Source: an uncultured Candidatus Saccharibacteria bacterium
GTDB taxonomy: Bacteria; Patescibacteriota; Dojkabacteria; JAOAGR01
Reading direction: 5' to 3'
DNA: 64,000 nucleotides
Assembly (NCBI GenBank): GCA_964503755.1
Contig: CAZDBO010000001.1
Location: forward strand, 92,285-156,284
In this document: one piece after another, positions 1 to 64,000 of the stretch
How the letters are laid out: each line of letters begins with the position of its first letter
Position numbering within the stretch: position 1 is the stretch's first letter
Program-made: the position numbers and the translations under genes
The notes under the pieces: generated by a model
Databases searched by the model: none
Seen by the model: the letters and a program-made list of their open reading frames with translations, nothing else
What the model was told of the DNA's origin: nothing

Positions 1-30
1 TCAAAAAGACAATTACAGAAGGGCTTTAAC

Positions 31-1234
31 TTAATATATATTTTCTCTTTTGTTAATTGAAATGTAGTCCTTTAGTCTTTTATCCATCACTTTTGGCACA
101 AAATAATCTCTACCAAATATTAGGTTTACGTTTGGATAAAGTTTTTTTAATTCGTCTGGTACTTCTTCTCGTGCCAGGTCTGCTAAAGCTTGGGACATCT
201 TTATTTTTAATTCCTTTGTAATCTTTTTTAATCTTTTATTCAGGGCAATGCGGAATATGTATGGAAAGGCTAATACGTTGTTGATTTGATTGGGATAATC
301 TGATCTACCAGTAGATATTATCACATCAGAACGTGTAGCTTTTGCTAATTGATAATTTATCTCTGGTCAGGGTTTGCTAAGGCAAAAATATCGGGTTTGA
401 AAGCATCGATCTAAGCATTTCTGGGGTTAAAATATCTTTTACAGATACACCGACAAATACATCAGCATCTTTTATTATTTCTTCTAAACTTGTTTTGTCT
501 GTATCTTGAACAAATTCTGACTTGTATTTATTTAAATTATCAGCTCTTTTAGTAGTTATTACTCCTTGTGAATCACATAGAAAAATATTTTCTTTTTTAG
601 CTCCAAGATCTATAAAATGTCGAGTACATGCTATACCTGCAGCCCCAGCACCATTTATGACTATTTTAACCTTTTCTATTCTTTTGTATGCGATTATTAA
701 TGCATTTATCAGGCCAGCACCAGCTACTATGGCAGTACCGTGTTGATCATCGTGAAAAACTGGGATATTCATTATTTCGTTTAATTTCTCTTCAATATAA
801 AAACATTCAGGTGCTTTTATATCCTCTAGATTTATTCCACCAAAAGTTGGTTCTAATAGTTTTACAGTGCGTATTATTTCATCTGGATCACTAGTGTTAA
901 TTTCTATATCGTACACATCAATGTCAGCAAATAGTTTAAAAAGCATAGCTTTGCATTCCATTACCGGTTTTGATGCCTGTGCACCCAAATTGCCCAAGCC
1001 TAATATCGCACTACCGTTAGAGATAACAGCTACCAGATTACCTTTGTTTGTCTATCTATAGGCGTTTTCTTCATCTTTTGATATTTCCAATACAGGATAA
1101 GCTACACCGGGACTATAAGCAAGAGCCAAATCTTCTTTTCTAGAAACATTTTTTTAAATTCTTATTTCTAATTTTCCTGGAGTTGGTTTTTCGTGATATT
1201 CTAAAGCTCTTTTGATTAATTCTTCTTTTGACAT
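31..1234 (-). pseudogene. NAD(P)-malic enzyme (malate dehydrogenase, decarboxylating), disrupted
   Basis: Minus-strand reading from ATG 1234 gives MSKEELIKRALEYHEKPTPGKLEIRI*. In-frame TAA falls at 1154-1156 and in-frame TAG at 1052-1054 ([12 protein letters not shown]). ORF 377-997 carries the FHDDQHGTA malic-enzyme signature. A stop at 377-379 and two single-nt deletions around 335-375 shift the frame into ORF 31-324 (IISTGRSDYPNQINNVLAFPYIFR). Confidence 0.75.
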
Positions 1235-1236
1235 AT

Positions 1237-1842
1237 TTATTTTTTATCACTTACATAAAAACAATCACCATGACCAGGATAGAGTAGAGTATCATCTGGT
1301 AATTCTAGTATTTTTTGAATTGATTTTCTCATATTAGTAGGTGAACTATAAGAAAAATCTGTTCTACCAATTCCATCTTCAAATATAGTATCACCAATAA
1401 AAGCGTATTTTTGATCTTTTATTATAAAAATACTTGATCCAGGTGTGTGACCAGGAGTCCATATAATTTCAAATTCAAAATTTCCAACACGAAATTTATC
1501 CGTATTTTCATCAAAAAACTTAATGTTTTTAGGTTTTAAATAATGCGGATCATAACCTAAAAAATACTCTGCAGTTTCTTTTAATCTTTCAATTAAAAAT
1601 TCATCTTTTTTATTAATGTAAAGTGGTACATCAAACGACAACTGAATTTCACCAGCTGCACCTATATGATCAAAATGACCGTGTGTCTCTAAAATTCCCA
1701 CTAGTTCCAAACGATTAGATAATATGAAATTTAATATAAAATCAGCTTCGTCCCCGGGATCAATCAAGACACATTGATCTTTTGCTTCAATAACATAACA
1801 GTTACTTTTTAGTGGCCCTAATACAAAATGGTATATTTTCAT
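1237..1842 (-). CDS. metallo-beta-lactamase-fold hydrolase (glyoxalase II-like)
   Basis: THGHFDH zinc-binding motif, 201 aa. Ends 2 nt before the malic-enzyme start and overlaps the ilvD stop by 4 nt. Confidence 0.7.
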
Positions 1843-3608
1843 TTATCCTTTTCTCTATTTATAGCTGCAAGAGTGTTGTCCATCACTGCACCATAGTTTG
1901 CACTCATCACATGTTGTGTATACCTTCCTAGCCATCCATTTTTTACTTTTGGCTCAAAAGGTGGAATATTTTCCATTCGTTCATTATATTCATCTTGAGA
2001 TATGAATAGATCAATTGTTCTTTTATATGCATCAATTTTTATTCTATCACCATTTTTTATAATTGCTATAGGTCCACCTGATGCTGCTTCTGGAGAAATG
2101 TGACCTACACAAAGTCCTCTAGTACCTCCAGAAAATCTACCATCAGTAATAAGTGCCGCTTTGACACCTATACCTTTTAATGCTGAAGTCGGAGATAACA
2201 TCTCTTGCATTGCTGGGCCTCCTTTTGGACCTTCGTACCTTATTACTACAACATCTCCATCTTTGATTTGTCTTTTCAAAATAGCATCCAGTGCATCCTC
2301 TTGAGAATCAAAACACACCGCGGTACCTTCAAATACCATCATATCTTCATCTACGCCTGCAGTCTTAACAACTGCACCATCAGGTGCGATATTTCCATAC
2401 AAAATAGCAAGTCCACCAGTTTTAGAAAACACATTATCTCCGCTTCTGACTACGTCTTCATCTGGTTCCATTGCATCAGCAATGTATTCTTCTAGTGTTT
2501 GTCCAATAATATTTTTACAATGCAAATTTAGTGGTGGGTTAGAAGATTTTTGTACTGCTTTTAATATAGTTTTAAGTCCACCAACTCTATTTACATCTTC
2601 GATATGTACATCTGGTCTTGATGGAGATACTTTGCATACATTTGGAGTCTGATCTGCTAATTCATTTATTCTTCTAAGATCGTAAGGTATACCAGCTTCA
2701 TAAGCTAACGCTAATGTGTGTAGAATAGTGTTTGTAGAACCACCCATCGCTAAATCTAGGATTATTGCGTTGTCTATAGACTCATAAGTAACTATATCTC
2801 TTGGTCTAATATTGTTTTGAAGTATATATTCTATAGCATCTGCCGCTCTTTCAAAGAGATTTATTCTTTCTGGATTGATTCTCCACGTGCCTTTTTCTTT
2901 ATCTATCCATTCAGCAGCAGGTACAGTACCATTGCCTGGCAATGCTAAGCCCAATACTTCAGCAAGACAATTCATAGAGTTGGCAGTGAACATACCCGCA
3001 CAACTTCCACAAGTACGACAAGCCTTTTCTGTAATTTTAATCAATTCATCTTCTGTTATTTTGTTGGCTGTGTATTTTCCTACACCTTCGAATACAGTTA
3101 TTAGATCTGTTTTGTCTTGACCTGCAAGCATTGGTCCGCCGGATATATAAAGAGCTGGTATATTTAGTCTTACCATAGCATTAAGGATTCCTGGTACTAT
3201 TTTGTCACAGTTACCGATACCTATCCAAGCGTCAGCAGGGTGGGCTCCTATTATTGTTTCTATCTGATCAGTAATTAGTTCTCTTGAAGGTAATGAATAC
3301 TTCATACCAAAATGCCCCATTGCGATGCCATCATCAACCAATCCACCGATGTTGCAGTACCAAACATTGAATCCCTTTTCTTTTAGTTTTTTTACGATAA
3401 TATCTCCAAGCTCGCGCAAATGGGCATGACCAGGAATGTGGTTTGTAAATGAATTTACAACAGTGATAAAAGGTCTATCTTTATCTTTTACGCTATCTAT
3501 TACTCCTGCTGCTATCATCAGAGATAGAGCAGGTAGCATATGAAGACTTTGAGTGAGTATTTTACTACCTTTTTGGTGGATTTGTTGGAATCCTGGATTT
3601 AATGCCAT
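1839..3608 (-). CDS. ilvD: dihydroxy-acid dehydratase
   Basis: 589 aa. IlvD/Edd-family motifs ([22 protein letters not shown]) and a conserved C-terminus. Confidence 0.9.
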
Positions 3609-3617
3609 TTTAATTTA

Positions 3618-4670
3618 TTATTCTTTTTGATTTTCCGGTCGGAGTTTCCTTACTTGTTCACCGGCTTGCCACATCTCTGAATTTCTCATTTTGGCAAGTT
3701 CAGCATTTAATTTCTCTCTATAGTTTTTTTGTTTATTCTTTCTAATTACTCTTTGAGCTTCTTTACCTGATGCTACTGATCTATAAAGCTCTTTAAAAAC
3801 TGGCATTACTGCTTTTTTGAATCTATCTTTCCAATCTAGAGCTCCCCTTTGTGCTGTTGTTGAACAGTTTGCAAACATCCAATCCATACCGTTTTCCGCA
3901 ATTAAAGGAATTAAACTTTGAGTAGCCTCCTCTACTGTTTCATTAAAAGCTTCAGACGGCGAATGGCCCATTTTTCTAAATAGTTCATACTGGGCCTCCA
4001 TGATGCCGGCCATCGCACCCATCAAAACACCTCTCTCCCCAACAAGATCCGAATATACTTCCTTCTCAAATGTTGTTGGGAAGAGATATCCTGTACCAAT
4101 TCCGATACCTATGCTGATAACCCTATCTCTCGCTTTTCCTTTAGCATCTTGATAGATTGCAAACGAAGCATTGATACCTTTACCTTCTAAAAAATTTTTT
4201 CTTACCGATCTTCCAGCGCCCTTTGGAGCTACTAAAATTACATCAATGTCTTTAGGAGGAATAATTTTTGTATATTTTGAAAATGTTATTCCAAAACCGT
4301 GAGAAAAACACAAAGCTTTTCCTGCTGTAAGGTATTTTTTAATCTTTGGCCATACTTCGATTTGTCCAGCGTCAGACAAAAGATAGCATATTATGGTACC
4401 TCTTTCAGCTGCCTCTTCTATTTCAAAAAGTGTTTTCCCCTCAACCCAGCCATCAGCTACTGCCTTGTCCCAAGATGCTGTTCCTTTTCTTTGACCGATA
4501 ATTACATTAAATCCATTGTCTCTCAGATTGAGAGCTTGGGCTGGACCCTGTACGCCATAGCCTATTATGGCTATTACTTCGTCTTTTAATGTTTGTTTTG
4601 CTTTTTCTAGTGGATATTCTTTTTTGGTGATGACTTCTTCTACGACACCACCGAAATTTATTTGTGTCAT
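3618..4670 (-). CDS. ilvC: ketol-acid reductoisomerase
   Basis: 350 aa. N-terminal Rossmann GYGVQGPAQALNLRDNG typical of class I KARI. Confidence 0.9.
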   Translation of the reverse strand: MTQINFGGVVEEVITKKEYPLEKAKQTLKDEVIAIIGYGVQGPAQALNLRDNGFNVIIGQRKGTASWDKAVADGWVEGKTLFEIEEAAERGTIICYLLSDAGQIEVWPKIKKYLTAGKALCFSHGFGITFSKYTKIIPPKDIDVILVAPKGAGRSVRKNFLEGKGINASFAIYQDAKGKARDRVISIGIGIGTGYLFPTTFEKEVYSDLVGERGVLMGAMAGIMEAQYELFRKMGHSPSEAFNETVEEATQSLIPLIAENGMDWMFANCSTTAQRGALDWKDRFKKAVMPVFKELYRSVASGKEAQRVIRKNKQKNYREKLNAELAKMRNSEMWQAGEQVRKLRPENQKE

Positions 4671-4791
4671 AGTAATTAACTAATAACATTTTTATTTATA
4701 TATATCAAGATACTTATATTGTTTTATCAACACATATTAATATATATCTAATCTGTTTGATTTAGGATATTTGGTAATACAATAGTAAAGT

Positions 4792-4820
4792 TTGTATTAG
4801 GAAAGATTTTGTTATAAAAT
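4792..4820 (+). promoter_or_regulatory. sigma70-like promoter candidate upstream of tRNA-Leu
   Basis: TTGTAT at 4792-4797 and TAAAAT at 4815-4820 with a 17-nt spacer, about 11 nt before the tRNA 5' end. Confidence 0.3.
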
Positions 4821-4831
4821 ATCTAACCACT

Positions 4832-4917
4832 GCCGGGGTGGCGGAATGGTAGACGCTACGGACTTAAAATCCGTTGCCTGCAAAGGCGTGAGGGTTCGAG
4901 TCCCTCCTCCGGCACCA
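4832..4917 (+). tRNA. tRNA-Leu (anticodon UAA), type II with long variable arm
   Basis: Cloverleaf folded by hand. Acceptor GCCGGGG/CTCCGGC (one G-U); anticodon loop CTTAAAA; variable arm GCCTGCAAAGGC; T-loop TTCGAGT; genomic CCA end. Confidence 0.85.
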
Positions 4918-5004
4918 CACTTCGTTTATAATTTATATTTATTATTCCATCATTTAGTTAGTAAAATTGTAGTTTGTACTATTATTTTCATAAGATGAAC
5001 GATT

Positions 5005-5484
5005 GTGATACTATTAATATATTTTATGCAATTTAGAGAAACAATTTCCAAGCTAAAAAGTATACAATTTTTAAAATATCTTTTGACAGGGGGAGAATCT
5101 TTTCTAGTAGATTATGGCGCTTATAATGCAGTGTTTTTTATTTTGATAAATTTTGATCTAAATAGAGAGATATCAAGTAGTATTGGTAATTTTGTTGGTA
5201 TGACGTTGGGATTGATTACTTCATTTATTGGTAATCAAAAGTTTGTTTTTAATAGATCTAAAGAAACTATGATGAGTAATTTTTCTAAATATCTTTTGTT
5301 ATTTTTGTTCAATTATTTTGCTTCTTCTGGCTTGATTATCTTATTATCATATTTTTTAAATCTTATTTTGGATTTAATCAATCTATCATCGACAGATTTA
5401 AGCTATTCTATATCAAAATTTGTAGTAATGTTTATTCTCATTTTTTGGAATTTTCTTATGTACAAAAAAGTAGTTTTTAAATAA
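5005..5484 (+). CDS. GtrA-family membrane protein (polyisoprenyl-phosphate sugar flippase-like)
   Basis: About 150 aa with 4 predicted TM helices. LKYLLTGG...VDY...NFxxNxxFVF pattern typical of GtrA. The true start may be the Met at about 5026. Confidence 0.55.
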   Translation: MILLIYFMQFRETISKLKSIQFLKYLLTGGESFLVDYGAYNAVFFILINFDLNREISSSIGNFVGMTLGLITSFIGNQKFVFNRSKETMMSNFSKYLLLFLFNYFASSGLIILLSYFLNLILDLINLSSTDLSYSISKFVVMFILIFWNFLMYKKVVFK

Positions 5485-5496
5485 AATCTAAGTATT

Positions 5497-6414
5497 ATGA
5501 AAAAAGTTTCTATCATAATACCAGCATACAACGAGTCAGGACAATTGGATATCACTATTGAAAATCTAGAGCAGGTTTTAGCTGATGCTGATTTTAAGAA
5601 AGAGATAATAATTGTAGATGATGGATCTACAGATGATACATGGGCTCGGATCAAACAACTAAAAGAAAAATATAAACATATTGTCGGTATAAGATTTAGT
5701 AAAAATTATGGAAAGGATAATGCAATATTTGCAGGATTAAAATCGGCTAGTGGCGATGCAGCTGTAGTTTATGATGCAGATATGCAGTTTCCAGCAAATA
5801 TGATATTAGATATGTATAAATATTGGACTACTGGATATAAAATTATTGAAGGAATCAAAGAAAATAATGATCCTGCAAAAGATAATGTTTATTTATTTTT
5901 TGCAAATGCCTTTTATTTTGTATTAAAACTTTTTACAGGTATCGATCTAAGAAGAAATTCAGATTTTAAGTTTTTGGATAGACAAGTTGTAGATGTTATT
6001 TTGCAGCATCAGGAAAGTAATGTATTTTTTCGAGGAATAATAGAGACTCTAGGTTTTCCAAAGCTTTCTTTGTCTTTCAAAGTACAAAATCGCATTGTAG
6101 GTACAAGTAAATGGAGTTTTCGTAACTATTTAAACATGGTTTACAATTCTATTATTCTCTTTACTACATTACCACTTCAGATAAGCTTAGTTTTTACTGT
6201 AATATTTTTTATGTTTTTGCTTTTTTTGTCGGTAGATACTTTCTTGAGATGGTTGCTTGGATTTTCTTTGGAAGGTTTTACAACAGTGATTTTATTGGTC
6301 ATCATAGCAACAATAGCAATCATGATAAATTTAAGTATTTTGGGGATTTATATAGCCAAGATTTATAATGAAATAAAACGCCGACCTAAATATATAATTT
6401 TAGAAAAGCTATAG
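5497..6414 (+). CDS. GT2 glycosyltransferase, GtrB/DPM1/CsbB-like polyprenyl-phosphate hexosyltransferase
   Basis: IIIPAYNE, IIVDDGSTDDT and DAD motifs of the GT-A fold. Two C-terminal TM helices as in GtrB. Confidence 0.8.
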   Translation: MKKVSIIIPAYNESGQLDITIENLEQVLADADFKKEIIIVDDGSTDDTWARIKQLKEKYKHIVGIRFSKNYGKDNAIFAGLKSASGDAAVVYDADMQFPANMILDMYKYWTTGYKIIEGIKENNDPAKDNVYLFFANAFYFVLKLFTGIDLRRNSDFKFLDRQVVDVILQHQESNVFFRGIIETLGFPKLSLSFKVQNRIVGTSKWSFRNYLNMVYNSIILFTTLPLQISLVFTVIFFMFLLFLSVDTFLRWLLGFSLEGFTTVILLVIIATIAIMINLSILGIYIAKIYNEIKRRPKYIILEKL

Positions 6415-6418
6415 ATTT

Positions 6419-8668
6419 ATGTTTGCTATTATTTTACTTACTTTATGGTTTTGGACAGGATATCTTATTGTAAAGAAAATATTAAAAGTTGATAGTTTTT
6501 TGAAAGGTTATTCTTTATTAAATGAAAAAGTAAGTATCAGACCTTGGTTTGTTATTTTTCCTGCAAGCTTTTTGGTTGGTATCTTGATTTCTAATTGGAT
6601 AGTTTATCTTTTAGCATACTTTTTACAAGATGTAGACAATAATATTTTGATTTCAAATGGAATTTTTATACTTTTTCTAATTGGTTTATCAATATTTTTA
6701 TATCGAGCTTACTTAATAAAATTGCTAGAAATTGGAAAAGTACAAAATTTAGCTTTAGTTAATATTAAACCAGTTCAAAATAAGCTAATTAGGTGCTTAA
6801 AAAATAATTTTTATGAAATACTATTAGTATTATTTTTCTTGTTTTTTTCTAGTTTTTTGATGTTTTATACATTTCGAATAGAAGATAACAAAATTTTAAT
6901 GGGGCCAGGGGTTTATTCGGACATGTCAGCTCATATCACTATGATTCGATCTTTGTCCTTTGGAGATAATATACCTACTAGATATCCATTTTTCTACGAA
7001 AATGATGTATCAATCAGATACCATTTTATGTTTCAGTTTATGGCTGCAAATTTGGAGATATCTGGTTTGCCTTTGGATTGGGCTATTAATGTGCCTAGCA
7101 TACTTTCTCTTGTTTCTTTTTTGATGCTTTTGTACGCCTTGTCTACTATTTTGTTTGGGAAGAAATTTATCTCTATTCTCGTTGTACTATTTTTTATTTT
7201 TAGGACAGGGCTTGGTGGATTTTATTATGTTTATGAGCTTTACCAGTATATTGAGGGAGGAGAACTGACACGAGGATTAGAAGTAAAAAATAAATCTAAT
7301 CCGTTGGTAATGAATGGAGAAGAAATCGACAGTGTTTTAGAAGGTATTATAAATACAGATTTTTATGTGGGAGAGACACAAAATGAAATATGGGGGCTAT
7401 ATAGCATAAATGTTTATGTAAATCAGCGCCATTTGGCTTTTGGTATGGGAATTATGTTATTGATATTGTTTTTTGTGATTAGAGATTTTTTGGTATTTTG
7501 GCGTAAATTAAGACATAAAATATACAATCTTAGTGTTTTTGAGAAAACGAAATTTTTTGTAAAAGAGATGTTTTTAACAAAATCAGCTTGGTTTCCAAAT
7601 AATCTATGGGTCTACTTGGGATTGGGTATAATTTTAGGGTTATCTGGCTTTTGGAATGGGGCTGTTTTGATATCAACTTTACTAATTTTATCTATATTGA
7701 CTTTGTTTTCTAGATATAAACTTAGGTTAGCAATTCTAATCTTCATAACTTGTGTATTGTTCTTTTGGCAAGTAAATTTTTTTATTGGCAGTAATGTTGA
7801 GACCAAAACAGAGACTATTATTAAATTTGGTTATTTGGCGGATATACCTTATCATATTCAATATAATCTTCATCAGCTAATAGTTAAAAAAGAATGGTTT
7901 GAGGCATTTTTGTATCTTTCAAATATCGTTCCTTATGTGATTCAGTTTATTTGGGATTTACTTGGAGTTTTTGCTTTGATAATTCTTGTTTTACTGATAT
8001 TTAAGGATGCGGCTTATAGGATTTTAATTATCTCTTTTCTAATGCCATTTATTTTTGCTTTTACAACTAACTTGACTGTAGATATGAATGTGAACCATAA
8101 ATATGTTTTGATATCGATTATTTTACTAAATATATTTATCGCTTATTTCTTTTACAAATTGTCTAAATCAAAATATGTAACAAAATTTATCTTTATAATG
8201 TTGATTTTGGCTTATATCTTTACTGGTATTTTAGATTTTATAGCGTTTGTTAATTCTAACAATTCAAAATTTGCAATTAAATTTGATTTGAATAATGAGT
8301 TTTATAAATGGGTGATAGAAAAGACTGAACCTAATTCTGTTTTTGTTACAGGATATGTAACAGTCTATCCTGTTGGTTATTCGGGTAGGTATTACTTTGC
8401 GGCATGGCCATATTTTGCTTGGTCAGCTGGATATGATACTGTTGGGAGAGAGAAAATTTTACAGTCGATTTATTCAGCTACAGATTTGGATAAATTAAAG
8501 CAGATTTTATATGCTAATAACATTGATTATGTAGTTATAGACTCGGCAGTGTTGAATGATAAATTGTTTAAAGTAAATGAAAAAATATTTAAGGAAAATT
8601 TCGAACTTGTTTATCAAGATTCCGATCCGGTATATGGCTCCGTTAGAATTTATGATGTCAGGGATTAG
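6419..8668 (+). CDS. GT-C fold polytopic membrane glycosyltransferase (GtrC/YfhO/ArnT-like)
   Basis: 749 aa with more than 12 predicted TM helices and a C-terminal soluble domain. Third gene of the GtrA-GtrB cassette. Confidence 0.45.
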   Translation: MFAIILLTLWFWTGYLIVKKILKVDSFLKGYSLLNEKVSIRPWFVIFPASFLVGILISNWIVYLLAYFLQDVDNNILISNGIFILFLIGLSIFLYRAYLIKLLEIGKVQNLALVNIKPVQNKLIRCLKNNFYEILLVLFFLFFSSFLMFYTFRIEDNKILMGPGVYSDMSAHITMIRSLSFGDNIPTRYPFFYENDVSIRYHFMFQFMAANLEISGLPLDWAINVPSILSLVSFLMLLYALSTILFGKKFISILVVLFFIFRTGLGGFYYVYELYQYIEGGELTRGLEVKNKSNPLVMNGEEIDSVLEGIINTDFYVGETQNEIWGLYSINVYVNQRHLAFGMGIMLLILFFVIRDFLVFWRKLRHKIYNLSVFEKTKFFVKEMFLTKSAWFPNNLWVYLGLGIILGLSGFWNGAVLISTLLILSILTLFSRYKLRLAILIFITCVLFFWQVNFFIGSNVETKTETIIKFGYLADIPYHIQYNLHQLIVKKEWFEAFLYLSNIVPYVIQFIWDLLGVFALIILVLLIFKDAAYRILIISFLMPFIFAFTTNLTVDMNVNHKYVLISIILLNIFIAYFFYKLSKSKYVTKFIFIMLILAYIFTGILDFIAFVNSNNSKFAIKFDLNNEFYKWVIEKTEPNSVFVTGYVTVYPVGYSGRYYFAAWPYFAWSAGYDTVGREKILQSIYSATDLDKLKQILYANNIDYVVIDSAVLNDKLFKVNEKIFKENFELVYQDSDPVYGSVRIYDVRD

Positions 8669-9675
8669 TAGATAATATTTACTTCAAATTCTAATTCTAT
8701 ATCAAATTTTCTTTTTACTTCTTCTTTTATGATGTTGGCTAATTCTAAAATATCTCTTCCTGTTGCGTTATTTTTGTTTATCAAAACCAATGCATGATTT
8801 TGATGCACAGAAGCACCTTTGTGCTGGTATCCTTTAAATCCGCATTGTTCGATTAACCATCCTGCGGGTATTTTGACACAAGATTCTTTATTAGTTGGGT
8901 AGGTGGGCATATTGGGGTATTCAATTAATAGTTTATTTATTAAATTCTTTTCGACCTCTGGATTTTTGAAAAAACTCCCAGCATTACCGATTTTATTTGG
9001 GTTTGGTAGTTTTTTGCGACGTATATAAGTAATAATATTTGCTAATAATTTTGGTGATAGTCTTTTTATTTTTCTTCTTTCTAGTTCCTCTTTGATCCCT
9101 GCATATTCTCGTTTGTAATTGTGTTTTTTTGTGGTTAGTTTTAGACTGATTTCTGTTATAAAAACTTTGTTTTTTAGTTCTTTTTTAAATATGCTGTCGC
9201 GATATCCAAAGTCGCATTCATTTTTTGTTAAGATAAAAAATTTTTTGTTAATCAGATCAAAACATTTTACGTATTCGATAGATTCTGCAATCTCCACGCC
9301 ATATGCTCCTATATTTTGTATAGGTGCACCGCCAACTGTACCTGGTATATAAGCAAGATTTTCTATACCTCCCCAATCATTTTGGGTGACAAACTTTACT
9401 AGATTGGTCCAAGATTCGCCGGAATTTATTGACAGATAAATATAATTATCAATTTCTTTAATAACTTTTATCCCTTTTATTTTGTTGTGAATTACTAATC
9501 CATCAAAATCGTCGACAAATAAAACATTTGAACCTCCACCTAGAATAAAATATTTATGATTGAGATTTAAAATTTCTAAATCTTTAATGTCATTAATAAT
9601 TATGTATTGATCAGCTTTTGTGTGTAAATGAAAAGTATTTATCTTGTAAAGATCTTTATTCTTGTAGTATCTCAT
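8665..9675 (-). CDS. murB: UDP-N-acetylenolpyruvoylglucosamine reductase
   Basis: 336 aa. FAD-binding ILGGGSNVLF. Conserved C-terminal MurB substrate domain (KNPxxxxAGWLIEQCGFKG). Confidence 0.85.
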   Translation of the reverse strand: MRYYKNKDLYKINTFHLHTKADQYIIINDIKDLEILNLNHKYFILGGGSNVLFVDDFDGLVIHNKIKGIKVIKEIDNYIYLSINSGESWTNLVKFVTQNDWGGIENLAYIPGTVGGAPIQNIGAYGVEIAESIEYVKCFDLINKKFFILTKNECDFGYRDSIFKKELKNKVFITEISLKLTTKKHNYKREYAGIKEELERRKIKRLSPKLLANIITYIRRKKLPNPNKIGNAGSFFKNPEVEKNLINKLLIEYPNMPTYPTNKESCVKIPAGWLIEQCGFKGYQHKGASVHQNHALVLINKNNATGRDILELANIIKEEVKRKFDIELEFEVNIIY

Positions 9676-10222
9676 TTTTATCTCTTTTCTTCCATTTTAC
9701 GTCTTCTTGGCTATTTAATAAATTTAGATACCGGGCTATAACAAAAAGAAAATCTGATAATCTATTGAAAAATATCAAGATCTCTTGTCTTATTAGTTTA
9801 TTTTTAGCATTGATCTTGACTATCTTTCTTTCTACTCTTCGACAAACGGCACGGCATATATGAGTATAGCAGGCACTTTCACAACCACCGGGTAAAATAA
9901 AATTTGTAAGTTTTGGTAGCTGTTGTTCTATTTTGTCAATACAGTTTTCTATGTATTTAATGTCTTCTTTATCGATGGATTCCTGATCTAACCCAGCTAC
10001 CTCAGCTCCTATATCAAAAAGAATATTTTGGATCCAAGAAATGATTGATTTTAGTTCATCATCAACTTTTTCTTTGGACAAAAGATGGGTTAGATAGCCA
10101 AGATGCGAATTAAACTCGTCTATTTCTCCGCAAAGTTCAATGCGGAAATTATTCTTTTTTACTCTTTTTCCACTGGCAAGTGATGTAAAACCACTATCGC
10201 CAGTGCGGGTGTAGATGGACAT
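9656..10222 (-). CDS. ATP:cob(I)alamin adenosyltransferase, PduO-type (Cob_adeno_trans domain)
   Basis: IYTRTGDSGFTSL N-terminus and LIFFNRLSDFLFVIARY closely match PduO N-domain motifs. Confidence 0.8.
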   Translation of the reverse strand: MSIYTRTGDSGFTSLASGKRVKKNNFRIELCGEIDEFNSHLGYLTHLLSKEKVDDELKSIISWIQNILFDIGAEVAGLDQESIDKEDIKYIENCIDKIEQQLPKLTNFILPGGCESACYTHICRAVCRRVERKIVKINAKNKLIRQEILIFFNRLSDFLFVIARYLNLLNSQEDVKWKKRDKNEILQE

Positions 10223-10319
10223 GAGATTTATTTTAGCTTATTAAAACATATGTTTCTTGATTTAGGTGCTTATTCATCTAGGTTTATCATGTTTGTATAT
10301 GAGTTAGTAGAATTCATTA

Positions 10320-11684
10320 TTATCTGCCAAATATAACTCCCTTTTCATCCTCCAAAACCCCCTTACTTGTCCCAAATCTTGGGTATAAATTTAGATTTTT
10401 AACAAAAATCTGGTTGTTTTTTATAGAAACATCTCTAAATTCTATAGCCACAGCAAATGTGCCAGAATGGATGTTGTTTGCCGGTTTGTCATCTAAAAAT
10501 CTTTCTGAAATCAATTTTACATAACATTCTGCCAAAATTGGGCTTAATTGATGTTTTTTTATTAGATTTTGTGCTATTTTTTCTAAGTTTTTTATTAATT
10601 TTGATTTTTGTTTGTGTATTTTTCGTAAGATATTTTTGTTGTTTTGATAATGAAGTATTTGCTTGTAAGTTGGTTTAAAGATCAATGCAAATTTTGTCAG
10701 ATTTTTTGCGATTTGAATCAGTTCATTTTGAGATAAATTTATACCAAATGATAAGAGTTTTTCTACTACCGACAAAATAATTTTTTCTTTTATTTTCTTT
10801 GATGAAATATGATATTCTAAGCATCCAGACATCAGTATCTCATATATTTCAGAAAATATCTTTACTATATTGATGATTTCTATAATAGCTTGGTCGATAG
10901 ATATTGGAATAGAATAGTGTATATTGATTTTTTGAGTAAAACTTAAATGACGGTTATCACAGATTATATTTCTAATAAATTTGGTTTTTTCATTTGTTAT
11001 ATTTCGAGTTAGATTTGTTATGCTATCCCTGTTTGTTTCATAAAATAACTCGTTGAATACACCAATATGTTTAAGTATTTCATCAGACGTTGGTATCTTG
11101 TAGAAGGCATGTTTGTCAATTGTATTTTGACTAATATACGTTACATGAAAATGTCCATCAGATGCACTTTGACATCCTCTTGATAGGCCATACTTATCTC
11201 TGGTTGCTTGATCTGTATGTCCCATCATCCCATAAATATGCAGATTTTGATAAATAGAATCTTTATGATATTCATACATTATTCTTACTGCCTCAATAAT
11301 CTGTGTTGATATCATCTCGGCACAAGATTTGATTTGTTCTTGATTTTTTAGTGATAGATCTAATATATTGCATCTTTTAGGATTCGAATCTGCATTTTCA
11401 AACCACCAGATGATGAACTGTGAAGGTATTAGATTACCTTGATATTCCATCATATCAAGTGTATGTGGAGATGCCGCTAGTGTATTTATACCGACAAACT
11501 CTTGATTTCTATAGAGTTTGCCTATTTGTGTATTGAGTAAACTATTAAAAAAATTTGTATTTGTATTATCAGTTCTTGGTACAAATGAAGGTATTTTTAT
11601 AAAAGGTAATTGATATTCTATTTTCTTTAGCTTTTTATCAATCTTTTTAATTATGTTTATTAAATTGATTTGCTTTTTCACCAA
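10320..11684 (-). CDS. hypothetical protein (454 aa) with possible HIT-like His motif
   Basis: No clear family. GMMGHTDQ...SASDGHFHVTYI recalls the HxHx(H/Q) nucleotide-binding motif of the HIT/GalT superfamily. Very Lys/Asn/Ile-rich. Confidence 0.3.
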   Translation of the reverse strand: MVKKQINLINIIKKIDKKLKKIEYQLPFIKIPSFVPRTDNTNTNFFNSLLNTQIGKLYRNQEFVGINTLAASPHTLDMMEYQGNLIPSQFIIWWFENADSNPKRCNILDLSLKNQEQIKSCAEMISTQIIEAVRIMYEYHKDSIYQNLHIYGMMGHTDQATRDKYGLSRGCQSASDGHFHVTYISQNTIDKHAFYKIPTSDEILKHIGVFNELFYETNRDSITNLTRNITNEKTKFIRNIICDNRHLSFTQKINIHYSIPISIDQAIIEIINIVKIFSEIYEILMSGCLEYHISSKKIKEKIILSVVEKLLSFGINLSQNELIQIAKNLTKFALIFKPTYKQILHYQNNKNILRKIHKQKSKLIKNLEKIAQNLIKKHQLSPILAECYVKLISERFLDDKPANNIHSGTFAVAIEFRDVSIKNNQIFVKNLNLYPRFGTSKGVLEDEKGVIFGR

Positions 11685-11809
11685 GTTATTATACTGAGTT
11701 CAAAACGTTTATAACAATTCATGGGTATATATACAAATATATTGCAAATAAATAAATTTTATGATAAAAAGATATTTATCCTCAAAATTTAATTCATTTA
11801 CTAAACACT

Positions 11810-13528
11810 ATGTCAAACGATTCTGAAGAAGTAAAAACGGGTGCTGAATTGGTGGCTCAAACTATTGTTGACCTTGGTATAGATATGATCTTTGGTTATC
11901 CTGGTGGTGCTATCATGCCAGTACATGATGCTCTTTATGTATATGAATTGCAAGGAAAAATGAAACATTATGTCCCAAGACATGAACAAGGTGGTATACA
12001 TGCTTTAGAAGGGTATGCAAGAGCGAGTGGAAAAGTTGGGGTTATATTTGTGACGTCTGGTCCTGGTGCTACTAATTTGGTAACAGGTATTGCTGATGCT
12101 CTTATGGATTCTGTACCAGTTATATGTATTACAGGACAGGTAGCAACACATTTGATAGGCACAGAAGCTTTTCAGGAAACAGATATTATAAATGTTACTA
12201 AACCTATCACCAAATGGAATTATCAAATCAGAGATCCAAGAGAGATACCATATGTTTTGGAAAAAGCTTATTATATAGCAACGACTGGGCGACCAGGTCC
12301 TGTACTAATAGATATACCTAAAGATATGCAGACAGCAAAAGTAGATCTGTCTGAAGTGCAACATTTTGAAATTCCTAAAGAACAATATGACTTAGATGAA
12401 AGTTTGATAAAAGAAGCAGCAGAGTTGATTAATTCATCACAAAGACCACTTGTATTGGTGGGGCATGGAGCTATTATTTCTAATGCACATGATGAAATAA
12501 AAGAATTGTTAGAAAAAGGACATCTGCCATTTGCTTGTACTTTACATGGATTATCTACATTGCCCAAGACTCATCCAAGTTATGTAGGTTTTTTGGGAAT
12601 GCATGGTAATTATGCACCAAATAAGCTTACAAATGAGGCTGATTTGCTAATTGCTCTAGGTATGCGTTTTGATGATAGAGTCACTGGTAATCTTAAAAAA
12701 TATGCACCAAATGCTAGGGTAATTCATATTGATGTAGAGAAATCTAAGATTAACCGTAATGTAAAAGCAACAATTGGTATTAATGCAGACTTGAAAGTTG
12801 CGTTATCAAAATTGAATAAGTATATCAAATTTGTAGATAGAAATTCTTGGTTTGATAGGTTTAGCGAATTGCATTCCATCGAAACAGAAAAAGTTATTAA
12901 AGATCAAATTAATCCAACAAGTGACAACATTTTAATGGCAGAAGTTGTTAAACTACTTTCGGATATCACCAATGGTAGTGCAAATATAGTAGCAGATGTC
13001 GGCCAACATCAAATGATAGCAGCAAGATATTATGAATTTCAAAGATTAAATAGCTTCTTTTCATCTGGTGGATTGGGAACTATGGGATTTGCTCTTCCTG
13101 CTGCGATTGGTGTTAAATTAGCAAGGCCTCATGAAGAAGTTATAGCTATTATTGGTGATGGAGGATTTCAGATGACCATGCAAGAACTTGCTCTGATATC
13201 CTATGAAAATATACCTGTAAAAATAATAATTTTGAATAATGGATTTTTGGGTATGGTCAGACAATGGCAAGAGATGTTTTTTGATAAGAGATATGCCTAT
13301 ACAAATATGAGTAATCCAGACTTTGTAAAACTAACAGAGGCTTATGGAATAAAAAGTAGGCGTGTTGATTCTAGATCTCAGCTAAAAGAAGGTTTGATTG
13401 AGTTAGTAAGGTCTGAGAGAGGATATTTATTAGAAATTATTGTACAAAAAGAAGATATGGTATTTCCTATGGTGCCTCCAGGTGCATCTATAGAAGAAGT
13501 TGTTTTGGAATCACCTAATCTAGAATAA
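11810..13528 (+). CDS. ilvB: acetolactate synthase / acetohydroxy-acid synthase large subunit
   Basis: 572 aa ThDP enzyme. GYPGGAIMPVHDAL; GDGGFQM...NNGFLGMVRQWQ ThDP-binding motif. Confidence 0.85.
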   Translation: MSNDSEEVKTGAELVAQTIVDLGIDMIFGYPGGAIMPVHDALYVYELQGKMKHYVPRHEQGGIHALEGYARASGKVGVIFVTSGPGATNLVTGIADALMDSVPVICITGQVATHLIGTEAFQETDIINVTKPITKWNYQIRDPREIPYVLEKAYYIATTGRPGPVLIDIPKDMQTAKVDLSEVQHFEIPKEQYDLDESLIKEAAELINSSQRPLVLVGHGAIISNAHDEIKELLEKGHLPFACTLHGLSTLPKTHPSYVGFLGMHGNYAPNKLTNEADLLIALGMRFDDRVTGNLKKYAPNARVIHIDVEKSKINRNVKATIGINADLKVALSKLNKYIKFVDRNSWFDRFSELHSIETEKVIKDQINPTSDNILMAEVVKLLSDITNGSANIVADVGQHQMIAARYYEFQRLNSFFSSGGLGTMGFALPAAIGVKLARPHEEVIAIIGDGGFQMTMQELALISYENIPVKIIILNNGFLGMVRQWQEMFFDKRYAYTNMSNPDFVKLTEAYGIKSRRVDSRSQLKEGLIELVRSERGYLLEIIVQKEDMVFPMVPPGASIEEVVLESPNLE

Positions 13529-13972
13529 GATATTTATTGGATTCTCACACATTATTGGTTTGTTGGATAATTATCTTGTTGCATTTAATGATGCTTTTAG
13601 CATTTAGAGTGATTAGAAATTTGAATAATTTTTTTGAATCAATTCTCTTGTAAATATATAAAAATTAAGTATTACACGTTTTAATTATGAAAATTTCATT
13701 GATAAAATTTACAACCACATTTAAATTTATTATTTGTAATTAATGTAATCTTGTGAGAAACTCTCTTTTGTTAGAACAGGTTAAATTAGTTATAATAAAT
13801 TGCAGATTTTTATTGATTAGAATATTCTTTAATTTTCTATTAAACTGAGATTAATAATGTAATCAAAGATTAGTCTTTAATTGTTTTGATTGTGTTGTCA
13901 TCCATTCTTTGTAGTACAATTTGCTAATTTAAAATTGAGAACTCATAAGTACTAGACAAAATATAATTTATC

Positions 13973-14001
13973 TTGTATATTCACGAGGATTACTATAAAA
14001 T
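13973..14001 (+). promoter_or_regulatory. promoter candidate for tuf-ribosomal operon
   Basis: TTGTAT at 13973-13978 and TAAAAT at 13996-14001 with a 17-nt spacer. The -10 ends 8 nt before the tuf ATG at 14010, leaving no room for an SD. Confidence 0.3.
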
Positions 14002-14009
14002 AAAAAGCT

Positions 14010-15194
14010 ATGGCAACATTTCAAAGAACAAAACCACACGTAAATGTGGGTACAATAGGTCACGTAGACCACGGAAAAACTACATTGACAGCTGCAATTC
14101 TGGCAGTTTTGGCACGAGCTGGTTATTCAGCAGAAAATTTAGGAGTCGACCAAATAGATAAAGCCCCAGAAGAAAAAGCTAGAGGTATTACTATTAACGC
14201 AACCCACGTAGAATACGAAACTGCTAATAGGCACTATGCACATGTTGATTGTCCGGGACATGCTGATTACATAAAAAACATGATCACAGGTGCTGCTCAG
14301 ATGGATGGTGCTATCTTGGTAGTTGCAGCAACTGACGGTCCAATGCCTCAAACAAGAGAACATATCCTTTTAGCAAGGCAAGTTGGTGTTCCAAGAATTG
14401 TTGTATTCTTAAACAAATGCGATATGGTAGATGATCCAGAAATGATTGATCTTGTTGAAGAAGAGGTTACAGAATTGCTTAAGAAATATGGGTATAATTC
14501 TGAAGAAACAAGATTTGTACGGGGTTCGGCTCTAAAAGCTCTTGAAGAGACAACAATCGGTGAATGGTCACAAAAAATCCTTGAGCTCATGGAAGCGGTC
14601 GATGCCGTTATTCCAACTCCAGAAAGAGCTGTTGATCAACCTTTTTTGATGCCTATTGAGGATGTATTTCAAATACAAGGTCGGGGAACTGTAGTAACTG
14701 GACGTATTGAAAGAGGAGTTGTAAAGGTTGGTGACGCTGTAGAGCTTATCGGTCTTGGTAAGGATAATAAATCTGTTGTAACAGGAGTTGAGATGTTTAG
14801 AAAACAATTAGATGAGGGAGTTGCAGGCGATAATGTAGGAGTACTTTTGAGAGGTATTGAAAAAGATCACGTGATGAGAGGGATGGTTCTTGCAAAACCA
14901 GGTAGCATCACTCCTCACAAAAAATTTGTAGCTGAAGTTTATGTATTAAAGAAAGAAGAAGGTGGAAGACATACAGCGTTTATAACTGGTTATCGACCAC
15001 AGTTCTATATTAGAACAACTGATGTTACAGGAGAAGTCAAATTGGTAAATTCTGAAATGGCAATGCCTGGTGACAATGTAACTATGGAGATAACATTGAT
15101 CGAGCCTGTGGCTATGGAACAAGGGATGAGATTTGCTATTCGTGAAGGCGGAAAGACGGTTGGTGCTGGTATAGTAAACAAAATTATTGAATAA
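14010..15194 (+). CDS. tuf: elongation factor Tu
   Basis: 394 aa. [22 protein letters not shown] GTPase motifs. Confidence 0.97.
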
Positions 15195-15196
15195 TA

Positions 15197-15511
15197 ATGC
15201 AGATACTTCGTATAAAACTTAAGGCTTACGATCCTGGATTGATTGAATCTGCTTGTAAAAAAATTTCTGAAACTGTGATAAGGACAGGAGCAAAGGTTAG
15301 GGGGCCTGTACCTCTGCCAACCAGAATTAAGAGGTGGACAGTAATCAGGTCTCCTTTTGTAGATAAAAGATCACAGGAAGCTTTCGAGCAAAGAATTTCT
15401 TCTAGATTGATAGATATAATTGATTCTAATTCAAAAACCGTATCAAGCTTGCAAAGTCTTGTTTTACCGACAGGAGTATCTGTAGATATAAAAGTGATAA
15501 ATTCAAATTAA
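15197..15511 (+). CDS. rpsJ: 30S ribosomal protein S10
   Basis: 104 aa. IRIKLKAYD...PLPTRIKRWTVIRSPFVDKRSQE. Confidence 0.95.
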   Translation: MQILRIKLKAYDPGLIESACKKISETVIRTGAKVRGPVPLPTRIKRWTVIRSPFVDKRSQEAFEQRISSRLIDIIDSNSKTVSSLQSLVLPTGVSVDIKVINSN

Positions 15512-15524
15512 TTTAACAATTCTT

Positions 15525-16070
15525 ATGTACATCGGGATTAAAAAAGGAATGACGCAAGTATTTGATGAAAAAGGCAATGTTGTACCCGTCACTATAATTG
15601 ATGTTTCTGCGAAGGTTTATCAAGGATTAAAAAACTCTGGATTGTTTTTAGGGATAGGTAAGAAAAAGCATTCAAAAAAAACTGAAAAGGGTATATTTGG
15701 TGATCAAGTGCCCCAATATTACATACGGATAAAAAATGAAAGTGACGCTTGTATCCCTGAAGTAAATTCTACTGTAAAGATAGCTGCAAAATCAAAGGGT
15801 AGGGGGTTTATGGGAGTTGTAAAGTTGTGGGGATTTGATGGAGGACCAAAAACTCACGGACAGAGTAACAAACATAGATCACCTGGATCCATAGGAACAG
15901 GCACTACTTTTGGAAGGGTTTTACCTGGCCTCAAGATGGCTAAAAAAGCTGGTAACGAGACAGTTACTATACGCAGTGTTAAAGTAATTGATTACGACAA
16001 AGAAAATGATTTGTTGTTAGTAAAAGGATCTGTTCCGGGTTCCTATGGTACACTAGTTAAAATAATCTAA
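15525..16070 (+). CDS. rplC: 50S ribosomal protein L3
   Basis: 181 aa. GIKKGMTQVFDEKGNVVPVTII. Confidence 0.93.
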   Translation: MYIGIKKGMTQVFDEKGNVVPVTIIDVSAKVYQGLKNSGLFLGIGKKKHSKKTEKGIFGDQVPQYYIRIKNESDACIPEVNSTVKIAAKSKGRGFMGVVKLWGFDGGPKTHGQSNKHRSPGSIGTGTTFGRVLPGLKMAKKAGNETVTIRSVKVIDYDKENDLLLVKGSVPGSYGTLVKII

Positions 16071-16078
16071 TAAATTTT

Positions 16079-16651
16079 ATGGAAATCAAAATAATGACAA
16101 TTGATAATGAGCAGGTTGATAGTCTATCTTTTGATAACGGTGATGTTGATGTAGATTATCTTTTATCAAAATATGTAAGGGTGCATTCTATTAATTCTGC
16201 TCAATACACTAAAAGTACTAAGGGGGTTTCTGATGTAAAAGGTCATTCTAAAAAGCCCTATAGGCAGAAAGGTACGGGTTATGCTAGACAAGGTTCTGCA
16301 AAAACACCACATCATAGAGGAGGTGGAGTAGCACATGGACCCAAGCCTACGCAAAGGTCGGCAAGACTAAATAAAAAAGAAAGAGAAATATTGAGAAAAT
16401 ATATGCTATACTCTTTTTTTTCTAATGATAGAGTATATATAAATGATAAAGGTGATATTGATAAAAATTTTGTCTCAAAGTTTAGAAAAATTGTTTATTT
16501 GATTAATCAAGAGCCGCCTCTGTCGTATAAAAAATTTCCAAATATTACTTTTTCTGATACCAATTCTTTATCACCTTTACTAATTAGTACTTCAGATGTT
16601 ATTATTGTCGACAAATCTAGCTTAGAGGAATTGAAAAAAATGTTAAGTTGA
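16079..16651 (+). CDS. rplD: 50S ribosomal protein L4
   Basis: 190 aa. KPYRQKGTGYARQGS motif. Confidence 0.9.
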   Translation: MEIKIMTIDNEQVDSLSFDNGDVDVDYLLSKYVRVHSINSAQYTKSTKGVSDVKGHSKKPYRQKGTGYARQGSAKTPHHRGGGVAHGPKPTQRSARLNKKEREILRKYMLYSFFSNDRVYINDKGDIDKNFVSKFRKIVYLINQEPPLSYKKFPNITFSDTNSLSPLLISTSDVIIVDKSSLEELKKMLS

Positions 16652-16956
16652 TTATGAAACAAGTAATTATAAAACCTTTAATTACAGAAAAAACATATAA
16701 GCTTTATAAAGATAATAGAGTCGTTACATTTATTGTTGATAGAAAAGCAACCAAAAAAAATATTTCTTATTATTTTAATAAAATATATGGTATTAATCCA
16801 ACGAGTGTTCGTGTAGTGTCATCAAGAAAGGAAAATACAGGTCTTGTAACAAAAAGTGGAAGATTAATTAGTAGAACGCATAATAGAATTAAATATAAAA
16901 AAGCATATATAAATATAGGAGAAAATAAATTAGAAATTTTTGAAAATATTGGATAA
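16648..16956 (+). CDS. rplW: 50S ribosomal protein L23
   Basis: 102 aa. IIKPLITEKT...VTFIVDRKATK. Confidence 0.9.
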   Translation: MIMKQVIIKPLITEKTYKLYKDNRVVTFIVDRKATKKNISYYFNKIYGINPTSVRVVSSRKENTGLVTKSGRLISRTHNRIKYKKAYINIGENKLEIFENIG

Positions 16957-16958
16957 GT

Positions 16959-17798
16959 ATGGCATTAAAAGTATTAAAACCTACGACGCCCGGACAACGA
17001 GGAACTGTTTTAGTGGATAGGACAGTATTAACTGCTGACAAGCCGTTCAAGTCCTTAACTGTAACGATAAAAGGATCTACTGGAAGGAGTAGAGGAAAAA
17101 TTACTACTAGACACAAAGGAGGAAGGTTAATCCGTAAATATAGAATTATTGATTTTAAACGGTCAGTAAGAAATGTGTATGGTACCATAACTACTATAGA
17201 ATACGATCCGTTTAGAAATGCTTTTATATCTCTAGTTGTTTATGATAATGGACAGAAACGCTATGTAATAACACCACATAATGTAAGTATGGGACATAGA
17301 ATAATAGCCGCAGAGAATGCTAGCCCTGATATAGGCAATTCCATGCCTTTAAAAAATATACCGGTAGGTCAACAGATTTATAATATTGAACTTACACCAA
17401 ATAGTAAAGGAACAATTGTTCGCTCCGCTGGTACAAGTGCAGTACTTCTCGGTTTTGATGGAGATTATGCACAAGTTCGATTGCCTTCAAAAGAGGTAAG
17501 GCTTTTTAAAAAAGATTGTTATGCAACTATAGGATCTGTTTCCAATCCGGATGCGAAAAACGAAGTTTTAGGAAAAGCAGGAAGAAACAGGTGGCGTGGT
17601 GTAAGACCAACAGTAAGAGGTATGGTGATGCCTCCAAACGCACATCCTCATGGTGGTGGTGAAGCTAAAGGTGTTATTGGACATATACCTAGAGACCCTT
17701 GGGGAAATGTTAGGGGTAAACTTACAAGGCGAAAGCGAAACAGATTTTCTAAATTTATTATTACTAACAGAAAGGGAAGAAAGTATATTAAAAAATAA
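16959..17798 (+). CDS. rplB: 50S ribosomal protein L2
   Basis: 279 aa. Conserved GRNxxGxITxRHKGGG-like motif and C-terminal PHGGGEAKG. Confidence 0.95.
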
Positions 17799-17800
17799 TT

Positions 17801-18109
17801 ATGTCAAGATCGCTTAAAAAAGGACCATATGTAGATCAAAAACTGCTTAAAAAAGTTTTGATTGCAAAGCAAAATGGAGATAAAAAGCCTATAAAAACTT
17901 GGGCACGTAGAAGTGATATATCTCCAGATTTTATTGGCATGACTATTGCTGTACATGATGGTAGAAAACATGTGCCTATTTTTATTACAGAGGATATGGT
18001 TGGGCATAAATTAGGAGAATTTGTTCCAACACGTACATTTAGGGGGCATGCTTCCAAGGGTAAAGTTGCAAAAACACTTGGAAGTGTTGGTAGGGTAAAT
18101 AAAGATTAA
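17801..18109 (+). CDS. rpsS: 30S ribosomal protein S19
   Basis: 102 aa. SLKKGPYVD...[29 protein letters not shown]. Confidence 0.95.
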
Positions 18110-18111
18110 GT

Positions 18112-18435
18112 ATGAAAGCATCTGTAAAAAAAATAAATTATACGCCGCGAAAACTTAGATTAGTAGTTGCCTTGGTTAAAGGTATGAATGTAGATTATGC
18201 TATGCAGTATTTGTCGAATGTAAACAAAAAAGGTGCTCCTATTATTTTAAAGACACTAAAATCCGCTGTAGCCAATGCAAATATTGATCCTAAAAATTTG
18301 ATGATAGATAAAATATATGTAAATGAATCATCTTTAAAGTTAAAACGAATTTTGTATGCTAATAGAGGTCGTGGTAAAATCCGAACCAAAAGATACTGTG
18401 ACTTACATATTGAATTAAAAACGAATAATGGCTAA
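18112..18435 (+). CDS. rplV: 50S ribosomal protein L22
   Basis: 107 aa. Position in operon; RKLRLVVALVKGMNVDYAMQYL. Confidence 0.9.
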   Translation: MKASVKKINYTPRKLRLVVALVKGMNVDYAMQYLSNVNKKGAPIILKTLKSAVANANIDPKNLMIDKIYVNESSLKLKRILYANRGRGKIRTKRYCDLHIELKTNNG

Positions 18436-19051
18436 AAAAGTTATACCACAAATATATAGAATTGGACTTAATGAAAGGCATTTATCTTCTTGGTTTGCTA
18501 CTGGATCAAAGTTTGCAAAATATCTACATGATGATTTGAAAATTAGAAAGATAATAAGAGATTATGCTTATATAGCGGGTATAGATAAAATTTTTATTTC
18601 ACGCAATGATGGTAATGTTACGGTGGATTTATACGTTGGAAGGCCTGGCTTAGCAATTGGTAAAAATGGTGGGGGTATTGAACAAATGGAAAAAGAAATT
18701 AAATCCAAAGTAGGAGTTGATGCTAAGATTAATGTGTATGAAGTTAAACAACCATATTTATCAGCGAATATTGTTGCTCAGAATATAGTAGATTCTTTGA
18801 AGAAAGGCGTTCCTGTCAAAGTTGCTATGAAACAACAATTAGATAGGATTGAAGCGTCTGGGGCTAAAGGTGCTCGAATTATGGTAAAAGGACTTGGTCC
18901 TATCAAACAAGCACGAGCTGAAATATTAGAAATAAAGGGTGGTAGATTGCCGTTAACTACGTTGAGGGCAAAGATTGATTATGCGTTCCAACAAGTTCTA
19001 GTAGATAGAATGTATGGGGTGAAAGTTTGGATTTATAAAGGAGAAATATAA
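18428..19051 (+). CDS. rpsC: 30S ribosomal protein S3
   Basis: 207 aa. KH domain. IxQIYRIGLNE; GRPGLAIGKNGGGIEQ. Confidence 0.93.
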   Translation: MAKKVIPQIYRIGLNERHLSSWFATGSKFAKYLHDDLKIRKIIRDYAYIAGIDKIFISRNDGNVTVDLYVGRPGLAIGKNGGGIEQMEKEIKSKVGVDAKINVYEVKQPYLSANIVAQNIVDSLKKGVPVKVAMKQQLDRIEASGAKGARIMVKGLGPIKQARAEILEIKGGRLPLTTLRAKIDYAFQQVLVDRMYGVKVWIYKGEI

Positions 19052-19057
19052 ATTATT

Positions 19058-19465
19058 ATGATTGCACCAAGAAAAACAAAATATAGAGTTAGTCATTTAA
19101 GAAAACTTAAAGGGGATTCTACATCTGGAGTAAATATAGAATATGGTGATATGGCTTTGGTTGCTTTGGAAAATGAGTACATCACTCCAAATCAACTTGA
19201 AGCAGTAAGAAGAGTAATTGCCAATACTACAAAAAGAGCAGCAAAAGTATGGATAAGAGTTTTCCCAGATCAACCTATTACAGCAAAAGGAGCAGGTACT
19301 CGCATGGGTAGTGGAAAAGGTCCAGTCAAGGCCTATGTGGCACCAGTAAAGGCTGGTAGAGTTCTTGTTGAGATAGGTGGAGTTAGTAGCGAATTAGGTA
19401 TGAAAGCGCTTACGCTTGCACAGTCTAAGTTGGGAGTAAAAACTAAAATTCTAGTAAAGTCATAA
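19058..19465 (+). CDS. rplP: 50S ribosomal protein L16
   Basis: 135 aa. PRKTKYRVSH...RMGSGKG. Confidence 0.93.
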   Translation: MIAPRKTKYRVSHLRKLKGDSTSGVNIEYGDMALVALENEYITPNQLEAVRRVIANTTKRAAKVWIRVFPDQPITAKGAGTRMGSGKGPVKAYVAPVKAGRVLVEIGGVSSELGMKALTLAQSKLGVKTKILVKS

Positions 19466-19468
19466 ACT

Positions 19469-19675
19469 ATGTATAAGGTAAACGAGTTAAGAAAGATGCC
19501 AAAAGATGAACTACTCTCTCTTTTAAATTCGGAGAGAGCGCATCTTATGAAGTTGCGTATACAATTAAAATTTGGAGCCACTAATGCTGATAATGTAAAT
19601 AATTATAGGAATAAACGCAAATTGATTGCTAGAATAAAAACTGTTCTAAAAGAATTAAAATTGATTAATAAGTAG
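19469..19675 (+). CDS. rpmC: 50S ribosomal protein L29
   Basis: 68 aa, helical, position in operon. Confidence 0.85.
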   Translation: MYKVNELRKMPKDELLSLLNSERAHLMKLRIQLKFGATNADNVNNYRNKRKLIARIKTVLKELKLINK

Positions 19676-19677
19676 AT

Positions 19678-19923
19678 ATGAATAACGAAAAAAAAAGAAA
19701 ACGATTTGAATGTGTAGTTGTTTCAAATAAAATGACTAAAGCTGTTGTTGTAAGAGTAGAACGTAAAGTACCTCATCCTAAATATAAAAAGATAATCACC
19801 AAATATACTAAATTGTATGCAAGAAATGAAATAGATGGTGTAAAAGTAGGTGATGTTGTTGTGGTAGAGGAATGTAGACCTTTGACAAAATTAATTAGGT
19901 TTAAAGTAATACACAAAAAGTAA
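19678..19923 (+). CDS. rpsQ: 30S ribosomal protein S17
   Basis: 81 aa. [18 protein letters not shown]...HPKYKK. Confidence 0.9.
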
Positions 19924-19930
19924 AGAGTCT

Positions 19931-20299
19931 ATGGTTCAATTAAATACAATATTAAAAGTTGCTGATAATTCTGGAGCAAAATACTTTAAAGTGATAACTG
20001 TATTAGGAGGGTCAAATAAAAAGTTTGGTAAAATTGGAGATAGGGTATCAGGAGTTGTAAAGGGTGCAAATCCAGATGGTAATGTAAAAGATCATCAAAA
20101 ATGTCATGCGGTGATAGTTCGTACTAAGAAAGAATTCAGAAGAAAAGATGGTACTTACATAAAATTTGATGATAATGCAGTTGTACTTATTAACAAGGCG
20201 GGTGAGCCTATAGGAACGGCTGTTTTTGGACCAGTTGCTAGGGAAATAAAAGATAAAGGATACAATAAGATTGCTAGTTTAGCACCAGAATTATTATAA
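19931..20299 (+). CDS. rplN: 50S ribosomal protein L14
   Basis: 122 aa. [17 protein letters not shown]. Confidence 0.95.
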
Positions 20300-20309
20300 G
20301 AATGTAGCT

Positions 20310-20600
20310 ATGGCAGCAAAAATTAAAAAAGGTGATTCTGTAAAAGTTATGAGTGGAGCTTATAAAGGTAAAGTTGGTATAGTCAGTCGTGTCGATCGAA
20401 AAAACAATCTTGTATACATTGATGGTATAAATGTGAAAAAAAGAGCGGTTAAAAAGGGAGAGAATTCTAATGACAATTTTGTATATATAGTACATCCTAT
20501 ACATTATTCAAATGTAAAAAAAATTGAACCATTATCTGATACTCACAATTCAGAAAAAAGTTTAAACGGTGGTGATTTCTCAAACCGCGAGACTGAATAA
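20310..20600 (+). CDS. rplX: 50S ribosomal protein L24
   Basis: 96 aa. KOW motif IKKGDSVKVMSGAYKGKVG. Confidence 0.92.
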   Translation: MAAKIKKGDSVKVMSGAYKGKVGIVSRVDRKNNLVYIDGINVKKRAVKKGENSNDNFVYIVHPIHYSNVKKIEPLSDTHNSEKSLNGGDFSNRETE

Positions 20601-21406
20601 TGAAATCTTTAAATAATTCTATTTCTCTTTCGGAAATCGATTCTTTGATAGATTCCAATTGCGTTATTGTTGGTAATAATGCTATTCATGATAATCTTTT
20701 CGTATTTCTGAAATATATATATTTTGTTGTTTTGTCAGATAATATCAAGTCACCTAAGGTAAAAAATTCCATTGATTTCTTGAAGAAAAATAATGTATTC
20801 ATAATTTATTCATCGAAACTAGTAAAGTATATAAATACAAAACTGCATTTACAAAAAAAAAATGTTAAGTTTTTTTTGTTTATAGATTCAAAGCTAAGAA
20901 ATATTGTTAGTCTAAATTATTTCATTGAGGATTCTGTTAAATTAAAATATAGTACTGTTGTTGCTTTTCCCAGTTTGGATTACGAATACAATGTTGGATC
21001 AATGATTAGAACATCATATGCCTTCGGGGTCGATGCTATTTTAATACCTAAAAATTTCAAAAATTTTTACTCACCAGCTGTAACAAAGATATCAACAGGA
21101 TATAATTACCAAATAAGGGTTATACAAGATAAATTTGTTGATTCATTGCGTAGACTTAAAGATGCCGGTTTTTGTTTATACTGTTTCGATTCTTTAGGTG
21201 GTGAAAATATATCAAAAGTAGTGTATAATCCAAAAGCTTGTTTTGTATTTGGCGATGAAGCCAAAGGAATTGAAAAATATATAATGAGAGAATGTGATTA
21301 TACTATTGCCATACCGATGCAAAATGGTGTAGAATCACTCAATGTATCGGTAAGCTTGGGAATAGCACTGTATGACAGAAAATATAAGCAGGATATATGT
21401 CTTTAA
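20600..21406 (+). CDS. SPOUT-class RNA 2'-O-methyltransferase (TrmH/SpoU family) with ~120-aa N-terminal extension
   Basis: All three SpoU motifs are present: YNVGSMIRTSYAFGVD (motif 1), FVFGDEAKGI (motif 2), IAIPMQNGVESLNVSVSLGIALYD (motif 3). The start overlaps the rplX stop by 1 nt (TAATGA). The stop overlaps the rplE start by 10 nt. Confidence 0.8.
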   Translation: MKSLNNSISLSEIDSLIDSNCVIVGNNAIHDNLFVFLKYIYFVVLSDNIKSPKVKNSIDFLKKNNVFIIYSSKLVKYINTKLHLQKKNVKFFLFIDSKLRNIVSLNYFIEDSVKLKYSTVVAFPSLDYEYNVGSMIRTSYAFGVDAILIPKNFKNFYSPAVTKISTGYNYQIRVIQDKFVDSLRRLKDAGFCLYCFDSLGGENISKVVYNPKACFVFGDEAKGIEKYIMRECDYTIAIPMQNGVESLNVSVSLGIALYDRKYKQDICL

Positions 21407-21936
21407 AGGAAAAATATAAAAATCAAATAATAAAAGAATTAATGGACGAATTGGGTATTTCTAATCCCATGCGTGTTCCTCGACTTGTTAAGATAACTGT
21501 TAACTCGGGTGTAGGTAAGGCTCTAGAAGATTCGAGACTTATAGATATTATGGTTGAAGATATGACTTCATTTACGGGGCAGAAGGCTTTGCCAACTTTA
21601 GCAAAAAAAGATATATCAGGTTTCGGTCGACTTAAGAAAGGCGATAAAATTGGGGTTTTTGTTACGTTAAGAGGTAATAAAATGTGGAACTTTTTAGAGA
21701 AATTAATAAATGTTGTATTGCCTGGAATACGAAACTTCAAGGGACTATCTCCTAAATCCTTTGATGGAAAAGGAAATTATTCTTTTGGAGTCAAACAGCA
21801 CACTGTGTTTCCAGAATCTAATCAAAACCGACTAGAAAAGGCTATGGGGGTACAGATAAACATAACTACTAGTGCTCAATCTGATAAAGAAGCATTGATG
21901 TTACTTAAAAAAATTGGATTACCAATAATGAATTAA
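21397..21936 (+). CDS. rplE: 50S ribosomal protein L5
   Basis: 179 aa. [13 protein letters not shown]...[18 protein letters not shown]. Confidence 0.95.
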
Positions 21937-21943
21937 AACTTTT

Positions 21944-22138
21944 ATGGCAAGTAAATCAAAAGTAGTAAAATATTTAAAACAGTTAAAAAAAACAAAATAT
22001 GCTGTAAGAATAAAAAGAAGGTGTGCTATATGTGGACGCCCTCGAGGTTATATGAGAGATTTTGATATGTGTAGAATTTGTTTTAGAATACATGCTAGAA
22101 ACGCGCTTATACCAGGAGTTAAAAAATCAAGTTGGTAA
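21944..22138 (+). CDS. rpsN: 30S ribosomal protein S14, type Z (zinc-binding)
   Basis: 64 aa. CAICGRPRG...CRICFR Cys4 zinc ribbon. Confidence 0.93.
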
Positions 22139-22140
22139 TT

Positions 22141-22545
22141 ATGAAAGATAATAATTATATGAAATCAACAAATGATATTGTAGCTGATACTTTAACTAGG
22201 ATTCGAAATGCAATTAAATCAAAAAAAGCTACAGTAATAGTACCTTTATCGAAATTAGTACTTGAGATATTGAAAGTAATGCACAACTATAAATTTATAG
22301 GTGATTATCAAGTTGTAGGTAAAAATGCTATAGAAGTAAGCTTGCTTGTTGACGGACAATATAAAATAAGTGAATTAGTTAGGGTTTCGAAACCTGGTTT
22401 GAGAGTTTACGTAAAATCAAAAGATATAAAACCAGTAAAATATGGTTATGGAATAGGAATATACTCTACATCGCAAGGTGTAGTATCACATGTAAAAGCT
22501 AAGAAAATGGGTATTGGTGGAGAATATATATGTTATATTTGGTAA
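22141..22545 (+). CDS. rpsH: 30S ribosomal protein S8
   Basis: DIVADTLTRIRNA motif. The track ORF begins at 22132 but the start is more likely 22141 or 22159. Confidence 0.9.
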   Translation: MKDNNYMKSTNDIVADTLTRIRNAIKSKKATVIVPLSKLVLEILKVMHNYKFIGDYQVVGKNAIEVSLLVDGQYKISELVRVSKPGLRVYVKSKDIKPVKYGYGIGIYSTSQGVVSHVKAKKMGIGGEYICYIW

Positions 22546-22560
22546 TAAATTAAATAACTA

Positions 22561-23094
22561 TTGGTTATGGCAAAAAGTTTTGAAAAAACAATTGAGATTC
22601 CTTCGCAAGTTAAAGTATCTTTAGATTCAAGAACACTTGTTTTTGTAGGGCCAAAAGGGACTAATAAACTCGATGTTTTAAGAGAAGAAATTGTTGTTGA
22701 ATTGTCAGAAAGTGAAATTAAAATAGAACAAACAAATCAAAAAAGAGATTATTTAAACTTATATTATAGATTAATTCTAAATTGCATACAAGGAGTTACT
22801 GAAGGATTTACCAAATCGCTTGAATTGGTGGGTGTAGGTTATAAGGCTTCTATGAATGGACAAGATATAGTTCTTAATGTAGGATATTCTCATCCTGTAG
22901 TCATTAAGAAAATGAATGGTATAGAATTTTCGATAGTTGATAATGCAATAAATGTTAGTGGTATTGATAAAGTCAGGGTTGGGGATGTGGCTGCAAAGAT
23001 AAGGTCTGTAAGACCTCCAGAACCATACAAAGGAAAAGGTATTCGGTATAAAGGTGAACAGGTATATAGAAAAGAATATAAATCATTGAAATAG
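22561..23094 (+). CDS. rplF: 50S ribosomal protein L6
   Basis: 177 aa, position and two-domain L6 pattern. Confidence 0.9.
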   Translation: MVMAKSFEKTIEIPSQVKVSLDSRTLVFVGPKGTNKLDVLREEIVVELSESEIKIEQTNQKRDYLNLYYRLILNCIQGVTEGFTKSLELVGVGYKASMNGQDIVLNVGYSHPVVIKKMNGIEFSIVDNAINVSGIDKVRVGDVAAKIRSVRPPEPYKGKGIRYKGEQVYRKEYKSLK

Positions 23095-23100
23095 TAGTTT

Positions 23101-23457
23101 ATGTCCAATATCAGATTACAAAAGAGAGTTAAAAGACATCTAAGAGTACGAAAAAGAGTCTTTGGTACCAATGAACGTCCTCGAATAAGTGTTTATAGAA
23201 GTAACAAAAATTTTCAGGTGCAATTAGTTGTTGACAGCAAGGTTGGTGCATCAACTACATTATTTGGTTTGACTACAAGCATATTGCGTGAAAAAACATC
23301 GAAGAAAGAAAAAATCGATCAACTAGCAAAGATTTTTGTTGAAAAAGCAAAAGAGAAAAAGATAGAAAACGTTGTATTTGATAAAGGAGGATATGCATAT
23401 AAGGGGAATGTTAAGTTTTTAGCTGATAAATTAAGAGAATACGGATTGAATTTTTAA
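23101..23457 (+). CDS. rplR: 50S ribosomal protein L18
   Basis: 118 aa. PRISVYRSNKNFQVQLV...FDKGGYAYKGNVKFLADKLREYGLNF. Confidence 0.92.
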   Translation: MSNIRLQKRVKRHLRVRKRVFGTNERPRISVYRSNKNFQVQLVVDSKVGASTTLFGLTTSILREKTSKKEKIDQLAKIFVEKAKEKKIENVVFDKGGYAYKGNVKFLADKLREYGLNF

Positions 23458-23463
23458 TAAATT

Positions 23464-23922
23464 ATGGAAACAAACAACAAACAACAAAATAGTACAGAAT
23501 TTGAGTCTTATGTACTTTATACTAATAGAGTGACTAAGGTTGTAAAGGGAGGGAAGCGATTAAAATTTCAAGCGTTGGTGGTTGTTGGTAATAGAAAAAA
23601 TAAAGTAGGGTTGGGCTTTGCTAAGGGAGTCGATCCTAAGTCAGCTATAGAGAAGGCAACAAGAAAGGCCAAGAAAAACTTGAAACACGTTGTGGTGCGC
23701 GGCACGACGGTTCCTTATGATGTTATGAGTAAGTTTAAAGCAGCACGTATTTTTGTAAAGCCCGCAAAGCCGGGTACGGGTCTTATTGCAAGCAAGTCTA
23801 TTAGACCTGTATTAGAATTGGGTGGGATACAAGATGTTTATTCAAAAGTTTATGGTACTAAAAACAAGATAGCTAATGCCTATTGTATTTTTAATATTAT
23901 TACGAATTTTAAAGCTAAATAA
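23464..23922 (+). CDS. rpsE: 30S ribosomal protein S5
   Basis: 152 aa. VTKVVKGGKRLKFQALVVVGN. Confidence 0.95.
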   Translation: METNNKQQNSTEFESYVLYTNRVTKVVKGGKRLKFQALVVVGNRKNKVGLGFAKGVDPKSAIEKATRKAKKNLKHVVVRGTTVPYDVMSKFKAARIFVKPAKPGTGLIASKSIRPVLELGGIQDVYSKVYGTKNKIANAYCIFNIITNFKAK

Positions 23923-23932
23923 TTAGTAGGTT

Positions 23933-24361
23933 ATGTTGAATAATTTAATAAAAATAAAACAGAAGTCAAAAAAGAGAATTGGTAGAGGTGGAGGTTCCGG
24001 GAAAGGTTTTCATACAGCCACACGAGGCCAAAAAGGCCAGAAATCTAGGGCAGGTTATTTTAGAAGAAAAGATTTTCAAGGTGGACAAAAGCCATTAAGC
24101 AATAAACTTCCAAGAATAAGAAAATCATTTACTGTAGTTAAAAAACAAAAGCCAAAGACTATAAAAATTGATTTCTTTTATAACATAGGTATTACAGAAA
24201 TTAATCCTGAAGTAGTTTCTAAATATTTTCCAACTAAGAACTACATAATTACTGGTTCGTCTAGTTCAGACATAGAATATTCTAAATTTGTATTATCAGG
24301 CGTAAAATTAACAAATAAATTAAAAGAACAAATAATAGCATCTGGTGGTAAGGTAGAATAA
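23933..24361 (+). CDS. rplO: 50S ribosomal protein L15
   Basis: 142 aa. RIGRGGGSGKGFHTATRGQKGQKSR. Directly follows rpsE with no rpmD between them. Confidence 0.92.
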   Translation: MLNNLIKIKQKSKKRIGRGGGSGKGFHTATRGQKGQKSRAGYFRRKDFQGGQKPLSNKLPRIRKSFTVVKKQKPKTIKIDFFYNIGITEINPEVVSKYFPTKNYIITGSSSSDIEYSKFVLSGVKLTNKLKEQIIASGGKVE

Positions 24362-24377
24362 GTGCTATATTTCGTAT

Positions 24378-26015
24378 ATGAAATTTATTGAATTATTAAA
24401 GTCTTTTTTATCAAATAAAGACATTTTGGTACGTTTGTCTATTACTTTTATAATTATAGTAATATATAGATTTTTATCTAAAATACCTGTTCCCGGCATA
24501 GAAAGAGATGCATTGGCGACTTTTTTTTCAAATCAACAAGGAGAAACCATTGGGCTTTTTAATGTAGCAAATATCCTTTCTGGGGATTCTTTATCAAATT
24601 TTTCTATTATTTCATTTGGAGTTGTGGCATATGTTAGTGCATCTATAATAATGCAATTACTCGGTGTGATTATTCCTAAAATAGAAGAAATCCGAAAAAT
24701 GGGTGCTGTTGGAACTAAAATACTGGATCAGTGGACACGTATACTAACAGTGCCTTTAGTTTGTCTTCAGGGGGTAGGAATGTATCTCGCACTAAGTTCA
24801 AGTAACAACCCTTTAGGAAGACCAATATTGGATCCAATTGAATTTAACACCTTGCGTGTTATTAGTACTATTGCAGTTTTAGTAGCTGGTACGATGCTTT
24901 TGATGTGGCTTGCTGAGATTTTGACAGAGTCTGGAATCAGTGGTGCTAAGAGAGGAGGTGGATTTAGTGTTATTATCACGGCTGGTATATTATCATCATT
25001 ACCTGCGGCTATCGTGAATGATTTTTCAAACATACAACTCAGTCGTTTTTTACAAAATATGTGGATTGCATTATTGATTCAATTCGTAATCTTTTTAATT
25101 TTATTAATCCTGTTTGTTGGATATGTGAAATTAGTAAAGTATGTATTTAATTTAAAGACAAAAGCATATAAGATTATTGGTGGGATGTTTTTGTCTTTTG
25201 TTTTGTTGTCAATACCTATTATTATTACGTTTGTAGTTAGATCACAAGATCCGACTTCTCTTTATATAAAGGATTTTATACAATTGAATTTGGCTAGATT
25301 AAATGATTTTGAGGTTAAGTTCGGATTTTTTATTGGTATACTTTTACAAGTAATAGGAATAATAGTTTATTTTAATGAATCTGTTAGAAAAATACCCATT
25401 AGGTTTGTATCACAAATCACGGTACGAACGAATTATGTTGCAGAAAAAAGTTCTTTTATTCCTGTTAAATTTTTCATCATAGGTATTATTCCAACAATAT
25501 TTTCTATGTCTTTTTTAGCTATGCCAGAATTCGTCTATCGATTTTTTGGAAATTCTATAAATGACTGGAATCCAGCTGTTGGTGAATTTGTAAGATATAT
25601 GTCGCAAGGTTGGTTTAATCAATTTAATAGTGAGTATTATTACATAGTTTCTTTTATGTTAACAGTATTTTTTTCTCTGTTTTATGTTAATGCTGTGATA
25701 AAGCCCGAAGATATAGCAGAAAACTTATCAAATATGAACTCATTTATACCAGGTTTAAGACCGGGTAAAGACTCTCTCGAATATATATCAAGAATTTTTA
25801 ACTATATGGCGTTTTGGGGCGGTATTATTTTGGCATTTTCTACTGTAGCTCCATTCTTGTTAGGTGTTTATTCTCAAACAACCATATCCTCTGTTGAAAG
25901 ACTTTTAGCTGGTGGTACAAGCCTTCTTATTTTGGTACCAACATTTTTGTCCATAAAGGATCAAGTTCTGTCAATGATACTTACTAAAAACTACGATAAA
26001 TATCGAGAAATATAA
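24378..26015 (+). CDS. secY: preprotein translocase subunit SecY (extended, 545 aa)
   Basis: Position after rplO. 10 TM pattern. About 100 aa longer than typical SecY. Confidence 0.85.
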   Translation: MKFIELLKSFLSNKDILVRLSITFIIIVIYRFLSKIPVPGIERDALATFFSNQQGETIGLFNVANILSGDSLSNFSIISFGVVAYVSASIIMQLLGVIIPKIEEIRKMGAVGTKILDQWTRILTVPLVCLQGVGMYLALSSSNNPLGRPILDPIEFNTLRVISTIAVLVAGTMLLMWLAEILTESGISGAKRGGGFSVIITAGILSSLPAAIVNDFSNIQLSRFLQNMWIALLIQFVIFLILLILFVGYVKLVKYVFNLKTKAYKIIGGMFLSFVLLSIPIIITFVVRSQDPTSLYIKDFIQLNLARLNDFEVKFGFFIGILLQVIGIIVYFNESVRKIPIRFVSQITVRTNYVAEKSSFIPVKFFIIGIIPTIFSMSFLAMPEFVYRFFGNSINDWNPAVGEFVRYMSQGWFNQFNSEYYYIVSFMLTVFFSLFYVNAVIKPEDIAENLSNMNSFIPGLRPGKDSLEYISRIFNYMAFWGGIILAFSTVAPFLLGVYSQTTISSVERLLAGGTSLLILVPTFLSIKDQVLSMILTKNYDKYREI

Positions 26016-26761
26016 TGCCAAAAACAAATTCTGAGATCGAATATATACGAGAGTCATCCAAAATTTTAGCATTGATTTTCAGTGAATTAGAAAAAATAAT
26101 TTCGCCTGGTATAAGTACTTTAGATATAGATAAGTATGCCAGTTTTTTGTGTAAGAAATATAAGGTAAAGCCTGCATTTAAAGGTTATAAAGGATACAGA
26201 TATACTATATGTGCCAATGTTAATGATGTTGTTGTTCATGGTATTCCGAATAGTCGTAAGTTGAAAAATGCCGATATAATAGGACTAGATATGGGAGTTA
26301 TATATCACGGTTATTACTCTGATATGTCAAAAACTATTTGTATAGGAGATGTAAATGATGATATAAAGAGCTTTGTTGACAAAACTTATAAATCTATGAT
26401 GCAGGGTATTTCTGTTTTGAGAGATGGAATTAGAGTAGGAGATATTAGTTATGCTATGCGAGATGACCTTTATGATAACCAGTTTATTCTTATGGAGGAT
26501 TTTGTGGGACACGGTATAGGAAGAAATCTTCATGAAAATCCAAACATACCTGGACATGGTTTAAATAAAGGTGAAGGTGAAGAGATAAAGAAAAATATGG
26601 TATTGGCAGTTGAATCAATTTCGGTTATGTCGGATAGTAATGAATATTTTATAGAGGATGATCAATGGACGGTTAGAACAAAAAACGGAGCTCTGTCAGC
26701 GCTCTTCGAACATACAGTTTTGGTAACTAAAAATGGTTACGAAATTCTTACTTTATCGTGA
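26015..26761 (+). CDS. map: methionine aminopeptidase type I
   Basis: 248 aa pita-bread fold. DxxD/H/E/E metal ligands (GHGIGRNLHE, VLAVESI). No adk between secY and map. Confidence 0.9.
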   Translation: MPKTNSEIEYIRESSKILALIFSELEKIISPGISTLDIDKYASFLCKKYKVKPAFKGYKGYRYTICANVNDVVVHGIPNSRKLKNADIIGLDMGVIYHGYYSDMSKTICIGDVNDDIKSFVDKTYKSMMQGISVLRDGIRVGDISYAMRDDLYDNQFILMEDFVGHGIGRNLHENPNIPGHGLNKGEGEEIKKNMVLAVESISVMSDSNEYFIEDDQWTVRTKNGALSALFEHTVLVTKNGYEILTLS

Positions 26762-26823
26762 TATATATTGCATTTTATCCATTCTATGATTATAATGCCC
26801 TAGATGTTTACAAATTTGAAGTT

Positions 26824-27051
26824 ATGAGTAATAATACGAAAGTTACTGTAGAAGGCAAAGTAATAGAATGTTTAAGGGGAACTGAATTTATGGTAAGAAT
26901 AGATTTGGGAGATAATATGTATGAAGACATAGTAGGTTATATTTGTGGTAATTTGAGGAAAAAGTATATAAAAGTTGATGTTGGTGATAAGGTTATGATA
27001 GAAATAAGTAAATACGATTTAAATCGTGGTAGAATAATTAAAAAATTATGA
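26824..27051 (+). CDS. infA: translation initiation factor IF-1
   Basis: S1-like OB fold. [21 protein letters not shown]...[18 protein letters not shown]. The track ORF starts at 26758; the Met at 26824 gives a typical 75-aa IF-1. Confidence 0.88.
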
Positions 27052-27209
27052 AAGTACAAACAAGTGTAAGAAAAAGATGTTCAGACTGCTATATTGTTAA
27101 AAGAGAAGGTGTGTTGCGTGTATACTGTAAAAAAAATCCTCGACATAAACAAAAACAGGGGAAAAAGAAAATGGGACAACTTAAAAAAACTAGAAGATCT
27201 AAGAAATAA
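27048..27209 (+). CDS. rpmJ: 50S ribosomal protein L36 with Lys/Arg-rich C-terminal tail
   Basis: Missing from the ORF track (<60 aa). Hand translation gives [38 protein letters not shown] (zinc-ribbon L36 core) plus about 15 extra basic residues. The ATG overlaps the infA TGA. Confidence 0.8.
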
Positions 27210-27607
27210 TGGCTACTAACACAAAAATATTAGGAGTAAATTTAAATCCCAAAAAATATGTACTTTATGCTTTACAAGATATTTATGGGATAGGAATGTC
27301 TCTTTCAAAGAAGATACTAAATTCGGTTGACTTAGATCCATACGTAAAAGTGGCTGACATGTCAGATGAGGATTTGAACAAAGTAAGATCGGAAATTGAA
27401 TCAGGAAAATATCTGTTAGAAGGTGATTTAAGGCAAAAGGTTTTTAAGGATATTGCTAGATTAAAGGTTATAAAGTGTTATAGAGGTATAAGGCATAAGT
27501 TGGGACTTCCTGTACGTGGTCAAAATACAAGACGTAATGCACGTACTAGAAAAGGGAAAGCTAAAATTCCAGTTGGTGGATTAAAGAAAGTGTTGCAGAA
27601 AAAATAG
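27209..27607 (+). CDS. rpsM: 30S ribosomal protein S13
   Basis: 132 aa. ILGVNLNPKKYVLYALQDIYGIG. Confidence 0.95.
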   Translation: MATNTKILGVNLNPKKYVLYALQDIYGIGMSLSKKILNSVDLDPYVKVADMSDEDLNKVRSEIESGKYLLEGDLRQKVFKDIARLKVIKCYRGIRHKLGLPVRGQNTRRNARTRKGKAKIPVGGLKKVLQKK

Positions 27608-27625
27608 CGTACAATATCTTTATTT

Positions 27626-28018
27626 ATGGCTAAGAAAAAAGAAAAAAAATCTACAACAAAAATGCCAAGCGTAAAATCTGGTAGGATATATATTTATAGT
27701 AATTATAACAATTGCTTACTTACTTTTACTGATAATAATGGTAATGTAATTGCTTGGTCTTCTCCGGGCAAAGTAGGATTTAAGGGAGCTAGAAAATCTA
27801 CACCTTATGCCAGTCAAAAAGCGGCAGCAGAATTAAATAATATGCTTAAAAGAATTGGGGTTGAAGAGGTTGATATTTATTTAAGAGGGCCCGGCATTCC
27901 GAGTAAACACCTTGTTATTAGAGAATTAGCATCGGGAGGATACAGAATCAATGCATTTGTTGATAACAATAGATTTCCCCATGGTGGAGTAACTCCAAGA
28001 AAAAAACCTAGAAAATAA
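27626..28018 (+). CDS. rpsK: 30S ribosomal protein S11
   Basis: 130 aa. GRIYIYSNYNNCLLTFTDNNGNVIAWSSPG. Confidence 0.95.
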   Translation: MAKKKEKKSTTKMPSVKSGRIYIYSNYNNCLLTFTDNNGNVIAWSSPGKVGFKGARKSTPYASQKAAAELNNMLKRIGVEEVDIYLRGPGIPSKHLVIRELASGGYRINAFVDNNRFPHGGVTPRKKPRK

Positions 28019-28021
28019 ACT

Positions 28022-28639
28022 ATGTCGAGATATACAGGACCAAAAACAAAAATCTGTCGCAGAGAGAGAACGGATGTTTATCCTAGAGTGGGTGAACTTG
28101 TGCAAGTGCCGAAAAGAATGAAAAAGAGGACTGCGCCTGGAGAGCATCCTATGTATCCTAGATTAAGTCAGTTTGGAATTCAATTTAGAGAGAAACAAAA
28201 GGTCAAGAGAATGTATGGAATGACAGAAAAGCAATTTAAAAGGTTTTTTGAAATGGCACTACGAAAAGAAGGAAATACTGGATTATTATTTTTGCAGTTA
28301 TTAGAAATGCGTTTAGATAATGTTGTTTTTAGAGCAGGATTAGCAAAAACTAGAAATCAGGCAAGGCAGTTTGTGAACCATGGGCATATTTTAGTTAATG
28401 GTAAAAGGGTGGATATACCATCTTATATAGTGAAAATTGGTGATGAACTTGAGTTGAAGGTTAATATTACAAATTCAGATTGGTATACCAGTTGGTATAA
28501 TAGTATATCTAGTTATATGCCACCATCATGGATCCAAAGAATGGATGCTTATAAAGTAAAAATTTTGAGAACTCCTGATAGACAAGATATTGAATTAACA
28601 ATAAATGAACAAAATATAGTCGAATATTATTCAAGATAA
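28022..28639 (+). CDS. rpsD: 30S ribosomal protein S4
   Basis: 205 aa. SRYTGPKTKICRRE N-terminus and S4 domain. Confidence 0.93.
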   Translation: MSRYTGPKTKICRRERTDVYPRVGELVQVPKRMKKRTAPGEHPMYPRLSQFGIQFREKQKVKRMYGMTEKQFKRFFEMALRKEGNTGLLFLQLLEMRLDNVVFRAGLAKTRNQARQFVNHGHILVNGKRVDIPSYIVKIGDELELKVNITNSDWYTSWYNSISSYMPPSWIQRMDAYKVKILRTPDRQDIELTINEQNIVEYYSR

Positions 28640-28646
28640 AAGTAAG

Positions 28647-29324
28647 ATGTCAAACTTAACAATACAAAAAAAAGAAATAGAAAAAAATAAATATTCTTAT
28701 ATTATTGGTCCTTTCCCTAAAACATGGGGAAATACGTTTGCTGCACCTATTCGTAGATCATTATTAAATAGTATACCAGGTGCTGCTATAACAAAAGTAC
28801 GTATAAAAGCTGTTGATCATGAATTTACAGGTTATGATGGAATGAAAGAAGATGTTTTGTACTTTGTATTAAATCTTCAAAAAGTAGTTATCAGAATGGA
28901 CTCTAGTGATAGTGAAAAGTTAAAACTAAAAGTAAAGGGACCAGGAGAGATAAAAGCGGGCGATATAGATTGTCCGTCAAATGTTGTGATAGTTAATCAA
29001 GACTTGGTTATTGCTACATTAACAGCTGATGTTGTATTAGAAGCAGAAATGACAGTAGAAAAGGGCGAAGGTTTCAGGTTGGCTGATGATGATATACGTA
29101 ACGTGGAACCTGGTGTCATACCGGTTAGTGCCAATTTTAATCCAGTACTTAGAGTGGGGGTTTCTGTAGAAGCGGATCGTGTAGGTCAGAGTACTGATTA
29201 TGAAAAGATTGTCTTAGAGGTAGAGACTAATGGAGCTATACACCCAGATGATGCACTGCGTGAAGCTTTGTCAAATCTTGATTCAAAACTTCAAAATATA
29301 ATAAATCAGGCAAATCAATTATAA
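28647..29324 (+). CDS. rpoA: DNA-directed RNA polymerase alpha subunit, N-terminal domain only (225 aa)
   Basis: Aligns to the alpha-NTD (GNTFAAPIRRSLLNSIPGAAITKVRIKAVDHEF). Stops at 29324 and rplQ starts at 29332, so no alpha-CTD is encoded here. Confidence 0.85.
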   Translation: MSNLTIQKKEIEKNKYSYIIGPFPKTWGNTFAAPIRRSLLNSIPGAAITKVRIKAVDHEFTGYDGMKEDVLYFVLNLQKVVIRMDSSDSEKLKLKVKGPGEIKAGDIDCPSNVVIVNQDLVIATLTADVVLEAEMTVEKGEGFRLADDDIRNVEPGVIPVSANFNPVLRVGVSVEADRVGQSTDYEKIVLEVETNGAIHPDDALREALSNLDSKLQNIINQANQL

Positions 29325-29331
29325 GATTGTT

Positions 29332-29667
29332 ATGTATAAAAAAAGGAGTGTTGTAAAATTAGGCAGGCCTAGAAAAGAGAGAAAACTCATGGTAAAGTCG
29401 CTTCTTAAGGATTTGATAGTACATGGTTATATTCGCACAACAAAGATGCGGGCTTGGGTCGTAGCTAAGGAGTTTGATGCTCTCATGAATGATGTTGTAA
29501 ATAACAATTTAAGATCAGCCTATCTAAAATTAAATGATGAAAAAATGCTTGAGAAACTAAAGCAAATGAATATTAATGATAAAAAAACAGGATTTAGTAG
29601 AATTATTAAAATTGGTAATCGTAGGGGAGACGGTGCAGAATTAGTCTTATTAGAAATTATAAAGTAA
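29332..29667 (+). CDS. rplQ: 50S ribosomal protein L17
   Basis: 111 aa. GRPRKERKLMVKSLLKDLIVHGYIRTT. Confidence 0.92.
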   Translation: MYKKRSVVKLGRPRKERKLMVKSLLKDLIVHGYIRTTKMRAWVVAKEFDALMNDVVNNNLRSAYLKLNDEKMLEKLKQMNINDKKTGFSRIIKIGNRRGDGAELVLLEIIK

Positions 29668-29678
29668 TTAAATGAATT

Positions 29679-30110
29679 ATGAAAAAAACAACATCGCTAA
29701 AAAAATCTGATGTAAGTAAAAATTGGCTTCTTGTTGATGCTTCCGATCAAATACTTGGCAGGCTTGCTTCTAAGATTTCTCTTATTTTGCAAGGCAAGAA
29801 TAAGCCAAACTATGCACCAAATTTGGATTGTGGTGATTATGTAGTTGTGATTAATGCAGAAAAGATAAAAGTAACAGGTGATAAACTGAATTCAAAAATA
29901 TATCGAAAGCATTCCGGATATATTGGTGGATTAAAAGAAAAGACATTAGAACAATTAATGACTAAAAATCCTACTGTCGTTTTACGTAATGCAGTATATA
30001 GGATGTTACCCAAAAATAGAATGCGAGATGTGTATATATCTAAATTAAAAATTTATGCTGGATCAGAACATCCGCATGTTGCACAAAAACCAGAAATGAT
30101 AGAGATATAA
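29679..30110 (+). CDS. rplM: 50S ribosomal protein L13
   Basis: 143 aa. WLLVDASDQILGRLASKISLILQGK. Confidence 0.95.
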   Translation: MKKTTSLKKSDVSKNWLLVDASDQILGRLASKISLILQGKNKPNYAPNLDCGDYVVVINAEKIKVTGDKLNSKIYRKHSGYIGGLKEKTLEQLMTKNPTVVLRNAVYRMLPKNRMRDVYISKLKIYAGSEHPHVAQKPEMIEI

Positions 30111-30122
30111 TAAAACATCGTT

Positions 30123-30539
30123 ATGAAAGCAATTGAAAATACAAACGAAAAAAAACACATTCAGTACGCAGTAGGTAGAAGAAAAAGAGCTTCCGCTCGT
30201 GTAAGAATGTACGAAGGAGAAGGAAAGGTAACTATCAATGGAAAAAGTTTAGAGAAATTGGGAGTATCAAAGATAAAAATAAAAGAGGTTTTTGATGTTA
30301 TTTTTAATACGGAATTATTCAAAAATTATGATTTTTCTGTAAAAGTAGTAGGAGGTGGAGTATATGCTCAGTTAGAAGCTGCAAGGCATGGTATAGCAAG
30401 ATGTATAGCAAAACTTAGTGATGATGCTAAACAAACAATGAGAAAATTAGGTCTTTTGACAAGAGATCCTAGAGAAAAGGAAAGAAAAAAAGTTTACCTT
30501 GTAAGAGCTCGCAAAGCTCCACAATATTCGAAGCGTTAG
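30123..30539 (+). CDS. rpsI: 30S ribosomal protein S9
   Basis: 138 aa. C-terminal DPREKERKKVYLVRARKAPQYSKR. Confidence 0.95.
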   Translation: MKAIENTNEKKHIQYAVGRRKRASARVRMYEGEGKVTINGKSLEKLGVSKIKIKEVFDVIFNTELFKNYDFSVKVVGGGVYAQLEAARHGIARCIAKLSDDAKQTMRKLGLLTRDPREKERKKVYLVRARKAPQYSKR

Positions 30540-30566
30540 TGTATTTGTGATACAATTATTTACCAT

Positions 30567-30642
30567 GTCGAGGTAGCTCAGTTGGTAGAGCGAGGGACTG
30601 AAAATCCCTGCGTCGCGGGTTCAAGTCCCGCCCTTGACACCA
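30567..30642 (+). tRNA. tRNA-Phe (anticodon GAA)
   Basis: Hand-folded. Acceptor GTCGAGG/CCTTGAC; D-loop AGTTGGTA; anticodon loop CTGAAAA; T-loop TTCAAGT; encoded CCA. Confidence 0.85.
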
Positions 30643-30659
30643 TTTAATTATATTTATTT

Positions 30660-30736
30660 GAGTGCTTAGCTCAGCTGGCTAGAGCATCTCGTTTACACCG
30701 AGAAGGTCGGGGGTTCAAGTCCCTCAGCACTCACCA
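30660..30736 (+). tRNA. tRNA-Val (anticodon UAC)
   Basis: Hand-folded. Acceptor GAGTGCT/AGCACTC; anticodon loop TTTACAC; T-loop TTCAAGT; encoded CCA. Confidence 0.85.
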
Positions 30737-31136
30737 CTATAGAATTTCTTGTTTATGTTATACATTTACTTATATTTAAATCTAATAAAATCATTTTAAG
30801 TAGTTAAATTATAATTTAGGTTCAATTTTAAATTTTTAGCATATGCAAAACTAAGGTTTTTAAATTGAGTTCTTGGTTGTAAGTAGTTATTATTTTTGAA
30901 CAGGAGATAAATCATTACGATTTGATGTATAGGTTATCTAAATTAATTTGTTTTTCAATAAATCTGATATTTTAAGATCTAGTGTAATTATTAACTAAGT
31001 TTTCAGAAGATTAAAATAATATGCGTATTTTTCTTAATAATAATTTATTTAGTTCGTTCGATTTTTGATAATATTATTTGATTTTCTATTATGATATAAA
31101 TTTTGTAACTTTTCCTATAAAATTTATTAGTTTTGC

Positions 31137-33428
31137 ATGGCTAAGAAAAAGCAAATAACAATAAAAGATCCGGAGACTAGAGGTATATTTGGCATTATTT
31201 GTCTAGCTTTATCATTACTTTTAGGAGCTAGTATTTTTTTTCAATCGCCTATCATTCATTTTATAAAACGTTATTTCGGTATAGGGGTTTTGGTGATGAC
31301 TATTTTTTTGTTTTTGTTATCTTTGCGATTGCTTGGAGCCAAGAAAAAATATAATACACCAAAAGTTTTGTTTTTTATATTGTTATTTTTATTTAGTTTG
31401 CTTCCTTTAGTCCATATATTCGCAGATCCTTTGCGTACCTTCGAGATAGCTAACTCAGGAGATTTTGGTGGATTAATTGGTTATTATTTATTGCAACAAC
31501 TCAGAGTTTTAGGGCTTGAAGTAAGTTTTATTTTGCTTGCACTATCAACAATATTATCTTTATTGATGGCATTAAATATTTCATTTGAGCAGATAGGTAA
31601 TTTCCTTTCTTGGTCTTTTGAACTTTTTATTAAAATAATCAATTTTTTTGTACAAATATCAATAAAAGTAATATTATTTTTCCAAAAGGTTTTAGAAAAA
31701 AAGAAAGGTCTTGAAGTTAATGTTTCTATTCAAAAAAATGAGAAAACTAAAAAAATTGATAGTAAGAATGCGGATGAATCGAAATCTGAAGAAGTTGCTA
31801 TCAATCTATCACCGATAAAAATGGTAAGTGATATTTCTACTGCTGTTAAATCTTTTACAGAGCCTAAACCAGAGGTTGAGATTAAAATTAAGGATGATAA
31901 AACAAACCCAGAAAATCTTATAAAAAAAACAAATTTACAACCTGTGCCCCTAGATTTGTCATTAAGACAGTACCCTAATTGGCAATTACCCCCTTTGGAT
32001 ATATTAGATCCTATAAAACCAAAACAACAAGATACCAAAGAGGTAATAGAAAGAAAAGCAAGAGCGATTATAGAAACCTTAAATAGTTTTAATATTAAAG
32101 CGGAAATTTTAGGTTATTCTATAGGACCTACTGTTACACAATTTTTTATTGATCCAGCTGCTGGTATTAAATTTTCGAAGATTGCTAATTTATCAAAAGA
32201 TTTAGCATTGACGCTAGCATCGCCATCAGATCTACGTATAGAGCTTGTACCTGGTAAATCATATATTGGTATTGATGTACCAAATGATATTAGACAAACA
32301 ACACAATTACGTGAAGCCATAAAACCCATTTATGATAATCCAAACAAATATACTCTTGGATTGGCTGTAGGTATAGATATACAAGGCAATCCTGTATGTA
32401 GGGATCTAGCATCAGCCCCTCATCTTTTAGTTGCTGGTGCTACTGGGCAAGGAAAATCCGTTCTAGTTAATGCGTTTATTATTAGCTTACTGATGAGAAA
32501 AACACCTGATGAATTAAAGTTTATTTTGATCGATCCCAAGATGGTGGAAATGGCACCATACGATGGGATTCCTCACCTGCTTACTCCACCCATAACAGAC
32601 ATGTCAAAAGCCTCCTCAGCTCTCAAATGGGCTGTCAATGAGATGGAAGAACGCTATAAGATATTAAAAGAAGCTGGAGTGAGAAATATTGCAGATTATA
32701 TCGCAATAACAGGTAAATTGATGCCTTATATAGTAATCATTGTTGATGAGTTTTCTGATTTGATGATGCAATATAGACAAGATGTGGAGACTTCTATCAT
32801 TCGTCTTGCTCAGAAGTCACGTGCGGTTGGAATACATTTGATAATTGCTACACAGAGACCTACTGCTGATGTAATTACCGGACTTATTAAATCAAATATA
32901 CCTGCACGTATTGCACTTGCTGTTGCTTCTTCTGTGGATTCGCGAGTGATTTTGGATTCTATTGGTGCTGAGACACTTCTTGGGAAAGGAGACCTTTTGG
33001 TAAAAACAGCAGATGATCTCAAACCCAGTAGAGTACAGGGAGTATTTATTGACGATAAAGGAGAAAATAGTGAATTTTATCGAATTTTAAATTTTATTAA
33101 GAAGCAAGCTCCAAATGTCGTATACAATGACGAAAGTATCTTAAAGGCTGGAGTAGAGGCTGACACCATAAATGGCGAAGTAATGTCAGACGATCCATTA
33201 TTTAGACAGGCAGCTGAGATTGTGGTATCAGCACAAAAAGGTTCCGCATCTCTCTTGCAAACAAAAATGAAAATTGGATATGCTCGTGCTGCAAGATTGA
33301 TTGATGAATTAGAAATGGCTGGTATTGTCGGACCACAAGACGGACCAAGGCCTAGAGAGGTTTTGATATCCTCACTAGAAGCTTTAGATGCGTTTTTTAA
33401 TCAAAGAGATGAAGTAGCAAATAATTGA
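31137..33428 (+). CDS. ftsK: DNA translocase FtsK/SpoIIIE
   Basis: 763 aa. N-terminal TM segments. Walker A GATGQGKSV. C-terminal gamma (winged-helix) domain. Confidence 0.9.
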   Translation: MAKKKQITIKDPETRGIFGIICLALSLLLGASIFFQSPIIHFIKRYFGIGVLVMTIFLFLLSLRLLGAKKKYNTPKVLFFILLFLFSLLPLVHIFADPLRTFEIANSGDFGGLIGYYLLQQLRVLGLEVSFILLALSTILSLLMALNISFEQIGNFLSWSFELFIKIINFFVQISIKVILFFQKVLEKKKGLEVNVSIQKNEKTKKIDSKNADESKSEEVAINLSPIKMVSDISTAVKSFTEPKPEVEIKIKDDKTNPENLIKKTNLQPVPLDLSLRQYPNWQLPPLDILDPIKPKQQDTKEVIERKARAIIETLNSFNIKAEILGYSIGPTVTQFFIDPAAGIKFSKIANLSKDLALTLASPSDLRIELVPGKSYIGIDVPNDIRQTTQLREAIKPIYDNPNKYTLGLAVGIDIQGNPVCRDLASAPHLLVAGATGQGKSVLVNAFIISLLMRKTPDELKFILIDPKMVEMAPYDGIPHLLTPPITDMSKASSALKWAVNEMEERYKILKEAGVRNIADYIAITGKLMPYIVIIVDEFSDLMMQYRQDVETSIIRLAQKSRAVGIHLIIATQRPTADVITGLIKSNIPARIALAVASSVDSRVILDSIGAETLLGKGDLLVKTADDLKPSRVQGVFIDDKGENSEFYRILNFIKKQAPNVVYNDESILKAGVEADTINGEVMSDDPLFRQAAEIVVSAQKGSASLLQTKMKIGYARAARLIDELEMAGIVGPQDGPRPREVLISSLEALDAFFNQRDEVANN

Positions 33429-33450
33429 TAGGCAGATTATAATTTTCGAT

Positions 33451-34041
33451 ATGAAAGAAGGTAAAAAAAATCAAAAAATAAAAAAATTGGATAAACAATT
33501 CGATGGTGCTACAAACGAAGAAAAGTTTAATGAAAAGCCGTTGAATAATGATAATGATTTAGACGAACACGGAATAAATGATTCTAAGGTAGATCAAAAT
33601 TTTCAAGAACATACTCAGGAACAAATAGAAGATTATAAAGATAAATATATTCGACTGCAGGCAGAATTTGCTAATTTTGCTCGACAAAAGGAACAAGAGA
33701 TTTTATCAGCTACTAATTTTGCCAAAAATAATATATTACTTAGGGTTTTAGAAGTTATAGATGACATCGAAGCCTATCTAACACAGGAAAATATAAATGA
33801 AGAAGTAAAGAATATTTTAAGTATTTTACTAGCTAAACTGAATCTTCTTATAACTCTTGAGGGAGTAACTGTAGTAGAAATTAATCCTGGTGATGATTTT
33901 GACTATACAATAGCCGAGGTTGTAGATACCACTCCATCTCAAGATGAATCCCAAAAAGGTAAAGTAGCTTATGTGATCAAGAAATGCTATAAAATTTATG
34001 ACAAAGTTTTAAGAACGGCAAAAATCATCGTTTTTAAATAA
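33451..34041 (+). CDS. grpE: nucleotide exchange factor GrpE
   Basis: 196 aa. YIRLQAEFANFARQ coiled coil and C-terminal beta domain (VAYVIKKCYKIYDKVLRTAKIIV). Confidence 0.8.
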   Translation: MKEGKKNQKIKKLDKQFDGATNEEKFNEKPLNNDNDLDEHGINDSKVDQNFQEHTQEQIEDYKDKYIRLQAEFANFARQKEQEILSATNFAKNNILLRVLEVIDDIEAYLTQENINEEVKNILSILLAKLNLLITLEGVTVVEINPGDDFDYTIAEVVDTTPSQDESQKGKVAYVIKKCYKIYDKVLRTAKIIVFK

Positions 34042-34925
34042 TGAAAAAATATATCAGGAAACGTATACTGCGTATAAAATATACTGATCTTATACAGCCA
34101 TTAGTGACTTTAATAATTGTTGGTTTGATAGGATTTCTAGTATTTAACATGTTCACTGGTGGTCAAGAGCAGGAGCAAAGAGTTATAAAAGAAATTTATA
34201 AAATATTTACTTTCGATGAAATGGTTCAAAATATGACCACCGGCAAACTACAAATACTTACCAATGGAGTCATATATTTTTATACTGATAACAACTCTGC
34301 TTCTGCTCAGACAGCGAATACACAAAATACAAGCACAGTTACTCTAACTCAGGTACAATCTACACCTTCTCAAAATAAAGACACTTTGATAGAAAGAAAA
34401 TTAGATAATCACTATTTTTATATTGATAACGGAAAATTGATCAGAGTAGAGGATAGAAATTTCGGTGCCAATAATACAATTTTCATTGATAGGGATGGTT
34501 CAGTTGTTGTTGCTTCTGGATTGACAGGTAAATATATTAGGTATCCTGAACCGGCTGATGATGAAAGTGATGAAATAAAATCAATTTTCTTCGGAGTGAA
34601 GAACTTCGTTACAAGTATTTATCCAATAGGCGCATTGATTGATGATTATAAAAATGAGAGATTTTTCCCAGTGGAAAGAGCTAATAACATATTTAGTGGA
34701 AAATGGAGACATCCTCTTTTTACATCAGATAAAGTATTAAATATAATTATAAGTATAGATGGTGCTACAGGTTTTGTTGATACAATGAAGATAGCTACAG
34801 TGCCAGAAACTTCGATTACATTTCAGGTTAGAAAATTAACTGAAAATCATGATTTGTATTTTTTACCACAAGGATATAAAGAACAAGAATTGGATTACAA
34901 ATATCGAACAAAAAATAATACATAG
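34041..34925 (+). CDS. hypothetical membrane-anchored (N-terminal TM) extracytoplasmic protein
   Basis: 294 aa. One N-terminal TM helix (LVTLIIVGLIGFLVF). No recognisable domain. Confidence 0.4.
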   Translation: MKKYIRKRILRIKYTDLIQPLVTLIIVGLIGFLVFNMFTGGQEQEQRVIKEIYKIFTFDEMVQNMTTGKLQILTNGVIYFYTDNNSASAQTANTQNTSTVTLTQVQSTPSQNKDTLIERKLDNHYFYIDNGKLIRVEDRNFGANNTIFIDRDGSVVVASGLTGKYIRYPEPADDESDEIKSIFFGVKNFVTSIYPIGALIDDYKNERFFPVERANNIFSGKWRHPLFTSDKVLNIIISIDGATGFVDTMKIATVPETSITFQVRKLTENHDLYFLPQGYKEQELDYKYRTKNNT

Positions 34926-34928
34926 AAA

Positions 34929-36869
34929 TTATTTTATCCATCTACAGTTAAGTTTTTGGTTATTTTCTAGATTAACTATATTTGGACATACAGATCTGTG
35001 TATTTTGATGCCACTAAATCGTGTAACAACTGCAATAATTTCATCGCCAAAAATCGGCTTACAGCATTTTCCAAAGTTATATTCACAATTTTCCAGTCCA
35101 TCAATAATTATAGTTTTGTTAGTTTTGTTTGTAACGGATGTTGATTTCTTATTTTGTTTAGAGAATTTAACGATATTGTTATTATCTTTATATATTATTA
35201 TCTCTTTAATTATAGATTCTAATGTTCGACTTTTGATCCATCCCTGGGCTGTACGGACAAATAAAGTTTCCTCGCTATCCAAATTTAGTTTTTGTATTAT
35301 TTTTTCTTTATTTTCACTTGTAATTTTTTTCCATGAAAGACTAAAGTGTTCATTTAACAAAAAATCTAATTTTATTTTTCCTATATTGATGAGTTCTTCC
35401 TTTTGTGCAAATTTACGATATTCAGTTCTGATTTTATCTTTTGTAGATTTCATTTTGGCTATTTCAAGCCATAATAAGGAAGGTTTTTTGTTTGTTTTAG
35501 AAGTAATAATCTCTACAATATCCCCATTATTCAAAATATGATCCATTTTTACATGAGCATTGTTTACTTTTGCACGGATAAAATTGTTACCAACTGCAGT
35601 ATGGATTGCATATGCGAAATCTATTGGGGTTGACCCTTTTTCTAATTCGATGATTTTGCCTTTTGGGGTGATTACAAAAATCCTGTCATCAAACAGATTT
35701 ATGCTATAGTCAATTCCTTGAGACCATTTATTTAAATCTTCGGTCCAACTGTATTCGCTATTAGCAAGTGCATGTTTGCGATTTGCCAATTTATAAGCTA
35801 TGTGTGAAGCCGGTCCAAATTCGTTATAATGATGCATGTCGTCAGTTTTGATTTGTATTTCTACAAAATGATGACCATATTGGATCGTGGTTTGTAAAGA
35901 TTTATACCCGTTTGGCTTCGGTTTGGCTATATAATCATCAAATTCGCCTGGTAAGTAGTCTAAGTTTTGATGAACAATGCCAAGTATTGTATAACAATCT
36001 TTAGGTTCCCCAGTTATAACTACAGATATTGCTATAAGATCCTTTATTCTGTTAATTTTGTCTAGGTCAAATTCCTTTATTTTACCCTCGCGAATATATT
36101 TATGTATTTTATTGTAAATTGAATAAACGGATTTAATCCTACCGAATATTCGATAAGGAAATGATATATTATTAATTTTAATCAGTTCATCAACTTTTTT
36201 AATTATTTTGTCTAAAGTAGAAGGATTAATTTTGATCTTTTCCTGAACTACACGTTTTATATTGTTATAAAGTATTGGATCTTTCTTAAAAAATGCTATA
36301 TCTTCAAGCTCTCTTTTCCAAGAGTGTATACCTATATATTCGCAAAGTTGTACATATACATTGAGAGTTTCTACTCCATACCTTTGTTGTTTTTCTGGTT
36401 TTAATGCGTCAATAGTACGCATATTATCAAGTCGATCAGCAAGTTTTATAAGTAAAATTCTTATATCCTGTACCGATCTAACAATTAGCTTTCTTAAATT
36501 ATCAAATTCTGCATATCTTTCTAGTGATTTATCTGCTATAGCATCTACTTTTGTGACTCCATCGACAAGTGTTGCTATTTCCCAGCCAAATCTTTCAGCA
36601 ATATACTTTTTGTCAACATTACAATATTCAATAGTGTCATGAAGTAGGGAAGCACAAACTGCTTCTTCACTAATGCCAAGTTTTGCTGTATCAATAGCTA
36701 CTCTTAAAGGATGAACTATATACGGATCACCACTTTTACGGATTTGTCCTTCGTGTAATTTGTATGCCTCTTTAAATGAGTTTAAAATAAGGTTCGTATC
36801 ATATCCTTTCTCCGAACATATATTTAACAATTCTTCTTTAAGTGATGGAATGTCGTTATTAACTTTCAT
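34929..36869 (-). CDS. rel: bifunctional (p)ppGpp synthetase/hydrolase Rel (no C-terminal ACT/RRM domain)
   Basis: 646 aa. HD hydrolase (HPLRVAI, LLHDTIE), RelA/SpoT synthetase, TGS (DFAYAIHTAVGN) and zinc-finger domain (CxxxxxCCKPIFGDEIIAVVTRFSGIKIHRSVCPN). Ends right after the zinc-finger domain. Confidence 0.85.
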   Translation of the reverse strand: MKVNNDIPSLKEELLNICSEKGYDTNLILNSFKEAYKLHEGQIRKSGDPYIVHPLRVAIDTAKLGISEEAVCASLLHDTIEYCNVDKKYIAERFGWEIATLVDGVTKVDAIADKSLERYAEFDNLRKLIVRSVQDIRILLIKLADRLDNMRTIDALKPEKQQRYGVETLNVYVQLCEYIGIHSWKRELEDIAFFKKDPILYNNIKRVVQEKIKINPSTLDKIIKKVDELIKINNISFPYRIFGRIKSVYSIYNKIHKYIREGKIKEFDLDKINRIKDLIAISVVITGEPKDCYTILGIVHQNLDYLPGEFDDYIAKPKPNGYKSLQTTIQYGHHFVEIQIKTDDMHHYNEFGPASHIAYKLANRKHALANSEYSWTEDLNKWSQGIDYSINLFDDRIFVITPKGKIIELEKGSTPIDFAYAIHTAVGNNFIRAKVNNAHVKMDHILNNGDIVEIITSKTNKKPSLLWLEIAKMKSTKDKIRTEYRKFAQKEELINIGKIKLDFLLNEHFSLSWKKITSENKEKIIQKLNLDSEETLFVRTAQGWIKSRTLESIIKEIIIYKDNNNIVKFSKQNKKSTSVTNKTNKTIIIDGLENCEYNFGKCCKPIFGDEIIAVVTRFSGIKIHRSVCPNIVNLENNQKLNCRWIK

Positions 36870-37875
36870 AGTTTATAAAATATTTTGTACTTTTTCCGTT
36901 TCCTTCCGACTTTAATATACCCTTATCAGATAAGTATATTAAGTCTCGATAAGCTGTCATTGGAGATACTTTAAATAATTTGCAATATTCATTGCGGTTA
37001 ATATAAACTTTTTTTCTTAAAATATTAATTAGATTAATCTGTCTTTCATTGAGATCTAAATTTTTTAGTTTGTTTTCAAATACAGCATATGAAGTTCTAT
37101 TTTTTGATTCAAGTATGTTATAAAATTCTTTTGATATGAGGTTTATTAGTTCTGTTACAAAGTTTTCCGAATTAATATTTTTTTTAATAAAATTATTTAA
37201 ATTTGTTATCTGTAAAATAGAGGATGCTGTTGGAATTGTACCGTCTAGATCATATTGATAATTATGTAGTACTAGTTTAAATAGCAATAATCCTACAATG
37301 AAATTAAATGCATAAAATGGAGCGGTGCTAATTATTAGTGAAAATATTATTATAGACTTAATGAGTGGGTGAGTTTCTTTTTTTACGGAAGCGTAATTTA
37401 TTGCTTCTATGATTATATTATTTATATTATCAATCTTTGGGTATTGCAAAAAATCTGGATCATAAGCTTCTTTATGATTTATCTTATCAAATATATTTCT
37501 TGTTCGACTAATATATATCTCGCTTATGATGTTTTTTTGTATCAATCTTAATATCTGTTGTAAGTCATAAAAATTTATTTCTGTTGTAGTACTTTTGTTT
37601 AATAAATACTGATTGGCATCAAAATAATTTTTTACTATCCATTCTTCTTTGGTCTTGGATATACCAGTGTTAATAATTTTTCTTATATCACATTTATTTC
37701 TTTGTATTTTAATCAAATCACAAATATATGATATTTCTTCTTCTACAGATATGTTTTGTAGATCTTCTAATCTTTTTTTATTATTTTTTGTTATTTTATT
37801 TATATAATATATAAGAGCTTCTATTTTAGATATATAAATTAGAGCAGAATCACTTATCGTATACAAGATATCCAT
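36859..37875 (-). CDS. Fic-fold protein with degenerate active-site motif and C-terminal winged-HTH
   Basis: 338 aa. Fic-like helical core (HPLIKS...STAPFYAFNFIVGLLL where HPFxDGNGRxxR is expected). C-terminal KLFKVSPMTAYRDLIYLSDKGIL HTH. The stop overlaps the rel start by 11 nt. Confidence 0.45.
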   Translation of the reverse strand: MDILYTISDSALIYISKIEALIYYINKITKNNKKRLEDLQNISVEEEISYICDLIKIQRNKCDIRKIINTGISKTKEEWIVKNYFDANQYLLNKSTTTEINFYDLQQILRLIQKNIISEIYISRTRNIFDKINHKEAYDPDFLQYPKIDNINNIIIEAINYASVKKETHPLIKSIIIFSLIISTAPFYAFNFIVGLLLFKLVLHNYQYDLDGTIPTASSILQITNLNNFIKKNINSENFVTELINLISKEFYNILESKNRTSYAVFENKLKNLDLNERQINLINILRKKVYINRNEYCKLFKVSPMTAYRDLIYLSDKGILKSEGNGKSTKYFINYES

Positions 37876-37931
37876 TATAAATAAATTATAACATCACACA
37901 TACAGTTCTAACTTTGTCACAATATATCTTT

Positions 37932-40220
37932 TTATTCTGACGTTTGATTATTCGAATTTTGTTCTTCACAAAATTTTATATCATTATCTATATCCCAAAT
38001 AATATATAATTCTTTATTGGAAAGCTTGTCTTTTGATTCTTTGAATAAATTATAAATCTTCAAAGCTTCGGTACATTGATTACTGAGTTTGTATAAATCA
38101 GCTAATCCTTCATTATATTCGTCTAAAATCGGTAAATATATCAAAGCTTCCTGAATGTAGCGTGATGCTTGGTTTGCATTGTTGGTATCCAATAATATTC
38201 TTCCAATTCTAAATAATGTATCGGGATGACGATTGTAAAGATTTAATACATTTTGAAAGTATGCTAGAGCAGTATTGTAAGAATCAAAATTAGTATTTTT
38301 ACTGTTTGAAAATGCATTTTGTAGTCTGCCAATTTCATAGTAATAATATCCCATCAAATAGTGGTTTTTATATTCGTAAGGATTATTAGAGATTGCTCGA
38401 TTAAGAATTGTTATATTATTGTTTACTATATTATTAATAAAATTTTGATCTCCTTCAGAAATTTCATAATTTGGATCAACTCTTTTATTTACAATTAGTT
38501 CATTGATTTTATTGGTTAATATATTTAGCTGTGCAGTTGCAAATTCTCTTAGATAAATGTCATTATATGGCTGCCAAGAGATTGCGTTTAATATATGATT
38601 TGTATATTCAGAAAATAATTTTTCATCGTTAGAGCTTCTAGAATATTCAATTAAATATTTCTTTCCAGCGTTGATATAATAGTTACCAACTCCTATAATG
38701 AATAAGTTGTAAATAGAAAATCCAATTATTATCATTATTATTGTTGGTACAACGTAATTAAACCCAACTATTGGTTTGGAAAATCTACCTTTTGCAAAAA
38801 GTAAAATTTTTGATGCTGGATTTTCTATATTCATAAATGAAACAAGTAATATATTAACAAAGAATGCAAGCATCAATGCTGTAGTATCCAGTCTATAAAG
38901 AAGCATAAAGAAAACTACAAATGCATTAGTTGCACCCAAAAATACAGTAGTAATATCATAATTGTAGATACCATTTTGGATCATTCTAAGTATTGGCCAC
39001 AAAAATATCAATAATATTAACAATATACCTATCACGCCTAAATCGTGAATTATTTGAAATATAAATGTAGATGCATGTATAGCTCGTAGTTCATAAACAG
39101 ATGGTGCTTGAGCGTTGATGGTAAGAGGAGTTTGAATTTGTCCATTAATATTTGCAGGGTTTTGCAGGCCAGATGGCTTGTATACATCAAAAGTATACAT
39201 ATAAGATCCAAACCCATTTCCAAGAAGAATAGAATTAATGTTAGATTGAGAATATTTTGACAATATTACTCGCCATGATAAATCAGGGCTTTGAGCACGT
39301 ACTGAGGGTAAGAGTATTCCTAATTGGACCAAAATTATGTAAGAAATAATACCAACTAACCATGGAATTACCACGATTAGATGAAATATTGTTGGCTTAA
39401 ATTTAATTGATGTGCGTATTATCGAATACATAAATGTAATAAAGACAAAAATCAAACTGGTTTCAAAAATAGGTATAGGTAGTGAAATAATTTTTGTTAC
39501 TAAAAAAAATGATAGTATATTAACAAGAGTTGTAAATAGATCAATCATTAAAATAATCTGATTTTTTCTACTGGAGATTTCTGAGTTTAAGATACGAATA
39601 ATGTTTATATATCCTAAACATACTGCAATAAAGAATACAAATGCAGCTGATCTTAGATCGCCACTAGGATAAAAATTTACATTATTTATGAAATTGCCTA
39701 TTGATGGATTAGAGATGATAAATTCTGTACTTAATCTTATAACTAAATACAATCCGGATAAACTAATACCCGTATATATCGCTCTTAATAATGGAAAGAA
39801 ATTCGCTCTATTTTCAATAATATTTAATGATAAAAATGCGAAAATAATTAGATTAATAAACTCGATAAATGAATTATCAATAGTGTAAAAATTACCAAAC
39901 ATGTTATTTAGATAGAAAGCAGAATAAAATATAGAAAATATACTCAACAGGCCAAGAACAATTAGAAATATATTGTGTGATGTAAATATAAACCTTATTT
40001 CCTTCTCTTTGTATATCTTATAAAACCAATACGCAATCAAAGATAAATTGATAATCGAAAGGATCAAAACTTTAGAAAAAGCTATTGATCCAAAGTATCC
40101 TAATGAATCAAAATATATGTTTGGGTTGATATAAGGATTTAGAAAGAAGAAAAATGAAGCAATTAAAACATAAAATATATTCTTTAGTGCTATTTTTTTT
40201 AATGCCGATTTAATATTCAT
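37932..40220 (-). CDS. polytopic membrane protein with C-terminal TPR repeats (O-antigen ligase/Wzy_C-like)
   Basis: 762 aa. About 12 predicted TM helices in the N-terminal 480 aa, then TPR-like repeats (YKNHYLMGYYYYEIGRLQNA...). Confidence 0.4.
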   Translation of the reverse strand: MNIKSALKKIALKNIFYVLIASFFFFLNPYINPNIYFDSLGYFGSIAFSKVLILSIINLSLIAYWFYKIYKEKEIRFIFTSHNIFLIVLGLLSIFSIFYSAFYLNNMFGNFYTIDNSFIEFINLIIFAFLSLNIIENRANFFPLLRAIYTGISLSGLYLVIRLSTEFIISNPSIGNFINNVNFYPSGDLRSAAFVFFIAVCLGYINIIRILNSEISSRKNQIILMIDLFTTLVNILSFFLVTKIISLPIPIFETSLIFVFITFMYSIIRTSIKFKPTIFHLIVVIPWLVGIISYIILVQLGILLPSVRAQSPDLSWRVILSKYSQSNINSILLGNGFGSYMYTFDVYKPSGLQNPANINGQIQTPLTINAQAPSVYELRAIHASTFIFQIIHDLGVIGILLILLIFLWPILRMIQNGIYNYDITTVFLGATNAFVVFFMLLYRLDTTALMLAFFVNILLVSFMNIENPASKILLFAKGRFSKPIVGFNYVVPTIIMIIIGFSIYNLFIIGVGNYYINAGKKYLIEYSRSSNDEKLFSEYTNHILNAISWQPYNDIYLREFATAQLNILTNKINELIVNKRVDPNYEISEGDQNFINNIVNNNITILNRAISNNPYEYKNHYLMGYYYYEIGRLQNAFSNSKNTNFDSYNTALAYFQNVLNLYNRHPDTLFRIGRILLDTNNANQASRYIQEALIYLPILDEYNEGLADLYKLSNQCTEALKIYNLFKESKDKLSNKELYIIWDIDNDIKFCEEQNSNNQTSE

Positions 40221-40420
40221 AATAATTTATGCTTATTATTTAACATTTATTAAACCGTATTGCAATTATTAAAAAAATTGGTAAATTCAAATGGTATAAT
40301 TAGATGTTTTTATGTTAAATAGAAAAAGTTTGATTCATAAATATTCTAAAAAAGTGATAGACATCCAGGTCTGTTAAATTAAGCCATATAAAAAAAGATT
40401 GTATAATCAATCAAAAGAAA

Positions 40421-41770
40421 TTGATTTCGATGGAAAAAAAAACAAACTTTAAAAAGCAGATCATAAAATCTTTATTTAAAATAATAGGATTGATTTTGCT
40501 TTTTTTTATACCAGTTTTACAAATATTAAATAAATTGGTTCAACGTATTTTTAATTTTAATAAGATAAGATTATATTCTAATTATATTAATGGAGTCTAC
40601 AAAAAGTATTTATTATCCTTATCCTTAGTACTTTTATTCATTGTTAGCATATTTTTTTATTTGTTTACAGGTAATAATAAACTTGAACTTTTATCAAAAT
40701 ATTCAGACTATAATAATCATGGGAGACTTTATGAGATAATGTCTAGTCGTTCGGTAGATGTTGGTATGTTTTCGACTAGACAATTAAGAATTATTCAGCA
40801 TATTGTCAAAGAAGGTGATACTTTAGAAAGTATTGCAAACAAATATAGCACAGAAGACAATAAAATAAGTGTTGATTCTATAGTTTGGACTAACGGTCTC
40901 AATCCGAATCAGATACTCAAGCCGGGAATGATGCTAGAAATACCACCGGTGAATGGAATAATACATACTGTAAAAAATGGAGAAAATATTATCAGTATTG
41001 CAAAAAAATATAATCTATTGGCAGATAATGCTTCTAATGAACAGATTTTAGGTATAACACAGCAGATTGTGGATATAAATTTACTTGATGTTGTAACTAG
41101 ATTAAATGAAAATGGCGAAGAATATAAAGAGATAATTATTGTTGAGGGACAAAAACTGATCATACCGGGAGGTTATATCAAACCAACTCCGACACCCACT
41201 CCAAGACCGCGCCAACCTGTATATGCTAATAACACTAGTAATAATCAAAATACTAATGTTTCTGTTTCTGATAGTTATTTGAGATGGATACTCACATCTA
41301 ACTCAACAAATGGAACTTATGCACTCTGTCGAGAAGAACCACCAGTATCCGGCGTAGAGGAAGATGGGTGGACATGGCCTGTATATGAAGGAATTGGAGT
41401 TATCACAAACTACTTCAATAGGTATTATCATAAAGGATTAGATATAGCTTACGGATCAAGTAATTATGGACCGTATTTGGTTTCGATGGCGAATGGGTAT
41501 ATATTTTCAATGCGATGGGAAAATGGTGGAGGAGCATATGTTGCACGAGTTATGACTGATTCAGGGTATATTCTTGGTTACGCTCATATGGCTTGTTTTA
41601 GAAAAGATATGTATGAGGCACTGTTGCGAGGTGAAAAAGTACGTGTCAAAAAGGGAGAAATAATCGGAAGAATGGGAAATACCGGTAATAGTACTGGTCC
41701 ACATGTACATTTAGAAGTTATTCAGGGTGGAGTTTATGTAGATCCTTGTATAGTTGTTGATAGATGTTAA
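40421..41770 (+). CDS. LysM-domain M23 family peptidoglycan endopeptidase
   Basis: N-terminal TM anchor. Two LysM repeats (HIVKEGDTLESIANKY; HTVKNGENIISIAKKY). PT/PR linker. C-terminal M23 motifs (HKGLDIA; GNTGNSTGPHVHLEV). Confidence 0.8.
   Translation: MISMEKKTNFKKQIIKSLFKIIGLILLFFIPVLQILNKLVQRIFNFNKIRLYSNYINGVYKKYLLSLSLVLLFIVSIFFYLFTGNNKLELLSKYSDYNNHGRLYEIMSSRSVDVGMFSTRQLRIIQHIVKEGDTLESIANKYSTEDNKISVDSIVWTNGLNPNQILKPGMMLEIPPVNGIIHTVKNGENIISIAKKYNLLADNASNEQILGITQQIVDINLLDVVTRLNENGEEYKEIIIVEGQKLIIPGGYIKPTPTPTPRPRQPVYANNTSNNQNTNVSVSDSYLRWILTSNSTNGTYALCREEPPVSGVEEDGWTWPVYEGIGVITNYFNRYYHKGLDIAYGSSNYGPYLVSMANGYIFSMRWENGGGAYVARVMTDSGYILGYAHMACFRKDMYEALLRGEKVRVKKGEIIGRMGNTGNSTGPHVHLEVIQGGVYVDPCIVVDRC
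41180..41218 (+). repeat. Pro-Thr/Pro-Arg low-complexity linker (KPTPTPTPRPRQP) inside LysM-M23 gene
   Basis: Dinucleotide-codon repeat visible in the DNA. Confidence 0.6.
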
Positions 41771-41791
41771 TCTTAATATTAAAATTTACTC

Positions 41792-43324
41792 GTGTATAGT
41801 AAGGTATGTAGTGCCATTACTTATGGCTTATCAGCTCAGCTTGTTAGTATAGAAGTGGATATAATTAATTCACAACTTCCGGGTTTTTCTATTGTGGGTT
41901 TGCCTGATAAATCCGTACAAGAATCTAAAGATAGAGTTATATCGGCTATAAAAAATTCTGGTTTTGACTTTCCTAGAAAAAAAATAGTTATAAATTTAGC
42001 TCCTGCTGATAAACTAAAAGTCGGTGCATTTTATGATCTACCAATTGCGATTTCTATACTAAAAGCAACAAATCAAGTAGATACATCGGTTGATCTTGAT
42101 AAACTAATATTTTTGGGTGAACTTTCCTTGGATGGTACTTTACGTGCAACAGATGGGGTATTGCCAATAAGTCTTCACTTAAAAGAGTTAGGGAATTTTG
42201 ATGGCATAGTCTTGCCGTATGATTCAGCAAATGAGGCTGCTATTGTTAGGACACATAATGTCTATGGTTTTAAACATATAAGAGATCTAATAGAATCAAT
42301 AAATAATAATGAATTAAACAAACATAAACATATATACAAAGAAACTGAAGAGCAGGAGAGTTATCAATATCTTTTTGAGCATATTGTAGGTCAGGAAGAT
42401 ATGAAGAGAGCGTGTCTTATAGGTGTTGCGGGGAATCATAATATGCTATTTGTTGGTAGTCCTGGAGCTGGTAAAACAATGGTTGCAAAATGTATTCCAT
42501 CAATTTTGCCAGATATGACCGAGGAAGAAATGATTGAGGTAACGAAGATTTATTCATCAGCTGGACTTTTAGAAAATAAGTCTTTGATTAAAAAAAGACC
42601 TTTTAGATCACCTCATCATACTTCTTCTGTTGTTTCTATTATTGGTGGTGGACGTATACCAAAACCTGGAGAATTAACACTTGCACATCGTGGTGTTTTA
42701 TTTTTTGATGAACTAACTGAGTTTCCTGTATCTGCAATAGAAGCATTGCGCCAACCGTTAGAAGATAGATGCGTGACTATATCGAGAGTCAATGCAACAT
42801 TTAAGTTCCCTGCAAACTTTATTTTTGTTGGAGCAATGAATCCTTGTAAATGCGGATGGTATGGCGATGCTGAAAAACAATGTACTTGTTCACCAGTTGA
42901 GATAGAGAGGCATAGGAAAAAGATATCCGGTCCTATTATGGATAGAATTGATCTGCAAGTATGGGTAAGAAGAGTTCCTACGCAAACTATTGCCTCATCT
43001 CAAAATAATATAAATACTAAATATACTTCTGCAAACATGCTTGATATAGTACGACGTGTTAGAAAAATGCAATTAGAAAGATACAATAAAGAAACTTTTA
43101 AAACGAATTCTGAGATACCAAGTAGTAAAGTAGACAAATATTGTAAAATGAATGATGATGCTAAAAGTATTTTATTAAACTTTATGAATAAAAATAATTT
43201 GTCTATGCGTTCATATTTTAAAATTTTGAAAGTTGCTTTGACTATAAATATGATAGAAAATAGGCGAGAGATTATAAATAAAGAATCTGTCCTAGAGGCT
43301 ATAAAATATAGAATAACTATATGA
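41792..43324 (+). CDS. comM: YifB/ComM family Mg-chelatase-like AAA+ ATPase
   Basis: 510 aa. ChlI-like AAA+ Walker A GSPGAGKTM. Typical YifB N-terminal Lon-like domain (DIINSQLPGFSIVGLPD). Confidence 0.85.
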   Translation: MYSKVCSAITYGLSAQLVSIEVDIINSQLPGFSIVGLPDKSVQESKDRVISAIKNSGFDFPRKKIVINLAPADKLKVGAFYDLPIAISILKATNQVDTSVDLDKLIFLGELSLDGTLRATDGVLPISLHLKELGNFDGIVLPYDSANEAAIVRTHNVYGFKHIRDLIESINNNELNKHKHIYKETEEQESYQYLFEHIVGQEDMKRACLIGVAGNHNMLFVGSPGAGKTMVAKCIPSILPDMTEEEMIEVTKIYSSAGLLENKSLIKKRPFRSPHHTSSVVSIIGGGRIPKPGELTLAHRGVLFFDELTEFPVSAIEALRQPLEDRCVTISRVNATFKFPANFIFVGAMNPCKCGWYGDAEKQCTCSPVEIERHRKKISGPIMDRIDLQVWVRRVPTQTIASSQNNINTKYTSANMLDIVRRVRKMQLERYNKETFKTNSEIPSSKVDKYCKMNDDAKSILLNFMNKNNLSMRSYFKILKVALTINMIENRREIINKESVLEAIKYRITI

Positions 43325-46248
43325 AGCTTAGAAATAAAAAAATAAAACAGAACAATAACTTGATTGCCAAATGGTTAGATTTAGTTTCTAAAAGAAATAA
43401 GATTTTGAATAGAAATATTGGAAGAATAAGATTATCGAAAACTCAAGATACAAATAGAAAGATGTTAAAAAGAAAAATATTGAATATATTGGGTAAATTT
43501 ATGATTTTTTTTACGGTATTCGTTTTGTTAGGTTTATTATCTGTTGTTCTTGGCGTTTTAACAATTATTAGTGCATATTCTAGAGATTTACCTGATGTTG
43601 ATCAGTACTTAGCTAATATAAATAAAACTCTTGGTAAAGAAACTATTATAGTGGATCGTAATGGCACCGAAGTTTATCGTTTAAGAGGAGATATCGTTTC
43701 AGAGAGGTTTACTTTAGATGAAACGCCACCTCTTTTACACTGGGTGTTTAAAGCGGCTGAAGATAAATATTTTGATGATCATAATGGATTAGATGTATTT
43801 GGATTAACAAGGGCTTTATTATGTATAGGCGAAAATTATTTGAATGGAAAAAGAAGTTATGATGGATGTCCTGGAGGTAGTACTATTACCCAACAGTTGA
43901 TTAAAAATGTTACGGGTAATAATACAACCACTGTTCAACGCAAAGTGCAAGAAGCTGTACTTGCTATGAATTTAGAAAGGAAATTTGGTTCTGAGGGGAA
44001 AAATAAGATTTTGGAATACTATATGAATATTGTTTCGATGGGAGGTGTTTACATTGGGGTAAAAGTAGGGGCAAAGAATTTATTTGGTAAAGAAATGAAG
44101 GATTTAACTCTGGCGGAAATGTGCTTTATTGCTGGTATTCCTCAACGGCCTAATGTGCTTTCTCCACGTGGTAGTGGTTACAATATTGAACGGTCAAAAA
44201 ATAGAGCAAAGTATGTTTTAAATAATTTGTATGAAATTAGAGATAAAGTGAAAAGATATACTGGTGTTGAATTGACCGATGAGTTATATAAACAGACCTT
44301 ACAGGAGATTGAAAATGTACAATTTCAACCGGATCAAAAAATAGATATTAAAGCACCTCATTATGTAAATACCGCTCTTGAAGATATAGAAGAGAAAAAG
44401 ATATTTGCTGATAGATCACCTGACGGATCAAGTATTACATTTTTGAAAAATTCTGGATATAAAATAGTTCTAGCATTGGACCTACCAACACAAGATTTGT
44501 TACAAAAATATATATATGACGGTGTATCCAACCCAGAGTTTCAAGAAGCAACATATGCTCAAAATGCTGCTGGTGTGATCATGGATCCAAATACTGGTGA
44601 AGTTCTGGCAATGGTTGGATCTAAAGATTTTTTTGCCAAGAGTGATGATAAAAGATTTGCACCCGAATTTAATGCTGCAACAGCTTATAGACAACCGGGA
44701 TCTTCACTAAAACCTATTTTGTATGGTGCTATGTTTACAAAAAGATTTAATCCTAGTTCTGTACTGCCCGATATACCGATGAATCTTTCAGGTAACAGAA
44801 ATGCTACAGGTGTTTGGCCATATAATTATAATCGTAGATTTGGATCATATATTGATACTATAAATACAGGAAAGGCTGATTTTATCAGTGTAAGACATGC
44901 TCTCAAATTTTCTCTGAACATGCCCGCCGCTGCGGCTTATCATATTGCTGGTAGCGATACAATGGTCGATTTATATACTAAACTTTCAGGCAATCCTGTT
45001 GCTGGCGCAAATTTTGGTAATCCTGCATCGGTTATTGGTGCAGCATCTGTACGTGTGATAGATCAAGCACAGGCCTATTCCACAATTGCAGCTGGTGGTA
45101 TTTATAGAGAGAGAAAATACATTTTAGAGATATATGATGACAAAGGAAATTTAGTTTATGATAACAAAGAAGTCGTTGATAAAAGAGTACTAGACGAAAG
45201 ATATGCTTTTTTGATTAATGATATTTCAAAAGAACCAATACATCTTTCAAGACCTTTTTATGTACAACTAAGAAATGAAGGTATAGACTTCAGATCAAAA
45301 ACTGGTACATCAGACGGTGAAAAAGGACCGCCAGATATTTATATTTATGGTTATACTCCAGATCGTACTATAGTTCTGTGGGGAGGAAATAGTTGTTCTG
45401 GTTATGAATGTCCGCTAAAACCAACTGCCCTTTCTGATCATCTAAACAGATATATTCTTGAACCTTTTTTAGCTGCTTACAAAAATCAGCTTGGTAAAAG
45501 AAAATTTACTCCACCTAGTGGTGTAACAAAAGTATCATTATGTTCTTTAACTGGTAACATAATGACAGAAGAATGCTTGTTGGCTGGAGGAAAAGAAGTC
45601 CAAGATTATGTTGTTGGTAAGCCACGGGATGAATATATGATTGATGTAGCTATGGTTGTACCATGCCCAGTTAATTATAAATTAGCTCGACAGGTTGATA
45701 TGGATCTAGGTATAGCAGAAAGAAAAGGTTATGTTAATTTCCACAAAATGTTTCCACAAAAATTTATTTCTGATCAGATTTTATCCTATTTACAATCCAA
45801 AGGTATGGTTAAGCCAGAACAAGAATGTGATATAGAAAGAACTATAAATCCAACACAAATAAATATAATAAGTCCTACTGAAAATGCGGTATTTGTAAAG
45901 GGAACAAATATTAACTTGAACTATAGTATTACATCTGATATACCATTACAGAAAAAAGAATTGTTTATTAATTCAATTCTCTATACCAATCTTGATAACC
46001 TTTCTGGAACTGTTGATATATCGACAGAGGATTTACCTTTGGGAAGCAATACTATAACAATAGTTGTGACAGAAAAAGATGAAAAAGAAGTGGAAAAGTC
46101 AGTAAATATAATTATACAGTCTAACAATATAACGCCGCCTACCACAACACCTACTCCTACTCCAACTCCTACTCCCCCTGTTACCGTATTATTGCCTTCA
46201 GAAAGGTACTTTGATCAGTTGGTACTTTCGTATAGAGTTCATTCTTAA
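43321..46248 (+). CDS. class A penicillin-binding protein (bifunctional transglycosylase/transpeptidase) with long C-terminal extension
   Basis: 975 aa. N-terminal TM. GT51 motif GGSTITQQLIKN. Transpeptidase SxxK (GSSLKP). About 250-aa C-terminal tail ending in a PTTTPTPTPTPTPP linker. Confidence 0.85.
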   Translation: MKLRNKKIKQNNNLIAKWLDLVSKRNKILNRNIGRIRLSKTQDTNRKMLKRKILNILGKFMIFFTVFVLLGLLSVVLGVLTIISAYSRDLPDVDQYLANINKTLGKETIIVDRNGTEVYRLRGDIVSERFTLDETPPLLHWVFKAAEDKYFDDHNGLDVFGLTRALLCIGENYLNGKRSYDGCPGGSTITQQLIKNVTGNNTTTVQRKVQEAVLAMNLERKFGSEGKNKILEYYMNIVSMGGVYIGVKVGAKNLFGKEMKDLTLAEMCFIAGIPQRPNVLSPRGSGYNIERSKNRAKYVLNNLYEIRDKVKRYTGVELTDELYKQTLQEIENVQFQPDQKIDIKAPHYVNTALEDIEEKKIFADRSPDGSSITFLKNSGYKIVLALDLPTQDLLQKYIYDGVSNPEFQEATYAQNAAGVIMDPNTGEVLAMVGSKDFFAKSDDKRFAPEFNAATAYRQPGSSLKPILYGAMFTKRFNPSSVLPDIPMNLSGNRNATGVWPYNYNRRFGSYIDTINTGKADFISVRHALKFSLNMPAAAAYHIAGSDTMVDLYTKLSGNPVAGANFGNPASVIGAASVRVIDQAQAYSTIAAGGIYRERKYILEIYDDKGNLVYDNKEVVDKRVLDERYAFLINDISKEPIHLSRPFYVQLRNEGIDFRSKTGTSDGEKGPPDIYIYGYTPDRTIVLWGGNSCSGYECPLKPTALSDHLNRYILEPFLAAYKNQLGKRKFTPPSGVTKVSLCSLTGNIMTEECLLAGGKEVQDYVVGKPRDEYMIDVAMVVPCPVNYKLARQVDMDLGIAERKGYVNFHKMFPQKFISDQILSYLQSKGMVKPEQECDIERTINPTQINIISPTENAVFVKGTNINLNYSITSDIPLQKKELFINSILYTNLDNLSGTVDISTEDLPLGSNTITIVVTEKDEKEVEKSVNIIIQSNNITPPTTTPTPTPTPTPPVTVLLPSERYFDQLVLSYRVHS
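46132..46190 (+). repeat. Pro-Thr linker repeat (ACTCCT-type hexanucleotide repeats) in PBP C-terminus
   Basis: ITPPTTTPTPTPTPTPPVTV; the DNA shows tandem actcct/actcca units. Confidence 0.6.
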
Positions 46249-46259
46249 ATTATTCTCAG

Positions 46260-47201
46260 ATGTTAAGCGAAATAGACATAGAAGAGTATAAACAAAAATC
46301 TAGTCCTAATACGTTTTTACAAGAGTATTATTGGGCAAAATTAAAATCTTTATATGGTTATCAAGCAAAATTTTTTGAGTACACTGATCATAAAAATAAA
46401 TTTTACTTTTTTTGTTTAATAAGATATAGATTTGGATTTGCATTGGCTTATATACCAAGAGTTTCTATTTCATTTTCTATGGAGGAAGAATTTAAGCAAT
46501 TTTTAAGTGCTGTTAAGCACAAATTTTTTATTAGCTATATTGAATTTGATGCATTACCAGAAGAACTTTCAAAATTTATTAACTTTTCTAAAAAAGACAT
46601 ACAGCCATCTAGTACGTTTATTACACCGATTGATAAAGATTTTGGTATCAATTGTATAAAAAACAAAGTAACACGAAAAAATATTAGAAGATCAATTGAA
46701 AATGCAGAAAAATTTGGATGGAGATTTGAAGTCAAAAAAAAGCTAAATGATAAAGATCTCGATGCTTTTTATAGACTCTATTTTAATATGACAAGTTTGA
46801 AAAATTATGATAGGAGAGAAATAGAATATTTTCAAAGATTGCAAGAAATCATAGATGAAAGTTTTTGGTATGTTTTGTATGATAGTGAAAATAATTTGAT
46901 TATGGCTAATTATGCCATTCTACACGACAGAACAAAAACAAATTATTTACTATATGTGGCAAGAGATATGAGTCTTGATAAGTATGAAATATCTTATTTT
47001 TTAATGTATCAAATTTTTTTATATTTAAAAGATAATGGTTATCAATATTGTGATCACTGGGGATATGATCTGAAAGATCCTAGGAAATATGGCTATAGTA
47101 AATTTAAAGAACAATTTGGAGGGATAGTAAAAAACTATCCTAAACCAATAGTTGTTAGTAAATTTGATATATTAATCAAATTGTTATCTATACTAATGTG
47201 A
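46260..47201 (+). CDS. FemAB/FemX-family (GNAT-fold) peptidoglycan branch aminoacyl-transferase-like protein
   Basis: 313 aa. C-terminal YGYSKFKEQFGG resembles the conserved FemAB-family GL.RFK.GFGG end. Sits immediately downstream of the PBP. Confidence 0.45.
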   Translation: MLSEIDIEEYKQKSSPNTFLQEYYWAKLKSLYGYQAKFFEYTDHKNKFYFFCLIRYRFGFALAYIPRVSISFSMEEEFKQFLSAVKHKFFISYIEFDALPEELSKFINFSKKDIQPSSTFITPIDKDFGINCIKNKVTRKNIRRSIENAEKFGWRFEVKKKLNDKDLDAFYRLYFNMTSLKNYDRREIEYFQRLQEIIDESFWYVLYDSENNLIMANYAILHDRTKTNYLLYVARDMSLDKYEISYFLMYQIFLYLKDNGYQYCDHWGYDLKDPRKYGYSKFKEQFGGIVKNYPKPIVVSKFDILIKLLSILM

Positions 47202-47210
47202 TAAAATATA

Positions 47211-47768
47211 TTGGTTGTGAAAAAATATAAAGATTACAAAGACGATTTAGATAAAAAATTTAGAAAAAATAGAGAAATTAAATCGAGTTACGTCAGGTTG
47301 ATAGATGAAGAAGGAAATTTCGTCGGTGAGTTTTCTCTTTCTGATGCTTTAAGTAAGGCAGAGGAGGTAGGTTTAGATTTGGTAGAAGTGGCACCAAATT
47401 CAAATCCACCTGTATGTAAGATAATCGACTGGAATAAGTTTAAGTACGAATATAATAAAAAACAGAAAAATGTTCAGAAATCGGCTGGTACAAAAGTGAA
47501 AGAGGTTAGATTCAAATTAGGTACAGGTAAGGCAGAAATTGATATGAAAATTAAGAATATAAATAAATTTTTACAGGAAAAAAATAGAGTGAAAATAGTT
47601 TTGCAGTTACGAGGAAAGCAACAGTATGTTCCAGGTAATATCGAAATTGCAAAGCAGAAAGTAAATGATATAATAAATCAGATTACAGTTAATCACCAAT
47701 TAGAAAATGAGATAAAAGTGGAAGGTAAAAATATTTGTGCTATAATAAGGCCATTACTAAGAAAATGA
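47211..47768 (+). CDS. infC: translation initiation factor IF-3
   Basis: 185 aa. VRLIDEEGNFVGEFSLSDALSKAEEVGLDLVEVAPNSNPPVCKIID. Likely non-AUG (TTG) start, as expected for autoregulated infC. Confidence 0.88.
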   Translation: MVVKKYKDYKDDLDKKFRKNREIKSSYVRLIDEEGNFVGEFSLSDALSKAEEVGLDLVEVAPNSNPPVCKIIDWNKFKYEYNKKQKNVQKSAGTKVKEVRFKLGTGKAEIDMKIKNINKFLQEKNRVKIVLQLRGKQQYVPGNIEIAKQKVNDIINQITVNHQLENEIKVEGKNICAIIRPLLRK

Positions 47769-47771
47769 TTT

Positions 47772-47975
47772 ATGGGAAAGATAAGAGTACACAAAGCTAG
47801 TGCAAAGCGATTTAAAGTAACTTCAAATGGTAAATTAAAATATAAGCCATCAGGATGGGGTCATCTAAAGGCTAAAAAAGATGCAAGAATAAAATATAGA
47901 AAAACTAAGCGAAGAATATTGTCTAATGATTCAGAAAAGAGATTAAAAGAATTAATGCAAATTTCAACTAAATAA
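47772..47975 (+). CDS. rpmI: 50S ribosomal protein L35
   Basis: 67 aa. MGKIRVHKASAKRFKVTSNGKLKY. Confidence 0.9.
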   Translation: MGKIRVHKASAKRFKVTSNGKLKYKPSGWGHLKAKKDARIKYRKTKRRILSNDSEKRLKELMQISTK

Positions 47976-47989
47976 AATAATTAGTAGTT

Positions 47990-48337
47990 ATGAGAGTTAA
48001 AGCTGGTACAAACACACGAAGACGACACAAAAAAATATTAAAAGCTGTAAAAGGATATGTCCGTGCTCGGTCAAAACTTTATAAGGTAGCTAGAGAAAGT
48101 TATCTACATGCTGGCCAATATTCTTTTGCAGGAAGGAAGAAAAGAAAGTCTGATATGCGTAGTTTGTGGATTATGCGTCTCAACGCAGCTTTGAGAATTC
48201 ATGGTATTTCTTATTCGTCTTTTATTAACTCACTAAAAAAACATAACATTGAACTTAATAGGAAAAGTCTTTCTGAACTGGCTATAAATGAGCCTAATGT
48301 TTTTTCTCAACTAGTTTCCCAAGTAACTGCAAAATAA
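47990..48337 (+). CDS. rplT: 50S ribosomal protein L20
   Basis: 115 aa. RVKAGTNTRRRHKKILKAVKGY...MRLNAALRIHG. Confidence 0.93.
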   Translation: MRVKAGTNTRRRHKKILKAVKGYVRARSKLYKVARESYLHAGQYSFAGRKKRKSDMRSLWIMRLNAALRIHGISYSSFINSLKKHNIELNRKSLSELAINEPNVFSQLVSQVTAK

Positions 48338-48352
48338 CATAAATAAATCTTT

Positions 48353-48838
48353 ATGGATAACGCGACTAATAATAGATATACTTTTACACAAGAAGGTTAT
48401 GATAAATTAAAAGCCGAATTAGAGTATTTAAAGACGGTCGTCCGTGAAGAAATTACAAAAAAGCTTAATGAAGCCGTCTCATATGGTGATCTTTCAGAGA
48501 ATGCTGCTTATGCTGTTGCGGTAGAAGCTAGAGATGTTAATGAATCAAGAATTGCTGAATTGGAAGAGATACTTGCTAATGCAGTTATTGTTAATTCTCT
48601 TTCTAATTCTAAAAATGATATAGATATTGGTTCTGTAGTAACTTTGGAGGATTTATCAAATGGAGAAGTAATACAATTTACTGTTGTTGGAACAGGAGAG
48701 ACAGATTTTACACAAAGAAAATTTGGAGTAGATAGTCCCATGGTATCACAAATAATTGGTAAGAAAAAAGGTGATGAAGTAGAGATCAATACACCAGCTG
48801 GTGTAAAACGATTTCTAGTTAAAAATGTGGAAAATTAG
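48353..48838 (+). CDS. greA: transcription elongation factor GreA
   Basis: 161 aa. N-terminal coiled coil with acidic tip (YGDLSENAAY). C-terminal FKBP-like domain. Confidence 0.88.
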   Translation: MDNATNNRYTFTQEGYDKLKAELEYLKTVVREEITKKLNEAVSYGDLSENAAYAVAVEARDVNESRIAELEEILANAVIVNSLSNSKNDIDIGSVVTLEDLSNGEVIQFTVVGTGETDFTQRKFGVDSPMVSQIIGKKKGDEVEINTPAGVKRFLVKNVEN

Positions 48839-49230
48839 TTCTAAGTCTTATTAAATTTATAAATTTACCTAATTTCGAATTTAGTTTTATCTTTATTTTT
48901 TCAACCTATACGTATCGTATATTTTTTACTATTTAAAATTTAATATTGGATTATGTTTCGTATAAAGTAGAATCTAAGTTTAACTAAGAGTATTGGTAAA
49001 TTTCTAAAATTTATTTTTAGATAAGTAAATTTGTTTATACTATGAAGATTTGTTAGATTAATTCAATTTTATTTTACAGAACTTAAAATAAGCAATACTT
49101 TTAAGGTTTAGATAGAAAAAGCAAACAATATATTAACTAAATTTTATTTGTTCTTCAAATTCAGGTAGATTAATCTCATCAGTCGAGTTTTATCAAAATA
49201 TTTTCAGGAAATAATAGAAAGAGATTATGT

Positions 49231-50592
49231 TTAGTTTCTGGAAATATACTCTTTTCCCATGTATTTCACTAGAGCTTTTGGTATTCTAATGCTACCATCT
49301 TTTTGCTGATAATTTTCCACAATAGCAATTATCATTCGTCCAAATGCTATACCGGTGTCGTTTACAGTGTGACAATATTCTTTTTCTCCATTTATTTTTT
49401 TTCTGTATTTTATATTTAATCTTCTAGCTTGATAGTCTGTGGTATTCGTATTTGTACCAACTTCCATAAATGTCTGTTGACCTGGCAACCAAACTTCGAC
49501 ATCTGCCTGTTTTGCTGATGCACTGTATCCCATGTCACCCGTACATTTTTCTATAATATGGAAAGGTAGTTCTAAATTTTGTAGCAACCATTTATTAATA
49601 TCTAATAGTTCTTCATATATTTTTTCGCTCTGTTCTGGAGTACAGATTACATCTAATTCTAATTTGTCAAATTGATGCATTCTTTTTAATCCTCTAGTAT
49701 CTCTTCCCCAACTACCAACCTCAGTTCGAAAACAAACAGTACTAGCTACTAATTTTAGAGGTAGTTCATCTTCATTAAGTATTTTATCCATTGCATAAGC
49801 AAAGTTTGGGGGTTCAGAACTACCAACTAGAAATAGAGAATCTTTTTCTTCTAAATAATCAGATTTGATTTCATAGGCTTGATCTCGACCTTCGGGAAAA
49901 TGACTTGTACCAAAAAGGACACGTTCTTTTACTAATAATGGAGGATTGATTGGTGTGAATCCCCTCTTATATAACTCCTCAAGCATTAAGTTTTGTAATG
50001 CAAATTGTAGCTTTACTATATCACCTATAAGATAAGTAAATCGAGCACCGGATACTTTTGCTCCCTGTTTAAAATCACACAATCCTAATTCTTCTAAAAT
50101 ATCTAGGTGATGTCTACCTTCAAATTGAATCTCCGAATGTGGTGGTGTTTTGGGCATGTATTTGACCGAATCCATATAACCACCTATTTGATCTTTTCCT
50201 AATTCACCCAAGGTTGGGGTCCAAGCATATATCTCTGTATTTTCAGTATCGTCTTTACCAATCTTTACCCCCTCCAGAGGAATATTTGGAATCCATGATA
50301 GTATTTCAAACCATTCTTTTTCTATAGTTTCAAGAGCTTTAGATAGTTCCTGTTCTTTCTTTTTTAAGGCCTTTCCACGTTCTATAAGAGTTTCATCCTT
50401 TTTTGTGGATAGTATATTTGCAATTTTATTTCTTTCTTGATTTACGGTACTAATTTCTGATAGTAGTTCATTTCTTTGTTTATCTAACGATAATAAGCGG
50501 TCTACATCTGCTTTTTGAGAGTTTACTTTTCTTAATTTAATAATCTCTTTTACTCTTTCAGGATTATTTCGTATATAGTTTATATCTATCAT
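49231..50592 (-). CDS. serS: seryl-tRNA synthetase
   Basis: 453 aa. N-terminal coiled-coil arm. Class II motifs (FRTEVGSWGRDTRGLKRMHQFDKLE). Confidence 0.9.
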   Translation of the reverse strand: MIDINYIRNNPERVKEIIKLRKVNSQKADVDRLLSLDKQRNELLSEISTVNQERNKIANILSTKKDETLIERGKALKKKEQELSKALETIEKEWFEILSWIPNIPLEGVKIGKDDTENTEIYAWTPTLGELGKDQIGGYMDSVKYMPKTPPHSEIQFEGRHHLDILEELGLCDFKQGAKVSGARFTYLIGDIVKLQFALQNLMLEELYKRGFTPINPPLLVKERVLFGTSHFPEGRDQAYEIKSDYLEEKDSLFLVGSSEPPNFAYAMDKILNEDELPLKLVASTVCFRTEVGSWGRDTRGLKRMHQFDKLELDVICTPEQSEKIYEELLDINKWLLQNLELPFHIIEKCTGDMGYSASAKQADVEVWLPGQQTFMEVGTNTNTTDYQARRLNIKYRKKINGEKEYCHTVNDTGIAFGRMIIAIVENYQQKDGSIRIPKALVKYMGKEYISRN

Positions 50593-50602
50593 AAATGCTT
50601 AT

Positions 50603-51190
50603 TTATTCTGAAGAGTTTAATTCTTCTAAATATTTTTGATATTCTATATCTTTTGACATGATTGTTTCAAGAGCTTGTCGAGTCACGTCAGCTTTACTTA
50701 AACCATTTCTTTTAACATTCCATTCCAGATACTGATCTATATGTGGCGGTAATATCAACAAAAATTTTGTTTGCATAAGACTACGTGCTTCTTCTAGAGC
50801 TTCTGATAATCTTATTTCTAAGGTGCTTGTTGTATATTTTTTAACTAATAGATATTTTGAAGGATGATTTTGTAAAGTTTTTATTTGACTATGCGATTTT
50901 GAAATAAAATCAGTATTATAAATCACTATAACAGGCTTTTTATTTGCTATAGATATAGATGCTTCATACAAAATATACGTACTCTTTTTGGTATATTCGA
51001 TTACTACCAAATCAGATTTTAAAATATTATCTTCATTAGACTGTATTATTTTTTTAATTTCTTGCTTATTATTTTCTAATTGTATAGGCTTTCTTTCTAC
51101 AATGCTAAAACGACGAATTTTTAATATGTCTCTAATCCGATTTATAGTTTCTGAATGAGACTTATAACTATAAGATAAGTATATTTTCAT
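50603..51190 (-). CDS. Rossmannoid nucleoside 2-deoxyribosyltransferase/SLOG-like domain fused to C-terminal ribbon-helix-helix domain
   Basis: 195 aa. N-terminal MKIYLSYSY...DLVVIEYTKKSTYILYEASISIANKKPVIVIY fits the NDT-like fold pattern. C-terminal LILPPHIDQYLEWNVKRNGLSKADVTRQALETIM fits the RHH (CopG/Arc) pattern. Confidence 0.4.
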   Translation of the reverse strand: MKIYLSYSYKSHSETINRIRDILKIRRFSIVERKPIQLENNKQEIKKIIQSNEDNILKSDLVVIEYTKKSTYILYEASISIANKKPVIVIYNTDFISKSHSQIKTLQNHPSKYLLVKKYTTSTLEIRLSEALEEARSLMQTKFLLILPPHIDQYLEWNVKRNGLSKADVTRQALETIMSKDIEYQKYLEELNSSE

Positions 51191-51263
51191 TGGTAAAGTA
51201 TATAATATAAATCACAAAATTCAAAAATTATTAAAATATTCTTAATTGATTAAATTTTAAAAT

Positions 51264-52556
51264 TTATGGGTGTAATCGATTAATCATTCTTGGAAAAGGA
51301 ATTGTGGTTCTTACATGCTTGACACCTGCAATGTATTTCACAAGTCTTTCTAGACCTAGGCCAAATCCACTATGAGGTACAGTTCCATATCTTCTCAAAT
51401 CAAAATACCAATCAAATACTTTTGGATCTAAACCATATTCTCTAATTCGTTTTTCTAACAAATCTAAATCATGAATTCTTTGACTTCCACCTATTATTTC
51501 TCCACATCCTTCGGGCGCTAAAAGATCATTGCATAGTACTCTATTATCACCTTCTTCAAGATCAGGCTGCATATAAAATGCTTTGATCTCTGCAGGCATA
51601 TGATGCAATACTATAAATTCATCATACATGCTTGTTAACACTGCCTCCTCATCAGCGCCTATATCAGCACGTTCATCTAATGAATAACCATGTTTATTTA
51701 ACTCTTTTACTGCGTCACGATGATGCATCCATATAAAAGGTTTTAGAGCATTCTCTAGTTTTTTAAGATCTCGTCCGAGTATTTCAAGTTCATATGTACA
51801 ATTTTCTAAACAATATTTAACAACATATTTAATCATTCTTTCTTGAAGTGCAATATTATCTTTCCAATCATAAAAAGAAACTTCGGGTTCTAACATCCAA
51901 AACTCAGTAAGATGTCTTCGTGTTTTTGATTTTTCAGCACGAAATGTAGGACCAAATGTGTATATTTTCCCAAAAGCCATAGCTCCTGCTTCGCCGTGCA
52001 ATTGTGCACTTTGAGTAAGGTATGCACTTCTGCCAAAATATTCAACTTCAAATAATGTAGAACCTCCTTCAACTTCATTTGCTGTAAACATCGGACCGTC
52101 AAATTTGATAAAACCCTCGTTATGAAAAAATTCATGTAAAGCCCAGATTATTTCCGATCTTATTTTCAAAGTGGCAAATTGACTTTTAGATCTTAACCAT
52201 AAATGTCTTCTATCTAATAAAAATTTAACACCATGTTTTTTAGGTGCTATTGGATAATTATTTGATACACCAATGACATCTAAACTATTCAAATTTAACT
52301 CCACACCCATTGGAGAACGTGCATCTTCTTTTACAACACCTATGACTTCTACTGAAGATTCTATACCTAGTTTATCTATTTCAGAAAATTTATCAGCACC
52401 TAATTTATTTTTTTCTAATACAGCTTGAACAAAACCAGTACCATCTCTCAATATTAGAAATATGATTGACCCTGATGATCTTTTATTAGCTATCCATCCT
52501 TTTATTTTTACTTCTTGCCCCAGACGGTTTTTTAATTTGCTTATATTAGTTTCCAT
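51264..52556 (-). CDS. asnS: asparaginyl-tRNA synthetase (class IIb; archaeal-type AspRS not excluded)
   Basis: 430 aa. N-terminal OB anticodon-binding domain. Motif 2 FRAEKSKTRRHLTEFWMLEPEVSF is close to the AsnRS consensus. Confidence 0.6.
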   Translation of the reverse strand: METNISKLKNRLGQEVKIKGWIANKRSSGSIIFLILRDGTGFVQAVLEKNKLGADKFSEIDKLGIESSVEVIGVVKEDARSPMGVELNLNSLDVIGVSNNYPIAPKKHGVKFLLDRRHLWLRSKSQFATLKIRSEIIWALHEFFHNEGFIKFDGPMFTANEVEGGSTLFEVEYFGRSAYLTQSAQLHGEAGAMAFGKIYTFGPTFRAEKSKTRRHLTEFWMLEPEVSFYDWKDNIALQERMIKYVVKYCLENCTYELEILGRDLKKLENALKPFIWMHHRDAVKELNKHGYSLDERADIGADEEAVLTSMYDEFIVLHHMPAEIKAFYMQPDLEEGDNRVLCNDLLAPEGCGEIIGGSQRIHDLDLLEKRIREYGLDPKVFDWYFDLRRYGTVPHSGFGLGLERLVKYIAGVKHVRTTIPFPRMINRLHP

Positions 52557-52573
52557 AGTTTTTCGACTTAGTT

Positions 52574-52987
52574 TTAAAATGGCAAATCATCGTCCTCTTC
52601 AATGTCATCTATATTCGCTTCGTTTAAAGCTTCATTTGATTGTGAAGAGGAGTCTTTTTTATCTAAAATAACTATATTTTCGGCACGGATTTTGTATTTG
52701 ATTCTTGTTTTTCCTGTGTCGGCATCTGTCCATGAATCTGTCCTTATAGTGCCTTCGACATATACTTTTGAACCTTTACTTAGATATTGACCTGCAATTT
52801 TAGCAAGACCACCCCAAGCTTCTATATCTAGATAAGTTACTATCTCTTGGATAGTTCCGTCTTGTTTTTTGTAGGATTCATTTATAGCTATTGAAAACTT
52901 TGCTACCTCAGTTGATGAATTCACAATCGTTACTTCTGGATTTCTAACAAGATTACCTATTAATATTACTTTATTTACACATCTCAT
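52574..52987 (-). CDS. ssb: single-stranded DNA-binding protein
   Basis: 137 aa. OB fold. Acidic C-terminal tail ending DDDLPF. Confidence 0.9.
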   Translation of the reverse strand: MRCVNKVILIGNLVRNPEVTIVNSSTEVAKFSIAINESYKKQDGTIQEIVTYLDIEAWGGLAKIAGQYLSKGSKVYVEGTIRTDSWTDADTGKTRIKYKIRAENIVILDKKDSSSQSNEALNEANIDDIEEDDDLPF

Positions 52988-53033
52988 AAATCATTTCGAT
53001 TCTAGCATGTTTATGTTTTAAAAAACAGATTTT

Positions 53034-54320
53034 TTATTTGATTTCATAAATTTGAGCTCCTAAAGAAACTAATTTTTGTATTAAATCAGGATATCTACGA
53101 TATAACGGATCAATATTTTCAATTATTGTATCGCCGTTCGCAGTAAGAGCTGATATTAAAATGGAATGAGCGCACTGTATTATGTTTGGCGATTGCACTT
53201 TTGTACCTTTTAATTTACTAGGTCCAAAAGTAATCACCATATGTGGGTGAGCAATTATAATTGAGGCACCAAGTTTTTGTAACTCTTCAACAAAATATAA
53301 TTGGCTTTCGTACATGTTTGAGTATATTTTTATACTACTTTCTGCTTGTATTGCTAACGCTATTGCTTGAGGGATTAGATCTACAGGAAATCCGGGCCAA
53401 GGTTGATCCTGAATCTTGTCTATATCACCGCGAATATTTTTTCTACAGATCAAATTTTGGCTTGATGGAACTAATATATCATCTGCATCTATCTGATAAT
53501 TAAGATTTAATTTAGAGAAATAATTCAATATCTGTGTTAGGTTTTGTGGTTTTGTATTTTTGATTCTTAGTTCTCCTCTAGTTATTGCGGCTGCAACTAT
53601 CCATCCTCCTACATCAATATGATCAGGTTCTATAGTCCATTCACCGCCTTTTAATCTATCTACACCAGTAATTATTAGTTTATTCGTGCTAATGCCTTCT
53701 ATCTTAGCACCAATGCTATTTAGAAATCGACATAACTCTTGTGTGTGTGGTTCACATGCAGCGTTATATATAATAGTTGTTCCTTTGGCTTTTACGGCAG
53801 CAAGAATTAGATTTTCAGTTCCTGTAACAGACGCTTCGAGAAGCCAGATTGGTTCTAGCAAAGGTTTTAACTTAGTTGTTTCTAATCGATAATAATTTTC
53901 TTTAGAAACCGTTACATTCATGCTTTGCAGACCTTGGAATAATGTATCCAGAGGTCTATTTCCCAATTTGCATCCTCCGGGATTGTTTATCTCAGCTTTG
54001 CCAAATCTTGAGAGTAAAGGTCCTAAAAATACAAAAGTAGCCCTTTCTTTATCTGCTAATTTATCATCAATTTTGTAACTATTAATGCTTGATGAATCAA
54101 ATCTATAAGAATTATCTCCGATTTTTTCTACCTTACCACCGAGCTGTTTAAATACTTCAATAAATATATTTACAGATGAAGTATTAGGTACATTGTGTAA
54201 AATAACAGGTTCATCAGCTAATATAATAGCTGGTATTATTTTTATTACAGAATTTTTATTAGGAACTGGTGTTACTGTACCATTTAATGTGCTTCCACCT
54301 TTTACTAATATTGTTTTCAT
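53034..54320 (-). CDS. murA: UDP-N-acetylglucosamine 1-carboxyvinyltransferase
   Basis: 428 aa. EPT family. N-terminal VKGGSTLNGTVTPVPNKNS. Its position after cell-envelope genes favours MurA over AroA. Confidence 0.8.
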   Translation of the reverse strand: MKTILVKGGSTLNGTVTPVPNKNSVIKIIPAIILADEPVILHNVPNTSSVNIFIEVFKQLGGKVEKIGDNSYRFDSSSINSYKIDDKLADKERATFVFLGPLLSRFGKAEINNPGGCKLGNRPLDTLFQGLQSMNVTVSKENYYRLETTKLKPLLEPIWLLEASVTGTENLILAAVKAKGTTIIYNAACEPHTQELCRFLNSIGAKIEGISTNKLIITGVDRLKGGEWTIEPDHIDVGGWIVAAAITRGELRIKNTKPQNLTQILNYFSKLNLNYQIDADDILVPSSQNLICRKNIRGDIDKIQDQPWPGFPVDLIPQAIALAIQAESSIKIYSNMYESQLYFVEELQKLGASIIIAHPHMVITFGPSKLKGTKVQSPNIIQCAHSILISALTANGDTIIENIDPLYRRYPDLIQKLVSLGAQIYEIK

Positions 54321-54925
54321 TATTTTTCAATAAAAGATAAAAATATACGCATAGGTACAAGGATTAAGATTATTATTCCAATAGTAAATGGTATAAATAA
54401 CCAGGTTTTATACACAAATGAAATAGCACCTACTATCAACATAACAATCCAAAATATATGCGCATTTTTTTGAAAAAATAAAAATAAAGAATTCGGAATA
54501 TCTTGTTTATTGCTTATCCTTCCTATACTTTCTGTCGAGAATATGAAAAATAAAAACATTAGTACAAAGAAAACATAAAAGTACAAATAATTACCGTAAA
54601 CTGTACCATTATAATATAGACTTAATATTTTAATAGTAATGAAAAATAAAATATAACTAATAATCAGAGATGCAGAAAGTGCAATATGTGAATTTATAGA
54701 AGTGTTTTTGGTTAATTTTCTTGTTACACTTGTGTATAAAAAAACATTAATAATTACTAATAAAAAAATTGGAATGTACCAAGAATATTTAATTTCGTTT
54801 ATTAAAAAAAAATAATTTGATTCAAAATACATTGTTCCAATTATTAACAAAGTGAAAATACTTAAATAACTAAAAAAATATACACTTGGTCTGTCAAGTT
54901 TGATATTTAAATTTATTTTTTTCAT
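54320..54925 (-). CDS. hypothetical integral membrane protein (about 6 TM)
   Basis: 201 aa, hydrophobic throughout. Start overlaps the upstream gene by 4 nt. Confidence 0.4.
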   Translation of the reverse strand: MKKINLNIKLDRPSVYFFSYLSIFTLLIIGTMYFESNYFFLINEIKYSWYIPIFLLVIINVFLYTSVTRKLTKNTSINSHIALSASLIISYILFFITIKILSLYYNGTVYGNYLYFYVFFVLMFLFFIFSTESIGRISNKQDIPNSLFLFFQKNAHIFWIVMLIVGAISFVYKTWLFIPFTIGIIILILVPMRIFLSFIEK

Positions 54926-56151
54926 AACCGTAAAGAATAATTTTGTATTTGATTATATAAATTTATTGCCAAATATATTAGATAACTAATTATTACATTA
55001 GTTATGCCAGATATAATGCCAGTTTGGGTGTATACAATAACAAATATTGATGTAATTAGTGTGATACCAGTATAAATCAGATATCTTTTATCTATCTCAA
55101 AAAGATGAGACATACCTACAAATGCTATAACAATAGCGTCCATCATTGTGATGGGTAATACAAATAGTTTTGTTATTGCTAGAGTCAATACTATGATTGC
55201 TAGTGATTCTACTATTTTACTTAACGACCTATTTCTATCTTTAATTAATCTATAAATTATTGAGATTAGAAAGATGGTGAAAATTGGAGATATGTTTTTC
55301 ACTATTTCTGTCTGTGTAGTTTGATCATAAATTTTTCCGCTAATTCTTTTATATTCGCTACTTAGACTTGGAGTATTAAACAGTGTTTTTATGCTTTCAG
55401 CTTCTAAGGGATTATTAGTTGTCGTGATTACTAATCTTTCAGGAACAAAATCAACCGCAAACTGATTTGAACTAGTAATTCGAGCATTAGAATATTCACG
55501 TGTACCATGTTTCACTGTTAAGACCTGATATTGTTGATTTTTTAGTATTTCTAATTTTTCTTTACTTATAAAAAGTGAAGGTTCTAAATATACGATGTAT
55601 CCCTGCGAATTTTGATCAAAAGCTACTTTTGCTGGACCAAAATCTGATCTAGATAAATTTAATGATTTTACAATTGTTGTTTCTGTGGGTGTTTCTGCGT
55701 CACCGTTTGTTTCGGAATTACTCTGAGTTATTTCTTTTACTAATATATCAAAGTTGTTTGTATCTTTTGTTATGATAATATCTTGTTCAATAGCTATTGG
55801 GGATTTAATATGAAGTTGAATTTTGTTGTCTTTTGTTTTGACTGTATTTAGAAAATAAAAGTTACCGAGTAATTCATACATTCGTTGTGAAATTATATGC
55901 ATATCGTCTGATGCGGCTTCGTTCCATATAGCTGGTGCATCAAAACTATTGACACTTTCAAATACATAGACGTATTGTTTGCTAAATGTAAATTCATCAT
56001 ATGCAAAATTAAAAAAATTAAAATCTGATAAAGAAGGTAATCCTTTGTAAGAAATTATTTTATTGTCAAATCTGAAGGCAAACTGTGGTAATAAATATAT
56101 AACAGATACAAATGCGAATATTATTAAAAATATCTTTAAAACATGTTTCAT
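54922..56151 (-). CDS. hypothetical membrane protein (N-terminal TM, large extracytoplasmic domain, C-terminal 5-TM bundle)
   Basis: 409 aa. Topology inferred from hydrophobic segments. Confidence 0.4.
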   Translation of the reverse strand: MKHVLKIFLIIFAFVSVIYLLPQFAFRFDNKIISYKGLPSLSDFNFFNFAYDEFTFSKQYVYVFESVNSFDAPAIWNEAASDDMHIISQRMYELLGNFYFLNTVKTKDNKIQLHIKSPIAIEQDIIITKDTNNFDILVKEITQSNSETNGDAETPTETTIVKSLNLSRSDFGPAKVAFDQNSQGYIVYLEPSLFISKEKLEILKNQQYQVLTVKHGTREYSNARITSSNQFAVDFVPERLVITTTNNPLEAESIKTLFNTPSLSSEYKRISGKIYDQTTQTEIVKNISPIFTIFLISIIYRLIKDRNRSLSKIVESLAIIVLTLAITKLFVLPITMMDAIVIAFVGMSHLFEIDKRYLIYTGITLITSIFVIVYTQTGIISGITNVIISYLIYLAINLYNQIQNYSLRL

Positions 56152-56198
56152 CGCTTTTAGATTATACAGATGTTCATTATTTTAGCAAATAATAAAAA

Positions 56199-56843
56199 TC
56201 AAAATTTAAGTTTATCTTTAGATATTCCAGTAATTTGACATAGTATATTTTTGTAATAATTTTTAATAAATTCTTGATCTACAATTTTTGATTCAAAATC
56301 GGGAGAAATATATTGTTCGTTTTTGATAATGATATTTTTTTTAGGATTAAAAAAAATATTCGAATTAATTTTGACTTTTTCGCCTGATATATGACATCGT
56401 ATTGATATATCTTCATTTAATATTTTCAATAATCTACGCATAAATTTGATATAGAGTGTAATAAGTGTTTCTTCTTCTGGAGGATTTATGAATAAATCAT
56501 ATACTAAATTGAAGAGATCTTTGTCTTTGTATTGGTTGCTTGTAGTATAAGTTATTTTTAATATATCAAAAACAAATAGTAAGTATTTTTCGTCATAATT
56601 TTGTGTAGTGACAATAGATTTAATAACTTGTGCTTCCTTAATATAAGAAAAATTTTTCCCTTCTCTATAAACGATTTCTAAAATATTACCCAGTGAAAAA
56701 TAATTTGATTCATTTTTATTTCTGACTAAAAACTTCCTTAGAGCGCCATCATTACACAGTGCTTCTAGAATAAATGTATTATCACTGTATTTAAATTTAT
56801 TTAAAGTTATTGTTTTGGCTTTTTTGTCTAAAATTTTTGTCAT
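56199..56843 (-). CDS. RecO-like DNA repair protein (divergent)
   Basis: 214 aa. N-terminal OB-like segment (NTFILEALCNDGALRKFLVRN). Central helical region and a degenerate Zn-finger-like CHISGEKV. Confidence 0.35.
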   Translation of the reverse strand: MTKILDKKAKTITLNKFKYSDNTFILEALCNDGALRKFLVRNKNESNYFSLGNILEIVYREGKNFSYIKEAQVIKSIVTTQNYDEKYLLFVFDILKITYTTSNQYKDKDLFNLVYDLFINPPEEETLITLYIKFMRRLLKILNEDISIRCHISGEKVKINSNIFFNPKKNIIIKNEQYISPDFESKIVDQEFIKNYYKNILCQITGISKDKLKF

Positions 56844-56869
56844 TACAGGTAAAATAGTATACTTGGTCT

Positions 56870-59692
56870 ATGAAAAATTTCATCTTAATCAAGCAATTAA
56901 AAAGTCAATTAGTCAATTCTGATGTTTTGTTGTATCAACATAAAAAAACAGGAGCTTATCTCATTTGTTTAAAAAATGACGAAAAGGAATGTACTTTTCA
57001 CATAGGATTCCAGACTCCACCATATTCAAATAACGGTGTTGCACATGTCTTAGAACATATGGTGCTTGCAGGGAGTAAAAAATATCCAGATGATAAAATA
57101 TTTGAAAAGGTTTCAAACAAAACTTTAGCGACATCTTTAAATGCTTATACCTCTTCTAATCACACAGTTTATCATTTTGCCACAGCGAACACAAAGGATT
57201 ATGAAAATTTACTTGATTTTTATTTATCTTCGGTATTTGAGCCAACACTTACATATGATGTTTTTTTACGTGAAGGTGTAAATCTAAATATTAACGAAAA
57301 TTCAGAAATTGGAGGCATAGTTTTTAATGAGATGAATGGTGCTTATTTAAATCCTGATGTTTATGTGTATAATCATACTAAGACATATTTACTAAAAGGT
57401 ACACCTTTAGGTTTTCATTCAGGTGGATATCCGTTAGACATTTTGGATCTCGACTATAATGAAGTCATTCGTTTCTATAAAAAATATTATCATCCATCAA
57501 ATTCATTAACGATTATCAGTGGAGATTTAGACATCAAAAAAGTCTTGAAAGAGTTAGATGAGTATTTTGCCAGGTTTCAATATTGCAAATATGATGATCT
57601 AGTTTCTGAAAATATAAAAATCAACAATTTGTCAAAAGAAAAAACTCTTACCTTCGAAACGCCTAGTCAATCGGAAGAGGGTGAGGCAAAGATTGTTTAT
57701 AACTATGTTAATTATGACCTTACTATAGAGGAAAAAACTTTGCAAAATATGCTGTTTTCCTATCTATCGAACTATCCTGCAAGTCCACTAGTCACACAAA
57801 TATTAGATACACGATTAGCAGCTAATGTCGATCAAAATTTTATAACTTATCGAAACATTAAGACATACTCATGGATTTTAAGTAGAGTAACAGAAGAGTC
57901 ATTTCCTCATATAGATCAGAAATTTTTTTCTATAATAAAGTATTTACAAAGTATACAATACAACGAGATCAAACCGTTTTTGGAAAATCAGGAATTTCAA
58001 TTAAAAATACAAAATAATGCTTCATCTTATGCTGATGTTATTTTAAATAATTATTTTTTGAGAAATCTTGAATTAGACCAATGCATTGATCTGGATCTAA
58101 ATCTGACTATTTTTGAAAAAGTTTGTATAGCTATAGAAAATAAAAATGATCTTTTTGAGGTATGTAAGAAAAAATTTTTCTCAATGAATAATTTTCATTC
58201 TAAATTTGTTTATTTACCAAATAAAGAATTTGCACAACAATTGAATATAAAAATAAATCAAAAATTGGCTAATTATTCTAAATCAATTCAGAATTTTAAA
58301 AAACTAGAAGATAAATCATTAAATGGAATAGAGTATCCTTTGATATCAAGAAAATATTTAAGGTCAAATGTAAATGATATCATTGATCTTCGGGAGAAAG
58401 TTAATAGTTATAAATATATTTTTACCGGTCTTCCTGTTGTTGATATTATAGAAATAAGAATATTTTTTGATACACGTGATTTAACTATAGATGAATTAAG
58501 AACATTATCATTTTTGTATGATACACTGATAAAAAGTCCAACACAAAAATATTCTGCGGATAAAGTCAGTGAGCTATTATACCAATATCTTGGCTACTTT
58601 AATATATACGAAGTTTTAAGCAATAGTTATAAAACAGGTGATGATATTGTTGGCCAGATCTTATATTTTACTTGTTTAGAGAAAAATCTAGATGTTGCTT
58701 TGGATATACTGACAGAGATCTTATTAAACAGCAATTTCGATTATGAAAAGTTTAAATCGGCTATCAACTCAAGCTTAGATTCGTTTGAGCAAGATATTGT
58801 TTATTATGGTACCAAATATATGATTTTCGAATCCACTGCTTTAATCTCATATTCTTTAGATCTCCGCAATAATTTACAGGGAATACCTATGCTTATGTAT
58901 TTACGTGAGTTGTATAAATCTGAGGAAAAAATCAAGACCTTCTTTGATACACTAAAGTCAGCTTATAGAAAACTTTTTAGTAAAGATCGTATTAAATTGA
59001 TTGGTATTGGTGCGAAATCAAATTATGAAATTATAAAGAAAAAAGTTGAGAGCTTCACTTCAAGATTGAGAAATGCAAATAACTTTTATTCAATAGATAA
59101 ACCAGATTGTGGAATAGAGAATGTTGTTTATGTAACAAACACTTCAGTATCATATACAAGTGTTTTGTATGGAATAAAATCACAGAATAAAGGTGAACTT
59201 TTTTTGATATCTAATTTTTTAAACACAGACTATGCAGCACAAAAAATCAGATTAGAAAACAATGCATATGGTGGTTATTGCTATGTAATTTTCTTCCCAC
59301 CTGATAATGTGTATGTAATATCTGCCAGTTATAGAGATCCCGATCCTCTTAAAACACTTCAAATATTCGAAGATTTACCAAATTTTTTACAAGAATTTAG
59401 GTTTAAACGAAAAACAATAGATAATTATCTTTTATCATCTATTATTGAGGTAGATCCATATATTAGTCTACGTTACAGACCATATATAGGATTCATGAAT
59501 GAACTAAAAGAGTTATATTGTAATGATATTAACAGAATAAAAAACGAAATATTAGAAGCAAGCGCAAGTTCGGTAAATGAACAAATAAAAATATTATCTA
59601 ATATTCAAATGCGTAAATTTAGCATTTTGACAAACCAATCAGTTGTAGATGTATTAAAAGATAAGAATAACACAAAATTAGTGAAAATATGA
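56870..59692 (+). CDS. M16 family zinc metallopeptidase (pitrilysin/PreP-like, M16C)
   Basis: 940 aa. Inverted zinc motif HVLEHMV near the N-terminus and downstream glutamate (E in VFNEMNGAY). Confidence 0.75.
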   Translation: MKNFILIKQLKSQLVNSDVLLYQHKKTGAYLICLKNDEKECTFHIGFQTPPYSNNGVAHVLEHMVLAGSKKYPDDKIFEKVSNKTLATSLNAYTSSNHTVYHFATANTKDYENLLDFYLSSVFEPTLTYDVFLREGVNLNINENSEIGGIVFNEMNGAYLNPDVYVYNHTKTYLLKGTPLGFHSGGYPLDILDLDYNEVIRFYKKYYHPSNSLTIISGDLDIKKVLKELDEYFARFQYCKYDDLVSENIKINNLSKEKTLTFETPSQSEEGEAKIVYNYVNYDLTIEEKTLQNMLFSYLSNYPASPLVTQILDTRLAANVDQNFITYRNIKTYSWILSRVTEESFPHIDQKFFSIIKYLQSIQYNEIKPFLENQEFQLKIQNNASSYADVILNNYFLRNLELDQCIDLDLNLTIFEKVCIAIENKNDLFEVCKKKFFSMNNFHSKFVYLPNKEFAQQLNIKINQKLANYSKSIQNFKKLEDKSLNGIEYPLISRKYLRSNVNDIIDLREKVNSYKYIFTGLPVVDIIEIRIFFDTRDLTIDELRTLSFLYDTLIKSPTQKYSADKVSELLYQYLGYFNIYEVLSNSYKTGDDIVGQILYFTCLEKNLDVALDILTEILLNSNFDYEKFKSAINSSLDSFEQDIVYYGTKYMIFESTALISYSLDLRNNLQGIPMLMYLRELYKSEEKIKTFFDTLKSAYRKLFSKDRIKLIGIGAKSNYEIIKKKVESFTSRLRNANNFYSIDKPDCGIENVVYVTNTSVSYTSVLYGIKSQNKGELFLISNFLNTDYAAQKIRLENNAYGGYCYVIFFPPDNVYVISASYRDPDPLKTLQIFEDLPNFLQEFRFKRKTIDNYLLSSIIEVDPYISLRYRPYIGFMNELKELYCNDINRIKNEILEASASSVNEQIKILSNIQMRKFSILTNQSVVDVLKDKNNTKLVKI

Positions 59693-60249
59693 ACCAGAAT
59701 TCTAAATCTCCTGTTATCTTGGCATTTGATTATGGTACAAAAAGGATTGGCGTAGCTGTTACTAGTGAAGATGGTAAATACATTAAACCACTGAATGTTA
59801 TAAAAAATAATTTTGACATCATTGATGTTGAGATAGAAAATTTGAAAAAAAAATCCGATGAATCTACGCATAAACAAATAAAATTATTAAAAAAACAAAA
59901 AGAAAAGAAATTATTTATATTTTTGAATAAAGTTTTTGACTTGGTAAGTAGATATTACCCACAGATTATATTGATTGGCATGCCCTCAACAGCTGATAAA
60001 GTATATAAGAAAAAAATTCTTAAATTTGCAAATCAGATAGAAAAGTTTTTGAATAAGAAAAAAGTTTTAATCGAGATAAAAATAATAAATGAGGATCTAA
60101 CATCGTATGATGGTCTAAAAGAATTAAATATGCTTGGGTTTACAAAGAAAAACATTGATGCAGTAATTGATAGTTATTCGGCAATGCAAATAATCAGGAC
60201 TTATAATGAAAGATACAGTTATGGTACAAGTAAAGAAACAGATAAATAA
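59689..60249 (+). CDS. ruvX: YqgF/RuvX Holliday-junction resolvase-like putative pre-16S rRNA nuclease with Lys-rich insertion
   Basis: VILAFDYGTKRIGVAVT RNase H-like start. C-terminal DAVIDSYSAMQII. A roughly 40-aa Lys-rich insert sits mid-protein. Confidence 0.75.
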   Translation: MNQNSKSPVILAFDYGTKRIGVAVTSEDGKYIKPLNVIKNNFDIIDVEIENLKKKSDESTHKQIKLLKKQKEKKLFIFLNKVFDLVSRYYPQIILIGMPSTADKVYKKKILKFANQIEKFLNKKKVLIEIKIINEDLTSYDGLKELNMLGFTKKNIDAVIDSYSAMQIIRTYNERYSYGTSKETDK

Positions 60250-60556
60250 ATCTATTGATAATATTGATAAAGTATTTGAACTTGAGGATTATGGATTGTA
60301 CTACAGTTCCGATAAGATAACTTTTGTTTTGTTTAAATTCATCAAACTAAATTTTTATAAGGTAGAAAAATATTTGTTTATTAATAGAGGAATAGGTCTA
60401 CAAATTAATATTGATTTTTATAAGGTTACACCAAAAAAGACTAGTTTAGAAATAGAGTTGAAGGCAGTAAATTTTGTAGGAACAATATATTTGTTTTTGT
60501 TTAAAAGATACTTTTCAAAAAGAATTAGTTTATTTGCTGATAGAATACTAACGTAA
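60206..60556 (+). CDS. hypothetical small protein
   Basis: 116-aa ORF overlapping the ruvX 3' end by 44 nt. No domain recognised. Could be spurious. Confidence 0.25.
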   Translation: MKDTVMVQVKKQINKSIDNIDKVFELEDYGLYYSSDKITFVLFKFIKLNFYKVEKYLFINRGIGLQINIDFYKVTPKKTSLEIELKAVNFVGTIYLFLFKRYFSKRISLFADRILT

Positions 60557-60604
60557 CATTAGATTCGTTGATTTTATTAAAAATTTTTCATATCTTAGAT
60601 TATC

Positions 60605-62770
60605 ATGATGAGAGATCTGAAAAATTTTTTTTATCCAAGAAGTATAGCAATATACGGTATTTCTCGAGATGAAAAAGCTCTAGGAAATAGTATTTTACGT
60701 AATATTATTGAATCCGGCTATAAAGGAAAAATTTATCCTATTCACAAAAATTTGGAAAATATATATAGTCTTCCTGTTTATAAAAATATCAGAGATATAA
60801 GAGATGTAATCGACTTAGTTTTGATTTCTGTACGAGCTGATTTTGTATTAGATATCTTACAACAATGTACTTTTGCAGGAATAAACAATTTTTGCATTTA
60901 CAGTGCGGGATTCGGAGAAATGGGAAGTGAGGGAGATGAAAGAGAGAGCTTGCTTTTAGATTTTGCAAATAAACATCAGTTAAATATCATAGGCCCCAAC
61001 TGTTTAGGATTTGTCAATAATGATATAAAACTCAATGCAACATTTGCTTGGGCTAATAATAAAACAGGAAACTTAAGATTTATTACACAATCTGGTGCTA
61101 TAGCTTCTAGTTTTTTTGATTGGGCATCTTATAACAAAATTGATTTTTCTCATTTTGTTACATTAGGAAATAAAACAGTATTAAATGAAGTAGACATATT
61201 ACGTTATTTTGATTCAACAGATCGAAATGAAGCCCTCACAGATATAGAATTGGCTTCTTTTCGTCCTATTGGACTTTATCTTGAGTCAATAAATGATGGT
61301 GTGGATTTTGTTGATATCGCATCAAAGATTTCATTAAAGCATCCTATTTTTTTATTGAAGCCAGGGAGGAGTACAACAGCTCAAAAAGCTATTTCGTCTC
61401 ATACTGGTTCTATGGCCAATGATGATCGTGTTTTGGATACAGCCATTAGAGAGGCTGGAATTTTAAGGTGTGATGGGATAGAGGATCTTTTTGATTTAGC
61501 AAAGGCATTTGCCTGGGAAGATGCTCCTTTAGGACCAAATGTAGTGGTGCTTACTAATGCTGGAGGACCAGCAGTGGTACTGTCTGATGCTATTGAGCAA
61601 CATGGACTAAAACTAGTTGATATTGACGAAAAAAAGAAGCAAAGACTTCAAAGCATATTACCCCCATCAGCTAGTGTCAATAATCCTATTGATGTACTTG
61701 GTGATGCGCCAGCACTTAGGTATATAGAAGCTTTAGATATTGTTTTATCACAAAACAATGTTCATGCCGCAATACTTATTCTTACTCCTCAAATAATGAC
61801 CGAAATTTCTAAAACAGCAGAAATGATAGCAAGGATAGCTGCTATTCACAAAAAGACTGTGATCTGTTCTTTTATAGGTAGTAGTCAAATTATCCATGGA
61901 GAAGAAATTTTAAATATTCATAAGATACCAAACTTCAGATATCCAGAAAGAGCAGCAAAAGTGCTTGGTATGATGTATAGATGGAGACAATATGTTATTG
62001 ATTCTTTTCACGAAGTAAAGTCACCTATTTTATTTGCAGAAGAAATGACACCAAACAACGATGTTTTACATCTTTTCGATAATCTTAAGCTACATGCACA
62101 AATATCACAAAATAATCACAATAATATGAATCTTTCTAACTATGAAGTTAATGAGATATTTATGCTTCATAATATAAATGTGCCGGCAAGTAGGGTTGTT
62201 ACTACTTTTGAAGATTGTTTGAATTTTGTAGATTCACATGGATTTCCTGTTGTAATGAAGATTATTTCAAGAAATCTTGTACATAAATTTGATGTTGGAG
62301 GTGTTATAACAGGGATAAATACAAAAAGAAAGTTGAGAAAAATATTTGATAAAATGAGCAAGACTTTAAAAGATCTTAGTTTAGCAGAAGCCTCCATACA
62401 AATTCAGAAACAATGTAAAGCAGGAGTAGAGCTAATAGTGGGATTAAAGCGAGATCAATCTTTTGGTGATGTTATGCTTTTCGGTATGGGGGGTACTTAT
62501 GCAGAATTAATCTCTGATATAAATTTAGCATTGTTGCCTTTAGACTATCACAAAATTAAAAATCTAGTTCAAACATCAAAAACATTCAGATTATTAAATG
62601 GTTATCGTAATCGAGAAGTTTATGATTTAGAAATTCTTTATGATTTCCTTTTCAGATTTTCACAGCTATTAGAATTATATCCTCAAATACGGGAAATAGA
62701 GGTTAATCCATTAATTGTGAATACTGGTGGTATTTGGGCAGTTGATGGAAAAGCGGTATTGAGTCTTTAA
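60605..62770 (+). CDS. ADP-forming acetyl-CoA synthetase (acetate--CoA ligase, fused alpha/beta; NDP-forming acyl-CoA synthetase family)
   Basis: 721 aa. N-terminal CoA-binding domain (YPRSIAIYGISRD...GKIYPIHKN), succinyl-CoA-synthetase-like flavodoxin domain, C-terminal ATP-grasp. Confidence 0.65.
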   Translation: MMRDLKNFFYPRSIAIYGISRDEKALGNSILRNIIESGYKGKIYPIHKNLENIYSLPVYKNIRDIRDVIDLVLISVRADFVLDILQQCTFAGINNFCIYSAGFGEMGSEGDERESLLLDFANKHQLNIIGPNCLGFVNNDIKLNATFAWANNKTGNLRFITQSGAIASSFFDWASYNKIDFSHFVTLGNKTVLNEVDILRYFDSTDRNEALTDIELASFRPIGLYLESINDGVDFVDIASKISLKHPIFLLKPGRSTTAQKAISSHTGSMANDDRVLDTAIREAGILRCDGIEDLFDLAKAFAWEDAPLGPNVVVLTNAGGPAVVLSDAIEQHGLKLVDIDEKKKQRLQSILPPSASVNNPIDVLGDAPALRYIEALDIVLSQNNVHAAILILTPQIMTEISKTAEMIARIAAIHKKTVICSFIGSSQIIHGEEILNIHKIPNFRYPERAAKVLGMMYRWRQYVIDSFHEVKSPILFAEEMTPNNDVLHLFDNLKLHAQISQNNHNNMNLSNYEVNEIFMLHNINVPASRVVTTFEDCLNFVDSHGFPVVMKIISRNLVHKFDVGGVITGINTKRKLRKIFDKMSKTLKDLSLAEASIQIQKQCKAGVELIVGLKRDQSFGDVMLFGMGGTYAELISDINLALLPLDYHKIKNLVQTSKTFRLLNGYRNREVYDLEILYDFLFRFSQLLELYPQIREIEVNPLIVNTGGIWAVDGKAVLSL

Positions 62771-62778
62771 GCAATTAT

Positions 62779-63480
62779 TTGTTAGAATCCTCTAACATGA
62801 CATTATATTTTTTAGAAAATTTACAATTTATAATACTATTAATACTTTCAACATCTCTTATTTCAACTATATTTCGCAATATAATCGGAATCAAAACATT
62901 GAATATTTATATAGTATTGGTTTATACATTAATTTTTTTTGTTAATGCTTATTATGTCTTTTTTATAAATACAGATTACGATTATTGGGTAATTTTATTA
63001 AGCTTACTACATATTCTTTTGATATTTATAGTACATTACATCACTCTCATTTTTTATAAAAAAGAAGTATCTGGATTAAATATTCATTATTATGCAAAAG
63101 TTTCTATGGCAATAATTTCTTTTTTGCTAGTAGTATATAGTATCTCTATGATATTTGATTTAACGGGCGTTTACGCAAATAAATCCAAATTAGCATTAGT
63201 ATTGACTATTTTACTGCTTTCATTTAGTTTAGAACCTTTATTATCATTACTTATGCAGAAAGGATTAAAAACTTTTAAGGAAATATACAAGAATACACTT
63301 TTTGCCTCTTTAATCATATCAATAATTCTTATTTTATTTGTTCAGTATTTGCATAATATTTTAAATATTTGGTTATTTTTTGTATTCGTGTTATTAGCAG
63401 TTATTTATTTAGGAAGGTTCACTGGTCTTAGATTAACAGAGATATATAGATTTAAAGAGATTATTAAAAAAGATGATTAA
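62779..63480 (+). CDS. hypothetical integral membrane protein (about 6 TM)
   Basis: 233 aa, hydrophobic helices throughout. Confidence 0.4.
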   Translation: MLESSNMTLYFLENLQFIILLILSTSLISTIFRNIIGIKTLNIYIVLVYTLIFFVNAYYVFFINTDYDYWVILLSLLHILLIFIVHYITLIFYKKEVSGLNIHYYAKVSMAIISFLLVVYSISMIFDLTGVYANKSKLALVLTILLLSFSLEPLLSLLMQKGLKTFKEIYKNTLFASLIISIILILFVQYLHNILNIWLFFVFVLLAVIYLGRFTGLRLTEIYRFKEIIKKDD

Positions 63481-63482
63481 AT

Positions 63483-64000
63483 ATGTTTTTTTTATCAAGG
63501 CTCAAAACAATTCTTGGTATTAATGAGAGAAATCGAAAATATATTAGACCATATAATCCTATCAAATACAGAAAATATGCTGATAATAAATTACTAACAA
63601 AAAGACTATTATTACAAAATAATATTCCTACTCCCAAATTGATTTCTATCATAAAAAATTATGAACAGCTTGAAAAATTCAATTTTAATAAATTACCAGA
63701 TAGTATTGTGGTAAAGCCACAAAAAGGGTTTGGTGGTGAAGGAATATTAATATTTTTTTCAAAAGACAAAAATGGAAATTGGTTAAAAGCAGATAAAACC
63801 AGATATTCTGTAGATGATTTGAAAAAGCACATAAGAAATATTCTGGATGGTAATTTCTCTTTAAAAAATGAACCAGATATTGCGTTTTTTGAAGAGAGGG
63901 TGATGCTACATCCTGATTTAAAAAAATATGCGTCTAGGGGTATGCCTGATATACGCGTTATTGTTTTTAATCAAGTACCTATCATGGCGCAGTTGCGATT
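63483..64000 (+). CDS. ATP-grasp (RimK/alpha-L-glutamate ligase-like) protein, 5' part only (runs off window)
   Basis: Not in the track (no stop in window). Hand translation from ATG 63483 gives MFFLSRLKTILGINERNRKY...IVVKPQKGFGGEGILIF, the ATP-grasp B-domain signature. Confidence 0.55.
   Translation, partial: MFFLSRLKTILGINERNRKYIRPYNPIKYRKYADNKLLTKRLLLQNNIPTPKLISIIKNYEQLEKFNFNKLPDSIVVKPQKGFGGEGILIFFSKDKNGNWLKADKTRYSVDDLKKHIRNILDGNFSLKNEPDIAFFEERVMLHPDLKKYASRGMPDIRVIVFNQVPIMAQLR

Follow-up and report, generated by a model that had tools for sequence, protein, structure and literature searches.

GtrA-GtrB-GtrC modules, which direct O-antigen glucosylation by phages and enterobacteria in Shigella flexneri and Salmonella, consist of a small GtrA protein with four transmembrane (TM) helices, a GtrB-type synthase of undecaprenyl phosphate (Und-P)-linked sugar and a polytopic GT-C-type transferase. 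The cassette analyzed here, which lies in a 64-kb window (the whole stretch of DNA studied), has the same gene order and logic and is likewise adjacent to a tRNA gene. In contrast to the phage gtr modules, it comes without a prophage, an integrase or an att site, is compositionally native and occupies a conserved locus. Its host, too, is different, a Dojkabacteria-like CPR bacterium with a tiny genome, in which, to our knowledge, O-antigen synthesis is not expected.

The same three-step mechanism, together with outward-facing conserved acidic residues in the GT-C, is found in Firmicute CsbB/GtcA/YfhO, which glycosylates teichoic acids, and in the streptococcal GtrB/PgtC2 and PgfS/PgfM1 systems. 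The latter two attach O-linked sugars to disordered regions rich in Ser and Thr (bioRxiv 10.1101/2024.05.05.592596). Two further GT-C groups are relevant. DPY19 (CAZy GT98, Pfam PF10034; CeDPY19 structures PDB 7ZLG-7ZLJ) was described as the tryptophan C-mannosyltransferase of the eukaryotic ER, with a Dol-P-Man donor, 13 TM helices and the catalytic Glu71 located in the loop that follows TM1. DUF2298 (Pfam PF10060) is an uncharacterised GT-C-like family of bacteria and archaea.

The tRNA-Leu locus and its GtrA and GT2 proteins

Three ORFs of the same strand follow the tRNA-Leu gene, which is of the long-variable-arm type and encodes its CCA end (Table 1). They are separated by only 12 nt (GtrA/GT2) and 4 nt (GT2/GT-C), and the end of the third overlaps by 4 nt the stop of the convergent murB gene (8665-9675); ilvC flanks the locus on the other side. 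The Pfam matches of the first two products and the more than 1000 homologues of the third indicate that these are genuine genes and not chance ORFs. A tRNA-Leu followed by a GtrA-like protein, a GtrB/CsbB-like GT2 and a 749-aa GT-C is what the earlier note had read from this sequence, and ARAGORN, Rfam, Pfam and Foldseek bear that reading out. The spacer downstream of the tRNA is the presumed promoter region; a promoter scan of the spacer found no enrichment over shuffled sequences.

Table 1. Positions, in the window, of the cassette genes, the preceding tRNA and the sequence elements discussed in the text
Feature	Position	Strand	Basis
tRNA-Leu, anticodon UAA (TAA)	4832-4917/4914	+	ARAGORN / Rfam RF00005, 60.4 bits
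AT-rich spacer between tRNA and cassette	4918..5025	.	sequence reading; repeat search without att-like repeat
GtrA-family small membrane protein, 152 aa	5026..5484	+	Pfam PF04138, hydropathy
GtrB/ArnC/DPMS-type polyprenyl-phosphate glycosyltransferase (GT2), 305 aa	5497..6414	+	Pfam, NCBIfam, PDB and PHROG matches
GT2 DxD motif D93-A-D95 (GtrB D94xD96)	5773..5781	+	HMMER alignment, residue mapping
GT2 K121 (GtrB R122)	5857-5859	+	HMMER alignment
GT2 D156 (GtrB catalytic D157)	5962-5964	+	HMMER alignment
GT2 R199 (GtrB R200)	6091-6093	+	HMMER alignment
GT2 membrane region at the C-terminus with its two TM helices, residues ~218-290	6148..6366	+	hydropathy; aligned to GtrB TM helices
Membrane glycosyltransferase with GT-C fold, unannotated family, 749 aa	6419..8668	+	
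GT-C first large extracytoplasmic loop, residues 152-218	6872..7072	+	invariant columns; outside by positive-inside analysis
GT-C clade-specific insertion, ~28-30 residues, second outer loop, residues ~279-310	7253..7348	+	
GT-C E323-x-W-G ... N335-Q-R-H338 motif, outer end of a TM helix	7385..7432	+	invariant columns
GT-C D555 ... N559-H-K561 motif, outer face	8081..8101	+	H560 and K561 invariant
GT-C C-terminal extracytoplasmic alpha/beta domain, residues 614-749	8258..8665	+	
GT-C invariant W663-P-Y-F-A-W-S-A-G-Y-D-T674 motif in C-terminal domain	8405-8440	+	

The first protein matches the Pfam GtrA_DPMS_TM profile over its entire length (positions 1-117 of 117; E = 7e-14) with 52.5 bits, above the cut-off of 26.1 bits, and shows four hydropathy peaks (residues 25-41, 53-69, 90-118 and 129-145); a PHROG search returned no match. 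The longest ORF begins with GTG at 5005 (159 aa), but the start is most likely the ATG at 5026, since the orthologue in a relative whose GT-C is 74% identical is called as 152 aa. The protein is presumed to be a helper or flippase for a lipid-linked sugar; such flipping is not known to have been proven, even for those GtrA proteins that have been characterised.

The second protein combines a GT-A fold with two C-terminal TM helices. It matches Pfam Glycos_transf_2 (4.9e-26), PHROG 841 'GtrB-like' (2.1e-63, full length), Synechocystis GtrB in the PDB (5EKP; 5.2e-43, residues 4-302 against 28-327, HMMER) and the ArnC structure (3.5e-32, full length including the TM helices). The best NCBIfam match is PgfS (5.6e-58), and ArnC is matched as well (6.7e-39), both over the full length; the scores of 196.6 and 133.8 bits are far short of the equivalog cut-offs (500 and 529 bits, respectively), and we therefore give the sugar no name. 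This shortfall sets the GT2 apart from the Firmicute systems and, in the absence of other arn genes, from the ArnC/ArnT/ArnEF lipid A aminoarabinose pathway. The functional residues of GtrB are D94xD96 and the catalytic D157, the arginines R122, R200 and R290 for binding of the acceptor phosphate, R125 and K132, and the juxtamembrane residues A136 and Y140 (PMC4728340). In the alignment, the acidic residues are matched by those listed in Table 1, and K121, R199, A136, Y140 and K288 occupy the positions of R122, R200, A136, Y140 and R290; R125 and K132 are not kept, N124 and Y132 standing in their place. The two C-terminal TM helices typical of polyprenyl-phosphate transferases are present, as anticipated: the hydropathy peaks are 2.47 and 2.93 (residues ~218-256 and ~252-290), and both helices fall within the full-length alignment to the GtrB structure.

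The 749-aa protein and its family

The more than 1000 homologues of the 749-aa protein (E down to 0) reduce to 853 representatives at 50% identity, mostly from Clostridia; members are overwhelmingly from Bacillota, and the Dojkabacteria-like clade is isolated. We found no biochemical characterisation of any member in the literature, and the family is unnamed, though the cassette as a whole is a standard set of three components for linking one sugar to something at the cell surface. Pfam, NCBIfam and PDB sequences gave no match to the 749-aa protein. In particular, PMT, PMT_2 (ArnT-like) and YfhO had no Pfam or NCBIfam match at E <= 1, which is a further difference from the Firmicute systems, and phage GtrC had no PHROG match at E <= 0.01. 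Of the 37 family members scanned, not one hit a PMT, PMT_2 or YfhO model; YkcB_C was matched weakly by a single one (E = 0.12). One member (P0010) carries a 'YfhO family' label in the databases, which our own Pfam scan did not support.

One might suppose that such a protein is a transporter, a flippase or a structural membrane protein that merely happens to lie beside a GT2, since without Pfam, NCBIfam or PDB sequence matches the assignment as an enzyme rests on predicted structure. Yet Foldseek searches with the predicted structure retrieved DPY19, AglB and STT3 as best matches, GT-C enzymes having a probability of 1.00, whereas transporters scored non-significantly (E > 0.2, probability < 0.1, TM-scores of ~0.1). 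Invariant polar residues are grouped in loops that face outward, a pattern also seen in GT-C enzymes, and there is profile-level homology to DPY19 and DUF2298. We thus consider a non-enzymatic role highly improbable: as modelled, the protein has a GT-C fold. The earlier assignment to GT-C rather than to transporters holds, then, while its candidate families (PMT, ArnT, YfhO and GtrC) receive no support from Pfam, NCBIfam or PHROG.

The protein has ~14 TM helices and a C-terminal extracytoplasmic domain, a large domain that ArnT is without, and the positive-inside pattern agrees across 37 homologues. By this rule, all the conserved polar residues face outward, namely D168/H172/R177, E323...NQRH338, D555...NHK561 and the WPYFAWSAGYDT motif. 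The invariant residues of the first large outer loop are D168 (6920-6922), H172, R177, Y201 and H202. D168 is invariant in two alignments (of 37 and 19 sequences) and is aligned with an invariant Asp of DUF2298. On the strength of conservation, topology and this 84%-probability profile alignment, the loop is proposed to be catalytic, with D168 as the candidate base. A catalytic Asp or Glu in the first periplasmic loop had been expected; an invariant Asp does lie in the first large outer loop, but it comes after predicted TM4 and not after the first TM helix, the usual GT-C site. D555...NHK561 is a candidate phosphate-binding site. The insertion in the second outer loop was found only in the window protein, the 74% relative and a relative (L090) with a 44% identical GT-C; it is modelled with low confidence (pLDDT 55-70).

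Alignment by hhalign to DUF2298 (83.7%, E = 8e-6) covers 515 columns that begin at TM4 and run to the C-terminus, and pairs D168 with D, NQRH (of the E323...NQRH338 motif) with GDLH (of the LGDLHAH motif), D..NHK with D..N..K and W..W with W..W. The two groups frequently occur in the same gene clusters. Nevertheless, identity is ~17%, and the DUF2298 model is unmatched by the window protein and by most family members, so the family is, on these profile comparisons, separate from DUF2298.

Similarity to DPY19 is concentrated in the C-terminal part. A C-terminal profile matches CeDPY19 (E = 5.6e-5), with only the final TM helix and the luminal domain aligned, and the C-terminal domain of the 749-aa protein also matches those of AglB, STT3 and PglB. 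For the N-terminal, catalytic half, no solved GT-C is matched at the sequence level; its profile gives no DPY19 match by which Glu71 or the phosphate contacts Arg211/Arg471 could be placed. The Pfam Dpy19 model is not matched by the 749-aa protein, but is by 4 of the 37 family members at profile positions ~434-594 of 653 (P0094, 38.5 bits; P0100, 34.7 bits; cut-off 27.2). The family thus appears remotely related to both DPY19 and DUF2298, and it differs from the former in the number of TM helices (~14 against 13) and in the candidate Asp168 after TM4.

Origin of the cassette

The position of the cassette directly 3' of a tRNA gene led the earlier note to see in it the context of horizontally acquired gtr cassettes. 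Such an island would have integrated at tRNA-Leu in the manner of the serotype-converting gtrABC of Shigella and Salmonella phages. The GtrA-GT2-GT-C order in this position does resemble phage gtr modules, the match of the GT2 to the phage 'GtrB-like' PHROG is strong, the cassette has a lower total GC (0.24-0.29) than the flank with ilvC and ilvD (0.37-0.38), and the family is dominated by Bacillota. However, probes from the tRNA-Leu 3' end (25 and 16 nt, up to 3 mismatches) matched only the tRNA itself in the entire 64-kb window, and no att-like direct repeat near 8668 and no relevant repeat family were among the repeats found. Between ilvC and murB, there are no integrase, phage or mobility genes, only the three cassette genes, and housekeeping genes abut both ends. 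Nor is the composition atypical: GC3 of the cassette genes is 0.20-0.24, the window mean being 0.207 (sd 0.035), their synonymous codon use gives z-scores between -0.34 and +0.29, all within 1 sd of the window genes, and the GC deficit is located at the first and second codon positions, a pattern shared with other membrane proteins encoded in the window. The GT-C and GtrA proteins have no PHROG match, and triads in other phyla have no neighbouring tRNA.

The order ilvD-ilvC-tRNA-Leu-GtrA-GT2-GT-C-murB is kept in the Dojkabacteria MAG with the 74% identical GT-C, the one lineage compared at this site. Taken with the normal GC3 and codon use and the missing att repeat, this synteny, which includes the tRNA, argues that the cassette is long-resident and vertically inherited in this Dojkabacteria lineage, and we regard recent integration at tRNA-Leu as very improbable. 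An ancient inter-phylum transfer is plausible, given the isolated position of the Dojkabacteria-like clade in the family.

Proposed sugar donor, acceptor and course of the reaction

The gene order of three-component glycosylation systems, as claimed from the sequence, recurs beyond this lineage, the triad being present also in Chitinibacteraceae, Methyloglobulus and some Bacillota. Of the 75 species loci that could be evaluated, 43 have a GtrB-like GT2 immediately upstream of the GT-C, which supports functional coupling of the two and suggests that the GT-C may draw on a polyprenyl-phosphate-linked sugar donor; in 21 of the 75, a GT2 is absent within the examined flanks. The full triad is found in 7 of these 75 loci. 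GtrA is missing from most family loci, including that of the 44% relative, and is therefore dispensable or replaceable.

We consider it likely that the three genes form an operon-like, long-resident unit, and not a recent island, for lipid-carrier-dependent extracytoplasmic monoglycosylation. At the cytoplasmic face, the GtrB-type GT2 would load undecaprenyl phosphate with one hexose or N-acetylhexosamine taken from a nucleotide sugar; the lipid-linked sugar would then reach the outer face, presumably with the help of the GtrA-family protein, and the 749-aa GT-C would hand it on to an extracytoplasmic acceptor. In this scheme, the carrier lipid and the acceptor are inferred, as are the role of GtrA as flippase and that of D168 as catalytic base.

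As to the acceptor, we lean slightly, and tentatively, towards an extracytoplasmic protein, because the C-terminal domain is DPY19/OST-like. It is also quite possible that the same machinery modifies a non-protein envelope polymer or lipid; candidates are wall polysaccharides, teichoic-acid-like or other, as well as lipoglycans and membrane glycolipids. CsbB/YfhO, GtlA/GtlB, ArnC/ArnT or the mycobacterial Aft/Emb enzymes would then be the parallels. Clostridial members of the GT-C family have as cluster neighbours a UDP-galactopyranose mutase, another GT2 and a DUF2298 GT-C-like protein, and in one lineage the neighbours are MptA-like and PMT genes; both settings look like glycopolymer assembly loci. 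The neighbours murB here and ftsW and bacA in the 44% relative point in the same direction. On the other hand, DPY19, a protein glycosyltransferase, is the one solved structure to which the sequence provides a link, and this link runs through the domain lying over its peptide-binding site; an invariant motif of the family is aligned with the DPY19 'peptide sensor' Tyr578, and the best Foldseek matches are DPY19, AglB and STT3. The DPY19 paper describes the domain core as conserved in Emb and Aft enzymes as well, which weakens its weight against a polymer acceptor.

With a protein as acceptor, the family could be an undescribed bacterial sister of DUF2298 that shares with DPY19 the C-terminal substrate-covering domain and glycosylates extracytoplasmic proteins from the Und-P-monosaccharide made by a GtrB-like partner dedicated to it, a reading that we put forward as possible but rather doubtful. 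Actual tryptophan C-glycosylation in bacteria by this family is, at best, exceedingly improbable; among the results on the cassette, there was no pointer to C-glycosylation or to a WxxW sequon. If true, the broader reading would give the C-mannosylation enzyme of the ER a counterpart in bacteria, possibly one related to it by descent, and the cassette would be the first system for glycosylation of surface proteins to be defined in a CPR/Patescibacteria cell.

Gene organization of the cassette

The tRNA-Leu gene and the three co-directional genes that follow it were recovered by ARAGORN, Rfam and ORF analysis where the earlier note had placed them, the sole change being the start of the GtrA-family gene. 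The closest named relative has this orthologue annotated at 152 aa, which corresponds to a start at ATG 5026 instead of the upstream GTG 5005. The GtrA and GT2 genes are separated by 12 nt, the GT2 and GT-C genes by 4 nt, and the GT-C gene overlaps the stop of convergent murB by 4 nt. Upstream of the cassette, ilvC and ilvD lie on the opposite strand; downstream, murB is followed by genes for a PduO-type corrinoid adenosyltransferase and an unannotated 454-aa protein. Promoter and terminator scans gave no enrichment over shuffled sequences. A functional tie between the cassette and murB was rejected as unsupported, given the convergent orientation of murB and a neighbourhood that is kept in close relatives only.

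Coordinates of the cassette and of other features discussed
Feature	Position	Strand	Remark
ilvD, ilvC and acetolactate-synthase-like TPP enzyme	1839-4670 and 11810-13528	- and +, respectively	
tRNA-Leu(UAA)	4832-4917	+	ARAGORN, Rfam agreeing
GtrA-family ORF	5005/5026-5484	+	
GT2 ORF	5497-6414	+	
749-aa GT-C ORF	6419-8668	+	
murB	8665-9675		convergent to cassette
PduO-type corrinoid adenosyltransferase	9656-10222	-	
454-aa ORF	10320-11684	-	
294-aa protein	34041-34925	+	downstream of grpE
762-aa polytopic membrane protein	37932-40220	-	

Two observations concern the neighbours. The 454-aa ORF has no Pfam or NCBIfam match; its counterpart in a Dojkabacteria relative is a 457-aa ORF in the same position (L001 11908-13281), while the annotation of the Dojkabacteria MAG GCA_026415655.1 splits it into two genes (L002 7016-8390), suggestive of a frameshift or of a difference in assembly in that genome. 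The ilvD, ilvC and acetolactate-synthase-like genes belong to branched-chain amino-acid biosynthesis, a notable presence in a Dojkabacteria-like lineage, which is usually described as biosynthetically reduced.

Family and fold of the cassette proteins

The GtrA product covers the whole Pfam GtrA_DPMS_TM model (E = 7e-14, above the cut-off) and has four hydrophobic segments. The GT2 product matched Pfam GT2 (4.9e-26), the phage "GtrB-like" PHROG (2.1e-63) and, end-to-end, the structures of ArnC (3.5e-32) and of Synechocystis GtrB (crystal and cryo-EM; 5.2e-43, residues 4-302 against 28-327). Functional residues of GtrB (PMC4728340) were mapped through the latter alignment. As can be seen from it, D93-x-D95 of GT2 corresponds to D94xD96 of GtrB, D156 to D157, R199 to R200, K121 to R122 and K288 to R290; A136 and Y140 are identical, and GtrB R125 and K132 are not conserved. 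The C-terminus of GT2 carries two strong hydrophobic helices, as the earlier note had anticipated for an enzyme of this type. Judging from these alignments, GT2 is a polyprenyl-phosphate glycosyltransferase, and both it and the GtrA protein are ordinary members of their families. No sugar was assigned to it, since the equivalog models for PgfS and ArnC were matched at scores far below their cut-offs.

The 749-aa protein had no match in Pfam or NCBIfam at E ≤ 1, nor in PHROGs or PADLOC; the PMT, ArnT, YfhO or GtrC assignments considered for it were thus not borne out. One database entry of the family is labelled "YfhO family", a label that a Pfam scan of this entry does not back. When PDB sequences were searched at E ≤ 10, no match was obtained with the full-length protein alone (phmmer) or with a full-length profile of 37 sequences. 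A defence role for the cassette was rejected, as PADLOC gave no meaningful defence-system match. The protein has more than 1000 homologues, and an AlphaFold2 model computed from 37 of them was confident (mean pLDDT 88.2, pTM 0.91). In a Foldseek comparison with the PDB, the best 22 matches were all GT-C enzymes (probability 0.99-1.00), including CeDPY19 (the solved structure of the C-mannosyltransferase DPY19), AglB, STT3A/B, AftA, PglB, AftD and ArnT. The first transporter in the ranking had E = 0.22 and probability 0.09, which argues against the transporter identity raised beforehand as the alternative. Its modelled fold puts the 749-aa protein in the GT-C superfamily.

Its relationships within this superfamily were followed with profiles. 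Pfam Dpy19 was matched by 4 of 37 family members, two of them above the cut-off, the similarity being confined to the C-terminal part of the model. A profile of the C-terminal third of nine members retrieved exactly one PDB sequence, CeDPY19 (E = 5.6e-5), over its last TM helix and luminal domain; the invariant WPYYAW of the family aligns with HPHY578EH of CeDPY19. No other query reached this protein: the N-terminal profile gave a chance match only, and phmmer with P0094, the most Dpy19-like family member, failed to find it. An hhalign comparison with four DUF2298 proteins spanned 515 columns, beginning at TM4 and running to the end (83.7% probability, E = 8e-6), and placed the family motifs on DUF2298 invariants (D168 on D, NQRH on GDLH, D...NHK on D...N..K and W...W on W...W). 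When 1.84 billion cluster representatives were searched exhaustively with the family profile, 853 members were obtained at E ≤ 1e-30 (representatives at 50% identity) and 3,108 at E ≤ 0.001. The Dpy19 Pfam matches, the CeDPY19 profile match, the DUF2298 alignment and these counts point to a distinct, medium-sized, uncharacterised family related to DUF2298 and, via its C-terminal part, to DPY19. These two are its nearest, if remote, named relatives; it falls within neither, and belongs to no named family. Neither Pfam nor NCBIfam has a model for the family and none of its members is characterised; literature searches found, in the library covered, no paper describing it and nothing pertinent on bacterial DPY19/GT98 relatives.

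The topology, mapped from model helices and K+R counts per loop over 37 homologues, is self-consistent: about 14 TM helices are predicted, with both termini outside and the basic loops (22-41, 95-130, 369-396 and 583-585) inside. All invariant polar residues fall in outward-facing predicted segments. D168, H172, R177, Y201 and H202 lie in a 67-residue loop after TM4; the others are R262, E323...N335-Q-R-H338, D555...N559-H-K561 and D606, and the outward C-terminal domain bears the invariant motif W663-P-Y-F-A-W-S-A-G-Y-D-T674. The leading candidate for a catalytic carboxylate is D168. An Asp or Glu in the first periplasmic loop had been expected; an invariant outward-facing candidate does exist, but it follows the fourth helix, whereas in PglB, ArnT, PMT and DPY19 the catalytic residue comes after the first. 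The outer loop that follows the D168 loop contains a clade-specific insert of ca. 28-30 residues, modelled with low confidence; it is carried by the window protein and by the two relatives nearest to it.

Residence of the cassette and gene coupling across phyla

Adjacency to the tRNA gene had been read as the mark of a horizontally acquired cassette. The last 25 or 16 nt of tRNA-Leu have no second copy in the 64-kb window with 3 mismatches allowed, so the att-like repeat looked for near 8668-8700 is absent; no relevant direct repeats occur near 8668 and no integrase is found in the surroundings. The three cassette genes have GC3 values of 0.199, 0.211 and 0.243 (window mean 0.207, sd 0.035) and synonymous-codon likelihood z of +0.29, +0.24 and -0.34, within the window distribution; their total GC is lower because of codon positions 1 and 2, a trait shared with the other hydrophobic proteins encoded in the window. 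In GCA_026415655.1, whose GT-C is 74% identical, the order ilvD-ilvC-tRNA-Leu-GtrA-GT2-GT-C-murB-ATR-hyp-ilvB-tuf-S10 is the same. These results speak against a recent tRNA-targeted island: the tRNA adjacency is here no evidence of one, and the cassette is long resident. The only compositional outlier nearby is the PduO-type gene, which has the most atypical synonymous codons of 47 genes (z = -2.18).

The next-closest GT-C, 44% identical, is encoded on an AT-rich metagenome contig (L090 336-8223, JGI 3300017461), where the GT2/GT-C pair directly follows ftsW/rodA near bacA (undecaprenyl-diphosphatase), with neither GtrA nor tRNA. Neighbour-joining (NJ) grouped the window protein with its 82%, 74% (Dojkabacteria) and 44% relatives in a long isolated branch with 100% support. 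For the whole family, an ancient transfer between phyla is plausible; the proteobacterial clade, too, sits among Bacillota sequences. The position of the Dojkabacteria-like clade inside this mostly Bacillota family had a bootstrap value of 24%, and we claim no donor lineage or direction of transfer.

Gene coupling was assessed in 80 loci from GTDB species representatives, 75 of which had enough upstream sequence to judge. A GtrB-like GT2 orthologue (E < 1e-40) lies directly upstream of the GT-C gene in 43 of the 75, often with overlapping stop and start; 11 have instead a short GT2 just downstream, and 21 have neither. The full triad is present at seven of the 43 loci (Dojkabacteria, Chitinolyticbacter, Deefgea, Methyloglobulus, a gammaproteobacterial MAG and two Bacillota), and also in Andreprevotia lacus (L009). 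Tight linkage of the GT-C to a dedicated GtrB-like synthase is seen in Bacillota, Proteobacteria, Chloroflexi and the small Dojkabacteria-like clade. The pairing of GT2 with GT-C is thus conserved as a unit that moves between phyla, which supports a donor-synthase/transferase relationship.

Many Clostridia carry, in order, GT2, GT-C, UDP-galactopyranose mutase (Glf), a short TM-less GT2 and DUF2298 (for example, L007 5027-12365 and L008 4784-12471), that is, two synthase/GT-C pairs on either side of a galactofuranose precursor enzyme. Many of the 80 loci repeat this arrangement, the second GT2 lying ca. 1.1-1.3 kb downstream of the GT-C stop. Proteobacterial carriers are mostly chitinolytic genera (Chitinolyticbacter, Deefgea, Andreprevotia), and in Chitinolyticbacter meiyuanensis two secreted-type CBM_5_12 (chitin-binding) proteins are encoded immediately downstream of the triad (L004 8095-9698).

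Proposed mechanism and acceptor

The standard three-step Und-P-sugar mechanism is best supported. GT2 would make Und-P-monosaccharide in the cytoplasm, the lipid would be translocated with GtrA as the presumed helper, and the GT-C would transfer the sugar at the outer face, as in three-component systems of the GtrABC, CsbB-YfhO or PgfS-PgfM1 type. For the acceptor, we give a protein a slight edge over a wall or membrane glycopolymer or lipid, and leave a small share to other acceptors; in favour of protein we counted the Foldseek ranking, a C-terminal domain that is OST-like, and the sequence link to DPY19, which runs through the domain covering the acceptor site.

Two other window genes may be mentioned. 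The 762-aa membrane protein ends in a TPR region (Pfam TPR_19, 2e-4; NCBIfam PilW-like TPR, 9e-8) and matches no catalytic family. Polytopic and TPR parts are combined in this way in some enzymes of envelope glycans (O-antigen-ligase-like or GT-C plus TPR), so that the window could encode in it a second enzyme for surface glycans. The 294-aa protein has an N-terminal membrane anchor (residues ~20-37) and a Ser/Thr/Gln/Asn-rich linker (residues ~83-112; 43% Ser+Thr over 30 residues), and is the only real window gene with such a Ser/Thr-rich stretch. As regions of this type are O-glycosylated in streptococci (10.1101/2024.05.05.592596), it may, speculatively, be an acceptor candidate.

The system itself (lipid-phosphate-sugar synthase, GtrA protein and GT-C transferase) is textbook, and the interest lies in the unstudied transferase family. 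Literature searches on Patescibacteria and GtrA returned nothing pertinent, and no paper on a gtr-type system in Patescibacteria was found in the library covered. The remote DPY19 link bears on the origin of eukaryotic C-mannosyltransferases. Once defined, the acceptor would annotate hundreds of genes of gut and anaerobic-digester Clostridia and, for CPR bacteria, would identify one of the few dedicated surface-modification systems in an otherwise sparse genome.

Follow-up and report, generated by a model that had tools for sequence, protein, structure and literature searches.

Results

Genes at the locus

The window, by which we mean the whole 64-kb stretch of DNA that was analysed, comes from a genome of Candidatus Dojkabacteria, which belongs to the CPR. 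The CPR (Patescibacteria), a group of ultra-small bacteria, accounts for a large share of bacterial diversity; its members are unable to make nucleotides or the majority of cofactors, and for much of what their proteomes contain no function is known. The two ORFs of interest lie on the minus strand, where the order of genes is a 454-aa orphan, a 97-nt spacer, pduO and then murB. The features of the locus are as follows.

10320-11684, minus strand: ORF of the 454-aa orphan, with a TTG start; the database gene call begins one codon later (453 aa)
11130-11507, minus strand: HIT-like core of the orphan, residues 60-185 (strands, long helix, catalytic loop)
11142-11180, minus strand: putative active-site motif of the orphan, in translation R169-G-C-Q-S173-A-S-D-G-H178-F-H180-V
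10223-10319, minus strand: AT-rich spacer of 97 nt between the orphan and pduO
9656-10222, minus strand: pduO, 188 aa with an ATG start, PduO-type ATP:cob(I)alamin (corrinoid) adenosyltransferase (PF01923, TIGR00636)
8665-9675, minus strand: murB, UDP-N-acetylenolpyruvoylglucosamine reductase (matches to PF02873 and PF01565)

The spacer is of similar length in relatives (98-100 nt). On the minus strand it carries no site resembling a terminator, and its promoter-like matches are fewer than the shuffle expectation. The murB gene and the 3' end of pduO share 20 nt, a point absent from an earlier note on this DNA, and the same two genes also overlap at three other loci (by 20-32 nt). murB is context only and stands outside any B12 system.

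The pduO product and its possible client

The 188-aa protein matched the Pfam profile PF01923 (Cob_adeno_trans) with an E-value of 5.4e-55 and 186.5 bits (cutoff 24) over profile positions 1-171 of 171, and the NCBIfam profile TIGR00636 (PduO_Nterm) with an E-value of 7.8e-57 and 191.7 bits (cutoff 108.45). Corrinoid adenosyltransferases with solved structures in the PDB were matched at E-values of 9e-41 to 1e-31 and 40-50% identity. These matches bear out the earlier identification of the protein as a homologue of PduO-N-type adenosyltransferases. An orthologue that is 79% identical carries the NCBI name cob(I)yrinic acid a,c-diamide adenosyltransferase [Candidatus Dojkabacteria bacterium]. 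The ATP motif T-[KR]-x-G-D-x-G-x-T, as defined from the structures of the Lactobacillus reuteri enzyme (LrPduO), is present at residues 5-13 (TRTGDSGFT, in the context YTRTGDSGFT) and is aligned with TKNGDKGQT of LrPduO. In the same alignment, D35, F112, R128 and R132 of LrPduO correspond to D35, F108, R124 and R128 here, all of them conserved, and R129, E131 and R132 are also found at aligned positions (the R186/R190/R191/E193 region of human MMAB). In LrPduO and MMAB these are residues of catalysis and corrinoid handling, among them Phe112, which displaces the lower ligand, the D35-R128 pair and R132. Judged by its sequence, the 188-aa protein is an ordinary PduO-type ATP:corrinoid adenosyltransferase in which the ATP motif and the catalytic Asp, Phe and Arg residues are intact.

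Such an enzyme would move the 5'-deoxyadenosyl group of ATP onto a salvaged, reduced corrinoid, yielding adenosylcobalamin (AdoCbl). Within the 64-kb window we found no AdoCbl-dependent enzyme, corrinoid transporter, further cobalamin salvage gene or cobalamin riboswitch; a riboswitch upstream of pduO was considered and rejected, as positions 9500-14100 gave no Rfam match at E ≤ 1. It had been assumed in the earlier note that organisms of this type are not expected to run AdoCbl-dependent metabolism. This premise is weak, because AdoCbl-dependent ribonucleotide reductases (RNR) are reported in CPR (PMC7427843); the literature searched on Dojkabacteria or CPR offered little else of relevance. 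The client of PduO is, we infer, most likely an AdoCbl-dependent (class II) RNR that would be encoded elsewhere in the genome.

Alternatively, the PduO homologue may no longer make AdoCbl for any enzyme here. Its gene could be a relic or a recent acquisition, or the protein could have taken on a different task, for instance in corrinoid binding or in detoxification. The lack of a B12-dependent enzyme, transporter or riboswitch in the window is consistent with this idea, as is a malic-enzyme pseudogene that points to ongoing gene decay in the same genome. Moreover, the nearest relatives of PduO outside the clade are at most 49% identical and those with names belong to non-CPR phyla, which suggests sporadic acquisition. 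Against such a role, every catalytic residue is intact, the dN/dS of pduO is 0.13-0.14 over three lineages, a sign of purifying selection, and AdoCbl-dependent RNR is documented in CPR, as noted above. We consider this alternative improbable.

The orphan and its family

The description of the upstream neighbour as a large unknown protein, co-oriented with pduO, proved correct. When the 454-aa orphan and all 101 sequences of its family alignment were compared with Pfam, NCBIfam, PADLOC and PHROGs at E ≤ 10, nothing consistent emerged, and the PDB contained no sequence match to the orphan even by profile at E ≤ 10. Eight homologues, close and distant, were recovered in one search, and an eight-sequence alignment served as the query for a metagenome scan. 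By exhaustive profile search, the family comprises 146 clusters at E < 1e-3, the clusters being defined at about 50% identity. All matches in labelled genomes belong to Dojkabacteria, Levyibacteria, Woesebacteria, Microgenomates or the Patescibacteria group. The dN/dS of the orphan gene is 0.18-0.20. The orphan is thus a member of a previously undescribed and uncharacterised family that is apparently restricted to CPR.

The earlier note had drawn attention to a string in the orphan, HIYGMMGHTDQATRDKYGLSRGCQSASDGHFHVTYIS, as reminiscent of HIT/GalT motifs. The string is present and is not a chance feature, because it forms the best-conserved block of the 101-sequence family alignment, for which the consensus is R-G-x-[PQ]-[ST]-x-x-x-G-H-hydrophobic-[HN]-[VI]. 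The only invariant column is H178 (codon 11151-11153), the proposed nucleophile, which is found in 101 of 101 sequences. Position 173 is Ser or Thr in all 101, and G170 (96/101), [PQ]172 (95/101) and R169 (90/101) are nearly as well conserved. Position 180 is more permissive (H in 69 sequences, N in 21 and Q in 3), and position 176, which corresponds to the first position of the triad, is variable (D, L, H, E or F). As far as can be read from the alignment, the HIT nucleophile is retained in the family but the strict triad is not. The suggested resemblance stood with regard to the string itself, the invariant H178 and the retained S/T173, and was partial with regard to the triad. Family HMMs did not detect it: none of the 101 members matched PF01230 (HIT), PF11969 (DcpS_C), PF01087/PF02744 (GalT) or PF04677 (CwfJ) at E ≤ 10. 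A regex scan of the window and of part of the fetched loci found no canonical HIT protein.

The structure check that the earlier note had called for gave a divided answer. The AF2 model of the 454-aa protein (pLDDT 94.8, pTM 0.93) has the HIT alpha+beta fold as its predicted core, but a Foldseek search of the model against the PDB returned nothing significant. The core comprises the strands TLAASPH74T and P87-x-[HQ]89-hydrophobic-W93W94, a long helix, the IYG..G155 strand and the catalytic loop; besides these, the model shows additional beta-hairpins and a helical domain about 130 residues in length. When the orphan family was compared by hhalign with a HIT alignment, composed of vertebrate HINT1 orthologues of little diversity, PDB-verified HinT, HINT2 and bacterial HIT sequences and an unverified FHIT sequence, the motifs were collinear at an E-value of 0.02 and a probability of only 2.4%. 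In a shuffle control, the observed hhalign score was reached by 1 of 200 column shuffles. From these observations, the N-terminal core of the orphan looks like a highly divergent domain of the HIT superfamily.

Gene neighbourhoods

Adjacency of the orphan and pduO is confined to one shallow Dojkabacteria clade (one genus), in which the ilvB-orphan-pduO-murB block is syntenic. Three species-level lineages of the clade keep the adjacency, but the entire 20-kb gene order is common to all three, and the adjacency therefore carries no independent weight. Outside Dojkabacteria, 20 orphan loci were available, many of them redundant, which represent four CPR lineages. No PduO was found in the fetched flanks (up to 8 kb on each side) of the orphan homologues in these four lineages, and no gene near the 20 loci was common to at least three lineages. 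Because no neighbour is shared across lineages, guilt by association yields no function for the orphan.

The earlier note had put forward the two proteins as a nucleotide/adenosyl transfer pair. One could envision a dedicated two-enzyme module, for example one in which the HIT-like enzyme carries out a nucleotidyl transfer in corrinoid salvage before or after adenosylation. In favour of a module, the genes are co-oriented across the 97-nt spacer with no terminator-like site between them, they have stayed adjacent in the three lineages, both are under purifying selection, and nucleotides take part in both chemistries. The proposal nevertheless fails because the adjacency is limited to a single clade that is syntenic over the whole block, and because the fetched flanks of the orphan in the other four lineages sampled contain no PduO; the gene pair is not conserved across relatives, which is the outcome that the earlier note had itself named as refuting its idea. 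In addition, pduO is coupled more tightly to murB, through their overlap, than to the orphan, and no other cobalamin salvage gene accompanies it in the window. The orphan and pduO are probably not a functional pair. We regard a dedicated module as very unlikely, and the pair should not be carried forward.

A variant of this idea draws on CobU, which guanylylates adenosylcobinamide-phosphate by covalent His-GMP chemistry. By analogy, the Dojkabacteria HIT-like protein might have been recruited to the corrinoid salvage served by PduO as a non-orthologous nucleotidyltransferase acting through an NMP-His intermediate. If so, the orphan family would constitute a new CPR-specific class of cofactor- or nucleotide-salvage enzyme, although we would place such recruitment at the far edge of what is plausible.

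Discussion

The reading that we favour, with a probability of about 0.6, is that the locus holds two functionally independent neighbours, a working PduO whose presumed client is RNR and a member of a new CPR family of divergent HIT-like enzymes. For the orphan, both catalysis and the substrate class are predictions. H178 would attack the alpha-phosphate of a nucleotide-containing substrate, which could be a nucleoside-5'-phosphoramidate, a dinucleoside polyphosphate or an NDP-sugar, while the phosphates would be held by Ser/Thr173 together with four conserved arginines, R37, R162, R169 and R454. This attack would give a covalent NMP-His intermediate, from which water, phosphate or some other acceptor would take over the nucleotidyl group. 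The C-terminal beta-hairpins and a helical domain peculiar to the family, about 130 residues long, would presumably set substrate specificity.

Two other hypotheses for the orphan should be weighed. One is that it is HIT-like in fold and yet not an enzyme, serving instead to bind nucleotides or nucleic acids or to act as a scaffold. There is a parallel for this in CWF19L/Drn1, whose HIT-like domains are of doubtful catalytic capacity. We think that this is unlikely for the orphan family, as the one residue that never varies among its 101 sequences is exactly the His that corresponds to the nucleophile of HIT proteins, and its phosphate-binding Ser/Thr is 100% conserved, a pattern typical of retained catalysis. 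The other hypothesis is that the family has a mobile or defence function in CPR, for example as a nucleotide-targeting effector, rather than a part in housekeeping metabolism. Some homologues do have type-IV-secretion-like genes, an integrase, HNH nucleases, a DNA methyltransferase or a Fic/MazE pair in their vicinity, and one family member carries a fused AAA_14 ATPase with a match to the PADLOC candidate PDC-S01. However, the family itself has no PADLOC or PHROG match, the Dojkabacteria gene sits amid core genes (ilvB, tuf, a ribosomal protein cluster and murB) in a stable syntenic block, and none of the neighbours recurs across lineages. A role of this kind seems quite improbable to us.

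An invariant, catalytic-looking His on a HIT-like scaffold, in a moderately large family of some 146 clusters, makes the orphan a concrete candidate for a nucleotide-scavenging or nucleotide-conjugate-processing enzyme in CPR, and the family could enter domain databases as a new family of the HIT clan. PduO is of minor weight by comparison, adding a further hint that certain lineages of the CPR rely on salvaged corrinoids, which probably serve class II RNR. Such reliance, if true, would amount to a metabolic dependency on B12 producers of the community.

How do the two proteins compare with known systems? Among HIT-type proteins, the GalT-like or nucleotide phosphorylase branch (ADP-glucose phosphorylase At5g18200 of A. 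thaliana, 1z84; GalT, 6k5z and 1gup; Ap4A phosphorylase Rv2613c of M. tuberculosis, 3ano; and yeast Apa2, 4i5t) shows no sequence-level match to the orphan, in which no Zn/Fe-site residues were identified. When hhalign was run against one GalT sequence, that of E. coli, the result was not significant (E 0.34). DUF4931 (4qvu), the CDP-diacylglycerol pyrophosphatase Cdh (2pof) and CWF19L1/2 differ from the orphan in length, motifs and taxonomic range, and have no detectable sequence similarity to it. Members of the Hint/Fhit branch (HINT1, 3tw2; HINT2, 6yi0; Fhit, 7p8p; bacterial HIT, 3lb5 and 7mqw) are about 120-150 aa long, whereas the orphan, at 454 aa, also has the additional beta-hairpins and the helical domain. 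In contrast to that branch, the orphan lacks the first His of the triad, the third is variable, and the Pfam HIT profile does not detect it. Its active-site motif, however, is aligned by hhalign with G-G-Q-S107-V-Y-H-V-H112-L-H114-V of HINT1, such that G170, [PQ]172 and S/T173 fall on the alpha-phosphate loop G105-Q106-S107, and the distance of five residues between S/T173 and H178 is exactly that between Ser107 and His112.

PduO differs from known PduO-type systems in its setting, as it belongs to a member of the CPR and is not accompanied by B12 genes in the 64-kb window. The protein itself shows no material difference from PduO-type adenosyltransferases. Salmonella PduO ends in a DUF336 domain at its C-terminus, which is missing here, as it is from most members of the family. 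PduO aligns end to end with L. reuteri PduO (3ci1/2nt8), human MMAB (2idx) and B. subtilis YvqK (1rty), with which it shares its single-domain length, and it has in common with the known enzymes of this type the F-I-L-P-G-G sequence with the DMB-displacing Phe and the R-x-x-x-R-R-x-E-R helix.

The orphan-pduO locus

The two ORFs lie exactly where the earlier note had placed them, both on the minus strand, and the His-containing string that it quoted is found in the orphan sequence; it did not mention the 20-nt overlap of pduO with murB.

9656-10222, minus: pduO, 188 aa, start ATG
10320-11684, minus: orphan ORF, 454 aa, start TTG (public gene calls begin one codon later)
8665-9675: murB, downstream neighbour of pduO, overlapping it by 20 nt

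The orphan and pduO are separated by an AT-rich spacer of 97 nt, in which no terminator-like hairpin was found. The window, about 30% G+C, comes from Dojkabacteria (formerly WS6), of the CPR/Patescibacteria, and the genes around the locus encode core functions: ilvD and ilvC; a GtrA/GT2/large-membrane-protein cluster; murB and ilvB; tuf, a ribosomal protein cluster, secY and ftsK; and a class A PBP and tRNA synthetases. Rfam matched only three tRNAs in the window.

The branched-chain amino-acid genes ilvD, ilvC and ilvB (large subunit) occupy 1839-4670 and 11810-13528, with no ilvN small-subunit ORF after ilvB; CPR bacteria are usually described as lacking amino-acid biosynthesis. The ~75 nt directly 5' of tuf (13935-14009, plus; tuf ATG at 14010) show only one difference across three species (almost 100% identity) and are far better conserved than the remainder of the 480-nt ilvB-tuf spacer; this stretch, which nothing in Rfam matched at E<=1, resembles a conserved leader or regulatory element. 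The malic-enzyme gene (31-1234, minus) is a pseudogene in the source genome, with in-frame stops at codons 27 and 61, the latter where the orthologue has Tyr, and a frameshift near residue 284; a related species has an intact orthologue (397-aa ORF, locus L016, 19008-20201).

At 5005-8668 (plus) stand genes for a 159-aa GtrA-like flippase, a 305-aa GT2 glycosyltransferase (top NCBIfam match PgfS, far under the cutoff of that model) and a polytopic membrane protein of 749 aa that neither Pfam nor NCBIfam matched and whose counterpart in the related loci L003 and L016 is 750 aa. The trio, conserved in relatives, looks like a three-component cell-surface glycosylation system with a novel GT-C-like partner. 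A 195-aa protein (50603-51190, minus), encoded between aspartyl/asparaginyl-type and seryl-tRNA synthetase genes, gave a weak ThsB_TIR match (E 7.6e-5, over the Pfam cutoff) and a nucleoside 2-deoxyribosyltransferase-like match (E 4.5e-4, under it), and may be of nucleotide-processing or defence type. Four further ORFs of 201-409 aa (34041-34925, 54320-54925, 54922-56151, 62779-63480) had no Pfam match at E<=1e-3.

The 188-aa protein is a PduO-type adenosyltransferase

The assignment of the 188-aa protein as a PduO homologue was borne out: it matches PF01923 (E 5.4e-55) and TIGR00636 (E 7.8e-57) over the full profiles, far over the curated cut-offs, and can be aligned over its whole length to corrinoid adenosyltransferases of known structure (E 9e-41 to 1e-31). 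By sequence, it is unambiguously a PduO-type ATP:corrinoid adenosyltransferase, a family already known, and NCBI already gives its orthologue the right name. When it is aligned to L. reuteri PduO, the N-terminal ATP motif TRTGDSGFT and D35 are kept, and F108, R124 and R128 correspond to F112, R128 and R132; their functional roles are those described in the L. reuteri PduO/MMAB literature. The RRxER helix, mutated in human MMAB deficiency, is present as well.

In the established mechanism of the family, cob(II)alamin is bound and Co(I) then attacks C5' of ATP. All residues for this mechanism are present in the alignment, and the protein would hold ATP together with four-coordinate cob(II)alamin and, after reduction, allow Co(I) to attack ATP C5' to yield AdoCbl. 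A non-functional PduO, or one in an alternative role, is quite unlikely; the dN/dS of 0.13-0.14 against two congeneric orthologues indicates that the gene is maintained by selection. On the other side stand the surroundings: neither a B12-dependent enzyme nor a corrinoid transporter was found within the 64-kb window, and Rfam matched no cobalamin riboswitch near the locus, even at E<=1.

A class II RNR in a corrinoid-salvaging organism requires an adenosyltransferase. The expectation that such organisms make no use of AdoCbl is weak, as AdoCbl-dependent RNR is reported in CPR (PMC7427843). PduO in a CPR genome is thus only mildly surprising, and we infer that its most likely client is a class II RNR. 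Beyond the Dojkabacteria clade, the nearest homologues share at most 49% identity, and those that carry a name are from Spirochaetia, Ignavibacteria, Prevotellaceae, Deltaproteobacteria and others, a pattern compatible with sporadic acquisition of pduO.

The orphan and PduO are not a conserved pair

The earlier note had also proposed that the two proteins form a nucleotide/adenosyl transfer pair. This is probably not so: PduO adjoins the orphan only in Dojkabacteria, namely in the window, L002 and L003/L010/L016-L021 (three species-level lineages), where the entire ribosomal-tuf-ilvB-orphan-pduO-murB-GT block is syntenic, and the adjacency is therefore inherited context and not independent evidence. 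At twenty loci with distant orphan homologues, which fall into four lineages by single linkage at 70% identity, neither PduO nor MurB was found in flanks of up to 8 kb on each side, and no neighbour gene is common to three or more of the four lineages. An unconserved gene pair is the outcome that the earlier note had itself named as counting against its proposal. A true functional pair is very unlikely. Because the independent lineages number only four, we keep a very slight chance of a link confined to one lineage.

The distant contexts vary: they include 2-hydroxyacid dehydrogenase, M20 peptidase, glutaredoxin and phosphoesterase genes, type-IV-secretion-like genes, Fic/MazE, HNH nucleases and a methyltransferase. 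The last four would suit a mobile-element or defence role of the orphan family, a reading that we consider distinctly improbable; the orphan had no family match in PADLOC or PHROG, nor in Pfam or NCBIfam.

The orphan belongs to a constrained, apparently CPR-restricted family

The orphan, which has no sequence match in the PDB, is not a singleton. A word-indexed search gave 8 relatives, and a profile search run exhaustively against 1.84 billion representatives gave 146 clusters at E<1e-3 (61 of them <1e-30), mostly of 430-530 aa. All homologues are annotated as "hypothetical protein" at source, and every taxon-labelled genome-derived match is from CPR (Dojkabacteria, Levyibacteria, Woesebacteria, Microgenomates group, Patescibacteria group); the family is undescribed and apparently CPR-restricted. 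A dN/dS of 0.18-0.20 marks the orphan as a genuine protein under constraint. It diverges more quickly than the proteins encoded beside it, with 61-68% identity vs 79% for PduO and 85% for MurB. In an alignment of 101 sequences, H178 is the sole invariant column; R37, H74, W93, G155, G170, P338, T339, Q342, E445 and the C-terminal R454 are conserved in at least 90%. The motif consensus is R169-G170-x-[PQ]-[ST]173-x-x-x-G-H178-hydrophobic-[H/N]180-[V/I].

The sole domain fusion seen in the family is P0046 (780 aa, from a Logan contig), whose C-terminal AAA_14 ATPase domain (PF13173, E 1.9e-12) is matched by the PADLOC candidate PDC-S01 as well. In L017 (8526-9900; = L010; JAOAGR010000002.1, SKW36), a frameshift splits the orthologue into 298-aa and 178-aa ORFs; the orphan is intact at 457 aa in five assemblies with identical PduO (L016, L018-L021), and the split probably stems from faulty assembly or marks a pseudogene at strain level.

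The orphan is probably a divergent HIT-superfamily protein

Comparison of the predicted model with solved folds (score after each entry)
GalT-like ADP-glucose phosphorylase, 1z84: 9.3
Ap4A phosphorylase, 3ano: 9.2
GalT, 6k5z: 8.8
Bacterial HIT proteins and HINT2, several: 8.0-8.5
DUF4931, 4qvu: 8.3
CDP-DAG pyrophosphatase (Cdh), 2pof: 8.1
Fhit, 7p8p: 7.8
CWF19L, several: 7.5-7.7
Apa2, 4i5t: 7.6
Aprataxin, 4ndf: 6.3

An earlier, weaker model agreed broadly, placing HIT-superfamily structures in its top ten. Foldseek returned no match with the orphan model, and the relationship must therefore be remote. With hhalign, the family profile aligned LSRGCQSASDGHFHVTY with GSDGGQSVYHVHLHVLG of human HINT1 (HINT1 sequence identical to PDB 3tw2). 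Against an 8-sequence HIT alignment, the match was collinear (orphan 85-183, HINT1 47-117; E 0.02, with a probability of only 2.4%) and put P87-x-H89 on HINT1 P49-T-H51; 1 of 200 column shuffles scored as high. The HIT-like His motif of the earlier note thus holds in part: H178 falls on HINT1 His112, but none of the 101 members matches the HIT, GalT or CwfJ Pfam models, even at E<=10.

Taken together, the sequence alignments and the model suggest that the orphan is probably a very divergent member of the HIT superfamily. Given the HINT1-like alignment and the conserved motif, we treat it as a putative enzyme that works like HIT proteins. A HIT-like protein that binds without catalysis sits less easily with the invariant H178; we regard it as unlikely. 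The family would be worth entering in a database and screening biochemically.

The family of the putative HIT-like enzyme is most aptly regarded as a new variant of the HIT superfamily and not as a categorically new system. In the alignment, the HINT1 nucleophile His112 corresponds to H178 and Ser107 to S173, with the same five-residue spacing. Unlike in the HIT triad, conservation is lost at the first His, and the third position takes H, N or Q, which resembles the H-x-H-x-Q of the GalT branch. In the model, the family also adds to the HIT superfamily a predicted helical domain of its own (~263-396) and extra beta-hairpins.

Follow-up and report, generated by a model that had tools for sequence, protein, structure and literature searches.

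An RlmB-like SPOUT methyltransferase gene between rplX and rplE in the spc operon of Candidatus Dojkabacteria

Few gene orders in bacteria are as stable as the adjacency of rplX and rplE, which forms part of the canonical spc order rplN-rplX-rplE-rpsN-rpsH-rplF-rplR-rpsE-(rpmD)-rplO-secY. The E. coli gene for RlmB (YjfH; PDB 1gz0; family model TIGR00186), the enzyme that forms Gm2251 in 23S rRNA, adjoins rnr and lies away from the r-protein genes. In Bacilli, the ancestral unit cysS-rnc-rlmB-orf1-sigH is found just upstream of the secE/rplK cluster, and rsmC is found within the rpoBC operon (PMC8046335). The rlmB gene of Bacilli thus offers a precedent for the linkage of rRNA methyltransferase genes to the r-protein supercluster (PMC8046335). 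However, it sits there in an operon that borders the cluster, whereas the gene that we describe here from Candidatus Dojkabacteria is wedged into the spc operon between two core r-protein cistrons whose codons overlap its own.

The gene lies in a window (the whole 64-kb stretch of DNA analysed, with a G+C content of 30.7%) that carries an unbroken string of r-protein and associated genes. Gaps between the genes of this string are at most 18 nt, with the single exception of 157 nt before rpsM, and overlaps of 1-10 nt occur at seven of the 31 junctions, so that overlapping junctions are no peculiarity of the methyltransferase gene. The spc portion departs from the canonical order at two points, namely the insert between rplX and rplE and the missing rpmD (uL30), which is found nowhere in the string. 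CPR genomes typically lack uL30. The features of the locus are as follows.

14010-30539, + strand: tuf-to-rpsI gene string (tuf, S10, spc and alpha genes, then rplM-rpsI; 32 genes, no break)
20310-20600, + strand: rplX (uL24), 96 aa, intact; Pfam KOW, E 3.7e-11
20598-20602, + strand: rplX/methyltransferase junction TAATG, read from the sequence, with 1 nt common to stop and start
20600-21406, + strand: RlmB-like SPOUT RNA 2'-O-methyltransferase gene (putative), 268 aa
21397-21406, + strand: methyltransferase/rplE overlap of 10 nt, with the methyltransferase stop codon TAA at 21404-21406
21397-21936, + strand: rplE (uL5), 179 aa, intact; Pfam Ribosomal_L5 and Ribosomal_L5_C

The original prediction had placed an open reading frame (ORF) between rplX and rplE in the spc operon, overlapping the former by 1 nt and the latter by 10 nt, and a direct reading of the sequence bears this out. 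The final A of the rplX stop codon TAA (20598-20600) is the first base of the ATG at 20600, where the sequence reads GAATAATGAAA, and the methyltransferase ORF begins at the earliest start codon that its frame offers. The prediction had also raised the prospect of a frameshift artefact. Both neighbours are full length, uL24 with its KOW domain (and 78% identity to its orthologue at locus L003) and uL5 with both L5 domains, and the ORF is therefore not a frameshift product of either; a frameshifted rplX or rplE as its source is ruled out.

We further note that the same insert recurs in relatives of this genome. Scanned exhaustively with HMMER, 1.84 billion representatives fall into clade members at 196-431 bits and all other sequences at or below 141 bits. 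In a word-indexed profile search (best 120 matches listed), 36 clusters reach E <=1e-82, and a gap separates them from canonical RlmB, which enters the list at 1e-29; the exhaustive scan added intermediates beyond this search. The order uL24-SpoU-uL5 is present in 16 of the 16 distinct loci that we read, with both flanks seen in 14 of them, and these loci include the most divergent clade members (P0139, P0227, P0228 and P0230) as well as three (L023, L024 and L025) to which two uL5 queries, selected independently of SpoU, had led. In the called gene models, the methyltransferase junctions vary in spacing between an overlap of 41 nt and a gap of 43 nt. The next-best relatives of the enzyme (25-28% identity, or 137 bits) sit outside the spc operon.

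The survey was also approached from uL5. Four of the eight uL5 matches with at least 55% identity appear to share contigs with known SpoU members, and two more, looked up blind, carry the insert (P0374 and P0380 were left out of this check). The uL5 at 51% identity belongs to an outgroup operon (L026) in which uL24 directly adjoins uL5. The arrangement is thus lineage-specific, being kept in Dojkabacteria-like genomes and absent from one outgroup operon, as the original prediction had suggested it could be. The same prediction had taken the host to be a patescibacterium, in agreement with the genome records, which name the carriers as Candidatus Dojkabacteria (WS6, Patescibacteria), with one record labelled Saccharibacteria by its submitter. 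No second SpoU domain is present in any frame of the window, and no second SpoU match appears to fall on the long Dojkabacteria contigs, either in a complete table of matches from another search or among the best 120 matches of the profile search.

The literature that we searched in full text, including papers on CPR and the paper on the first closed WS6 genome, holds no description of the uL24-SpoU-uL5 arrangement. The gene order is real and conserved, and apparently undescribed. The claim that the gene is uncharacterised stands insofar as no experimental characterisation was found in the searchable literature. It is too broad with respect to databases, where the gene already has generic names, and annotation pipelines name it inconsistently as 'TrmH family RNA methyltransferase', 'hypothetical protein' or, at JGI, 'RlmB'.

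The insertion is ancient, vertically inherited and under purifying selection. Neighbor-joining trees of six concatenated r-proteins and of the methyltransferase largely agree in their groupings, and the GC content of the gene matches that of its neighbours. Recent horizontal transfer is not supported by these congruent trees and by this composition. Comparison with the 82%-identical L003 orthologue gives a dN/dS of about 0.157, a rough value with synonymous sites near saturation; by halves, it is 0.10 for the C-terminal catalytic part and 0.21 for the N-terminal part. At 35-40% identity versus 50-75% for the r-proteins, the methyltransferase changes two to three times as fast as the genes around it, and this fast evolution could reflect an altered specificity.

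The assignment of the ORF to the SpoU/TrmH class, and the presence of all three SpoU motifs, were part of the original prediction and both hold. The Pfam SpoU_methylase profile (PF00588) matches residues 120-258 at 113.3 bits against a cut-off of 29.7 (E 1.3e-32), covering model positions 3-142 of 142, and it matches 37 of 37 clade members. By these profile matches, the ORF is placed among the SPOUT methyltransferases of the SpoU/TrmH class. The features of the predicted protein are as follows.

20600-20659, + strand: clade-specific N-terminal extension, residues 1-20, with a predicted helix at residues 10-18 in the AF2 models
20660-20887, + strand: putative divergent L7Ae/L30e-like (SpoU_sub_bind-type) RNA-binding domain, residues ~21-96, from hhalign, PF08032 and the domain model
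20954-21379, + strand: SpoU catalytic (alpha/beta knot-type) domain, residues ~119-260, from PF00588 and Foldseek
20990-21010, + strand: SpoU motif 1, NVGSMIR (N131-x-G133-x3-R137, including the catalytic Arg), residues 131-137
21251-21268, + strand: SpoU motif 2, GDEAKG (G218-D-E220-A-K-G223), residues 218-223
21311-21349, + strand: SpoU motif 3, IPMQNGVESLNVS, residues 238-250, read from the translation

Analysis of conservation across 37 sequences indicates that N131, G133, R137, G218, G223, P239, E245 and S246 are invariant, and that E220 and N248 are conserved in at least 90%, with N248 of motif 3 replaced by Ser in the two closest relatives. The invariance or near-invariance of these catalytic residues argues that catalysis is retained, and the enzyme looks, as far as its sequence can tell, catalytically competent and of the RlmB type. 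Among NCBIfam models, TIGR00186 (RlmB) ranks first at 109.9 bits (E 1.3e-31), aligning residues 23-260 with model positions 5-236 of 240, and it also ranks first in 37 of 37 clade members (best E 1.7e-44); the score of the query falls short of the curated equivalog cut-off of 160.15. This model is about 50 bits ahead of those for NshR/TsnR, YfiF, TrmH, TrmL and TrmJ. TrmH, TrmL and TrmJ score 40 bits or less (TrmH at E 2.7e-10), and the NshR/TsnR models NF000477 and NF000035 remain below their cut-offs, at 60 bits versus 425 and 48.5 bits versus 500.

Comparisons over the full length lead to the same subfamily. Aligned by hhalign with the profile of 14 canonical RlmB sequences, the clade reaches a probability of 100% and an E-value of 4e-45, with columns 23-267 placed on 9-250. 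In a Foldseek search of the PDB, the full-length AF2 model (pLDDT 81) matches E. coli RlmB, 1gz0, best, over 246 columns, and other two-domain SpoU rRNA methyltransferases next. The C-terminal domain of the model superposes on 1gz0_E over 162 columns with an rmsd of 1.8 A and a TM of 0.89, and also on TARBP1, TrmL and CspR, and the catalytic domain is accordingly predicted to have the alpha/beta SpoU fold of the trefoil-knot type. A phmmer search of PDB sequences ranks the thiostrepton-resistance A1067 methyltransferase 3gyq (4e-14) slightly above RlmB 1gz0 (5e-11).

The N-terminal region of about 120 residues had matched nothing recognisable in the original prediction, and here the analysis arrives at a different answer. 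The hhalign alignment and the structure models that match 1gz0 indicate that this region is a homologue of the RlmB substrate-binding domain, L7Ae/L30e-like and divergent. The PF08032 profile for such domains misses the query and gives weak matches in 19 of the 37 clade members (best E 4e-4). An AF2 model of residues 1-118 alone (pLDDT 75.5) matches only L30e, L7Ae, YlxQ, eS12, Snu13 and Gadd45-fold proteins together with the RlmB N-terminal domain, a list uniform in fold with marginal E-values, and it superposes on the N-terminal domain of 1gz0_A over 78 columns with an rmsd of 2.2 A. A novel N-terminal domain is ruled out by hhalign and by the two AF2 models with Foldseek. The clade-specific part is limited to residues 1-20, a short helix that falls outside the hhalign region shared with canonical RlmB and contains Ile17, which is invariant in a 20-sequence N-terminal alignment and conserved in at least 90% of the 37-sequence alignment.

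The protein thus appears to follow the RlmB-type order of an L30e-like substrate-binding domain and then a SpoU domain, as read from alignments and models. It would share with E. coli RlmB the L30e-like N-terminal domain, the linker, the SpoU knot domain and the same three SpoU motifs, and RlmB is its best structural match, its best family model and its partner in a full-length profile alignment. The two differ in that their identity is only about 19-23%, in that the 'HQGV' of the canonical N-terminal domain becomes 'DSxGV' in the Dojkabacteria enzyme, and in the extra N-terminal helix of about 20 aa that the latter carries.

The signals around the gene bear on how it is expressed. The scan of the gene string for promoter-like sites shows no excess over background (94 versus 85.5 +/- 10.3 expected), and no terminator-like sites are present on the + strand near the methyltransferase gene; a promoter or terminator of its own is rejected on these grounds. 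Because no intergenic space, promoter or terminator sets the gene apart from its neighbours, its co-transcription with the r-protein genes is a plausible inference, and so is the coupling of its translation to that of rplX by termination and reinitiation. A Shine-Dalgarno-like (SD) sequence is absent upstream of the methyltransferase start (duplex -3.0 kcal/mol), while an AGGA stands 3 nt upstream of the rplE ATG (anti-SD duplex -5.3 kcal/mol). Most genes of the operon lack SD sequences, and SD strength therefore says nothing about methyltransferase expression. To our knowledge, the E. coli S8 operator at rplE is confined to Gammaproteobacteria. An Rfam search of the window finds three tRNAs only and no known RNA element at the rplE start, and a structured RNA or r-protein leader at that position is rejected. 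The overlaps had earlier been read as a sign that the enzyme is expressed stoichiometrically with the r-proteins, which does not follow; protein ratios cannot be deduced from overlaps or from sequence.

On balance, and with moderate confidence, we favour an RlmB-type 23S rRNA 2'-O-methyltransferase, probably forming Gm2251, that was moved into the spc operon in the ancestor of the lineage and is co-transcribed there. The N-terminal L30e-like domain would position the rRNA, and the C-terminal SpoU knot domain would bind S-adenosylmethionine; by analogy with the family, the enzyme may be a homodimer that works through the motif-1 arginine. The most likely substrate would be 23S rRNA and the most likely product Gm2251 in the P-loop. 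The nucleotide that RlmB methylates on its 2'-OH, G2251, stands in helix 80. No more than four rRNA-modification enzymes are common to all Mollicutes, RlmB among them (PMC4014445), which fits a reduced genome that retains exactly the RlmB activity. G2251 is favoured because RlmB is the best-fitting subfamily and because all Mollicutes keep it; the specificity for this nucleotide, drawn by analogy, stands at slightly better than an even chance. The ancestor of the Dojkabacteria (WS6) lineage may have moved the gene between rplX and rplE, with vertical inheritance since. One mRNA would carry the methyltransferase gene together with the r-protein genes, translation of the methyltransferase would probably reinitiate at TAATG after rplX, and ribosomes would reach the rplE start within its last codons. 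We propose that the shared mRNA and coupled starts would thereby tie methyltransferase synthesis to ribosome production.

Other readings of the locus have to be weighed against this one. An assembly or annotation artefact, such as a chimeric contig or a frameshifted neighbour, would have the odd gene order and nothing else in its favour, and its probability is negligible: 16 distinct loci from JGI, NCBI and Logan assemblies show uL24-SpoU-uL5 alike, which rules out a chimeric contig, the uL24 and uL5 flanks are intact, and the gene shows purifying selection. A tRNA 2'-O-methyltransferase (TrmH, Gm18, or a related enzyme) is very improbable. Some JGI records do call clade members 'tRNA G18 (ribose-2'-O)-methylase SpoU', and the catalytic domain is common to TrmH, but that name is a generic COG0566 label, and the tRNA methyltransferase models are far outscored by RlmB at 110 bits. 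Furthermore, the L30e-like N-terminal domain is common to the best-matching two-domain SpoU enzymes, and those among them with an assigned substrate are 23S rRNA methyltransferases. A paralogue of RlmB with another 23S rRNA target, with the canonical RlmB encoded elsewhere or lost, is a sizeable though unlikely alternative, and a target of the enzyme in rRNA other than G2251 is likewise doubtful without being far-fetched. The candidate targets of such a paralogue are G2553 or U2552 in the A-loop (RlmP/YsgA, RlmR, MRM3), A1067 in the GTPase centre (Tsr/NshR) and U2479 (AviRb). The enzymes that act on them share the two-domain fold, and Tsr/NshR (Am1067), AviRb (Um2479), RlmP/YsgA (Gm2553), RlmR (Um2552) and T. 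thermophilus RrmA, with the same fold and domain order, match the model at Foldseek E-values of 1e-13 to 1e-16. The target nucleotide cannot be inferred from this fold alone, and the good matches of the predicted structure to RlmP (G2553), RlmR (U2552) and AviRb (U2479) count against G2251. The sequence comparisons that would count against the RlmB reading are the score below the TIGR00186 equivalog cut-off (109.9 vs 160.15), the leading phmmer match to Tsr 3gyq, the Ser at motif 3 in the two closest relatives and the fast evolution relative to the r-protein neighbours; the cut-off, the Tsr match and the sharp separation of this fast-evolving clade from canonical RlmB speak for a paralogue. 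On the other side, the RlmB model comes first in all clade members, with a lead of about 50 bits over NshR/TsnR in the query, the NshR/TsnR score is far below the family cut-off (60 vs 425), as holds for the other two-domain SpoU enzymes, and no thiopeptide, orthosomycin or other antibiotic-biosynthesis context is present. A resistance gene would, moreover, not be expected to be fixed within the spc operon over a whole class-level lineage.

A different kind of role is suggested by SPOUT proteins that act as bound assembly factors in large-subunit maturation, such as mitochondrial MRM1 and MRM3 and the trypanosomal SPOUT factors (7oi6, 9hcd, 6yxx), which have the SPOUT fold and N-terminal extensions in common with the Dojkabacteria protein. 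These are eukaryotic organellar proteins with longer extensions. That the Dojkabacteria protein is mainly a structural 50S assembly factor or a ribosome-associated subunit present in near-r-protein amounts, with methylation secondary or dispensable as for the SPOUT dimers on mitoribosomal assembly intermediates, is highly unlikely. The position in mid-operon with coupled junctions, the structural matches to MRM3 and to trypanosomal SPOUT proteins on assembly intermediates, and the Ser in place of the motif-3 Asn in two close relatives favour such a role. Against it, the catalytic Arg, the motif-1 Asn and Gly and the residues of motifs 2 and 3 are invariant or nearly so in the 37 sequences, the catalytic half is under the stronger constraint, and the sequence carries no readout of expression level. 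A related proposal, which we consider quite improbable, is that the methyltransferase is an obligatory, operon-encoded component of 50S assembly, made at near-r-protein levels through coupling to uL24 and uL5, that acts on or stays bound to the nascent large subunit and perhaps compensates for r-proteins lacking in CPR. If this were true, the gene would encode a dedicated assembly factor instead of a dispensable, low-abundance modification enzyme.

The RlmB-type enzyme that we favour belongs to an ordinary, well-understood family and implies no new mechanism; the new element lies in the spc operon, of which this is a conserved variant that defines the lineage. Since the adjacency of rplX and rplE is so stable, a non-ribosomal gene kept at this junction across a deep, class-level lineage is useful. 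The insert would serve as a clean synapomorphy-like marker for Dojkabacteria and a sister group, and as a natural example of an enzyme for rRNA modification whose gene is tied to the expression of an r-protein operon. It may also provide a handle on which rRNA modifications stay important in ultra-reduced CPR genomes.

The two most divergent carriers of the methyltransferase (P0228 and P0230) have a spc operon that ends after uS5, and uL15 and secY must in this lineage lie outside this operon. The spc operon is broken in the P0228/P0230 lineage, yet the uL24-SpoU-uL5 unit is retained. At another relative's locus (L009), the Dojkabacteria-like spc operon carries, besides the methyltransferase gene, an ORF between uL14 and uL24 that returned no match in a Pfam search and is a second non-ribosomal insertion in that operon. 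The features concerned are:

L019:3975-5358, end of the spc operon after uS5, with ksgA (RrnaAD) next, encoded on the other strand
L021:7449-8759, the same arrangement, with grpE additionally present after the uS5 end
L009:117-545 (contig Ga0105249_10211866), + strand, 142-aa ORF between uL14 and uL24

Variation is also found within the methyltransferase itself. In its closest relatives, P0001 and P0002 (91% and 82% identity), Ser replaces the otherwise conserved Asn of the third SpoU motif (SLSVS vs SLNVS); this Asn is kept in the window protein (residue 248, nt 21341-21343).

Small ORFs also occur between map and infA on a 916,890-bp Dojkabacteria contig (locus L014), and a Pfam search matched none of the three:

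L014:16483-17516, + strand, ORFs of 96, 99 and 127 aa between map and infA

Elsewhere in the window, branched-chain amino-acid pathway genes are present in this CPR genome, which belongs to a group usually described as being without amino-acid biosynthesis. Malic enzyme is apparently split over two neighbouring ORFs. The larger, upstream one encodes the last part of the N-terminal domain together with the beginning of the NAD-binding domain, and the downstream one a later portion of the NAD-binding domain; the split may reflect a frameshift or mark a pseudogene. A 195-aa protein gave weak ThsB-TIR-like and nucleoside 2-deoxyribosyltransferase-like matches, and sizeable ORFs of 749, 454, 201 and 409 aa had no Pfam match at E <= 0.001. 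Their positions in the window are:

1839-4670 (-) and 11810-13528 (+), ilvD (dihydroxy-acid dehydratase), ilvC (ketol-acid reductoisomerase) and an acetolactate-synthase-like TPP enzyme
31-324 and 377-997 (-), malic enzyme, downstream and upstream ORF
50603-51190 (-), 195-aa protein between seryl- and asparaginyl/aspartyl-type tRNA synthetase genes
6419-8668 (+), 10320-11684 (-) and 54320-56151 (-), the ORFs of 749, 454, 201 and 409 aa

Across the same-strand string of r-protein genes at 14010-30539 (+), a Shine-Dalgarno-like sequence is absent from most r-protein genes, and most of the anti-SD duplexes have energies weaker than -3.5 kcal/mol. Initiation across this string may proceed largely by coupling or by SD-independent mechanisms.

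Follow-up and report, generated by a model that had tools for sequence, protein, structure and literature searches.

An RNA Polymerase Alpha Subunit Restricted to Its N-Terminal Domain in Candidatus Dojkabacteria

The rpoA Locus

The window, as the whole 64-kb stretch of DNA analyzed here will be called, belongs to a Candidatus Dojkabacteria (CPR/Patescibacteria) genome of about 0.7 Mb with a GC content of about 30%. [quoted passage not shown] It extends from 28647 to 29324 on the forward strand, starts with ATG and encodes a protein of 225 aa which corresponds to the alpha N-terminal domain (alpha-NTD) only, as judged from Pfam, PDB, AlphaFold2, Foldseek and dN/dS analyses. Its upstream neighbor is rpsD, encoding ribosomal protein S4 (28022–28639, forward strand; PF00163 and PF01479). 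The gene ends with a TAA stop codon at 29322–29324 and is separated by the 7-nt spacer GATTGTT (29325–29331, forward strand), which has no coding capacity for an inter-domain linker or an alpha C-terminal domain (alpha-CTD), from a complete rplQ gene that bounds it downstream (29332–29667, forward strand). The 111-aa product of rplQ, ribosomal protein L17, matches PF01196 over residues 20–109 (E = 1e-12) and TIGR00059 (L17; E = 9e-15).

Because rplQ is complete from 29332 onward and only seven nucleotides precede it, a CTD would not fit at this locus. A genetic code with UGA recoding would be irrelevant to the end of rpoA since the stop codon is TAA. The 225-aa open reading frame is present on the forward strand exactly as the initial annotation had claimed. 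The same annotation placed the stop 8 nt before rplQ: the adjacency of the two genes holds, while the spacer is in fact 7 nt long, 8 being the difference between the coordinates.

Domain Content of the Alpha Subunit

Two Pfam domains cover the protein. PF01000, the insert domain that contacts beta and beta', is found at residues 51–165 over its full profile (positions 1–119, E = 2.1e-27), and PF01193, the dimerization domain of the alpha-NTD, at residues 27–215 (E = 7.8e-18). No match to PF03118, the alpha-CTD, was obtained in the protein even at E ≤ 1, so that profile alignment bears out the earlier claim of an alpha subunit consisting of the NTD only. Regarding the curated NCBIfam models, the window alpha scores below every rpoA cut-off, namely 200.4 against 227.8 for TIGR02027, whose equivalog cut-off is not reached, and 222 against 277 for NF003519; the cut-offs are missed because the CTD is missing, the aligned model positions being only about 5–230 of 300–340. 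The archaeal subunit D model NF001988 gives 35 bits against a cut-off of 153 bits, and over residues 176–224 only, whereas the bacterial rpoA models reach 200–222 bits. The window alpha is therefore clearly of bacterial type, and an archaeal-type subunit D gained by transfer was rejected, the bacterial models scoring far higher.

Alpha chains from the PDB align to the window alpha only over their residues 8–230 or so, with E-values down to 1.5e-44. Among them is 1bdf_A (235 aa), the classical Escherichia coli alpha(1–235) fragment (PDB 1BDF). In a pairwise alignment with the E. coli alpha sequence, residues 8–220 of the window alpha pair with residues 16–233, which would put its end at about E. 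coli residue 238, i.e., at the border between NTD and linker. An AlphaFold2 model computed with an alignment of the clade as input (pLDDT 86.3, pTM 0.78) shows helices at residues 28–41 and 200–224, the latter being the last element. The tail beyond the last NTD helix amounts to 0–2 aa. Over about 220 of the 225 residues, Foldseek matches this model to alpha-NTD chains solved in RNA polymerase complexes, with TM scores of 0.81–0.89.

Search for a Hidden C-Terminal Domain

A CTD HMM was made from the C-terminal parts of 90 full-length relatives and run, with the filters off (hmmsearch --max), against the six-frame translation of the whole window, comprising 1154 segments between stops with a minimum length of 25 aa. 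Nothing credible was found in the six-frame 64-kb window, including every frame downstream of 29324, the best match being a 29-aa fragment at E = 0.16. Likewise, no match was found in the related loci (6–20 kb around rpoA) outside full-length rpoA genes. A frameshifted continuation encoding a helix-hairpin-helix CTD downstream of 29324, which the initial annotation had named as a possible refutation, was looked for and is present in no frame. Frameshift or read-through into a CTD can thus be set aside on the grounds of the TAA stop, the 7-nt spacer, the complete rplQ and the empty CTD HMM search, and the earlier statement that the locus cannot encode a CTD stands on the same observations.

Conservation Among Dojkabacteria

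The 18 protein clusters nearest to the window alpha (clusters at 90% identity, 48–96% identical to it) contain proteins of 225–256 aa, none of which (0/18) carries PF03118, and in a word-indexed search all the matches above 48% identity are short alphas. In the species-representative collection, a short rpoA directly followed by rplQ can be found in five genomes (loci L001, L003, L004, L005, and L006), among which L005 is the complete 738,054-bp Ca. Dojkabacteria genome AP026679.1 and L001 a 723-kb contig of GCA_017880035.1. The rpoA-rplQ junctions are equally short in all five, and no CTD was found in the 6–20 kb flanking their rpoA genes. The gene order rpsD-rpoA-rplQ is common to these five, L001 included, and is also present in L002, L083, L085, and L089. 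The other loci returned, about 75 from Actinomycetota, other Patescibacteria and further groups, almost all carry a CTD; the exceptions are L039, cut by a contig end, L031, split across two reading frames, and L051. Many of the short "CTD-less" matches in the representative library are frameshifted or chimeric and were left out of the counts. In a neighbor-joining tree of the NTD regions, the alphas of Dojkabacteria form one monophyletic CTD-less clade. [quoted passage not shown]

The locus L051 (CAZEEW010000004.1, labeled as an uncultured Gammaproteobacteria MAG) encodes at 3001–3768 a 286-aa stop-to-stop alpha without a CTD match and with a 46-aa tail, which lies outside the CPR clades. Within Dojkabacteria, a subclade (P0011–P0013, P0015, P0017, P0018, and P0129) harbors a strongly acidic tail of about 20 aa after the alpha-NTD, e.g., DESAQEDESEEAEVIKEESDE.

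At the nucleotide level, the Logan assembly L089 (run SRR11582145) is identical to positions 28480–30324 of the window over 1845 of 1845 nt, including the stop codon, the spacer and rplQ, and the alpha protein itself is identical to the database protein P0128. The rpoA ortholog of Ca. Dojkabacteria bacterium SKW36 (L003), with 84% nucleotide identity, stops at the same codon. The comparison of these two genes gives a dN of 0.051 and a dS of 1.03, that is a dN/dS of 0.05, and the window rpoA is under strong purifying selection. With a junction that is the same base for base in a separate assembly and the same stop in L003, the suggestion that the assembly had collapsed a longer gene fails.

Other Genes of the Window

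The remainder of the window consists of ordinary housekeeping genes, and scanning it against Rfam and for tRNAs yielded three tRNAs only. Genes related to transcription and its regulation encode a RelA/SpoT homolog with HD, RelA_SpoT, and TGS domains (34929–36869, reverse strand), a protein of 338 aa whose C-terminal part is a DeoR-like HTH (36859–37875, reverse strand) and GreA (48353–48838, forward strand). The organism keeps some transcription regulation despite its CTD-less alpha and is not regulator-free in the manner of extreme endosymbionts.

Several features of the ribosomal-protein region can be mentioned. A SpoU-family RNA methyltransferase of 268 aa (20600–21406, forward strand) is inserted in the ribosomal-protein operon between an rplX-like gene and rplE, and the same insertion is found in the relative L001 (1841–2653). 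No L30 gene is present between rpsE (23464–23922, forward strand) and the next open reading frame (23933–24361, forward strand, 142 aa); the latter lies at the position expected for rplO and has no Pfam match at E ≤ 0.001, as is also the case for its equivalent in L001. SecY (24378–26015, forward strand) is unusually long with 545 aa and its Pfam match comes in two separate segments, suggestive of a large insertion; the SecY of L001 has 560 aa. An L36-like open reading frame of 53 aa (27048–27209, forward strand), which reaches the start of rpsM, carries a Lys/Arg-rich C-terminal extension of about 15 aa past the usual length of about 38 aa. Genes for branched-chain amino-acid biosynthesis, namely ilvD, ilvC and a gene for an acetolactate-synthase-like TPP enzyme, are found at 1839–4670 (reverse strand) and 11810–13528 (forward strand), and deserve mention because CPR bacteria usually have little biosynthetic capacity.

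CTD-Less Alpha Subunits in Other Lineages

The tree of NTD regions contains a second, much larger CTD-less clade that is separate from Dojkabacteria. Searching with a profile of this clade gave 8000 candidates, none with an E-value above 1e-20. All of the 120 highest-ranking ones among these 8000 are 240–271 aa long with PF01000 and PF01193 only, and those that have a name belong to Ca. Wolfebacteria, Jorgensenbacteria, Paceibacterota, and Minisyncoccia, all of them Parcubacteria/Paceibacteria. The CTD HMM matched none of the 113 new parcubacterial alphas. Their tails are 9–42 aa long, net positive in 108 of the 113, and end in poly-Lys (alphas with Lys-rich tails: P0278–P0390, P0033, and P0108). 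The rpsD-rpoA-rplQ context was confirmed for two of the parcubacterial alphas (L083, 4001–4816; L085, 975–1730). These proteins resemble the window alpha in their CPR origin, in combining PF01193 and PF01000 without PF03118 and in their operon slot; they differ from it in forming a separate clade and in having a Lys-rich tail, which the window alpha does not have. The poly-Lys tail may stand in for the CTD by binding DNA non-specifically. The acidic tails found in some Dojkabacteria are of the opposite charge.

Microgenomates relatives such as Woesebacteria and Shapirobacteria have kept the CTD. For this reason, the losses in Dojkabacteria and Parcubacteria would most simply be read as two independent events, as far as a distance tree of one protein can indicate.

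Alpha subunits limited to the NTD have been documented in Ca. Hodgkinia cicadicola and Ca. Tremblaya, where the loss was deemed tolerable because neither assembly nor basal transcription needs the CTD (PMC8321222). Like the window alpha, these proteins retain the alpha-NTD alone. Both organisms are endosymbionts from the Proteobacteria; their genomes are very small and lack transcription factors (PMC8321222), unlike the Dojkabacteria genome studied here, which has about 0.7 Mb and keeps regulators, namely the DeoR-like HTH protein, RelA/SpoT, and GreA. Loss of the alpha-CTD has also been stated for Parcubacteria and microalgal chloroplasts (PMC8321222). According to that paper, which cites Sheveleva et al. 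(2002; PMC101230), the rpoA of the Euglena chloroplast has no alpha-CTD; this alpha differs from that of the window in belonging to an organellar polymerase with nuclear-encoded partners. As to Parcubacteria, the reference given (PMC4508563, reference 68 of PMC8321222) contains neither "polymerase" nor "rpoA" nor "alpha subunit" in its text, so that the statement is correct by the present searches but its citation does not support it. A literature search on the alpha-CTD in Patescibacteria/CPR returned nothing beyond this one sentence of PMC8321222, and no paper was found on alpha-CTD loss in Dojkabacteria or on alpha tails.

Other unusual architectures can be found among the database alphas. 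In P0134 (274 aa), the region after the alpha-NTD consists not of a CTD but of a Lys-rich stretch and, at the C-terminus, a CPKC...H...C motif that resembles a zinc finger. Two diverged tandem alpha-NTDs occur in one polypeptide in P0131 (526 aa, NTD-NTD-CTD) and P0132 (664 aa, NTD-CTD-NTD-CTD), an arrangement that suggests single-chain alpha dimers. The internal duplication of P0130 (569 aa) is exact, and the protein may owe its form to an assembly error.

Comparison With the E. coli Fragment and Archaeal Counterparts

The alpha-CTD is a textbook part of the bacterial RNA polymerase, which reads UP elements and serves as a docking site for many activators. In E. coli, it binds UP elements and class I activators, whereas alpha(1–235) is enough for alpha2-beta-beta' assembly and for basal transcription but supports neither UP-element-dependent nor class I-activated transcription. 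The window alpha has the same extent as this fragment; the latter is a laboratory construct whereas the form described here is natural and conserved. Homologous assembly-platform subunits that are naturally without an equivalent of the alpha-CTD are archaeal Rpo3 (subunit D) and eukaryotic Rpb3/AC40, which share PF01193 and PF01000 with the window alpha. The latter is predicted to form a homodimer, presumably without a partner of the Rpo11/L type.

Interpretation and Alternative Explanations

The window rpoA is very probably a genuine and functional gene in which an ancestral deletion has left an alpha subunit devoted to assembly. Such a deletion, lineage-wide, would have removed the inter-domain linker together with the whole alpha-CTD, and the remaining 225-aa protein would end with the last helix of the dimerization domain. 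By analogy with work on E. coli, its dimer would still nucleate core assembly; the complete NTD fold and the purifying selection lead to the prediction of alpha2 formation and of assembly with beta and beta'. The resulting holoenzyme would, if the E. coli enzyme is a guide, make no alpha-DNA contact upstream of the -35 element and offer no alpha-CTD surface to activators. By extrapolation, UP-element use and class I activation are predicted to be absent. With neither of these interactions available, promoter strength would come from sigma-DNA contacts, and regulators would either work via sigma, beta, or beta' or be repressors. An enzyme of this kind can be considered viable because there are precedents in Parcubacteria (CTD in 0 of 113 alphas), Hodgkinia, and Tremblaya.

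The initial annotation had left the choice between a stripped-down initiation apparatus and a CTD supplied in trans. In the latter case, the alpha-CTD would be encoded elsewhere, as a stand-alone small protein or as part of a fusion, and would join the polymerase as a separate chain. The scope of the search leaves some space for such a gene, covering 64 kb of a genome of about 0.7 Mb and 6–20 kb around rpoA in five relatives, and the regulators kept by the organism might argue for a retained activator target. However, neither the window nor, outside full-length rpoA genes, the related loci gave a credible match to the CTD HMM, a CTD without its tether would no longer benefit from the high local concentration conferred by the linker, and Parcubacteria show that outright loss of the CTD is tolerated in CPR bacteria. 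A split gene is for these reasons unlikely. The stripped-down apparatus is the better supported of the two options, no CTD being found in the window or in the five related flanks and a second large CPR group being likewise without one.

A second alpha paralog, in which a full-length rpoA located elsewhere would encode a partner with which the short copy heterodimerizes, is less probable still and can be regarded as very doubtful. Francisella has two alpha genes, and its RNA polymerase with alpha1 and alpha2 (6wmp) is among the PDB matches; tandem alpha-alpha fusions also exist in the database, including P0131 with its two NTDs and single CTD. In a profile search of 1.84 billion representatives, however, similarity at the level of Dojkabacteria was found only in the short P0129 and P0001, the next-best matches being from other lineages. 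The word-indexed search, with nothing but short alphas above 48% identity, points in the same direction, and the short gene sits in the canonical operon slot.

The least probable explanation, to the point of being barely conceivable, is that a frameshift, a collapsed assembly, or gene decay shortened the open reading frame: the length is unusual and the NCBI pipeline annotates the ortholog MCX8034752.1 (P0126) as "hypothetical protein N3A71_00465," but this label is accounted for by the NCBIfam cut-offs missed for lack of a CTD, an assembly artefact is excluded by the identical independent assembly (L089) and the stop conserved in the 84%-identical ortholog, a pseudogene by the dN/dS of 0.05, no CTD remnant is present in any frame of the window, and the same architecture recurs in at least 19 protein clusters and five genomes, one of them closed.

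Implications

Returning to the deletion of linker and alpha-CTD as the preferred reading, the loss is real but not unprecedented, being routine in another large CPR group. CTD loss has already been recorded in other lineages, and a transcription specialist would find the present case noteworthy rather than very surprising; the advance is incremental and lies in a second CPR lineage with the barest form of the subunit. A conserved and selected CTD-less alpha across a CPR class means that natural RNA polymerases can do without the domain beyond the case of extreme endosymbionts. It leads to the prediction that Dojkabacteria are without UP-element-dependent promoters and without class I activation.

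On the practical side, curated rpoA models miss CTD-less alphas, which can distort marker-gene and completeness estimates, and marker sets built on the NCBIfam rpoA models may miss rpoA in Dojkabacteria. Regarding what, if anything, replaces the CTD, the comparison of tail-less or acidic-tailed Dojkabacteria with Lys-tailed Parcubacteria provides a lead.

A further-reaching proposal, which we consider to have an even chance of being correct, is that Dojkabacteria lost the CTD independently of Parcubacteria, without a DNA-binding replacement, the tail being absent or, in some members, acidic, and without a CTD supplied from elsewhere in the genome, all promoter recognition and regulation passing through sigma, beta, and beta'. 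If this is true, their RNA polymerase would exemplify, in nature, a bacterial enzyme whose alpha platform serves assembly only, in the archaeal style, and, together with that of the Lys-tailed Parcubacteria, would represent one of two contrasting natural solutions to the lack of an alpha-CTD in organisms that bear regulators.
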